This document shows, in pieces, positions 1 to 30,594 of a stretch of 30,594 nucleotides of DNA. The stretch's first letter is position 1. Every line of letters starts with the position of its first letter. The stretch is from Bacteroidota bacterium (GTDB lineage Bacteria > Bacteroidota > Bacteroidia > Bacteroidales > VadinHA17): the NCBI GenBank assembly GCA_030628785.1, contig DAOVQI010000001.1:1-30594 (forward strand), given 5' to 3'. The position numbers and the translations under genes are program-made. Under the pieces are notes generated by a model. That model made no database searches and had not been told where the DNA came from. It was given only the letters and a program-made list of their open reading frames with translations.

Positions 1-225
1 ACAAATTTCATAAACCAAAAGAATTGGATGCCAGGCAAATTCCAGTGGCAAACCGGATATGGAGGATTTTCGTATTCAAGATCACAAATTGATTATGTAA
101 TAAATTACATCAAAAACCAAAAAGCCCATCATCAGAAGAAAACATTTAAAGAAGAATATTTGGAGTTTTTGCGAGATTTTGAAGTTGATTATAATCCTGA
201 TTTCCTTTTTGATTTCTTTGAATAG
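1..225 (+). CDS. tnpA: IS200/IS605-family (Y1 HUH) transposase or RAYT-like protein, 3' part; runs off the left edge
   Basis: Frame is open from base 1 (TNFINQKNWMPGKFQWQTGYGGFSYSRSQIDYVINYIKNQKAHH). FxWQxGYxxFS and YIxNQxxHH (catalytic Tyr helix) are typical Y1_Tnp C-terminal motifs. No tnpB follows. Confidence 0.9.
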   Translation, partial: TNFINQKNWMPGKFQWQTGYGGFSYSRSQIDYVINYIKNQKAHHQKKTFKEEYLEFLRDFEVDYNPDFLFDFFE

Positions 226-242
226 GAATGTAAAATAATATT

Positions 243-318
243 AATAATCAAACTCCGATGGAGTTTTAATTTACTTATAGGGCGGTTTTATTACAATAAT
301 CCAAGACCGATGGTCTTG
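243..318 (+). repeat. Two REP-like hairpins downstream of tnpA
   Basis: taataat-c-AAACTCC-gat-GGAGTTT (stem 250-266) and ttacaataat-c-CAAGACC-gat-GGTCTTG (stem 302-318): same leader and loop, different stems. Confidence 0.75.
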
Positions 319-444
319 TTTTTGGATAGCAACTTAAGTGTTGAGAGAACTAATATTTACCTATGCATTATCTGGATGAACCAAAAAAATTTTAAACATA
401 CATTTTAAAACATAACTAATTTTTACTTAAAACTCCTGATAATT

Positions 445-2535
445 ATGAAAAATAACGTACTCTTTACCATCTTATCTTTTTGTATTCTTGCTATTCTGTT
501 TTCCTGCACTAACGAGAGAGTTACACTGGAAACATTATTAGAAGAAATGACTGACCGTGAAGCGCTTACGTATTTTCCGGAACCTGCTTACACCATAAAA
601 CAGTTCAGTAGCTATGACAGGAAGAGCGTATCTCCGGAAAAAAACGGCTGGTTTGCTAACAGGGACTATACGCATTTTATCCGGGAAGATACCATTGAAG
701 GCAGACACGAATTTGTACTATTTGACAGTGAAGGTCCTGGCGGGATAGTCCGGTTTTGGATGACCTTTGCAGGCCAGGGAGCTTCGGAAGGTACATTACG
801 AATATATCTTGACAACGGGGAAGAACCGGTAATTGCAGATAGTGTGCTAAAAATCCTTAGCGGTGGTTTGCTGGCCGGAGAACCGCTAAGCACTTCAGTA
901 TCTCCCGAAACCGAATACCAGCGGCGGGGCCATAATCTTTATCTGCCATTACCCTATGCTGAACATTGCAAGATCACCTACGAATGTGATGCCATTGAAA
1001 TTGACGGTGATAAGCGCAAACCAAGTATTTACTATAACATCAACTATCGAACCTATGCCAAAGGTACGAAAGTGGAGAGCTTTTCAACCAAAGTACTTAC
1101 AGGAGCCAAACCTTTGGTAGAAAAAACGTGTAAAACATTGCTCAGACCTGATTTCACCGGTAAAAAGGCGGAAAGTCATTCCGGATCTCAAATCCTTAAA
1201 CCCGGGGATCATCTTACATTTGAGCTGAAAGACAAAAACAAAGCCATTCGCAAAATATCGGTAAAACTCGCTGCTGAAAACTTGAACCAGGCATTGCGAT
1301 CAACAGTGTTTTCCTCTTCGTTTGACGGCAACCAAACAATCTGGGTGCCAGTGGGTGAATTTTTCGGAACAGGGTACCAACTCTTTCCTTCAAAAACCTG
1401 GTACAGCGAAGTATCAGTCGATGGTCAGATGACAGCATGGTGGATAATGCCCTACCAGGACAACTGCACGATAAAACTAACCAATTATGGAGAACAGGAG
1501 GTTGAAGTTAATGCAGAAATTCACACTACTGACTACAACTGGAAAAAATCGAGCATGTATTTCGGAGTCGCATGGCACGAGCACCACCAGATCCACAGTG
1601 CAAAACCCGACCCGACCCAGGATGGCGACTGGCATTTTGATGTTAATTACGTAAACCTTGAAGGACAAGGTCTTTATGTTGGTGATGCGCTTACTGTTTT
1701 TAATACTGCCGATGCCTGGTGGGGAGAAGGCGACGAAAAGATCTTCGTTGATGGTGAAGCATTTCCTTCATGTATCGGGACCGGTACTGAAGATTACTAC
1801 GGATATGCCTGGTGCCGTCCTGAAAAATTCTCACATCCATTTATTGCCCAACCTACCGGTGCAGGCAATTTCCATCCGGGAATGACAGTTAACATGCGCT
1901 ACAGGGCTCTGGACGCTATCCCCTTTACTACCAGAATTCAGTCAGATATCGAACTTTGGCATTGGGCACAAACCATTATGAACTACGCCATGACATCATA
2001 CTGGTATGCAAAACCGTCTTTTACCTACAATATAAAACCCGGCGTGGAAACAGTAAAAATACCGGTAGCTCTCAAACGTTCCGATATATACCCGCCGGTA
2101 GTGAATGAACAAGGAATTCTGGAAGGTGAAATGCTCGAGGTAGTAAAGATCGACGGTGGTACAGCCGGGGTTCAATCCGGCAAACAATTTGGCTGGAGCA
2201 AAAATGCCCAGTTATGGTGGCGGCATGCAGAAAAAGGTAATCAGTTAGAAATGCGATTTTATATCAAGGAAGAAGGAACATATGCAACTACCGGGAAGCT
2301 CACTAAAGCAGCAGATTATGGGATTGTTCGATTTGAATTAAACGGGAAACCTGCCGGAAGATCTTTCAATGGTTACTTGCCCGACGATGTAAAAACCTAT
2401 CCGTTTAATTTCGGGACCCACAAATTAAATGCCGGTGAAAACATTCTAACGGTACTAATTGTGAGTAAAGACCCAAAAGCTAAGCCCGGCAATATGGCAG
2501 GGATTGATTTTATGAGGTTTGAGAAGATTAAATAA
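445..2535 (+). CDS. DUF2961 / GH172-family glycoside hydrolase lipoprotein with C-terminal beta-sandwich (CBM-like) domain
   Basis: Lipobox LFSC; GPGGIVRFWMT; WWGEGDEKIFVDGE and GTGTEDYYG motifs typical of DUF2961/GH172. Confidence 0.85.
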   Translation: MKNNVLFTILSFCILAILFSCTNERVTLETLLEEMTDREALTYFPEPAYTIKQFSSYDRKSVSPEKNGWFANRDYTHFIREDTIEGRHEFVLFDSEGPGGIVRFWMTFAGQGASEGTLRIYLDNGEEPVIADSVLKILSGGLLAGEPLSTSVSPETEYQRRGHNLYLPLPYAEHCKITYECDAIEIDGDKRKPSIYYNINYRTYAKGTKVESFSTKVLTGAKPLVEKTCKTLLRPDFTGKKAESHSGSQILKPGDHLTFELKDKNKAIRKISVKLAAENLNQALRSTVFSSSFDGNQTIWVPVGEFFGTGYQLFPSKTWYSEVSVDGQMTAWWIMPYQDNCTIKLTNYGEQEVEVNAEIHTTDYNWKKSSMYFGVAWHEHHQIHSAKPDPTQDGDWHFDVNYVNLEGQGLYVGDALTVFNTADAWWGEGDEKIFVDGEAFPSCIGTGTEDYYGYAWCRPEKFSHPFIAQPTGAGNFHPGMTVNMRYRALDAIPFTTRIQSDIELWHWAQTIMNYAMTSYWYAKPSFTYNIKPGVETVKIPVALKRSDIYPPVVNEQGILEGEMLEVVKIDGGTAGVQSGKQFGWSKNAQLWWRHAEKGNQLEMRFYIKEEGTYATTGKLTKAADYGIVRFELNGKPAGRSFNGYLPDDVKTYPFNFGTHKLNAGENILTVLIVSKDPKAKPGNMAGIDFMRFEKIK

Positions 2536-2564
2536 GGTGTAAAAGAATTTTTAAGGCACTTTGT

Positions 2565-2600
2565 TATTACCATGCTGTCGGTTGTTTCCAACCGACAGTT
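2565..2600. repeat. 36-bp direct repeat, copy 1 (contains 10-bp stem hairpin)
   Basis: tattaccatgCTGTCGGTTG-tttc-CAACCGACAGtt, identical to 17454-17489. Confidence 0.95.
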
Positions 2601-2601
2601 C

Positions 2602-3065
2602 TCATTCAATTTTGGTTATAGTTTTATTCGTTTGTTTCAGTAATTCTTCCAATTGCCCATCTTTACTGACATAACCAACTGTTATTTTATCAGCGAGGTC
2701 TGTCATTAATTGATTTCTTGTTTGTGCTGTTTTTCGGTAACTCTTTTTACTGATTTGTCAAACGGTGTAATGATTAAAAGTCTGTTTTGTTCTATTGCTG
2801 TTTTAAATTCCGGTTCTAAATTTTCTTTAATTCCTCTTGCCAATACTAAGATGATAGGTTGCTGTCCTTTGAGTAAATAATGTAACACATCTTTTTCTAT
2901 CTGGCTGTGAAATCCGCTAATTATGCAATTTCCTTTTTCCCGTTGCTCAATAGCCCAATCATAACATTTAAGTACTACACTTGCCAGGACTTTTCTGCTG
3001 CAAAGAAATGCTGTTTTCGGTAGATTTAAAATTTCGATATTTCCTTTGTACTCTTTTATTTTCAT
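2602..3065 (-). pseudogene. Short DprA/SMF-like (SLOG Rossmann-fold) protein with a single 1-nt frameshift
   Basis: ORF 2706-3065 (KTAFLCSRK...IISGFHSQIEKDVL...LIITPF) continues in another frame as EKTAQTRNQLMTDLADKITVGYVSKDGQLEELLKQTNKTITKIE* (TGA at 2602-2604) if the T5 run at 2730-2734 were T6; restored length 154 aa. Confidence 0.8.
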
Positions 3066-3087
3066 ACTTTACACAAAATTATTGAAG

Positions 3088-3240
3088 TATCCGGTTATAT
3101 CCGGTTATCCAACTTGGTCCAGTGATTTAATAATTAATTGTATATCATGTGATTTGGTTCGTGATTAGAATAATATCCGGTAATTTCCGGTAAAAAGTAA
3201 ATAACGAGAATAGAATTGAATATCTGATAATTTCCGGTGA
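3088..3240. repeat. Five TCCGGT-core repeats, two pairs with 10-bp period, upstream of the DprA-like gene
   Basis: tatccggtta x2 (3088-3107), taatatccgg-taatttccgg-taa (3171-3193), taatttccggtga (3228-3240). Confidence 0.7.
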
Positions 3241-3250
3241 CAATCTTTAT

Positions 3251-3292
3251 TTTTATGCTTCTAGCAAGAACAAGAATTAAAGGCTGTTTTTT
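3251..3292 (-). pseudogene. Fossil fragment of a second DprA-like gene
   Basis: Translates KKQPLILVLARSIK versus GQQPIILVLARGIK in the neighbouring gene (2826-2867); no ATG start in that frame. Confidence 0.65.
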
Positions 3293-3300
3293 GTAAATTA

Positions 3301-3333
3301 TTTGCTTTTGTCATTCTAATTGTATTACCTTTG
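3301..3333 (+). promoter_or_regulatory. Bacteroidota sigma-A type promoter (-33 TTTG / -7 TAnnTTTG)
   Basis: TTTG at 3301-3304, 21-nt spacer, TACCTTTG at 3326-3333. Confidence 0.65.
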
Positions 3334-3339
3334 CTGTAC

Positions 3340-3401
3340 AAACATCACCAAAGATAGCATCTTTGGTCCGACGCCTTACGAAGTAGGGCGTTTCTTTTTT
3401 T
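3340..3401 (+). ncRNA. Candidate ~60-nt two-hairpin small RNA ending in an intrinsic terminator
   Basis: Follows the promoter. Hairpin ACCAAAGAT-agc-ATCTTTGGT (3347-3367), hairpin ACGCCTTAC-gaa-GTAGGGCGT (3371-3391), then TTCTTTTTTT. No ORF. Confidence 0.55.
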
Positions 3402-3406
3402 ATAGC

Positions 3407-3525
3407 TTACTCATCATACTCGTTATCTTCCTTCCCAAACAACTCTTTCCCCTCCTGTACTTTATATTGTAATTAATGATAAAATAAAGTTCCTCTTCCG
3501 AAAAGCCATAATGTTCCGCAAAAAC
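3407..3525 (-). pseudogene. Relic 3' tail of a second Eco57I-like methyltransferase allele
   Basis: Reads VFAEHYGFSEEELYFIINYNIKYR-(1-nt deletion)-GKELFGKEDNEYDE*, matching VLAEHYGFTQEELDFIINYDIKYRMGKELEKGEMNE* of the intact gene; 3441-3525 aligns to 5261-5346 at 70/86 by hand. Confidence 0.9.
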
Positions 3526-3529
3526 ATAT

Positions 3530-4057
3530 TTATCTCTTTTTCCTTTCCATTTTTAATTCTCTTTCAACAAAAAAATCGTAAATATCAATACACCTGACAC
3601 CATGCTTTGCGGAAACTCCCGGAATTTTATTCGGTTTGTTTTTGTTCTCATTCGTGATCAGAACAAAATTGTTTACTTTACAATATGCAATCAGGTAAGG
3701 ATCGGCTTCTTCCTGACCTTCGGCAAGTTTTTTGGCATTGAAGAAGCCTGTGTCATACTCTTCATTGATAATCGGAATAGCTGCATTTATACATTCTTCA
3801 TCTGAAGGAAATACGAAGGTCTTCTTCCACTTTTTCACCCATTTCTTAAGAAAATCTTCCTTGCCTTCATAGTTGTTTATTTCTTCTTCTACAAAATCAA
3901 TGGTTCTGAAACGACCCTGTTTGATAAGTTCTTCTATTTCTTCCCAAATAGCGGAAAATACAGGATTGTCATACTTAAAAGTTGATTCAAGCATAATCAA
4001 TCCGCTTGTATCAATCACATAAACAACATTGTCTTTATCGTCAAAGCCTAATTTCAT
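3530..4057 (-). CDS. DUF4411-family PIN-domain protein (putative RNase toxin)
   Basis: PIN-type acidic motifs YVIDTSGLI, EADPYLIA, LITNE and KIPGVSAKHGVRCIDI; 3 nt downstream of the ImmA-like gene. Confidence 0.85.
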   Translation of the reverse strand: MKLGFDDKDNVVYVIDTSGLIMLESTFKYDNPVFSAIWEEIEELIKQGRFRTIDFVEEEINNYEGKEDFLKKWVKKWKKTFVFPSDEECINAAIPIINEEYDTGFFNAKKLAEGQEEADPYLIAYCKVNNFVLITNENKNKPNKIPGVSAKHGVRCIDIYDFFVERELKMERKKR

Positions 4058-4060
4058 GAA

Positions 4061-5212
4061 TTAAGCATTAAGCAATTGACGGGTTTTGGGGATGTATGAA
4101 AGCTTAACCCCCAAAAAGTCCGACAAATCTTTAAGGTCAATCTTGTTTTGGTCAAATGCCTTGAATGCAAGGCTGATATATGTGCGACCCCGTTCTTTTA
4201 TGGTTTCCTTTGGAATATTTCTTCCTTCCGGAGTTTTGCTAATACCAAAAGTTGGCTTGCTCCATGCATCGTGTTTTTCTTTGTAGAAAGCAGATGTCGT
4301 AAGGTTATTTTCCAGTAAACACCTTAAAATAGCTAAAGGCCCGACATGAAAATGATTGGCTAATTCAACCAAATCCTTCTTTGCCCAGTTTTTCTCATTT
4401 TTTGAAACATATTGACGGACAAGATTCATTTTTAACAACTGAGCTGATGGAACTAATAATTCGGCTGCAAAAGCATTACACCATTTTTCAATTTGCTTTG
4501 CATTCGGATCAAAGTTTATATCGCAAATACCTCCTTCATTAAGCAGTATATGGCCTAATTCATGAAATAATGTAAATATTTTGGCAGTTGGCTGTTCCCC
4601 GCCTCGTTTTATGGAAATAACCGGCATTTGCTCATCTATTATCGAGAACCCACGAAGATTATCTTGTGTCAGGCTCAACTGAAAAACTGCTACGCCTAAA
4701 GATTCGACATGTTCAATGTAGGCATCCAGGGCATCATTTACATTTTCAAGTTGCCTGAATTCATCAAGTTCCCATTCAATACGAAGTTTATGGGAAATAG
4801 CAACAGGCGATTCTTCAATGTTTGCTCTGAATTGAAAAGGCTGAATGGGAAGACCTGCTTCTTCTTTCAATTCAATTAATGATGAAACCAATGCCCGGGC
4901 TTTACGAACAGCCATAATGGTTTTCTCATGGAAAATATCAAGTTTAGCAGAATCAATGGTACGTCTGTCTTTGGGCAACGGTTTCTCTTTGGGAGGCTTT
5001 TGTAATAAAAGTGTTGCAACAGTACGATTATAGGTTTTAGCCATAGACTTAAGTTCGTCCATTGAAGGATATTTTTCACCGTTTTCCAATTGTTCTAAAC
5101 GGGAAATGCTTATCAGGGTGCTTTCTGCCGCTTTGGGTTTGCTAAGCACAAGGGAATCTCTTGCCCATTTAAGGACCTCAGGATTTGTCTTAATATGAAT
5201 TACTTCTGCCAT
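4061..5212 (-). CDS. XRE HTH + ImmA/IrrE-family Zn metallopeptidase (putative antitoxin/regulator)
   Basis: N-terminal HTH (LKWARDSLVLSK...LEQLENGEKYPS), FTLFHELGH (HExxH), EKWCNAFAAELLVP. Confidence 0.9.
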   Translation of the reverse strand: MAEVIHIKTNPEVLKWARDSLVLSKPKAAESTLISISRLEQLENGEKYPSMDELKSMAKTYNRTVATLLLQKPPKEKPLPKDRRTIDSAKLDIFHEKTIMAVRKARALVSSLIELKEEAGLPIQPFQFRANIEESPVAISHKLRIEWELDEFRQLENVNDALDAYIEHVESLGVAVFQLSLTQDNLRGFSIIDEQMPVISIKRGGEQPTAKIFTLFHELGHILLNEGGICDINFDPNAKQIEKWCNAFAAELLVPSAQLLKMNLVRQYVSKNEKNWAKKDLVELANHFHVGPLAILRCLLENNLTTSAFYKEKHDAWSKPTFGISKTPEGRNIPKETIKERGRTYISLAFKAFDQNKIDLKDLSDFLGVKLSYIPKTRQLLNA

Positions 5213-5235
5213 TGTAATACAAAATTAATTTAATT

Positions 5236-8200
5236 TTACTCATTCATCTCCCCTTTCTCCAACTCCTTACCCATCCTGTACTTGATATCGTAGTTAATAA
5301 TAAAATCCAGCTCCTCCTGCGTAAAACCATAATGCTCCGCTAAAACCTTGTCGATTTCGTCTATGATAGATTTGGATTTTTTCTTTCGGTAAACATATGA
5401 TTCTACAATGCCTCTGGTAGAACTATGTGTCACTAAAGATTTTTTATTGTAATCAAGATCATTTTCTAGCTTGTCTGAAAGGTCAATTAGTTTTATATTA
5501 TCTCTGTAATTACTTTTAAAAGAGAAAATCATATAATCCTTAATATTAAACATATCAAAATTTACTGCATAATACCACCAGAATAAGTTTGAATTCAACG
5601 CACTCATAAAAAATTTTGATTTGAATTCTGATTGAAAACTAGCAGATTTGTTACTAAGTGATTCAGAATTAAATCCTTCATTCAAAAATATTAACCAATA
5701 TCTTGCTCCTGCTGTACGATAATGTATCTCATTCGAATAAACTTTTCTTGGTGATAAATATTCTTTAATCTTCTTCTGTTCAATGAATTTATTATAAATA
5801 GATTTTTCTATACTACTTGTTGATAAACGCCAAATTGTTGAATTGAAAATCCCAGTTGAATAATAAATAGAATTAAATAAACTATCTCTTTGTTCAGCAT
5901 TCCAACGTAAAACTTGGGTTGTGAATATTTTTTTTGAATTACCCCTTGTTATGAAAATCGTTAGTCTTTGATCTACACCCTCAAATAATTTTGATGGTCT
6001 TATTTCAAAATGGCTATAATACTTTGTTCCTTTCTCTTCCAGAAGACATCTCAAATCATACATATTATTGTTCGATACTGAAGTCAATGGTATAATCATT
6101 CCAACATTATTATCATCTCTTATCAGTTGAAAGGATCTTTCAATTATGTAAGCATAGAGATTACTACATTTTTCAGTTTTGTAATTAATTATTTTATAGG
6201 TATTTCTTATCTTCGTATATTCTACATATGGCGGATTCCCAATGATCACATCAAAACCGCCTTTATCGTGAATAATTTCATAAAACTCTGCAAACCAGTG
6301 GAAGGGTTGGTGGCTGGTGAGCCAGTCGCTGTATTTAATTTTCTCAGCTTGTTTATGTAAAAGCAGGTTAAGTTCGTGATTTAGTTCTTTTAGGCGTTTG
6401 TTGAGTTCATCTTTGGCTTCTTTAAAATCCTTGTAATCTTCGCCACTACCCAATTGTATTTCCTTATAACGTTGGAAGGTGCGGGCAACAATATCGCATT
6501 TTTCTTCAATTTCCTGTTTTACAATTGCACCCATCATGTCCTCAACAAGGCTTTTCTCCAATTCCTTTTCTGTTGCAAAACCAACCAGCGTATTTCCTGC
6601 CCGGATGTTAAAATCAATGTCGGGTAAAGGTTCCAGTCCCAAGTTGGGTTTATGATAATCGACATCAACCGTGGCAACCAGTTTCAGGAACAAACGGAGC
6701 TTTGCAATCTCAACGGCTTCTCTCATGATGTCAACCCCGTAAAGATTGTTAAGGATGATCTTTTTATAAATGTAGTATTTATCGCCGGGATGTTTGTCCA
6801 TTTCCAACAGCACTTCACGGAAATTGCTATGCTTTTTTAGCTGTCCTTTTTCATCGGCTTCTTTTACAAAATCGTGCATGCGGGTTATACAGGTTTCATA
6901 AAGCGGTTCAAGGATATTGAGAGCAGCGAATAAAAATGCACCCGAACCACAGGTAGGGTCCAGAATGGTTAACTTGCTGATGGCCTTGTAAAATGCATTG
7001 ATAAAATCGGAACCCTCATATTGTTCTACTGCGTCCTGAGCAAACTGTCGGATATTCAGGTTGTAAGTAATAAAATCATTTATCTCCCTGATCTTATCGT
7101 TTTCAAGTTTCTTTTTCACTTCGAAATAACGGTTGCGGCGTTCCACCACCTCTCGCCAGATTTCGGTGTAAAGGGCAATATCCTCCGGAGCGTATTTGTT
7201 CCAGGCTTTGCGTCTCTCCAGCAGGTCAGGTTTTCCGGTATCCAACCCAATCACTATTTCTTCGGGATAATCTTTGTATTTTTTTTCACCCGTTTCAGGA
7301 TCCAGATCATATATGCCATGTTGTACAGCAGGATAGATATACCTATCGGGGTCTTCACGTAGCATTTGCCATAAGCTGCTGTCTTCTCGGAACGCATTGG
7401 CACACTCCTTCTTAACCTGGTCGAACAGAAAAGGGATCACCGTGTTTTTACTAATGTATTCCGTAATATCCTCTTTGGTGTAATAAGCGCCCATGGCTGC
7501 CCGGTCGTTGATGTATTTCTCAAAAATATATCCGATCACATCGGGATTGATGTCTTTACCGGTAGCCGTGATGGTTGTATCAAGGTGCCAGTTATATTCA
7601 TCGAAAAAATCAAATATTTTTCTAAATGCGTCGTCTTTGATCTGAATGTCGTAATCCTTCTCCAGTTCATGAATATCAAACAAGCCACCATTCAGGTAAG
7701 GAATTATGCCAAGGTCAGTTTCTAATTGTTCATTTATTTCAGGACTGCCCAATCCTTTATGGAATAAAACCAACAGGAAATTCTTGTAGAAGGAGTAGAA
7801 TTTATCTTTTCCTTTTTTCTTCTGCGTTTCGTAGAGTTTGTCGCTAAGGTAATTTAGGTTCTTATCTAAGAACCCTTTCCGCTGGATGAAGTATATAAAC
7901 ATCAACCGGTTCAGCATCAATGATGCATACCAGTCTTTGTTCACTTTATTTTCTATTCCTTCGATAAAACTGAGAAAAATTGCATGCTCTTTTTTAAACT
8001 GGTCATAAAAAACCTTTGTAACTTTTTCAGCATTCTGATTGAATTGTTCCGTGACCCTTAATTTTACATCGGCAATACCAATATTTTCCTCTTCGTCAAT
8101 ACTGAAAAAAAGACCTGCCAATTTCTGATAGAGGTATTCGGGTTCCTGGTTGGTATAATACTCAACTTCGCGTATAACAATCGGTTTGTTTGGCTCACGG

Positions 8201-8514
8201 ATAGCGAGCTGCCAGACCTGCTTATTAACTTTTTCACCGGTAAATATGATCAGGTGTTCATAGAATTTTTTAGCAATATTGCGTTCAATTTTTTTGCGCT
8301 CTGTTTTATCTGGAAATCCTCCGTTTTTACCTGTACAATTGAGAATAATAAAGTCTCTTTTTTCGGCAACGGCATTCAATTCATAGTGATTATCTCCAGC
8401 TATAACCGGTATTGTTAACTCAGCGAAATCCCATCCCAACTCGTTAAAAAGTTCACTGAATTTTCTTGAAGTAACAAGTTCTTTAAATTTCTTTTTAGAA
8501 ATGGGCTGATCCAT
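5236..8514 (-). CDS. Eco57I-like (type IIG/IIL-class) N6-adenine DNA methyltransferase with C-terminal target-recognition region
   Basis: GAYYTKEDITEYI, motif I ILDPTCGSGAFL (~6931-6966), NNLYGVDI, motif IV FDVIIGNPPY (~6226-6255), YLNGGLF. Confidence 0.92.
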   Translation of the reverse strand: MDQPISKKKFKELVTSRKFSELFNELGWDFAELTIPVIAGDNHYELNAVAEKRDFIILNCTGKNGGFPDKTERKKIERNIAKKFYEHLIIFTGEKVNKQVWQLAIREPNKPIVIREVEYYTNQEPEYLYQKLAGLFFSIDEEENIGIADVKLRVTEQFNQNAEKVTKVFYDQFKKEHAIFLSFIEGIENKVNKDWYASLMLNRLMFIYFIQRKGFLDKNLNYLSDKLYETQKKKGKDKFYSFYKNFLLVLFHKGLGSPEINEQLETDLGIIPYLNGGLFDIHELEKDYDIQIKDDAFRKIFDFFDEYNWHLDTTITATGKDINPDVIGYIFEKYINDRAAMGAYYTKEDITEYISKNTVIPFLFDQVKKECANAFREDSSLWQMLREDPDRYIYPAVQHGIYDLDPETGEKKYKDYPEEIVIGLDTGKPDLLERRKAWNKYAPEDIALYTEIWREVVERRNRYFEVKKKLENDKIREINDFITYNLNIRQFAQDAVEQYEGSDFINAFYKAISKLTILDPTCGSGAFLFAALNILEPLYETCITRMHDFVKEADEKGQLKKHSNFREVLLEMDKHPGDKYYIYKKIILNNLYGVDIMREAVEIAKLRLFLKLVATVDVDYHKPNLGLEPLPDIDFNIRAGNTLVGFATEKELEKSLVEDMMGAIVKQEIEEKCDIVARTFQRYKEIQLGSGEDYKDFKEAKDELNKRLKELNHELNLLLHKQAEKIKYSDWLTSHQPFHWFAEFYEIIHDKGGFDVIIGNPPYVEYTKIRNTYKIINYKTEKCSNLYAYIIERSFQLIRDDNNVGMIIPLTSVSNNNMYDLRCLLEEKGTKYYSHFEIRPSKLFEGVDQRLTIFITRGNSKKIFTTQVLRWNAEQRDSLFNSIYYSTGIFNSTIWRLSTSSIEKSIYNKFIEQKKIKEYLSPRKVYSNEIHYRTAGARYWLIFLNEGFNSESLSNKSASFQSEFKSKFFMSALNSNLFWWYYAVNFDMFNIKDYMIFSFKSNYRDNIKLIDLSDKLENDLDYNKKSLVTHSSTRGIVESYVYRKKKSKSIIDEIDKVLAEHYGFTQEELDFIINYDIKYRMGKELEKGEMNE

Positions 8515-8518
8515 AAGC

Positions 8519-11500
8519 TTATGCTTTTAATCCCAGTGAACAAATAATTTTTGGCGGGCGGTTTTCCAATTCTTCTTTATCGATAATACATAACCGGCCC
8601 TCTTCTCTTAAAGCCACAACCAGTTCGGCAAGTCGCTGATCATCAATTCCTGTTTTCAACCAACGATTCAGTGAATCACGGGCATATTCCCTGAGAGGAT
8701 ACTTGTAAATTTCGTCAATAGCACGCTTTAAGTTCTCATTTGCAAATAATGTATTTTGATATTCCCGGTAGTAACTGTTCAGGCGCATATAAACCCTGTA
8801 CCTTGCACCGGTCTTTTTCCCGAGCTGTCCACCAATATCTGATTCGGTATCTTTAATGTATTCCACACCAGTTGCGACCAGTTTATGATGTTCTGGTATT
8901 TTATGCACAGCTATTGTTTCAGGTTTACAGGCTGCAGTTTTGAGTATTCTTAACTGGGATTGTGTAATTATATTATTACTGGTATCAATCCATGTAAGTA
9001 TATCGTTATCATCAGCGGTTTTGGTATAGACGATGACCCCTTCCGGATTTGTATCTGAAACTTCAGCCTTCCTGGTACTGTATATTACATCAGGATATTC
9101 CGGAATTATCTTTTGTAGTTTTGGGTAATCATCAATGGCATTTTTCCAAATCTGGTAAGCATATGAAGCTAAGTCCACCTCTCCGTCATCTTCATCGTCC
9201 AGAATACCTGCTTTTTCATTGTACAAATCTGAGATATTAACAGGATCTCCTTCAAAGAAAACCTCATCGGATCCCACTACTTCGGCATTTTCTCTTATTC
9301 TCCTTGTTAAACGCCTTCTCAGTCCGATAATCCTTTCAATTCCATCTTCAGGTAAGAAAGAGTAACAAAGAATTTGCTCAGATTTCTGTCCGATACGGTC
9401 CACCCTGCCAGTCCGTTGGATCAACCTGATAATTGCCCAGGGAAGGTCATAATTAACTACGATATACCCGTCTTGTAAATTTTGGCCTTCGCTAAGTACA
9501 TCGGTTGTAATTAAAACCCTGATTTCACCCTTCTCTCCCAACTCTTCCTTTTTGACTTCGTTACTTATGGGACTAAAGCGATAGGCAAGATCTGTCGGAT
9601 CTTCGCTATCACCCGTTGCGCATTCAATTCTTTTAATCCCTCTTTTCTTTAACTGTTCAAATAAATAATGGGCTGTATCCGCGAATTGGGTAAATACGAT
9701 AATTTTCTCTTTTGCGTATTTTACAGAACATAAATCATATAAGGCATTTAATTGCCTGTCTTCATATGCATTCCAATCCTTACCTAACTTTAGGATTTCA
9801 ATCAGTTTCCGTGCATCTTCAATGAGCAGGTTCTTTACTTGTTTTAAAAACAATCCCGAACTAATCCACTGATATTTCTTTCTTTCATTTGCCTGAGAGA
9901 TGATTTGATAAATTTCTTCAGCATTTTTTAAGTACGTTTCTTCATCTAAAACCAGTTTTAAAAAGTTTGTTTTATTTTGGCTATCAGGATCTTCATCTTC
10001 CAAAAATTCATCCAACATATTTGCCTCCTGCGAGCCAATAGAGAAAGGTAAATTATTTTCTATGGCATAGACGAAAATAAAGTTCCTTAAAATATGCCTT
10101 GATATTGACAATAGGAAGGAATATCCGCTGCTTTCGAGCCTTTTGAATAGTCCTGTCCTTGAGAATCCTATTAATCTTTTACCGGCTCTTGCCAAATTCT
10201 CAATAACAACCTTTTCATTAGGTGTTGGAACAAGTAAAGATTTCTCATCAAGGTAATTACCTAAACCATATCTGACAAGTTCCAGTTTGTTAATGATATT
10301 TACAACTTCAGTCGAGTATAATTTTGCATATTGATCAGCAGGATTATTCGGATCAAATTCATATTCCATTTTTCTTGGTATCCTATCCGGGAAATATGAG
10401 CGATCTCCGTTACTAAAAAGTAAATATTTTCTATCTTTTAAAGAATCATACCTGGCATAATTACCCTTAATAAAACTTCGGGTACGTCTGACTAGGTACA
10501 ATCTCATCAATTCCCTCCAATCATCCGTATAATCACTTTTTTCAAAAGCCGGCAAGCTTCTTATTCCATGTTGATGTCTGGCTGCAAATTCCACCTTTCC
10601 ACCTATTTCAGTAATGTAATTTTCGGGGCTGATCCCCAAATCTTTATCTTCAGGAATAAATAGCCTTAATGGGCTTGAAAGGTCCAGGTAATCTTTATTG
10701 TATGGTGTCGCTGTGAGTAAAACGACCATGCTGTCATTTTCCTGTATATATTCATTAATCGCCCGATATCTTTTGCCTTCACGATTTCTTAAATTATGGC
10801 TTTCATCGATAATAACTAACCTGTATCGCCTTAGTGAAGGTAATTTCGTTTGCACCTGTGATATTGGTAGAATTTGCGATACCCTTTTTAATTCATATTT
10901 ATCCGCATATTTCTTCCACATTTTTACAATGTTAACCGGACATAAAATTAGTGTTTCCATGCCCAGATCTTCTTCAAACATTTTTGCGATGGTGATAGCT
11001 ATAATTGTTTTTCCCAATCCGACAACATCACCAATCATAACACCGTTACGCTTATTCAGGTGATGGGCAGCGATTAAAACTGCTTTTTCCTGGAATTCTA
11101 AAAGTTCTTTTTGGAAAATCTTAGGAATTTTAAATTCCTGTAATCCTGCTCTGGCTTCTATCGACAAGTGATAAGCTATTTTTAAATAAATATGATACGG
11201 TGGAATAAGTTTTTCTCCGGCCCAACTTTCCTCGATAATTTCAATTAATTCCTTGGTAATATCAATACACCACCTGTCCTCCCATCTATCTTCAAACCAT
11301 CTGGCTAGTTTTTCAGCAGCATCCCGATCTAGCACATCAATATTCAATTCTCCTTGCTTGACGAGGCCTGCAAGAGTCAAATTACTGCTCCCCAGATATC
11401 CAATTATTGGATTTATCTTATCTTCCCGAAATGCAAGATATAGTTTAGCATGTAACGCATGCCTGAGGAATAGCTTTACAACAACCTTATTATCTTTAAG

Positions 11501-11860
11501 CTGTTTTCCAAGTTTTCTCAATCCTAGTTCGTCTTCTTCAGTTGGAGTACCAATAGTTAGTTGATTTCTGAATTCAACAGCAAGTTGTTTTTTTATCTTG
11601 CTTGCAGCAGCATTATCTATTGGCTTATCAATATTTATAAAATATTCTGAAATAACATCACGAGGTAATTTTTGCATCCCCACCAAAAGCCGACATCTGT
11701 TGTTCTCCTCACCCGAAAATTTGTCAATATTATCCGCAACCTGTTTCCATCCTCTAAGGTTAAAATATCCAACACAAAAATCAGTTCTCTGCGATACCTC
11801 AAGGGATTCATTTAATCCCTTAGTCAAATGGTTTACTATATTGTCATAAATTTTAGGCAT
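8519..11860 (-). CDS. PLD-family nuclease fused to SNF2-like SF2 helicase
   Basis: N-terminal VGYFNLRGW, LHAKLYLA and GSSNLT (single PLD HxK...GSxN motif); Walker A GDVVGLGKT; IIDESHN; LLTATP; TDVLSEGQNLQ; YDLPWAIIRLIQRTGRVDRIG. Confidence 0.92.
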   Translation of the reverse strand: MPKIYDNIVNHLTKGLNESLEVSQRTDFCVGYFNLRGWKQVADNIDKFSGEENNRCRLLVGMQKLPRDVISEYFINIDKPIDNAAASKIKKQLAVEFRNQLTIGTPTEEDELGLRKLGKQLKDNKVVVKLFLRHALHAKLYLAFREDKINPIIGYLGSSNLTLAGLVKQGELNIDVLDRDAAEKLARWFEDRWEDRWCIDITKELIEIIEESWAGEKLIPPYHIYLKIAYHLSIEARAGLQEFKIPKIFQKELLEFQEKAVLIAAHHLNKRNGVMIGDVVGLGKTIIAITIAKMFEEDLGMETLILCPVNIVKMWKKYADKYELKRVSQILPISQVQTKLPSLRRYRLVIIDESHNLRNREGKRYRAINEYIQENDSMVVLLTATPYNKDYLDLSSPLRLFIPEDKDLGISPENYITEIGGKVEFAARHQHGIRSLPAFEKSDYTDDWRELMRLYLVRRTRSFIKGNYARYDSLKDRKYLLFSNGDRSYFPDRIPRKMEYEFDPNNPADQYAKLYSTEVVNIINKLELVRYGLGNYLDEKSLLVPTPNEKVVIENLARAGKRLIGFSRTGLFKRLESSGYSFLLSISRHILRNFIFVYAIENNLPFSIGSQEANMLDEFLEDEDPDSQNKTNFLKLVLDEETYLKNAEEIYQIISQANERKKYQWISSGLFLKQVKNLLIEDARKLIEILKLGKDWNAYEDRQLNALYDLCSVKYAKEKIIVFTQFADTAHYLFEQLKKRGIKRIECATGDSEDPTDLAYRFSPISNEVKKEELGEKGEIRVLITTDVLSEGQNLQDGYIVVNYDLPWAIIRLIQRTGRVDRIGQKSEQILCYSFLPEDGIERIIGLRRRLTRRIRENAEVVGSDEVFFEGDPVNISDLYNEKAGILDDEDDGEVDLASYAYQIWKNAIDDYPKLQKIIPEYPDVIYSTRKAEVSDTNPEGVIVYTKTADDNDILTWIDTSNNIITQSQLRILKTAACKPETIAVHKIPEHHKLVATGVEYIKDTESDIGGQLGKKTGARYRVYMRLNSYYREYQNTLFANENLKRAIDEIYKYPLREYARDSLNRWLKTGIDDQRLAELVVALREEGRLCIIDKEELENRPPKIICSLGLKA

Positions 11861-11876
11861 ATAATCAGTTTTAGTC

Positions 11877-11884
11877 CAAATTTA
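11877..11884 (-). promoter_or_regulatory. Possible -7 promoter box for the helicase-MTase operon
   Basis: TAAATTTG on the minus strand 17 nt upstream of the ATG; no clear -33 box. Confidence 0.45.
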
Positions 11885-12021
11885 GAAAAACCATTTGTAA
11901 AATTACACTCTTTTGCTAGTTTATGTCTGCTGTTTAGCATTGCGGGACTTGCAAATGTGTGTAATGTACGTAGGCATTAGAATTTTGAAATTTTTGTGCA
12001 GTATAATAAAAGATTAAAATA

Positions 12022-12039
12022 TCCCGATAGCTATCGGGA
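12022..12039. repeat. Perfect 18-bp palindrome (REP-like)
   Basis: TCCCGATAG-CTATCGGGA. Confidence 0.8.
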
Positions 12040-12147
12040 GGCCGGCAATGAGTGCCTGTGAGTCAGTCCACAAGTCAAGTTTTCAATATCAAGTTTAATA
12101 TTTCATTTAATTGTCATTTGTCATGTCTTTGTCTTTTTTCCGCTTGT

Positions 12148-12285
12148 GTATAACCGGTTTGGCAGTATGATTAGCTCCGCATCTGTCAGGCCACTGAATA
12201 TTTTATCGGTTTGACGTATTTGTTTTTTATTTGTTTTAATGCTTTTCTAATCAAAACGCGGCGTTAACTATACTGCCTGTTGAGT
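12148..12285 (-). other. attC-like recombination site (138 bp), apparently intact
   Basis: On the minus strand: begins within 3 nt of the stop of the 539-aa gene with ACTCAAC (RYYYAAC) and ends GTTATAC. Internal imperfect inverted repeat GGCAGTATAGTTAACGCCGC / GCGGAGCTAATCATACTGCC with asymmetric spacers to the AAC and GTT triplets. Confidence 0.7.
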
Positions 12286-12287
12286 AG

Positions 12288-13907
12288 TTAATAATCGGTC
12301 AAACTTAAACCTATGTTGAAAATATGAAGTTTTAAATTGTTCCCGGCTTTTTCCCATTTTTCTTTTTCATTTTCTACTATCTTATATGGTAATATGAATC
12401 CATATGGGTACAGTACTTTGGTTTGTCTAATGCACCCTTCCCTTTTTAATCCTTTGGATTCATCAAAATAGCTTACTCTGAAAAGAAAGTTCCCAACTTG
12501 TGCGCAAACCATGAAGAAATCATTTGTCATTTCTTCAGCAATTTTCCTGTCTATTAATTTTAATCGCAAAAGACTTCCCATAGCAAAAGCTCCTTTATTC
12601 ACAATGAAATTCAAATCATATGTTTCACAGTCAGCAATTTCTACCAAAAAGCCATAAGGTATTTTTCCTTCTTTTATCTCTATACAGGTATTATCAGGCA
12701 ATATGGGTGTAAGATTGGATTTTATTGAAAGTAAAATTGCCTTAACAGTAATCCATAAAGCTATCTGTTTAGCATTATGTTTGTCTAGATTTAATTCACT
12801 TAGGTTCGTTTTTAATTTTTTTGGTTCAAAGATTAGAATGGCCTTAACATTCTCTTCAAGTTGAGACATCCAGGTTGTATTACAACTTATACAAACATGA
12901 TGAGTAGTATAACCATATGAGCTTTCAGTTCCTTTGGAAAGGCCTGATTGTAACGTTGTCAGCAAGTCATCTTCGGGTAATCTTGCATGTAATATGTTAC
13001 TGAATGTTTTTTCTTCAAAATAGTTCCTCATCCATTTGGCAAAAATGTGTTCCCCACTTATATTATCAGAACCACAAAAAATGCATTTGTTCTTCTCAAA
13101 TTTCGGTATAATCGCTATCTTTTCATTTTTGCCTAATTTGGATAAAATCTCATTAATTCTTGCAAATGGTTTTATATAGTGTTTTGGTATCTCCAATTCC
13201 ATTTCTTTTTCTGAATAATTAACCAAAGTTTCATGAAAAACTAATCCTTCTTTATTGCCTGATTTAGAGCTAATAATTTTTAAATTAGTTTTTCCGTATG
13301 GGTTTAGTATATCTCTTATTTCAGATAAATAACTATACCATTCACTTTTGACTTTAATGGAAACAGTTTTTATATCATAGAGCCATGTGTAATACTTATT
13401 ATTGTTTATTGCAAAACAGTAATAACAATCTATCCAATTGATTCCGTAATGAGGATTTTCCTTATAAAACAAGAATGATTCACAAGGGATGTGTTTAGAT
13501 CCCAATATTTCCATAACTTGATTTGGCGATTCAAGTTTTCCTTGTATTAACCTCTTTGCTTCTTTTATGAAGTATCCTTTTTTGTCCGAGATTTTAATTC
13601 TACAGCCGAAATTGTTTGCAAAAATTTCTAAAGTATCGAGTAAGTCCACCTCATTTGATATAAATTTGCGTGGTATCCAATAAGCAAAACCAAACAGGAT
13701 TTCTCCATTTACTACTTGTGTGCATAGTAGTAGATGGGATAATTTATTATCACGAAATTTTTTCAGATAAAGTGAGATATCGTTCTTGAGAAACTGAGTT
13801 TTATCTGGGCTTTCAAAGGTGGAAACAACTATGTTTTCTTCAACTTTTAACTGTTTCTTAAAGATATTATTAAAATTATCTCCTAGAATTATATTATTCA
13901 TCAGCAA
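12288..13907 (-). CDS. Two-domain protein: unknown N-terminal half + C-terminal HNH/His-Me finger nuclease-like domain
   Basis: CIFCGSDNISGEHIFAKW and VCISCNTTWMSQLE (CxxC...EH / CxxCN). The real start may be the ATG at 13901. Confidence 0.7.
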   Translation of the reverse strand: MLMNNIILGDNFNNIFKKQLKVEENIVVSTFESPDKTQFLKNDISLYLKKFRDNKLSHLLLCTQVVNGEILFGFAYWIPRKFISNEVDLLDTLEIFANNFGCRIKISDKKGYFIKEAKRLIQGKLESPNQVMEILGSKHIPCESFLFYKENPHYGINWIDCYYCFAINNNKYYTWLYDIKTVSIKVKSEWYSYLSEIRDILNPYGKTNLKIISSKSGNKEGLVFHETLVNYSEKEMELEIPKHYIKPFARINEILSKLGKNEKIAIIPKFEKNKCIFCGSDNISGEHIFAKWMRNYFEEKTFSNILHARLPEDDLLTTLQSGLSKGTESSYGYTTHHVCISCNTTWMSQLEENVKAILIFEPKKLKTNLSELNLDKHNAKQIALWITVKAILLSIKSNLTPILPDNTCIEIKEGKIPYGFLVEIADCETYDLNFIVNKGAFAMGSLLRLKLIDRKIAEEMTNDFFMVCAQVGNFLFRVSYFDESKGLKREGCIRQTKVLYPYGFILPYKIVENEKEKWEKAGNNLKLHIFNIGLSLTDY

Positions 13908-13915
13908 GTAATTCT

Positions 13916-13965
13916 GACCAACGTTTTTATAACGTATTGTATATTAGGACTATATAAAGTTGCAG
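13916..13965 (-). other. Collapsed/degenerate attC-like site
   Basis: Plus strand: gaccAAC-gttt..., then ttatAAC-gtattg-TATAT-taggact-ATATA-aa-GTTgcag. Same AAC + 6 nt + stem...stem + GTT layout as 12148-12285 but only ~40 bp. Confidence 0.4.
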
Positions 13966-14004
13966 TTTTTACCCTATTTATCCTAATTATTATTTTGTTC
14001 TAAT

Positions 14005-14535
14005 TTATCTTAAATCAGGTATTTTATACTCTTTTTTCAGGTATCCAATAAATTCTAATGTATTCTTGAAAGATTCACCAAAAAATGAGAACATTTCCAT
14101 ATCTGTCAAACCGTCAGTATATGGTAAAGTGTCTTGTATTGAAAAGTCAGCGTTTTGATTCACAACTGTCTCGGTTATGACGCTACCTAATAAGGACCCA
14201 CTTTGAGGATTTGCTACCCACTTGTTGTAGGCATAATGATAATTTGCATATCGTTTACCTATCTCTTGATAAAACAATTGAATTTCATTTTCTTATAGTC
14301 CAATGTCGTCACATAGTTTCTGATGTAACATATTCTTATATTCTTTTGAAGGGATAGTTAATGAAATTACCCATAGAGAGAAAATTTTTGTCTCAAGGCT
14401 TAATAGCTGTTCGTCTCCAGAGAAATCAGTCTTTTCTTTAATATAATCCTGAAGTCCCTTGTCTATCTTAATTCTTACATCTAAAAGGGCGTTCAGTAAT
14501 TCATCAAGGGTAAGTTTTCTCCTAAATAGTTTCAT
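14005..14535 (-). pseudogene. Hypothetical 176-codon gene interrupted by one in-frame TAA
   Basis: ORFs 14293-14535 and 14005-14277 are in the same frame: ...DDIGL*ENEIQLFYQEIGKRY... Confidence 0.8.
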
Positions 14536-14548
14536 TTTCTTTTAATTT

Positions 14549-14568
14549 TGTACAATGCATTGTACGCA
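14549..14568 (-). other. attC-like site reduced to its two fused ends
   Basis: TGTACAA-tgca-TTGTACGCA between a stop codon (14573) and the next start (14535); resembles ...TACAA(C) and (G)TTGTAC... ends with the interior deleted. Confidence 0.45.
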
Positions 14569-14572
14569 GTTA

Positions 14573-15313
14573 TTATTTAATCTTTCCTGATAATTTACTT
14601 TCAAAAATTTCCGCTGTCGGATTATATTTTGAAATTAATGCTTCAACTATTTGTCTATCACCTAGTACACATTTTGGACCAATTACTATCTTCATTTCTT
14701 TTAAAGACTCTATATTCAAATCTACATCATAAAACTCTATACTAGGCGGAATCCTTTTATCGATAAATTTCTCATAAGCTACTGGGAAATTTTCTATAGA
14801 CACATTAGGGTCAAATGGATAAATTTCCATTTTGTACCTTACCTCATCTTCTATTTTCCAGATAGTTCTTTTTCTTAGACCTAAAGCTGATGTTTTTAAA
14901 CCAATATCTGTTCTGATTTTAGGAAAAAGTCTATCTTCATCATCAGTATACTCTACTAAAACTGGTTTATTTTCAGCTGGCAATATGAAGATTCTTTTTT
15001 GATCATTCAAAGAATCATTTTTAGTTATAATAAAATCTGAATAATCACCAATCTTATAACTATTAAAGACAGGTGTAGGAAGCTCAATTCTTATTCCCCT
15101 CATTTTATCTGTATACATATTCCATAAAGCAAAATTTTCCTCTGAATTTTTTGTCCAACAAGAAACAAACATATACATTGCCATTGCCCCAAAATCTTTG
15201 GAAATACCTTCATTTGGATCATTAACAAGGTCAAGCCGATTAAACCTAATTTTTTTTGAATCAAGAATTAAAGCTAATTTATTTATAGAAGAATAATGAA
15301 ATAATTCTGTCAT
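14573..15313 (-). CDS. DUF2971-domain protein
   Basis: LFHYSS...IRFNRLDLVNDPNEG, FVSCWT...NFALWNMYT, WKIEDEVRY, IVIGPK pattern typical of DUF2971. Confidence 0.75.
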   Translation of the reverse strand: MTELFHYSSINKLALILDSKKIRFNRLDLVNDPNEGISKDFGAMAMYMFVSCWTKNSEENFALWNMYTDKMRGIRIELPTPVFNSYKIGDYSDFIITKNDSLNDQKRIFILPAENKPVLVEYTDDEDRLFPKIRTDIGLKTSALGLRKRTIWKIEDEVRYKMEIYPFDPNVSIENFPVAYEKFIDKRIPPSIEFYDVDLNIESLKEMKIVIGPKCVLGDRQIVEALISKYNPTAEIFESKLSGKIK

Positions 15314-15387
15314 AGCTATATTATAATTTGCTTTTGCACTGTTTAATAGTCAATGAAATAGTTCAGTCTGTCTTTTTGGGAAATTGC

Positions 15388-15413
15388 GTATAACTCATTT
15401 ATAAAATTATGCC
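15388..15413 (-). other. Right half of an attC-like site (left half missing)
   Basis: Minus strand GGCATAATTTTAT-aaatga-GTTATAC: same GTTATAC core as 12148, 75 nt upstream of the DUF2971 ATG. No complementary arm found upstream. Confidence 0.5.
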
Positions 15414-15517
15414 TTTTCAGTAAATACTACTTAATATTGTGTTAATATACATATTTCCGAAAAATTATTCAATATTAAAAACCGGATAAAAAAAATAAAA
15501 AAATAGGGACAGCATCT

Positions 15518-15848
15518 GCAGCAGCCATCTCTCTTGTTGATGAGCAAATAGGAAGGGTAATAAAAGCTTTGAAAGAGACAGGACAATATGAAAAATACGT
15601 TAATTTTGTATACAGCAGACCACGGAGACATGATTGATGGGCGATCAAAACATGTGGAGAAAATGCTTAAACTACTTGAAGGGAAAATACCGTGGCGGAA
15701 AATACTGGATATGGAACATAGCAAGATATATGAAAAAGAAAATGCCTGGGTGGCTCTGACAGATGGAAGGTACAAATATGTATATTTTACATTAACCGGG
15801 ACCAAGCAGTTATTTAACTTAAAAACAGGAGGAAATTATTATGATTAA
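15518..15848 (+). pseudogene. Sulfatase relic (5'-truncated, frameshifted, internally deleted)
   Basis: AAISLVDEQIGRVIKALKETGQYE, +1 shift in the A run at 15591-15595, then NTLILYTADHGDM (sulfatase DHG motif) and LTDGRYKYVY...QLFNL. Confidence 0.8.
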
Positions 15849-17376
15849 TCAAAAAAAAGCAAAATTATTATCCATTATCATTATTGGGGTACTGGCTTAT
15901 ATGTTTATGCCAGAATTAGTGAGAGCTAAGGGAATTACAAAGATATATGTAGTATTCACCTCATCTGGTTTGCAAGGCGAAGCTAGAACTTACCAAATAT
16001 ATCATCCCGATGCAAAAATAATGTCGAATGAAGAAATATTGGGAGCATTGAAAGAAAGATGCCAAGGTGTTGAATTTATTGTTGCGGATACAAGAGATCA
16101 AAGAAAGGTTATTGAAAAAATAAAAGAAGAAAAGGAAAGTTTGGATGGAGTACTTTTCTTCGGTCGTCCGCCATATGAATTAGCATCAATCGGACTACCT
16201 ATAGTAGCTGTCCATCCTCTTTGGGGACAATGGCAACATCCTTTTTTTTATTATATTAAAGGGAAAAAGCTTTTAGCATCTGTTTTGCCTGTAATACCTG
16301 ATGTAGATGAAACTATCTATGCATCTCGGCTGGAAGATATAGCAGGAAAAATTAAGTTGATTCAGGGTATATCAAAAATGAAGGGTTTGAGAGTATTGGT
16401 AGTTACAGATAATCCTGTTCTAGGTGACTATGAACCATCATATTTACAAACTGGACCAACCAAAGAAGACAGAAAAGAATATGAGAAAGTTTATCTTAAT
16501 AATTTAGAAGAGATATTTGGGACAGAACTTGTAACCATACCACAAAAAGAATTATTTGGAAGAATAAATAAGGTTGACCAAAAAGAAGCTGAAAAAATTG
16601 CAAAAAAATGGATTAATGAAGCTGAAGGGATAAAGGGTACCAATAAAGAACAGATAGTAAGGTCGGCCAAACTTTACTTATCTATGAAAGAATTGATGGC
16701 GAAATATAATACTCAGGCAATAACAACGGAAGGGTATTGTCATTTCCAGCCAAGAGGAGAGGGTTGTGGAAACTTAGAAGGATATCCTGATGGTATTCCA
16801 TCGCAAGGTTTACCATCTGCTCAATTTTTTTCAGATGGTATTGTGGCTACTTCTGAAACTCTAATAGATGCACTAATTATTCAGCAGCTTGTTTTATACA
16901 CTACAGGCAAAGCTGGATTTTGTGGAGATTTTATGATAGACCCACCCACTGAAACAGTTACTATTGGTCATTGTGAATTCTCGCTTAAACTTAACCCTTA
17001 CAGTGATGAGGGAAAACTTCCTTATATTATAAGAAATTTACCACTGGTTGAAGAAAATAAAGGTGGTGCTTGTGTACAAGTAAATTTACCAATAGGTAAG
17101 AAAGTTACAGTAGCTATAATAAACATGCATCAGAAAAAAATACATGTTTTTACAGGAAAAACCGTTAATGGCGAGAATTATTTCAAACACTGGGTGGATG
17201 TAATATGCAGGTCAAAATTGATAATTAAAACCAATGCAAAAGCAATAGCTGAAAATGATGATAGCGAAACATTCGGTAATCATCGGGTAGCATTTTATGG
17301 TGATCTTAGACAAATGTTTAAGGATTTGGGCACTTTGATTGGATTTGAAGTAGTTGAGGTAGATATATCGGATTAA
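15841..17376 (+). CDS. L-fucose/L-arabinose isomerase-like protein with N-terminal signal peptide or membrane anchor
   Basis: TSETLIDAL, GFCGD, TIGHCE, CRSKL and FGNHRVAFYGD fit the FucI/AraA-type metal-binding C-terminal region; hydrophobic N-terminus LLSIIIIGVLAYMF...VRA. Confidence 0.65.
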   Translation: MINQKKAKLLSIIIIGVLAYMFMPELVRAKGITKIYVVFTSSGLQGEARTYQIYHPDAKIMSNEEILGALKERCQGVEFIVADTRDQRKVIEKIKEEKESLDGVLFFGRPPYELASIGLPIVAVHPLWGQWQHPFFYYIKGKKLLASVLPVIPDVDETIYASRLEDIAGKIKLIQGISKMKGLRVLVVTDNPVLGDYEPSYLQTGPTKEDRKEYEKVYLNNLEEIFGTELVTIPQKELFGRINKVDQKEAEKIAKKWINEAEGIKGTNKEQIVRSAKLYLSMKELMAKYNTQAITTEGYCHFQPRGEGCGNLEGYPDGIPSQGLPSAQFFSDGIVATSETLIDALIIQQLVLYTTGKAGFCGDFMIDPPTETVTIGHCEFSLKLNPYSDEGKLPYIIRNLPLVEENKGGACVQVNLPIGKKVTVAIINMHQKKIHVFTGKTVNGENYFKHWVDVICRSKLIIKTNAKAIAENDDSETFGNHRVAFYGDLRQMFKDLGTLIGFEVVEVDISD

Positions 17377-17453
17377 TTCCGATTCAAATATTTCAAATTA
17401 GATAATTAGGTTAGAAAAATAGGGATAGCTTTCTAATTTTATCAGGACAACAC

Positions 17454-17489
17454 TATTACCATGCTGTCGGTTGTTTCCAACCGACAGTT
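17454..17489. repeat. 36-bp direct repeat, copy 2, followed by a second hairpin
   Basis: Identical to 2565-2600; then TCAGGTG-aaaa-CACCTGA at 17497-17514. Confidence 0.95.
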
Positions 17490-17574
17490 TTCAGTGTCAG
17501 GTGAAAACACCTGATATCATTAAAACAGATAAAAAAATATGTACATTTATCCTTATTTAATAAATTATTGGAAC

Positions 17575-18351
17575 ATGAAAGCAAAATATTTATTCCTTTT
17601 CCTCGTGTTGGTATCATGTAAACCAAAACAGCAACCAGCCGAAGAGGCACAATGGATTCAATTGTTCAACGGCAAGGATCTTACCGGTTGGGATATCAAA
17701 ATAGCCGGACATGAATTGAATGACAATTACAAGAACACCTTCCGTGTGGAAAACGGGATCCTCAAAGTTTGCTACGATGAATACGATCAGTTTGACAGCA
17801 AATTTGGTCACATTTTTTATAAGAAGAAATTTTCTTTTTACATCCTGAGAGTGGAATACCGGTTTGTTGGCGAACAAGTCCCTGACGCCCCAGGCTGGGC
17901 CATCAGAAACAACGGTGCCATGCTCCATTCCCAATCTGCTGAAAGCATGGGCATCGGTCAGAACTTTCCTGTCTCCATTGAAGCCCAACTACTTGGAGGA
18001 ACAGGTGAAGGAGAGCGTACTACTTCCAACTTATGTACGCCAGGAACTAATGTAGTTATGGATGGGAAACTCATCACACAACACTGCATCGGTTCCAGTT
18101 CAAAAACCTATCATGGAGACCAGTGGGTTACTGTTGAAATGATTGTCAAAGGAGACGAAGTGATCCATCATGTGATCGAAGGAGATACAGTATTGACATA
18201 TTCGAAACCCCAGATCGGGGGCGACCATTTCCCTGAAGGATTTCCATTACCGGAAGGAACTCCGCTAAAAGAAGGGTATATTGCCTTTCAGGCTGAAAGC
18301 CATCCTACTGAATTCCGGGTTATTGAATTGCTTGATCTAAGTAAAAAATAG
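17575..18351 (+). CDS. DUF1080 (3-keto-disaccharide hydrolase-like) lipoprotein
   Basis: WIQLFNGKDLTGW, LRVEYRF, NNGAMLH, EAQLL, GYIAFQAESHP. ATG 17575 gives the lipoprotein signal MKAKYLFLFLVLVSC; the track start 17539 is probably too long. Confidence 0.9.
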   Translation: MKAKYLFLFLVLVSCKPKQQPAEEAQWIQLFNGKDLTGWDIKIAGHELNDNYKNTFRVENGILKVCYDEYDQFDSKFGHIFYKKKFSFYILRVEYRFVGEQVPDAPGWAIRNNGAMLHSQSAESMGIGQNFPVSIEAQLLGGTGEGERTTSNLCTPGTNVVMDGKLITQHCIGSSSKTYHGDQWVTVEMIVKGDEVIHHVIEGDTVLTYSKPQIGGDHFPEGFPLPEGTPLKEGYIAFQAESHPTEFRVIELLDLSKK

Positions 18352-18364
18352 GATTCCGAACAGT

Positions 18365-19219
18365 ATGTCATTATATGCAGGACTTGATATAGGCGGCACA
18401 AAGTTTATTGCTGCATCGTCAGATAACACGGGAAAAATTATCAGAAGAACAAAAGCACCGACACCACTGGAACTTGAGGATGGGTTGAATTTACTGAACG
18501 ATATGATAACAGAAGTTTCAGAGGGTAAGAAATTGACCGGGATCGGGACAGCTATTGGAGGTCCGTTAGACTGGAAACAAGGAGTGGTTTCTCCCCTGCA
18601 CCAGCCAAAATGGCGCAATGTCCCGCTGAAAAAGCGTATGGAAAAACAATGGAACTGCCCTTTTTCCGTGGATGTAGACACCAATATTGCCGCTTTGGCA
18701 GAATATTATGTAAACGGTGAATCAAAGGGTAAATTACTGTATCTTACTATAAGCACAGGAATGGGAGGAGGCTTTATAGTCGACGGCAAAATCTACAGGG
18801 GTATGAATGGTGAACATCCTGAAGTTGGCCACCAATCGGTTAATTTTAAATGTTCAGATCCATCACTCGTCACGTGTGAATGTGGCGCAAAAGATTGCCT
18901 TGAAGCCCTGGTTTCAGGAAACGGAATACGGCGCATATATAATAAGCCGCCGGAAAAATTGAATGAAAATGAATGGGAAGAAGTGACTTATAATCTTGCA
19001 CAAGGGTTACGAAACCTGGCTACAATTTATCTGCCCGATGAAATAGTATTGGGAGGAGGAATTGCTCTTGGCAGGGGAAAGCCGCTTATAAGCGGCATAA
19101 AAAAAATCATGAAAAAAAATATCAAACTTGTACCTATACCCAATGTCAGATTTTCCGGTCTGGGATATGATACTGTATTGCTTGGAGCACTCTATGCTGC
19201 TAAATACGGAGTGCACTAA
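18365..19219 (+). CDS. ROK-family sugar kinase
   Basis: GLDIGGTK, DVDTNIAALAE, ISTGMGGG, EVGHQ and CECGAKDCLEALVSG. Confidence 0.92.
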   Translation: MSLYAGLDIGGTKFIAASSDNTGKIIRRTKAPTPLELEDGLNLLNDMITEVSEGKKLTGIGTAIGGPLDWKQGVVSPLHQPKWRNVPLKKRMEKQWNCPFSVDVDTNIAALAEYYVNGESKGKLLYLTISTGMGGGFIVDGKIYRGMNGEHPEVGHQSVNFKCSDPSLVTCECGAKDCLEALVSGNGIRRIYNKPPEKLNENEWEEVTYNLAQGLRNLATIYLPDEIVLGGGIALGRGKPLISGIKKIMKKNIKLVPIPNVRFSGLGYDTVLLGALYAAKYGVH

Positions 19220-19267
19220 AGATTCATTCGGTTCGACGGATTGAACGCAGGGAACCTGTAGGTGAAT

Positions 19268-22200
19268 TTATTCCAGGTCTATCCGGATAAACTTAATTTC
19301 CATTGGCTTAAAGTGTACCGTCGAAACGGGTGACGCCAGAACTCGTCCGGTGACATCCACAACTTGCAAGGGGAGAGTAACCCCTTCCCTGGTATGTTGT
19401 ATTGCCAGATCCGTAGCATTACCACCGATTTCACGCAGGTGCAGGATCAGGGCAGAGCCATTGTCGATTGGTTTTGCATTCACAAGAAGGATATTGTCTG
19501 CGGAAAAGTCAAGCACAGACCCCGATGATAATGGGTTTTTCTTTTTCCCTGCCGGCAGCACACGGGAAAGGAATGGTATCCTGTTTTCCCAACCGGTTTT
19601 TGTTGCATGATCAAGTCCGTTATTTTCCAGGGTAGTAAGGAAATATGTCCAGGTAAAGCTTCCCTGTTGATATGCATTGAAGTTAGTCGTCCAATAGTTA
19701 TTCATAGGCCAGCCGTATATATGTGTGGATTCCGGTTTGGCACCAGCCTCGTAGCGCCCGGTATTAATCCCTCCCAACTGCATTAAGGGTGCTTCATGAC
19801 TACCAAGGATTATCTGCATCCGGTCATTACGAACTGATACAAAGTTTTGTATAGTATTCCAGTCGTTGGATGATCCGGGGATCTGATCCACCCCTGCTTC
19901 GATTACACCTCCCTGCACATCACAAAAGATCTTACCATCTTCCAGTAGAAATGGAAAGGCAATATACACTCCCTCCGGGTCAGTCACCGGTTTTTTAAGA
20001 AGGGTATATTGCATTCCTATAAGAGGTTGGGAATGATACAACCTGATCTCAGCCGTAAAGCCTTGTGGCTCCCAACAACAATCCCCGATTTCTCCGGTAA
20101 AATGGACGGCATCATAGACCGGTCCCTGTATAAGGGCATCCATATATACTGTGTCAAGAGGGGACCGCTCATAATCGGTCAGAGTAAATGCTTCCATCTG
20201 ACCACGGTTGCCAAGCTGTTCATAAATAAATGCACCCATTTTCCATTCGGCTTTTGGGTCTGCCAGCTCCACCTGAAGGCGTTTGTCAAACAGGCTGGTT
20301 ATTGCTCCCTTTTCCGGATCTGCCTGTATCCGGTACCATTCGTTTTCAAGGACAGGAGCTTCTGTTTGATTAACTTCAAGAGGATTCACATAACCCTCCT
20401 GCAGTTCAATCCGGTAGTTCTTATATCCAAATGCCGGAACATTATCGACCCAGATACCCCAATAGGTACCATCACTCCTATGGCTAAATGCCTGAGCAGG
20501 TGTTTTATGTCCATTCTCATCAATAATCCTGAATTCCTGATCTTTAGGGAGTATCTGGTGATCGATGTAGGTAGTTATCAACCCGCTCCGCTTCCAATTT
20601 AACGTATTATACACGGCCAGTATTGGGACATCTGTTTTCGTAACTTTGTTTTGCAATTGTCCCATAACTTCTTCCCCAATTATCCGTGCCTTTTTAAACG
20701 CTTCCCAGGCATAGGATTCTTTCAGGCGTCGTTGTACCATGGTGCTTTCCCCATAGGGTTCACTCACACTCTCTGATGATCCGAAAGTATGTTCGTCATA
20801 AAACAGAAGAGCTGTGTTAACATCATTCACACGCCGGCTGAAACCATCGGGCACCCTTGCCCCCATTAAAGCAGCCATAGTCATCCCTCCCGTGTTTGCA
20901 ATCAGGTCAACATGGGCCTGACGTGTAGTAGCCAATTCCCGGGCTCCCGAACCAAATCCGTCAGTCCACCAGTCAGGCCAGGCACCCCGGTATACGGGAA
21001 GTTGATCTGCATACCGGTCATCGATCTCTTCAAAGAACTCCCGGGTAATAGCCGTTTTAAGTTTGGGCCATTCATATATTTCATTCCATTTTCTGATCAG
21101 GTCACTTGATATGGTCGATGGTGGAGAGTTATCAGTTTGATAACCTGAATACTGTATATGGATAATATCATAAGGGTATCCTTTCTTTTCCAATTCAGTA
21201 AGGTAATCCAGTAATTGACCTTCGAACCTGTTGAAATCACCTGAATGAATCCCAAACATATTTCCTGTCATATAATGCTCAGCCCTGAAAGCCAACATTC
21301 GACTTCCCGAAGGCGATTCCCACCAAAATGCTGTTGGCTTATCAAAGCAGATCAGGGCCCGGTGTCCATTGGTTCCCATATTGAGGTATTTCACCCCTGT
21401 TTCAGGAAAGAAATCGCTGAAACACCAGCCAATTCCATTCACATCATTCTGCATAGCTGTGGTAACAGGAATTCCGGCTTCTCTGAATCGTTTAAGAGGC
21501 CGTAGCGACGCAGCCAGGGTCTGCTCATCGGGTAGTTCATCAAAATTGAAATACATACCGGTAATCTCTATCCTGCCCTCATTGATCCGTTTCTTCAAAC
21601 GGTTTATCTGCTGCCGGGGCCGGCACTTCAGGTATTCATCCACCGGCCAGGAAGCTTCGCATGTCCAGCGAAACTTTGCTGCATCAGGGTAGTCATCCGT
21701 TTGATCACAATATTCCAACGCATAATCGATAAATCTCAGGTGTTCGGCAAGAATTTCAGTCTGAGGTCGCGTATATCCAATGTCCGTATGTGTGTGCTGA
21801 ACAAAATTAATTCTCCATAGACGGGGCGGCTGAACAGAAACCTTTTTTTCTGTATTGAGGTAACGGCTTTCTATTTGAAAGGTAAGTTCCCGGGGTTTGT
21901 CAACGGCGGGAATGGCTACCCTGAAAAACTGGTATCCAAACCGCAAATCAACCGTTCTCTCCAGTTTCCCGTTTATCATCAGCTTTCCACGGTCAGAGGG
22001 ACCAAAGTAATAAACGTTAACCCCTAAAACCTGGGTACGTCCGGATACTTCTTTGAGTATAGCAGGGTATGAATTTACTGATATTCCCGATTGCAGCGGA
22101 GTTGTAAAGATCATATACCAAGCCCGGCTGTTCGATGGACTACCTGTTACTCTGATAGACAGCGGTTTTCCAGGTGTAAGAAACTTCCCCGGTACATGAA

Positions 22201-22645
22201 GAAACATGAAACCAAACAGATCGCCTGCCCCATCAATTGTTTTGTTAACAAAAGATAATCTGATACCACCCGTACTCCTTACCTCCCATTGTTCCTTACG
22301 GGCTGTATAAAAAGATAATTTTTCCTGACCATCGATCTCCATTACCATTTTTACGTTTCCTAAATTACTACCTATACCGGCCAGCCATACAAATACCGCT
22401 TCTTTCTTCCTGAAATCTTGTGGGACAGTTTCTGTCGTCCAGACCATAGACTGTTTACCTTCCAGTGCCCGTACTAACAGGCTTTGATTTATCCCCGGAA
22501 TGGTGGAGTTATAATAAAAATCAGTTCCGGATATCTTCTCAGCGAAGCCTTGAAACAGGATCGTTTTCGGGGAAATCTCAACCTGTGCATTGGAGGGAAT
22601 CAAACAGGGATGAAAAAGCAAAACCAGGACTACTAATCTTTTCAT
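19268..22645 (-). CDS. GH38-like alpha-mannosidase with extra N-terminal domain, secreted
   Basis: Signal peptide; VQHTHTDIGYT, FRWTCEA, AMQNDVNG, LLFYDEHTFG, YNTLNWKR, PMNNYWTTNF. Confidence 0.85.
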   Translation of the reverse strand: MKRLVVLVLLFHPCLIPSNAQVEISPKTILFQGFAEKISGTDFYYNSTIPGINQSLLVRALEGKQSMVWTTETVPQDFRKKEAVFVWLAGIGSNLGNVKMVMEIDGQEKLSFYTARKEQWEVRSTGGIRLSFVNKTIDGAGDLFGFMFLHVPGKFLTPGKPLSIRVTGSPSNSRAWYMIFTTPLQSGISVNSYPAILKEVSGRTQVLGVNVYYFGPSDRGKLMINGKLERTVDLRFGYQFFRVAIPAVDKPRELTFQIESRYLNTEKKVSVQPPRLWRINFVQHTHTDIGYTRPQTEILAEHLRFIDYALEYCDQTDDYPDAAKFRWTCEASWPVDEYLKCRPRQQINRLKKRINEGRIEITGMYFNFDELPDEQTLAASLRPLKRFREAGIPVTTAMQNDVNGIGWCFSDFFPETGVKYLNMGTNGHRALICFDKPTAFWWESPSGSRMLAFRAEHYMTGNMFGIHSGDFNRFEGQLLDYLTELEKKGYPYDIIHIQYSGYQTDNSPPSTISSDLIRKWNEIYEWPKLKTAITREFFEEIDDRYADQLPVYRGAWPDWWTDGFGSGARELATTRQAHVDLIANTGGMTMAALMGARVPDGFSRRVNDVNTALLFYDEHTFGSSESVSEPYGESTMVQRRLKESYAWEAFKKARIIGEEVMGQLQNKVTKTDVPILAVYNTLNWKRSGLITTYIDHQILPKDQEFRIIDENGHKTPAQAFSHRSDGTYWGIWVDNVPAFGYKNYRIELQEGYVNPLEVNQTEAPVLENEWYRIQADPEKGAITSLFDKRLQVELADPKAEWKMGAFIYEQLGNRGQMEAFTLTDYERSPLDTVYMDALIQGPVYDAVHFTGEIGDCCWEPQGFTAEIRLYHSQPLIGMQYTLLKKPVTDPEGVYIAFPFLLEDGKIFCDVQGGVIEAGVDQIPGSSNDWNTIQNFVSVRNDRMQIILGSHEAPLMQLGGINTGRYEAGAKPESTHIYGWPMNNYWTTNFNAYQQGSFTWTYFLTTLENNGLDHATKTGWENRIPFLSRVLPAGKKKNPLSSGSVLDFSADNILLVNAKPIDNGSALILHLREIGGNATDLAIQHTREGVTLPLQVVDVTGRVLASPVSTVHFKPMEIKFIRIDLE

Positions 22646-22700
22646 AATAAATGAGTTATAAATTTAAATCATTGAATAAACAAGCCTTTTCAAGCTCCTC

Positions 22701-22730
22701 CAAATATAAGAACATAGCTTCGCAAATTTA
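22701..22730 (-). promoter_or_regulatory. Two candidate -7 boxes upstream of GH38
   Basis: TATATTTG (22701-22708) and TAAATTTG (22723-22730) on the minus strand. Confidence 0.5.
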
Positions 22731-22943
22731 AAAATATTCTAATTTTTTCACATAATTATTTATAACTAATCAGTCTTGTTATATTAGCATGTACAGCTTA
22801 TGATTGCGATTATTTTTTTGATTTTACTTTTTTTGCCAGTTACGTCTTTCCGAAAATCATCTGTTGGATCATAGCGCCGAAAGCAACGGCTTACCTTTGA
22901 TCAACTTTGGTAGTTTCGGCGTCGTTGTAAACTTTAAAAATTT

Positions 22944-23138
22944 TCTACAATAATGGAACCTCTCCGAGGTTCTTTTTCAGGTAGTAAATTCCGGATTGTT
23001 TTTTACACGATCAAGGCAAGTAGATTGCTATACCTTATCAAACTGTCCATATCAATCAAGCACGGCAGCTTATTACTAAACCACCCATTAAAAATCGATG
23101 AACATACTATGACCCTGGCAGGGTCATATTATTGTAGA
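22944..23138. repeat. Inverted pair of REP-like units (REPIN-like)
   Basis: TCTACAATAAT-g-GAACCTC-tcc-GAGGTTC (22944-22972) and, inverted, ATGACCCTG-g-CAGGGTCAT-ATTATTGTAGA (23109-23138); leader shared with 291-318. Confidence 0.8.
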
Positions 23139-23418
23139 ATAACGATACATAATAGACTACCGGTCCAACTACATAAGCTCAATCGGGAGAAATTGTTCCA
23201 TGGACCGGAAAAGAAAAGCCTTACTATTGCGTAACTTCTGCCAGTTATTAATAAGGGCACAAATTTGAATTATATCACGACAATACATATATATGGCATT
23301 GTCCTCTAAAAGAAAAGTTTTCTAAGGACAGCAATAATCTGATTAGTTACAATTATTTTAATGTGTTCACTAGCTCGCTAACGCTTGGTTATAATTATTC
23401 TGCTAATTTTGAATTCAG

Positions 23419-23451
23419 AGTCAAGGTTTGACTTTTAGTCAAGCCTTGACT
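23419..23451. repeat. Nested palindrome
   Basis: AGTCAAGGTTTGACT-ttt-AGTCAAGCCTTGACT: 15-bp stem with 1 mismatch; each arm is itself near-palindromic. Confidence 0.8.
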
Positions 23452-23581
23452 AAAACTTTAGCCCGACACGTTACCCTCAAAGTCCAACTTCAGTTCGGGC
23501 TCTGAGTGATACACTATGGAGAAAATTACCGGAGAGTTGATCCATATCATTGTGGAATTTGAAGCCGACAAAGAAGCCGTG

Positions 23582-23614
23582 TTTGGATTTATCCTTCATA
23601 TTTTCTTACATTTG
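23582..23614 (+). promoter_or_regulatory. Bacteroidota sigma-A type promoter for the M1 peptidase operon
   Basis: TTTG 23582-23585, 21-nt spacer, TACATTTG 23607-23614. Confidence 0.6.
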
Positions 23615-23683
23615 AATCAGGATTTGCCATAAAAAAATTTCATACGTTTATTTATTTTTTTTAACTAAAAAATCATTTCTATC

Positions 23684-25576
23684 ATGAAACATCTAAACAA
23701 AAATTTTTCATTATTTGTTATTGCTATACTTGCAAACATTGTGATTTCAGCTCAAAGCACTCTTTATATGCCCCGGGATATTCAAAAGTCGTACGACATT
23801 GGAGTACGCTCATACGACGGCAAGCCGGGTAAAAACTATTGGCAGAACAGTTCCGATTACAAAATAAAAGCGGAACTCTTTCCTGGGCAAAGTATATTAA
23901 AAGGCGAAGAAGTCATTACATATTACAACAATAGTCCTGACACGTTAAAGAGCATGGTGATTCGGCTTTACGGCGATATTTATAAGAAAGGTGCCACAAA
24001 GGATTGGTATGTCGGAACTGCTGATATGACAAACGGTGTTGAGTTAGACTATCTTATTATCGGTAAAGATACCATAAAACTTGATGGGTCAAATGCTTAC
24101 AGGGGCTCAACAAATTTATTTGCCAGATTAACAAATGCGCTGCCGCCTGATTCTCAGACAGAAGTAAAAACAAAATGGACCATAGAAATTCCCGACACTT
24201 TTCAATTAAGAATGGGCAATTATGGCGATAACGATTTTTTCATCGCTTACTGGTATCCGCAAATTGCAGTTTACGACGATATCGCCGGTTGGGATCGTAT
24301 TGATTACACCGGTATGGCCGAATTCTATAATGATTTTAATAATTATACCATTGAAATCACTGTACCCGATAATTTGGTGATTTGGGGTGTGGGCAACCTA
24401 CAGAATCCTGAAAAGGTTTTTTCACAAACGATTATTGACAAGATCAATCAAGCAAAACAGACCGATGAAACGGTAAGAATAATTACTCAGCAAGATTATA
24501 AAAACAACGACGTTACTTTGAAGAACGGGAAAAATGTTTGGAAGTTTTCTGCCACGAAAGTAACCGATTTCTCTTTTGCCGTGAGCGATAATTTTACCTG
24601 GGATGCTGCCAGTGTTGAAGTTGATAAATCAACCGGAAGAAGAGTTTTAACTTCTGCTGTTTATCTTGACAGCACTATCCATTGGGAGAATGCCGCGCAG
24701 TACGCAAGAGCAACGATCAAGTATTTGTCCGAAGAATTACCGGGCGTACCCTATCCGTATCCTCATACAACAACTTTTTGTAACAAGAAACGAGGCGGCG
24801 GAATGGAAACACCCATGATGGCAAACGACGGAGCACCAAAGGACAAAGGGAGTCTTATCGGTTTGATCTTCCATGAAATATCGCACAGTTATTTCCCATT
24901 TTACATGGGAACAAATGAAAGAAAATATGGGTGGATGGACGAAGGATGGGCAACATTCTTCCCCGGCGTAGTGGTTGATAGTTTGGTGCCCGGGTACGAT
25001 TACTACAGAGACTTAATTCGCGGTTATGAATATTTCGCAGGCAAAGAATTAGAATTGCCGATGATGATCCCTACATTTGGACTACCCATTCAATCATCAG
25101 GAACAGCATCTTATTCAAGACCCGGAACGGCTTATATGGAATTACAAAAATTGCTGGGAAATGATCTTTTCAAAAAAGCATTACAAAAATACATTGACCT
25201 CTGGCATGAGAAGCACCCAATTCCGTATGACTTCTTTTTCACGTTCAACGACGTTGCCGGCAAAGATTTAAGCTGGTTCTGGAATCCGTGGTTCTATGAT
25301 ATGGGTTATCCCGATCTGGCAGTTAAAGAAATCGAGAAAACTAAAAAGGGTTATACCGCAATTATTTCGAAAGTCGGAACAATGCCGACCGCTGTTAAAG
25401 TTACTTTTACTTTCGCCGATAGTTCCAAGCAGAACGTTTCGAAAACACCGCTTGTATGGAAAGACGTGGATATTTTTCACGCTACTGTTAAAAGCAATAA
25501 AAAACTAATAAAGGTTGAACTTGGAAGTCCATACATTCCTGATGCGAATAAAAAGAACAACACGAAGGAATATTAA
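23684..25576 (+). CDS. M1-family zinc aminopeptidase, secreted
   Basis: Signal peptide; GGMETPMM (GAMEN-like), HEISH followed by WMDEG (third Zn ligand), YSRPG. Confidence 0.9.
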   Translation: MKHLNKNFSLFVIAILANIVISAQSTLYMPRDIQKSYDIGVRSYDGKPGKNYWQNSSDYKIKAELFPGQSILKGEEVITYYNNSPDTLKSMVIRLYGDIYKKGATKDWYVGTADMTNGVELDYLIIGKDTIKLDGSNAYRGSTNLFARLTNALPPDSQTEVKTKWTIEIPDTFQLRMGNYGDNDFFIAYWYPQIAVYDDIAGWDRIDYTGMAEFYNDFNNYTIEITVPDNLVIWGVGNLQNPEKVFSQTIIDKINQAKQTDETVRIITQQDYKNNDVTLKNGKNVWKFSATKVTDFSFAVSDNFTWDAASVEVDKSTGRRVLTSAVYLDSTIHWENAAQYARATIKYLSEELPGVPYPYPHTTTFCNKKRGGGMETPMMANDGAPKDKGSLIGLIFHEISHSYFPFYMGTNERKYGWMDEGWATFFPGVVVDSLVPGYDYYRDLIRGYEYFAGKELELPMMIPTFGLPIQSSGTASYSRPGTAYMELQKLLGNDLFKKALQKYIDLWHEKHPIPYDFFFTFNDVAGKDLSWFWNPWFYDMGYPDLAVKEIEKTKKGYTAIISKVGTMPTAVKVTFTFADSSKQNVSKTPLVWKDVDIFHATVKSNKKLIKVELGSPYIPDANKKNNTKEY

Positions 25577-25580
25577 ATCT

Positions 25581-28193
25581 ATGAAAAGGAAATTATTCTT
25601 AATGTTCATTGGAATGACATTTATTGTATTTAGCTTTTCTTGTGTTAACCAGGATAATCGCACGGTAATTATCCTGCCCCGGGAGGCATCAAAACAAGAG
25701 ACCCTTGCAGCTAAGGAGGTCAGACGATACATTTATCTGAGAACAGGAAAACTATTGGAAATCCGGGCAGTTAATTCCATCCCTGAAAAGGAAAAATCGT
25801 TCATTCTGTTAGGAGAAAAAAAACGGAAGATCTTTCAGGAGCCATTATTCCAAAATATCCGGCAGGAAATTAAGTATCTTTCCTCTGAAAACTATTTATT
25901 GAGAACAATTCATTCCGCTGGAAAAAAAATCCTTTTAATCACCGGAGGAGACCCTTCCGGAACATTGTACGGTGCATATGAATTTGCAGAAACAATAGGG
26001 ATCAGGTTTTATCTTCATGGCGATGTAGTTCCTGATGAAAAGGCCAAATTTGTATTCCCGGAACTCAGCAAATGCGGTAAGCCACTGTTTGAAACAAGAG
26101 GTATCCAGCCCTTTCACGATTTCCCTGAAGGACCTGACTGGTGGACTATGGATGATTATAAAGCAATCCTTTCACAGCTTCCGAAATTAAAAATGAACTT
26201 CATCGGGTTTCATACTTACCATGAAGGTGATGTTGGACCCGAACCTACCGTTTGGATTGGGTTACCCGAAGACCTTGCCAAAAATGGAAATGTAAACTTA
26301 AGCTATCCGACAAGGCATTTTAATACCATCAGCGGAACATGGGGATATAAACCAAAACCAACGAGCCAATACAGTTATGGAACTTCAGAATTATTCGACC
26401 GGGATGATTATGGAACAGAATATATGAACAATAAAATGCCCTGGCCGGAAAATTTAAAAGAAAGCAATGATCTGTTCAATAATGTCGGGGACTTTTTTGG
26501 TGAATCTTTTTTCTTTGCCCATGAACTTGGGATTCAAACCTGTGTTGGAACAGAAACACCTCTTGTGATTCCGTCACAAGTAAAGGAAAGATTAAAAAAA
26601 CTTGGAAAAGATCCGGATAACCCAAAAGTGATCCGGGAAATCTACCAGGGCATGTTCGAATGGATCAAAAGGAATTATCCTTTGGATTATTACTGGTTCT
26701 GGACACCTGAAAACTGGACATGGGGTGGAAATACACCCGAACAGCTGGCATTGACAAAACAAGACATCCAGGCGGCTATGAGTGCTGCGGAAAGCATCGA
26801 TGCCCCTTTCACACTTGCTACCTGCGGATGGGTACTGGGTCCGAAGGAAGACCGGGCCATGTTCGATAAATTCCTGCCCAAAGAAATGCCCATGAGCTGT
26901 ATCAACCGGCAGGTTGGATTTGCACCTGTTGAAAATGGATTTTTAAATGTAGAAAAACGGCCAAAATGGGCCATTCCCTGGCTTGAAGATGATCCGGCAA
27001 TGATCATTCCCCAATTATGGGTTGGCAGGATGAGGAAAGATGCCGCCGATGCACTTGCTTATGGTTGTACGGGATTATTGGGTATTCATTGGAGAACCAG
27101 GGTTCTCGGTCCAAATGTCTCTGCTCTCGCAAAAGCAGCCTGGGAACAGGAAAAATGGAATCCGGATTTTGGAAAAAAGATCATTGTAGACGAATCAGCT
27201 AAAATGGAAGGATCCCCAGGAGCTTATATTGATAAACCCCGGGATCTTCCAGTAGATGATTTTTATTCTGATTGGGCTTTGGTCAACTTTGGCAGAGAAG
27301 TATCTGAACCGATAGCTGAAATATTCATCCGCCTGGATGGGAATTCCATGGTTAACGATAAAAGTGCCCGAAAAGCAAATTTACCTCGTCCGGCAGAATG
27401 GGTTCAAGGACCAGGTGGAATTATTCCCGACCCGAGACCGTGGGAAGAAGCCTCTGAAGATTATGCTTTTGTTGATGAAATGGAAAACCTTATGTACAAG
27501 GTGAAAGGAGCGGGTAACCTCGATAGATTCAATTACTGGCTCAACAATTTCCGTTATCTCAGGGCTATGGGGAAATTTAACTGTACCCTTCACCAGTATA
27601 ACTCAGCATTAGACGAGGCTAAAAATGAAAAAAATCCGGAGGAACAAAAATCAGTTGCCAGGAATAAGGTATTACCGCTCAGAAGTCAACTTATGCATGA
27701 TATTGATGAGGTCTTTAATTATCTCCTGGCCACGGTCAATACAACCGGTAGCCTGGGAAATGTTACTAATTGGCAGCAACATGTGATTCCCATACAAGTA
27801 AATAACCGGTTGGATGAATTCAGAAATTACCTGGGAGAAGATCTCCCGGATTCAATTTTATTATCCGGGATATACCCGGGAAAGCCCAGAATAATCGTTC
27901 CAACTGTAAGAAATATCCTGGAGAAAGGTGAAGATCTTAAATTAAAAATCATTTGTTTAGGGATGAATCCAAAATACGGAACACTGTTATTCCGGAATCT
28001 TGGAGAGAAAAGTTTCGAAGAAACCGAAATAACACATGTCAATCGTGGAGTTTATTCAGCAGAAATTCCCGCTTCATCCATTCAGGACGATTTTGAATAT
28101 TATATTGAAGTTATGTCGGATACAGGCGAATTGTATCATTTCCCTTCAACATCACCTGAATTAAACCAAACCATTGTAATTTTTGAAAACTGA
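25581..28193 (+). CDS. Uncharacterised glycoside-hydrolase-like lipoprotein with GH20/GH67/GH89-type N-terminal domain
   Basis: ATG 25581 (4 nt after the M1 stop) gives the lipobox FSFSC; ETLAAKEVRRYIY and LITGGDPSGTLYGAYEF are typical of that N-terminal domain; then RGIQPFHDFPEGPDWW, GTETPL, DYYWFWTPE. Confidence 0.65.
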   Translation: MKRKLFLMFIGMTFIVFSFSCVNQDNRTVIILPREASKQETLAAKEVRRYIYLRTGKLLEIRAVNSIPEKEKSFILLGEKKRKIFQEPLFQNIRQEIKYLSSENYLLRTIHSAGKKILLITGGDPSGTLYGAYEFAETIGIRFYLHGDVVPDEKAKFVFPELSKCGKPLFETRGIQPFHDFPEGPDWWTMDDYKAILSQLPKLKMNFIGFHTYHEGDVGPEPTVWIGLPEDLAKNGNVNLSYPTRHFNTISGTWGYKPKPTSQYSYGTSELFDRDDYGTEYMNNKMPWPENLKESNDLFNNVGDFFGESFFFAHELGIQTCVGTETPLVIPSQVKERLKKLGKDPDNPKVIREIYQGMFEWIKRNYPLDYYWFWTPENWTWGGNTPEQLALTKQDIQAAMSAAESIDAPFTLATCGWVLGPKEDRAMFDKFLPKEMPMSCINRQVGFAPVENGFLNVEKRPKWAIPWLEDDPAMIIPQLWVGRMRKDAADALAYGCTGLLGIHWRTRVLGPNVSALAKAAWEQEKWNPDFGKKIIVDESAKMEGSPGAYIDKPRDLPVDDFYSDWALVNFGREVSEPIAEIFIRLDGNSMVNDKSARKANLPRPAEWVQGPGGIIPDPRPWEEASEDYAFVDEMENLMYKVKGAGNLDRFNYWLNNFRYLRAMGKFNCTLHQYNSALDEAKNEKNPEEQKSVARNKVLPLRSQLMHDIDEVFNYLLATVNTTGSLGNVTNWQQHVIPIQVNNRLDEFRNYLGEDLPDSILLSGIYPGKPRIIVPTVRNILEKGEDLKLKIICLGMNPKYGTLLFRNLGEKSFEETEITHVNRGVYSAEIPASSIQDDFEYYIEVMSDTGELYHFPSTSPELNQTIVIFEN

Positions 28194-28275
28194 TTTAATA
28201 TAACACTTATAACTGTCAGACTGAATAAACAACCTAATAAATAAGACCCATCCATTTCAAAAAGCAAAAACCGGA

Positions 28276-30384
28276 ATGAAAAAAAAACTGATGCGCTTTT
28301 CTGTTATTACATGTCTGATGATCTTCTTGACATTAATGAGTTTAGCCCAGACCCGTTATTTTTATATGTCTCCTGATGGGGATGACTTTAATCCCGGAAC
28401 CAGCGAAGCTCCCCTTGCCAGCCTTACAGGAGCCCGTAATGCCGTGCGGAATTACCGGAAGGATCATGGGTTGCAGGATACCATCCGGATCATAGCTACA
28501 GACGGTTGGTACCAAATGAAAGAACCGTTAGTCCTGGGTCCTGATGACGGCGGTGATAAACTATTTCCCATTATCTACGAAGCAGCCCAGTATGCACACC
28601 CTGTTTTCAGCGGAGGACAGGAAATCCAAAGGTTCAGGATCGTGAGCAACAAGCTCTGGAAAGCTGAGATCCCCGAAGTTCCTTACTGGAATTGGTACTT
28701 TGAACAACTCTATGTAAACGGGAAACGGGCTATCCGGGCTAAATCCCCAAATACCGGGTTTTTCCGGATGAAGAGTGTACAGGAAGAAGTCTGGGTTCGC
28801 GGTGAAGGCAGAGCTCCCCAACGTGCAAGACAAATCATAAATACTGATGAAACAGATATCACTCCTCTGTTTAATTTGGATAAAACCGACTTTCAACGGG
28901 TTGTAATGGTAGTATTTCACAAATGGGATATTACACGGCGTTCTCTGGATAAGGTAAAAACCGATCCATATCAGGTAATTACTTCCGGACAGGGCATGAA
29001 ACCATGGAATGCATGGAGGTCCGGACAACGGTATATACTTGAAAATTACCGCCAGGCTCTGGATACACCGGGTGAATGGTTCCTCGAGAAAGACGGGACT
29101 CTTTGGTACGTACCCAAACCCGGAGAAACCATAAAAAACACGCAATCAGTAGCCCCGGTTCTGGAAAAGCTTGTCATACTTAAAGGCGATCCAGCTAAAA
29201 AATTATTTGTGGAAAATATTCATTTCCAGGGTATATCTTTCCAGTATGCAGCATACCATATGCCTGCTGAGGGTTTTGAACCCAACCAGGCCGCTGCCGG
29301 TATTGAGGCTGTAATCCAGGCAGATGGAACCAGGGGCATTCGCTTCCTTAATTGTGAAGTAGCACATACCGGAACCTATGGGATCTGGTTCCGTGAAGGA
29401 TGTTCTGATTGCCTTGTGGAGCACTGTTATATCCATGATTTGGGGGCAGGAGGAGTACGCATCGGCGAAACCATCATCAGAGATGAAGAAGCCAGGCAAA
29501 GCCATCATATCCGTTTCAATAACAATATTATCCGTAACGGTGGGGCAATATTTCCCTGTGCTGTCGGGGTTTGGATCGGACATAGCAGCGATAACAGCGT
29601 TACTCATAATGAAATTGTCGATTTTTATTACTCAGGTGTTTCGGTCGGGTGGCGTTGGGGCTATGATTATTCCCCGGCAAAACGTAATACCATTTCATTT
29701 AATCATATTCACCACCTGGGGTGGGGATTGTTGAGTGATATGGCAGGAGTCTACACTCTTGGACCTTCCGAAGGTACAGTAGTGAACAACAATGTGATCC
29801 ATCATGTGGATGCTTATTCCTACGGCGGATGGGGATTGTATACCGACGAAGGCTCCAGCCACATCCGGATGGAGAACAACCTCGTGTACAAAACAAAAAC
29901 AGGAGGATTTCACCAGCATTATGGCAGTGAAAACCTCATCCGAAACAACATCTTTGCCCTTAATAAACTCTATCAACTCCAGTGTACACGGGTGGAAGAA
30001 CACCTTTCGTTTACTTTTTCAAACAACATTGTCTATACCCAGGAAGGTGTTCTTTTTTCAGGACCGTGGACATCCATTCAGGCATTATTAGAAAAAAACT
30101 GCTATTGGGACCTTCGGACAAAAGATCCACTTTTTATGGAAACCCATTTCTCCGAATGGAAAAAGCTGGGGCTTGATAAAGGGTCTATAATTGCAGATCC
30201 TTTTTTCATTGACCCACAGAACGGCAATTTCCAATTCAGTAAAAATAACACCTGGAAGAGGATTGAATTTGTACCTTTCGATCACTCCCAAGCAGGAGTA
30301 TATGGTGATAAAGAATGGGTAGAATTGGCCCGCTTTAATCCCGGTAAAGAAGAAGCCTACAAACGTAAAATATTGGAGGAATAG
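28276..30384 (+). CDS. Right-handed parallel beta-helix protein (GH141-like carbohydrate-active enzyme)
   Basis: Signal peptide; [22 protein letters not shown]; LDTPGEWF; repeated NNIIR/NEIVD/NHIHH/NNVIHH rungs; [10 protein letters not shown]; [11 protein letters not shown]. Confidence 0.8.
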
Positions 30385-30423
30385 GTTTGTGTTGATATAC
30401 CAGTGAAAGAACATAGTTTCACA

Positions 30424-30538
30424 AATTTACCCTGTGAAATATTGCTTTGCAATAAATCTTCGATTTATTGCAAAGGGTTCACCCAGTGAAATGCTGCTTC
30501 GCAGCAGTAGCTTTTGCCACTATTTCACGGGGTAAATT
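30424..30538. repeat. 115-bp composite inverted-repeat element (REP/MITE-like; may also act as terminator)
   Basis: Terminal IR AATTTACCCTGTGAAATA / TATTTCACGGGGTAAATT (17/18), enclosing CTTTGCAATAAATC-ttc-GATTTATTGCAAAG and TGCTGC-ttc-GCAGCA hairpins. Confidence 0.8.
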
Positions 30539-30594
30539 AAAAAACCCCTTAATTTTCAGGTTTCATAAATAATTAGTTAATAGTCGGCCCGCCC

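Follow-up and report, generated by a model that had tools for sequence, protein, structure and literature searches.

Organization of the locus

We analysed a 30,594-nt stretch of Bacteroidota bacterium DNA (GCA_030628785.1 DAOVQI010000001.1:1-30594; the window) and found five co-oriented ORFs on its minus strand (Table 1). The ORF list and the domain scans bear out the layout and domains given in a first-pass annotation of the sequence: the first four genes follow each other at gaps of 4, 23 and 3 nt. Between gene 4 and gene 5 lie 464 nt, which contain a relic of the methylase C-terminus and hairpins with a terminator-like form on either strand, where a transcript of HEL, MT and the cassette formed by genes 3 and 4 probably ends. 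The named catalytic motifs (HAKLY/GSSN, GLGKT, DESH, DPTCGSG, NPPY and HELGH) are all intact in the window. The whole block is part of a 15-kb island that is missing from a congeneric genome, and the genes flanking the locus encode glycoside hydrolases and similar proteins.

Table 1. Features of the locus, with coordinates counted from the first nucleotide of the window
Feature	Coordinates	Strand	Size and basis
HEL, PLD-SNF2 protein (gene 1)	8519..11860	-	1113 aa; Pfam, PADLOC and NCBIfam matches; motif positions; conservation over 75 homologues
MT, Eco57I/MmeI-type methylase (gene 2)	5236..8514	-	1092 aa; family matches, conservation profile, AF2 model and VIA-align search
HTH (XRE) and ImmA/IrrE M78 zinc-peptidase protein (gene 3)	4061..5212	-	383 aa; Pfam HTH_3 and Peptidase_M78; PADLOC RmrA models
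DUF4411 PIN-like nuclease, predicted toxin (gene 4)	3530..4057	-	175 aa; Pfam PF14367
Relic of older methylase C-terminal tail, frameshifted, non-coding	3445..3525	-	82% nt identity to functional tail
Two adjoining hairpins with T/A runs	3347..3392	.	Terminator scan and direct reading of sequence
Mini-DprA-like (SLOG/Rossmann) protein (gene 5)	2602..3065	-	~153 aa; 44-homologue alignment, AF2, Foldseek; ORF as called 2706-3065 (119 aa)

Helicase and methylase

HEL has PLDc_2/NgoFVII PLD, SNF2-rel_dom and Helicase_C domains by Pfam, PADLOC and NCBIfam. Its N-terminus is a PLD/HKD nuclease domain in which a single HxK motif spans aa 137-141 and GSSN aa 157-160. The SNF2-type SF2 ATPase to which this domain is fused has GLGKT (aa 281), DESH (aa 352) and motif VI (aa 815-825); the C-terminal ~250 aa are conserved and carry no assigned domain. 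HEL homologues number in the thousands, the best being 64-97% identical, and identity between phyla is 56-68%.

MT matches Eco57I and MmeI_Mtase in Pfam, and the PADLOC model REase_MTase_IIG (PDLC03628) covers it end to end (E 2e-290). A nuclease-like N-terminal domain (aa 1-150) precedes a helical HsdM_N/MmeI-like domain (aa 165-340), whose AF2 model matches MmeI 5hr4 at Z 10.1 in VIA-align, and then the catalytic core with DPTCGSG at aa 519 and NPPY at aa 760. By these features MT is a predicted gamma-class N6-adenine methyltransferase of the Eco57I/MmeI type. The conservation profile shows a hypervariable target recognition domain (TRD) at about aa 800-1040, followed by a C-terminal tail (aa 1047-1083) that is highly conserved. 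Relative to the related loci L001 and L089, the TRD of the window is swapped over 6138-5382, and close relatives of the window with 94-97% identical HEL carry unrelated TRDs and different cargo.

A conserved three-gene unit

We found MT after HEL, often overlapping, in 66/67 loci from a set of 80 related loci of many phyla. A DprA-like gene follows MT in 41 of the 45 loci with a main-type MT, and stop and start codons overlap in 11 of them. Because it recurs in dozens of loci spanning phyla, the arrangement is far beyond chance. The helicase-methylase coupling, the catalytic motifs kept across 75 homologues and the hypervariable TRD are all in keeping with the restriction core that had first been proposed. 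The DprA-like gene had been regarded as an accessory; often overlapping the MT stop codon, it is instead a conserved third member of the trio clade. We take the conserved unit to be the PLD-SNF2 helicase, the Eco57I-type methylase and the DprA-like protein, a widespread, restriction-modification-like trio and predicted defence module that is neither named nor experimentally tested in any paper found in our literature search.

Gene 5 matches DNA_processg_A below threshold (Pfam, 23.5 vs 29.6), TIGR00732 at 15.5 bits (cut-off 191) and PADLOC PsyrA at E 8e-8. The protein has invariant motifs in an alignment of 44 homologues, and its AF2 model (pLDDT 95.6), with DprA 3uqz/4ljk and ShosA 8zva (TMq 0.77) as best Foldseek matches, predicts a DprA fold with high confidence. 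Full DprA consists of a SAM domain, a Rossmann domain and usually a C-terminal winged helix. The ~150-aa protein here is the Rossmann core only, with the SAM domain missing, and it scores below the equivalog and Pfam cut-offs; we rejected a bona fide DprA of natural transformation on these grounds.

The gene extends to 2602 only when a 1-nt frameshift near 2729 is read through, the window having A5 and L001 A6. Logan contigs from 4/4 independent cold-seep runs have the extra base; therefore, the DprA-like gene is intact in the population, and the frameshift in the window reflects either a rare variant or an error of assembly. The gene is missing from the more distant loci on Synechocystis pSYSX and Pelobacter pPRO1 and is therefore not universally required.

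A predicted toxin-antitoxin cassette in the methylase tail

Gene 3 encodes HTH_3 and Peptidase_M78 domains (Pfam) with HELGH at aa 217-221, and 15 PADLOC RmrA models match it (best E 5.9e-20). The gene 4 product matches DUF4411 (PF14367) over positions 1-158 of 159 (E 1e-27) and has zero PADLOC matches, the RmrT models included. HTH-DUF955 (ImmA) and DUF4411.1 pairs have been predicted as toxin-antitoxin (TA) systems, with DUF4411.1 classed as the toxin (Matelska et al. 2017, PMC5499597). This architecture, a fused HTH and M78 gene directly upstream of a DUF4411 gene, is precisely that of genes 3 and 4; the HTH-M78 protein is thereby predicted to be the antitoxin or regulator-like partner and the DUF4411 protein the toxin.

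Among ImmA homologues of 65-94% identity, the DUF4411 gene is always next, the pairing being kept in 9/9 contexts. The subfamily of genes 3 and 4 occupies the MT/DprA junction in the trio locus L089 and in the divergent trio locus L093 as well, and in L095 and L096 it directly adjoins other Eco57I/MmeI (gamma-class) methylases. L092 and L097 have it alone, surrounded by housekeeping genes, and in L090/L091 it has moved together with an MT tail fragment to a site that lacks MT. With the window counted, the pair accompanies a gamma-class methylase in 5/9 contexts, and some functional tie to methylase systems is conceivable.

The pair is found in 0/80 representative trio loci. The first-pass annotation had envisaged a five-gene defence unit that includes this pair: the trio does recur, but ImmA/DUF4411 is one interchangeable junction cargo among many. 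In the neighbourhood survey proposed there, the DprA-like gene recurred with the core and ImmA/DUF4411 did not prove a recurrent component, its presence in L089 and L093 notwithstanding.

Directly behind the DUF4411 stop codon lies the MT-tail relic, and the same relic, with the DNA downstream of it, is present in L001 (89%) and L089 (94%). The relic marks the point of cassette insertion, inside the MT 3' tail, and the ImmA/DUF4411 pair is a mobile, predicted TA module, not a core component. In the close relative L089, MT is in two ORFs and DUF4411 is truncated.

Exchangeable cargo at the methylase/DprA junction

We found inserts at the methylase/DprA junction in 27/42 loci, with TA and abortive-infection modules prevailing. 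The cargo includes GajA/GajB (Gabija), DarT with Macro (DarTG), AbiEi/AbiEii (AbiE) and GmrSD-like genes, and also NYN (HEC-09), OLD, Fic and a deaminase-ATPase fusion; Synechocystis pSYSX has VapBC, and PADLOC HEC-09 and HEC-06 match the cargo found in L001 and L062. Several insertions at this junction have left a duplicated MT tail. The junction is a hotspot for interchangeable defence and TA cargo.

A more speculative view, which we think has a small chance of being right, is that the near-invariant MT tail and the MT/DprA junction serve as a dedicated landing pad, that cassettes bring a replacement tail and may stack, and that the state of the restriction complex may govern some of the cargo, including ImmA/DUF4411. 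If true, this would be an integron-like cassette-capture site, without a recombinase gene in the locus, at which MT stays intact, and it would provide a common restriction trio with a rotating second immunity layer.

Comparison with known systems

The closest relatives of the trio are MANTIS/Gao_RL, Type ISP, DISARM and DnmA-YeeBC. MANTIS (formerly Gao_RL; Type-2 DUF499-centred BREX-related, MtsABCD) likewise combines an N6-adenine methylase, by which asymmetric sites are marked, with a single-HKD PLD-SF2 effector, and HEL has the MtsD-type architecture of an N-terminal single-HKD PLD and an SF2 ATPase. At equivalog level, the NCBIfam model NF042964 gives HEL 116 bits against a cut-off of 1100 and covers the helicase C-lobe only. 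The MANTIS effector is a dimer that forms one PLD site (bioRxiv 10.64898/2026.09.23.753747; PMC12839542) and is directed by an N6A methylase complex (bioRxiv 10.64898/2026.09.23.753747). MtsA (DUF499 ORC/Cdc6-clade AAA+) was not found by Pfam, PADLOC or NCBIfam among ORFs of at least 80 aa between 2.4 and 15.9 kb, and MtsB (DUF3780) has no Pfam match in the locus, where the small partner has a DprA fold. The locus further differs from MANTIS in its DprA-like third gene and in an MT with its own TRD, for which presumably no loader is needed.

Type ISP enzymes (LlaGI, LlaBIII) resemble the trio in their four activities, combining a nuclease and an SF2 translocase with a gamma-class N6A methylase and a TRD, and asymmetric sites with hemimethylation are to be expected of either. 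However, Type ISP enzymes carry all of these on one polypeptide and their nuclease is of the Mrr-type PD-(D/E)xK kind, whereas the window has two ORFs 4 nt apart, a PLD/HKD nuclease and a DprA-like gene; we rejected membership on the separate ORFs and the PLD nuclease.

DISARM class 1 (DrmA, DrmB, DrmC-PLD, DrmD-SNF2, DrmMI) shares the content of PLD, SNF2 and N6A methylase, but PLD and SNF2 are fused in the window and the defining DrmA/DrmB (DUF1998) pair is missing. HEL matches DrmD models and MT matches DrmMI models in PADLOC and NCBIfam, all partially and far below curated cut-offs: HEL scores 113 bits with the DISARM model NF038317 (cut-off 610), and DrmMI models match the MT catalytic core only. 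The PADLOC DrmA match of HEL is a generic C-lobe match, and no neighbouring ORF matches DrmA/DrmB in PADLOC. We rejected DISARM class 1 on the missing pair and the lack of family-level DrmD and DrmMI matches. BREX was rejected too, with PglZ and BrxC not in the window and MT reaching 75 bits with the BREX-1 PglX model against a cut-off of 500. Profile scans thus confirm the absence of DrmA/B and BREX genes noted at first sight and extend it to the MANTIS-specific genes.

DnmA-YeeB-YeeC of B. subtilis, with Vibrio homologues ('Type I-like'), is a conserved three-gene cluster that joins an MmeI/Eco57I-type methylase, in which no nuclease motif is evident, to a helicase and a further protein that is small or a nuclease (PMC7261158, PMC9973331); it differs in having the YeeB helicase, a separate putative nuclease YeeC (T5orf172 domain) and no DprA-like protein. 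Hma is likewise a helicase-methylase operon that is an insertion hotspot for defence genes, with embedded 'HEC' candidates (PMC11232893), but HmaA has a C-terminal NOV_C PD-(D/E)xK nuclease and the partners HmaB and HmaC, and the hotspot of the trio is the MT tail/DprA junction. MT also resembles Type IIG/IIL enzymes (Eco57I, MmeI, DrdV), its gamma-class N6A methylase and TRD sharing one chain in MmeI-like order.

Two resemblances concern single genes. Gene 3 matches the RmrA-type HTH and zinc-peptidase antitoxin of RosmerTA (RmrT/RmrA), but RmrT models do not match the DUF4411 protein of the window. The third protein of the trio shares the DprA Rossmann fold with ShosA and PsyrA, the antitoxins of ShosTA and PsyrTA, but it is ~150 aa and has no SAM domain. 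ShosA binds ssDNA (PMC11961720). We rejected membership in PsyrTA/ShosTA, as no PRTase or RecQ-like toxin adjoins and the partners are HEL and MT in 41/45 loci.

Proposed mechanism and alternatives

We consider the locus to be, more likely than not, a three-gene ATP-dependent restriction-modification-like system with an inserted TA cassette. MT, with its own TRD, would recognise a short asymmetric site, methylate adenine there and mark self DNA. HEL, with a single HxK per chain, would act as a dimer brought to unmodified sites via MT, translocate by means of ATP and cut at a PLD site that needs no metal. The mini-DprA-like protein would bind DNA, probably single-stranded, and control or assist restriction. 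The HEL-MT adjacency or overlap in 66/67 loci argues for one machine. The cassette entered the MT 3' tail, bringing a new tail along and leaving the old one as the relic; it is probably in one transcript with the core, and ImmA/DUF4411 is probably an independent abortive or addiction layer, not an obligate partner.

The Synechocystis pSYSX homologue of MT (1100 aa, 46% identical) matches slr6050 by length and plasmid. For slr6050 (M.Ssp6803IV), GA(m6A)GGC has been tentatively assigned and full deletion or segregation failed (PMC6105098), which fits an active, lethal cognate restriction nuclease. In contrast, neither restriction nor phage defence was seen for DnmA-YeeB-YeeC in B. subtilis (PMC7261158, PMC9973331), which, like the pSYSX and pPRO1 loci without a DprA-like gene, counts against the three-gene restriction reading.

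The locus could instead be an integrated multi-layer system, as the first-pass annotation proposed, in which the intact restriction complex silences ImmA/DUF4411 and phage anti-restriction of HEL/MT releases it, leading to abortive infection. The PrrC anticodon nuclease within EcoprrI is held silent by its restriction complex and released on anti-restriction in this way. Co-transcription is suggested by the 23-nt gap between MT and the ImmA gene and by the terminator scan, which predicted no terminator there; the recurrence of the same TA subfamily in L089 and L093, its place beside other methylases in L095 and L096 and the prevalence of TA and abortive-infection modules at the junction also speak for integration, as does a BREX survey in which methylation-based systems contain PIN, HEPN and OLD 'backup effectors' (PMC12839542). 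However, none of the 80 representative loci has the pair, it is solitary in L092 and L097 and accompanied only by a tail fragment in L090/L091, the insertion scar is typical of later acquisition, and other cargo takes its place in close relatives. We consider integration unlikely.

Less likely still, MT might be a self-sufficient Type IIG/IIL enzyme that unites nuclease, methylase and TRD, with HEL a separate SauUSI-like modification-dependent nuclease or a helper undirected by MT. The end-to-end REase_MTase_IIG match and the MmeI/DrdV-like domain order fit this, as does the weak HSDR_N similarity in slr6050 remarked by Hagemann et al. (PMC6105098). MT aa 6-148 match the DrdV nuclease domain weakly (Z 6.2) and other restriction-endonuclease-like folds at Z 5-6, but these values are in the range that the tool calls common background, and Foldseek gave no match for this domain. 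Its invariant residues (K52, R73, W101; P68, E86 and H87 nearly so) include no evident canonical PD-(D/E)xK triad. Helicase and nuclease genes are known partners of MmeI-family members in which the nuclease motif is missing (PMC7261158), and the adjacency of HEL and MT likewise argues against separate enzymes. Within the three-gene restriction reading, the N-terminal domain of MT may still be a nuclease of its own, altering the division of labour.

A further reading takes the locus for what is chiefly an epigenetic or selfish relic, with MT orphan-like as DnmA is in B. subtilis and the TA pair only stabilising the island. It agrees with the inactivity of DnmA-YeeB-YeeC, the island's absence from the congeneric genome and the split MT and truncated DUF4411 of L089, but is improbable given the intact catalytic motifs, the strong purifying conservation across phyla (HEL as above; DprA-like and tail motifs nearly invariant), the fast TRD turnover typical under phage selection and the apparent essentiality of slr6050.

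A three-gene unit recurs across phyla

The PLD-SNF2 helicase (HEL) belongs to a large family: every one of the 8000 scored candidates passed E 1e-20, giving at least 8000 homologues, and in the collection of species-representative genomes at least 576 stretches gave a match. The best 120 of the 8000 are 64–97% identical to HEL over the full length. Databases give members of the family no more specific label than 'helicase-related protein', 'NgoFVII family' or 'DNA methyltransferase'.

We searched the ORFs of the best 80 loci from species-representative genomes (HEL 56–94% identical; Bacteroidota, Ignavibacteriota, Chlorobiota, Planctomycetota, Nitrospirota, Desulfobacterota, Acidobacteriota, Gammaproteobacteria and others) with the window's proteins, and found the Eco57I-type methylase (MT) directly after HEL in 66 of the 67 loci with at least 1.5 kb of DNA past HEL. 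A DprA-like gene followed downstream on the same strand in 41/45 loci with the main type of MT and in 1/5 with the variant type; it is absent from the more distant Synechocystis pSYSX and Pelobacter pPRO1 loci, both of which keep HEL-MT. The HTH-ImmA/DUF4411 toxin–antitoxin (TA) pair was in the module in none of the 80 loci. Hence, the conserved unit is HEL-MT-DprA-like and not the five-gene set. The first-pass annotation had proposed a two-gene restriction core with a DprA accessory; the restriction-like core stands, but not its limit of two genes, since at this frequency the DprA-like gene is a third core member. The TA pair, described there as a layer of the system, is instead an inserted, interchangeable cassette. 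The first-pass reading is therefore partly supported, with the locus now read as a predicted restriction-like core of three genes plus an interchangeable inserted TA cassette.

Domains and motifs of the five genes

The ORF list gave five co-oriented genes, the first four spaced by 4, 23 and 3 nt, and family scans recovered all of the domains that had been named from sequence. HEL combines a PLDc_2/NgoFVII PLD domain with SNF2 and Helicase_C. MT matched Eco57I and MmeI_Mtase as well as the full length of PADLOC 'REase_MTase_IIG' (PDLC03628, E 2e-290). The third gene (ImmA) carries HTH_3 and Peptidase_M78 and matched 15 PADLOC RmrA models, the fourth covers the entire DUF4411 profile, and the fifth gave weak DprA and PsyrA matches. 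Motifs are intact in HEL (a single HxK, HAKLY, at aa 137; GSSN, GLGKT, DESH and motif VI), in MT (DPTCGSG, NPPY) and in the peptidase (HELGH). In a sequence search of the PDB, HEL matched just generic helicase lobes, and MT had no match.

Features of the window
Feature	Coordinates	Strand	Description
HEL	8519-11860	-	1113 aa ORF
MT	5236-8514	-	1092 aa ORF
MT target recognition domain (TRD)	5382-6138		between conserved MT core and tail
MT functional tail	about 5280-5350
HTH-peptidase (ImmA)	4061-5212	-	383 aa ORF
DUF4411 protein	3530-4057	-	175 aa ORF
MT-tail relic	3445-3525		81 nt, frameshifted
Back-to-back hairpins	3347-3392		T-runs on both strands
Hairpin, plus-strand terminator score	3370-3392
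DprA-like ORF	2706-3065	-	119 aa
TAATTTTG, ImmA	5221-5228	-	~8 nt upstream of start codon
TAATTTTG, DprA-like	about 3074-3081	-	~8 nt upstream of start codon
Genes upstream of HEL	12288-15313	-	539, 90, 80 and 246 aa
Sulfatase-like ORF	15588-15848		86 aa
40-nt direct repeats	2565-2604, 17454-17493		hairpins, 98% identical
Island	2585-17550		15 kb

A sigma-70 promoter scan, which does not model Bacteroidota promoters, stayed at chance level (36 versus 35.7 expected). The word TAATTTTG occurs upstream of the ImmA start codon and again upstream of that of the DprA-like gene. It agrees with TAnnTTTG, the -7 promoter motif of Bacteroidota; the two copies may mark internal promoters. Back-to-back hairpins lie behind the tail relic. 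Because one hairpin scores as a terminator of the plus strand, there may be an antisense transcript in that region.

The DprA-like gene is intact in the population

The fifth gene had been annotated with a start coordinate of 2602, which is reached only with frameshift read-through. On alignment to L001, the closest intact relative (153 aa), the window has A5 near 2729 where L001 has A6. We found the extra base exactly at 2729, at full depth, in all four runs X2-X5 (Logan contigs of independent cold-seep metagenomes). Hence, the gene is intact in the population, and the window frameshift either was introduced by assembly or represents a rare variant. A real pseudogene or a phase-variable frameshift is unlikely, given four independent assemblies with an intact A-run.

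Among 44 aligned homologues, the motifs CSR, YDxA, SGFHSxIEKD, QPII, ARG, GRLLxxxPF and RN are invariant or nearly so. The AlphaFold2 model of the protein (mean pLDDT 95.6) had as its top PDB matches DprA (3uqz, 4ljk) and the DprA-like antitoxin ShosA (8zva), with TMq of about 0.75, and other SLOG folds came next. As modelled, the protein consists of the DprA Rossmann core (about 150 aa) and has neither the SAM nor the winged-helix domain.

A predicted restriction core

The conservation profile of MT is moderate in the N-terminal domain, strong in the catalytic core and almost invariant in the C-terminal tail, with a hypervariable stretch at about aa 800-1040 that is the TRD. For residues 1-340 (AlphaFold2 pLDDT 79.8), Foldseek against the PDB gave nothing significant, and the domain-level matches come from the VIA-align wide search only: residues 165-340 resemble the helical N-domains of MmeI (Z 10.1), HsdM proteins (Z about 9) and PglX (Z 8.2), and residues 6-148 weakly resemble the DrdV nuclease domain (Z 6.2, a value that the tool counts as background). 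We saw no evident canonical PD-(D/E)xK triad in the N-terminal domain.

Each HEL chain carries a single HKD motif and should therefore have to dimerise for cutting. Dimeric PLD cutting from one HKD per chain is described for BfiI, SauUSI and MANTIS MtsD (bioRxiv 10.64898/2026.09.23.753747).

The methylase beside the Synechocystis HEL homologue (1100 aa) is 46% identical to MT and shares its tail; its length and its plasmid match those of slr6050 (M.Ssp6803IV). That enzyme has a tentative GA(m6A)GGC assignment, and its deletion could not be segregated (Hagemann et al., PMC6105098). We infer a link to HEL here: failure to segregate would be expected if the neighbouring HEL were a live nuclease. 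This locus (L098; Synechocystis sp. PCC 6803 pSYSX, 43.7-51.5 kb), in which VapB/VapC (PIN) lies between HEL and MT, would offer a ready experimental system in a model organism. Counting against an active core, no restriction was seen for the analogous B. subtilis DnmA-YeeB-YeeC cluster (PMC7261158, PMC9973331).

The trio differs from named defense systems

DISARM class 1 and BREX are ruled out by the absence of DrmA/DrmB and PglZ/BrxC, respectively, Type ISP by the lack of a single-chain architecture and of an Mrr nuclease, and PsyrTA and ShosTA because the DprA fold is the sole common feature. MANTIS/Gao_RL comes with the same PLD-SF2 effector and N6A methylase logic, but its defining DUF499 and DUF3780 proteins are missing from the window locus and HEL scores 116 bits against the MANTIS NCBIfam equivalog, far below the cut-off of 1100; MANTIS is thus also ruled out. 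A literature search for a named system with PLD-SNF2, methylase and DprA-like proteins retrieved only MANTIS/BR-type 2, Hma, DnmA-YeeBC and ShosTA, and HEL-MT-DprA-like was neither named nor tested in any paper that we found.

If active in restriction, the trio would be a common obstacle to incoming phages and plasmids that has gone unrecognised. It would also be a probable source of asymmetric m6A motifs in methylomes (cf. the Synechocystis GAAGGC motif) and would give the DprA fold a new role within a restriction machine. The main interest lies in how common the trio is, in its DprA-like subunit and in traceable cargo capture at the methylase tail.

The MT/DprA-like junction is a cargo hotspot

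We classed junction spacing in the 42 loci having both MT and the DprA-like gene. The two genes overlap or abut in 11 loci and are 30-700 nt apart in 4; in the remaining 27, co-oriented genes fill more than 700 nt between them, and 5.4 kb at most. Hence, the junction is a cargo hotspot. The inserts are unrelated between one locus and the next; among them are GajA/GajB (Gabija), DarT with a Macro-domain protein, AbiEi/AbiEii, a GmrSD-like enzyme (HEC-06), an NYN nuclease (HEC-09), Fic/Bro-N, RhuM, a deaminase-ATPase fusion with or without DUF4062 (8 loci), an ORC/Cdc6-like NTPase, DUF3800, an M78 peptidase with a 'Beta protein', and Y1 transposase-like genes. A second, less used insertion site lies between HEL and MT and holds KilA-N (6 loci), the YhcG nuclease (3 loci) or, in Synechocystis pSYSX, VapB/VapC. 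Embedded defense genes have been described for the helicase/methylase system Hma (PMC11232893; PADLOC 'HEC' models) and likewise for BREX (PMC12839542). The hotspot shows restriction loci gathering second-line defenses.

Duplicated methylase tails mark cassette insertion

The DUF4411 stop codon is followed immediately by a relic of the methylase C-terminus, with 82% DNA identity to the functional MT tail. We compared the window with two close relatives, L001 (HEL 94% identical) and L089, the closest (HEL about 97%; a 13.4-kb Logan contig in which MT is split into two ORFs).

Window segments compared with two close relatives
Segment	L001	L089
HEL and MT down to about 6137	90% nt	93% nt
TRD	no similarity (15717-16518)	no similarity (5810-6594)
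MT tail	86%	93%
Cargo from MT tail to DprA-like gene	106-aa ORF, relic, NYN	ImmA, truncated DUF4411, tail relic, complete GajA/GajB, Schlafen/ATPase protein
Relic and flanking DNA	89%	94%
DprA-like gene	76%	88%

Unrelated TRDs in such close relatives imply that specificity was swapped recently, through recombination in the flanking parts. Hence, TRD and cargo turn over fast while the MT core, tail and DprA-like gene are retained, and these conserved parts are probably the recombination anchors.

In L090 and L091, a block of the last 40-50 MT codons, ImmA and DUF4411 is 78% identical to window 5358-3522 and sits where neither MT nor HEL is present; hence, the methylase tail travels with the cassette. 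Tail relics also lie behind cargo in L002, L062 and L064, and cargo ORFs of L002 and L064 continue in frame into the relic (L064:6564-7274, L064:7256-8302, L002:17086-17856). Proteins ending in the relic comprise a transposase-like protein of the Y1/REP-associated kind, present in two phyla, and the nuclease YhcG; the last keeps the stop/start overlap with the DprA-like gene. Because relic length varies from locus to locus, homology-facilitated illegitimate recombination appears to fit better as the source of the relics than a fixed attachment site. The duplicated tails are a concrete, testable trace of cassette acquisition.

The TA pair is autonomous and mobile

HTH-DUF955 with DUF4411.1 as the next gene has been published as a predicted TA arrangement (PMC5499597). 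We found ImmA homologues 65-94% identical in nine contexts including the window. The pair lies inside the trio at the same junction in three (window, L089 and the divergent L093), immediately adjacent to other Eco57I/MmeI-type enzymes in two (L095, L096), with the tail fragment alone in L090/L091 and among housekeeping genes in two (L092, L097). The pair is thus autonomous and mobile, and it is beside gamma-class methylases more often than expected, which may reflect a landing preference or a functional tie. One idea, by analogy with PrrC, is that the pair would fire when restriction is blocked.

Island setting

The congeneric genome G002 joins homologues of window 2512-2584 and 17552-18351 across about 500 bp; hence, the DNA between them in the window is an island. 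It is bracketed by 40-nt hairpin direct repeats that are multi-copy in the metagenome, where their depth is 3-8 times that of the flanks and many contigs break. Depth and breaks rule out unique attachment sites; the repeats are REP-like.

Inside the island, an 86-aa ORF resembles what we take to be a C-terminal fragment of a sulfatase, which suggests that the island carried or disrupted metabolic genes. An adjoining 511-aa gene had no Pfam match. The four genes upstream of HEL had no homologue in any of the 80 loci, so they are rejected as system members and are separate island cargo. They are AT-rich, and the 246-aa product is weakly DUF2971/PDC-S31-like.

Follow-up and report, generated by a model that had tools for sequence, protein, structure and literature searches.

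Did the AT-rich genes of a Bacteroidales defence island arrive as mobile gene cassettes, and if so, how much of the system that carried them is left? Integrons are best known in Proteobacteria. A preliminary description of the 30,594-nt stretch analysed here (the window) had read part of it as an integrase-less array of single-gene, integron-like cassettes, with an AAC...GTT element at every boundary and divergent site geometry. We consider it probable that this part is the head of an array of integron-type gene cassettes, now decayed, in a defence island; it would contain the cassettes outlined in Table 1, moved by the mechanism described below. The three co-oriented genes at its centre are indeed AT-rich, with 28.5-32.2% GC against 37.8% for the genome.

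Table 1. Features of the cassette region, in window coordinates (a slash marks the position between G and TT)
Feature	Position	Strand	Remarks
Conserved ~290-nt leader, apparently opening the next cassette	11861..12154	-	Starts at R' core GTTATAC-ACAAGCGG
Predicted attC of the 539-aa gene cassette	12148..12285	-	Sole R1 match in window; duplex scan; shared family words
539-aa gene (putative nuclease)	12288..13907	-	ATG at 13902; 30.5% GC
AT-rich spacer at which the two-gene cassette has lost its attC	13908..14004	-	No R1 match; no structure; comparison with L211
176-codon gene	14005..14535	-	32.2% GC; second gene of the predicted two-gene cassette
Palindromic hairpin between two genes of one predicted cassette	14550..14565 (boundary 14536-14572)	-	Covariation
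246-aa DUF2971-family gene	14573..15313	-	28.5% GC; first gene of the predicted two-gene cassette
5' end of the predicted two-gene cassette	15314..15394	-	Begins G/TTATACGCAATT at 15394
Conserved non-coding ~100-nt element	15392..15497	-	Ends GAG/TT; junction 15388-15394 at its end

The 138-nt element at 12148-12285 (minus strand) appears to be a genuine integron-type attC. It is matched over its full length by R1 (1-132, 27.6 bits, E 4e-5), a covariance model built from 19 sites of other genomes with this element left out, and R1 matches nothing else in the whole 30.6-kb window at E<=10. The score lies at the low end for this genome, whose other sites mostly reach 36-64 bits. The element opens with R'' ACTCAAC (12285-12279), which starts 2 nt past the TAA stop codon (12290-12288) of the 539-aa gene and directly 3' of this same-strand ORF, and closes with R' GTTATAC (12154-12148). 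Between these ends lies the long imperfect stem noted earlier, with 20-nt arms (12161-12180 and 12258-12277) that are 80% complementary, and with unequal spacers of 1 nt past AAC and 5-6 nt ahead of GTT. The R' core departs from GTTRRRY once, having T at the second purine position; the R'' and R' cores otherwise conform. A duplex scan gave -25 kcal/mol, with 0 matches in shuffles, and the element has family sequence words in common with sites in L052, L086, and L103. Its BLAST search against the own genome returned no sequence copy, a misleading result, since attC sites are conserved in structure more than in sequence. Rfam, which holds no attC family, gave no match to the element or to any other part of the window (E<=1), and no tRNA was found in the window.

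As described earlier, GTTATAC occurs at two boundaries (12148-12154 and 15388-15394); the exact match extends to the 11-mer GTTATACRCAA, found in those two places only. GTTATAC itself is a common variant of the GTTA-type R' core of the family rather than a signal specific to this locus. Exact searches with the 15-mer GTTATGCACAAGCGG across genome contigs returned mostly chance matches in unrelated phyla, and about 15 loci were real.

The family to which the site belongs carries a G/TT chain signature. In its co-oriented arrays, which include C37 and C179 of the own genome, the terminal 7 bases (R') of a site form the reverse complement of the 7 that open the following site (R''). This rule holds at 15 of 17 junctions, where chance would produce a match at 1/256 per junction. 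The predicted stem shows compensatory changes in 16 of its 17 pairs. A scan of the own genome with R1 recovers 14 matches on 10 contigs, placing similar sites at other gene boundaries, and across the bacterial family R1 matches occur in 67 of 121 genomes, representing 19 of 20 genera. One family site lies just past a RelE/RelB pair adjoining a 456-bit IntI in a Neomarinimicrobiota genome (L180). Family geometry includes unequal spacers as well as two A-C mismatches, which would become G-T on the opposite strand. The divergent geometry claimed for this locus is not peculiar to it but typical of a large family, one member of which lies beside a bona fide IntI.

A rival reading takes the 138-nt hairpin, like the remaining spacers, for an ordinary transcription terminator or REP-like repeat, with AAC and GTT ends arising by chance. 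The fold energy of the element as DNA is unremarkable (z -1.2 to -1.6), the genome does contain unrelated hairpin repeat families, and three of the four boundaries are truly not attC sites (see below); however, the R1 match has both cores in register, there is no T-tract after the stem, and the family has stems that covary, junctions that follow the chain rule, and arrays located next to recombinases. We consider this explanation very improbable. If 12148-12285 is an attC, it follows that the AT-rich genes of the defence island would be the decayed remains of mobile cassettes belonging to a gene-capture system found across the Bacteroidales.

The other three flagged boundaries are not attC sites, contrary to the expectation of an element at each one: R1 finds none there, and folding does not set the spacers 13903-14007, 14530-14578, and 15314-15395 apart from shuffled sequences (z -0.8, -1.4, and +0.6, respectively). 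A 75-nt TTAGAAC...GTTATAA candidate at 13926-14000 is unsupported by R1 or by folding, and 14536-14572 was rejected as a cassette boundary, having no GTT after its hairpin and no R1 match. This hairpin has undergone compensatory change, reading GTACAAT..ATTGTAC in the window and in L212 and GCACAAT..ATTGTGC in L211. In L211 and L212 a DUF2971-like gene always precedes the homologs of the 176-codon gene, and in L211 the DUF2971-like and 176-aa pair is a single unit bounded by attCs that obey the chain rule. Starts homologous to the 5' end of the pair in the window are GTTGTACGCAATT in L211 and GTTATACGCAAT in L103 and in the own-genome C37 array. Homology to L211 ends at 13986, where L211 runs on into a 132-nt attC of 53 bits. 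The 246-aa and 176-codon genes thus form one two-gene cassette, whose own attC, intact in the relative, has been lost here; the proposal of single-gene cassettes holds for the 539-aa gene and not for this pair.

What the cassettes encode is suggested by comparison with known families. The 246-aa DUF2971-family protein is a candidate defence protein, scoring 17.7 bits against Pfam DUF2971 (under the cut-off), E 5e-5 against PADLOC PDC-S31, and an Atlas score of 0.97 against DUF2971 clusters. The 539-aa protein, a putative nuclease, has CxxC...H / CxxC motifs and a weak HNH_5 lead in its C-terminal ~270 aa, while its N-terminal part is unassigned; a copy in L009, 96% identical, adjoins the same restriction-like operon. 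PDB sequence search, Pfam, NCBIfam, and PADLOC yielded no family assignment for the 539-aa and 176-aa proteins. An in-frame nonsense TAA at 14293-14295 interrupts the 176-codon gene, and its homologs (175-183 aa) are uninterrupted, so it is either a pseudogene or affected by a sequencing error.

Downstream of the attC, the ~290-nt leader precedes a restriction-like operon encoding an HKD-SNF2 protein and a methylase. This leader also stands at the start of a 6.6-kb restriction cassette between attCs in L052 (GTTATGC / GCATAAC), and the operon with its leader thus represents a cassette type in its own right. Within the leader, 12021-12042 is an inserted copy of a 22-nt hairpin repeat found genome-wide; unrelated hairpin repeats of the genome also lie at 2565-2604 and 17454-17493. 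The latter two, 36-nt hairpins considered as island borders, were rejected, as they have more than 10 copies genome-wide.

At the other end of the array, the ~100-nt element is a recurrent insertion point for variable genes. It recurs three times in the genome, including C190:2621-2716 and C276:11375-11482; G001, G002, L009, and L212 carry copies as well, and the homology of all copies stops at GAGTT. The insert that follows the element on C276 has a terminal attC with R'' TCATAAC, the reverse complement of the junction GTTATGA. The element is possibly an orphan attI-like or attG-like site. It is not an attC (no R1 match and no fold, z +0.5), nor does it resemble the attI beside IntI in G002, and its alignment with regions downstream of the Xer-like genes of its own genome is not significant (p 0.04-0.47). 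No recombinase gene adjoins it, and a metagenome scan re-found only the G001 locus. The 9-mer CGGAAATAT is common to the element, the attI of G109, and the tail of C206, a lead only.

Searches of the window found no tyrosine recombinase, nor is any recombinase linked to the locus, and a complete integron with intI, attI, and promoter by the array is absent; searching the own genome with TIGR02249 returned nothing above the cut-off. The own genome does encode four Xer-like proteins (on C102, C206, C79, and C86), whose genes each stop 109-381 nt before the contig end towards which they point. In relatives, the gene immediately upstream of the arrays of G109, G073, and G106 is Xer-like, and in L211 such a gene lies 72 nt from the first attC. 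The Xer-like genes at these array heads lack the IntI-specific insertion, which is regarded as essential to integron function.

Alternatively, these could be classical cassettes moved by a canonical IntI that is missing from the 74%-complete assembly, with the Xer-like genes irrelevant. IntI is present in both sister species (406 bits in G002; 288 bits in G001, where it is cut by the contig end) and exceeds the curated cut-off in 7 of the 121 genomes of the family, a C-terminal IntI remnant lies between two attCs on C239, and the Neomarinimicrobiota site described above adjoins an IntI. However, no R1 site occurs within ~1.5 kb of the six IntI loci examined, R1 sites are found in many more genomes of the family than is IntI, and the four arrays above begin beside Xer-like genes. 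We therefore regard a missing IntI as a possible but doubtful explanation. The recombinase is most likely an Xer-like enzyme of the type heading the relatives' arrays, or else the IntI of the sister species; in either case it would be encoded elsewhere.

Gene content at the locus differs between strains. In L009, a 195-aa cassette with its own 56-nt attC (15.3 bits) replaces the DUF2971/176 pair at this position, while L212 retains the pair and lacks the restriction module, joining the 539-aa gene to the methylase tail. With similar sites elsewhere and differing content here, the locus escapes the objection that the preliminary description raised against itself, namely that such elements might be confined to this place and the gene order fixed. 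The locus offers a series of decay states: attCs that are intact, truncated, or lost, and cassettes that have been replaced.

Such a series could also describe a dead relic, in which all of the present variation (L009, L212, and a 15488-17531 deletion) arose by deletion and by homologous or illegitimate recombination, not by cassette recombination. A stop codon interrupts one gene, an attC has been lost, and in L009 another attC is truncated; L212 fuses the 539-aa gene to the methylase tail, and the 2-kb joint has a 9-nt microhomology. The breakpoint between the window and L009 lies ~9 nt past GTT, not at G/TT, and GTTGAGT, the chain-rule partner of R'' ACTCAAC, is absent at the 5' end of the 539-aa gene. 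The canonical reaction would thus have left a cleaner junction than this one. Against a dead relic, L009 has another cassette, with a small attC of its own, exactly here, and the intact attC is retained in at least three other samples. No excision joints were seen in the contigs of four runs, although contigs cannot reveal rare circles. We treat the relic as a serious possibility short of the reading we favor, a decayed array head whose cassettes probably came here by the G/TT recombinase reaction and which is now likely to be largely fixed, changing mostly by deletion and replacement.

By published naming, the locus is a SALIN (Loot et al., bioRxiv 10.1101/2022.09.11.507474, also for attG). 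In a CALIN, cassettes cluster where no integrase is present (Cury et al. 2016, PMC4889954), with at least two attC within ~4 kb and no intI nearby, whereas the window has one significant site; CALINs are present elsewhere in the own genome (C37, C179, and C239). The CALIN-like array proposed for this stretch is thus integron-type and without a recombinase in the window, as stated, but it is a decayed remnant with one attC rather than an intact array.

The family resembles integron attCs, CALINs, and SALINs in its imperfect hairpins with RYYYAAC / GTTRRRY-type ends placed directly after an ORF, its tandem arrays with the G/TT chain signature, its many sites far from an integrase, and its cassettes inserted at non-att genomic points. 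It differs in having unequal core-to-stem spacers (1-2 nt at one core, 4-6 nt at the other) and long sites (127-140 nt), and in that relatives' arrays are headed by a recombinase without the IntI-specific insertion; the window is further set apart by the T in its R' core and its single remaining site. Sedentary chromosomal integrons store anti-phage systems (Darracq et al., bioRxiv 10.1101/2024.07.02.601686), and the cassettes here are likewise of defence type (DUF2971, a nuclease-like protein, toxin-antitoxin pairs, and restriction-like systems), but the host belongs to the Bacteroidales, an order with hardly any complete integrons on record, and the cassettes reach 6.6 kb and include the conserved ~290-nt leader. 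For Bacteroidetes, IntegronFinder 2.0 (PMC9024848) reported only isolated integrases (In0) and one complete integron, in Salinibacter.

The proposed order, along the minus strand, would be the ~100-nt element ending GAG/TT, then the two-gene cassette (DUF2971-like gene, hairpin, and 176-codon gene) that has lost its attC, then the one-gene cassette of the putative nuclease with its intact 138-nt attC, and finally a very large cassette formed by the ~290-nt leader and the HKD-SNF2/methylase operon. Cassettes of the family would move as circles: a tyrosine recombinase would cleave the attC, folded as a single strand, at the step from G to TT and link it to another attC or to a double-stranded target. 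More speculatively, environmental Bacteroidales may run an integron variant in which an Xer-like recombinase without the IntI insertion heads arrays, whole restriction operons with the ~290-nt leader serve as cassettes, and short, conserved double-stranded orphan landing pads (e.g. 15392-15497) receive them, planting cassettes at several places in the chromosome far from recombinase genes and seeding defence islands.

One attC family is thus found in more than half of 121 genomes of a single Bacteroidales family, mostly far from a canonical integrase. If the Xer-like enzyme is the recombinase, the IntI insertion would not be required for attC recombination. The decay states preserved at this locus are useful for reconstructing how a cassette array becomes an ordinary defence island.

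The window is the whole of contig C315 (30.6 kb) from a 3.07-Mb, 414-contig genome that is 74% complete and derives from cold-seep sediment; the relatives of its proteins are found in Bacteroidales such as Marinifilum and Prolixibacteraceae. Amid glycan-use genes lies a low-GC island that contains a DprA-like gene, an HTH-peptidase/DUF4411 pair, an Eco57I-type methylase, an HKD-SNF2 helicase, and then three AT-rich genes, and its border is a decayed sulfatase fragment. This fragment is a pseudogene; its N-terminus is missing and its frame shifts close to the conserved TADHGD motif. The window also carries two unrelated families of short hairpin repeats, one of 22 nt with four other exact copies and one of ~36 nt that occurs more than 10 times across the genome; the two ~36-nt repeats here are not specific markers of the island's borders. 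The three AT-rich genes are co-oriented, as the preliminary description held, with 28.5–32.2% GC compared to 37.8% for the genome. The first belongs to the DUF2971 family (246 aa), the middle one is a single 176-codon frame broken by a TAA, with uninterrupted homologues of 175–183 aa, and the third encodes a 539-aa protein that matched no Pfam family and offers only a weak HNH-type lead in its C-terminal half.

Coordinates of features in the window and in loci compared with it
Feature	Sequence	Position	Strand
Low-GC island	window	2.7–15.5 kb	
~36-nt hairpin repeats	window	2565–2604, 17454–17493	
22-nt hairpin repeat	window	12021–12042	
Leader	window	11861–12154	
Leader copies	L052	897–1226	
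	L123	748–1077	
	L124	7570–7899	
	L032, L033, L069, L073		
Segment missing from L009	window	11969–12189	
138-nt attC	window	12148–12285	-
GTTATACRCAA	window	12144–12154, 15384–15394	
Spacer, attC lost	window	13908–14004	
176-codon gene	window	14005–14535	-
Internal TAA	window	14293–14295	
Palindrome-containing interval	window	14536–14572	
DUF2971-like gene	window	14573–15313	-
Strain differences after GTT	window	13918–13926, 15386–15394	
~100-nt element	window	15392–15497	
Skipped 2-kb segment	window	15489–17530	
Sulfatase fragment	window	15500–15848	
539-aa gene/methylase-tail joint	L212	1730–1971	
	window	3340–3415, 5236–5274	
IntI remnant	C239	7542–7637	-

The 138-nt element next to the 539-aa gene has the long imperfect stem previously described. 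Leftwards from 12154, the window matches a non-coding leader conserved in other genomes of the order, and this homology starts sharply, always at GTTATGC (attC core GTTATGC-ACAAGCGG). The ~130 nt preceding these starts, in loci fetched by their GTTATGC, differ in sequence and keep one architecture: a YAAC core, a 1–2 nt spacer, a long imperfect stem with the shared words GTATA ... CATAC, a 4–6 nt spacer (often RACC), and a GTTA core. Scanning for this architecture returned 40 sites in 150 kb of leader-type loci, none in shuffled sequences, and the 138-nt element as the sole match in the window. A covariance model (R1) built from 19 sites, with the window's own site left out and with compensatory changes backing 16 of 17 predicted stem pairs, matched the element over its full length (27.6 bits, E 4e-5) and nothing further in the window at E<=10. 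By the features testable from sequence, this site is an integron attC and is predicted to work like one; the claim that such AAC...GTT elements mark every boundary fails, as R1 recognizes this one alone.

The GTTATAC core reported at two boundaries is indeed shared, and extends to an 11-mer. It recurs because GTTA opens most cores of the family and GTTATAC is among their commoner forms. In a related locus, L211, the DUF2971-like and 176-aa genes constitute one cassette. Its start is G|TTGTACGCAATT; the attC at its end measures 132 nt, and the first seven bases of this site (GTACAAC) complement the cassette start. The cassettes, proposed to be single-gene, are thus not all of that kind. The corresponding unit in the window starts with GTTATACGCAATT at 15394, so the "core" at 15388–15394 forms the cassette's 5' end. 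The interval between the two genes contains a 16-nt palindrome, with a compensatory pair change in L211, and lies within one unit, since the genes travel together in L211 and in the strain locus L212. Homology to L211 ends at 13986, where L211 runs on into its attC; the window's spacer has no R1 match and no significant fold. We conclude that the attC of the two-gene cassette has been lost. The 5' end of the cassette that carries the surviving attC does not complement this site.

Cassette content varies among strains, a check that had been proposed and was run. The nearest relative, L009, encodes a 537-aa protein 96% identical to the 539-aa protein, truncates the 138-nt site to its 5' half, and replaces the two-gene cassette by one of 195 aa, which has its own 56-nt attC (15.3 bits). 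L212, from a 97% identical strain, keeps the two-gene cassette; its 539-aa gene is truncated and fused to the 3' tail of the methylase gene, and therefore the whole restriction module and the toxin-antitoxin pair are absent there. The intact attC occurs beside the leader in three further samples. At both junctions, near-identical strains (L009, L212) differ by 3–4 bases within 6 nt after GTT, so the variant breakpoints fall ~9 nt away from G|TT, the canonical crossover point.

The leader (~290 nt) opens the HKD-SNF2/methylase operon, and nine other loci carry a conserved copy before different restriction operons. The conserved portion spans ~190–270 nt at 73–86% identity, and the genomes concerned bear labels of several phyla; it could be a promoter, a regulatory RNA or a binding platform. 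The L052 copy heads a 6.6-kb cassette with attCs of matching cores at both bounds. For the operon of the window, no attC that would close the cassette was found. On the other flank, the ~100-nt element has two further copies in the genome (C190, C276) and others in both sister species, in L009, and in L212. In all copies homology ends at GAGTT, followed by differing genes. The insert in C276 is 320 nt and ends in a 70-nt attC (21.9 bits) whose first seven bases, TCATAAC, complement the junction GTTATGA, although overall only one of five testable junctions obeys this chain rule. The element has no fold, no R1 site, and no adjoining recombinase gene; it could be an orphan target that resembles attI or attG. 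L009 and contigs from two further sediment studies bypass the adjacent 2-kb segment, which comprises the sulfatase remnant and a 511-aa ORF. A 9-nt repeat stands at the joint, and we therefore regard the difference as a deletion/insertion polymorphism adjoining the island.

Elsewhere the family forms arrays, with nine co-oriented sites inside 8 kb of one Bacteroidales contig (L067). At 15 of 17 junctions across six arrays, the closing heptamer of a site is exactly reverse-complementary to the opening heptamer of its successor, as is characteristic of integron cassettes that exchange at G|TT. One site directly follows a RelE/RelB pair adjoining a 456-bit integron integrase. The R1 scan of this genome, also proposed beforehand, located 14 sites on 10 contigs, and the arrays on C37 and C179 obey the chain rule; R1 sites occur in 67/121 genomes of the family, representing 19 of 20 genera.

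Canonical IntI (TIGR02249 above cut-off) is absent from this 74% complete assembly and present in both sister species, in 7/121 genomes of the family, and in 7/401 of the order; no R1 site lies within 1.5 kb of any of the six IntI loci examined. Between two attCs, and on their strand, contig C239 retains a 32-aa piece of IntI that shares 66% identity with the C-terminal end of the integron integrase in the sister species. In three relatives (G109, G073, G106) the array is immediately preceded, on the same strand, by a Xer-like recombinase, and in L211 one lies 72 nt from the first attC. This protein matches the IntI model just at 3–179 and 242–314, and therefore is without the IntI insertion. 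For G109, the chain rule puts the crossover in attI 128 nt past the Xer-like gene. The present genome has four paralogous Xer-like genes (C102, C206, C79, C86), facing outward 109–381 nt from contig ends, which suggests assembly breaks in repeated cassette arrays, where arrays would begin.

The published term for such a locus, a single attC without integrase, is SALIN (PMC4889954, PMC9024848, bioRxiv 10.1101/2022.09.11.507474), while larger CALINs occur elsewhere in this genome. Defence genes in cassettes are already known (bioRxiv 10.1101/2024.07.02.601686), and Smyshlyaev et al. noted that not every integron-like recombinase conserves the insertion (PMC8138268); our literature search found no paper on Bacteroidales arrays headed by a recombinase without it. 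The observation in the preliminary description is thus borne out in part, and its interpretation gains partial support: the cassette system is real and is an integron variant, and this locus is a worn remnant of it. The main interest lies in the integron variant rather than in this locus.
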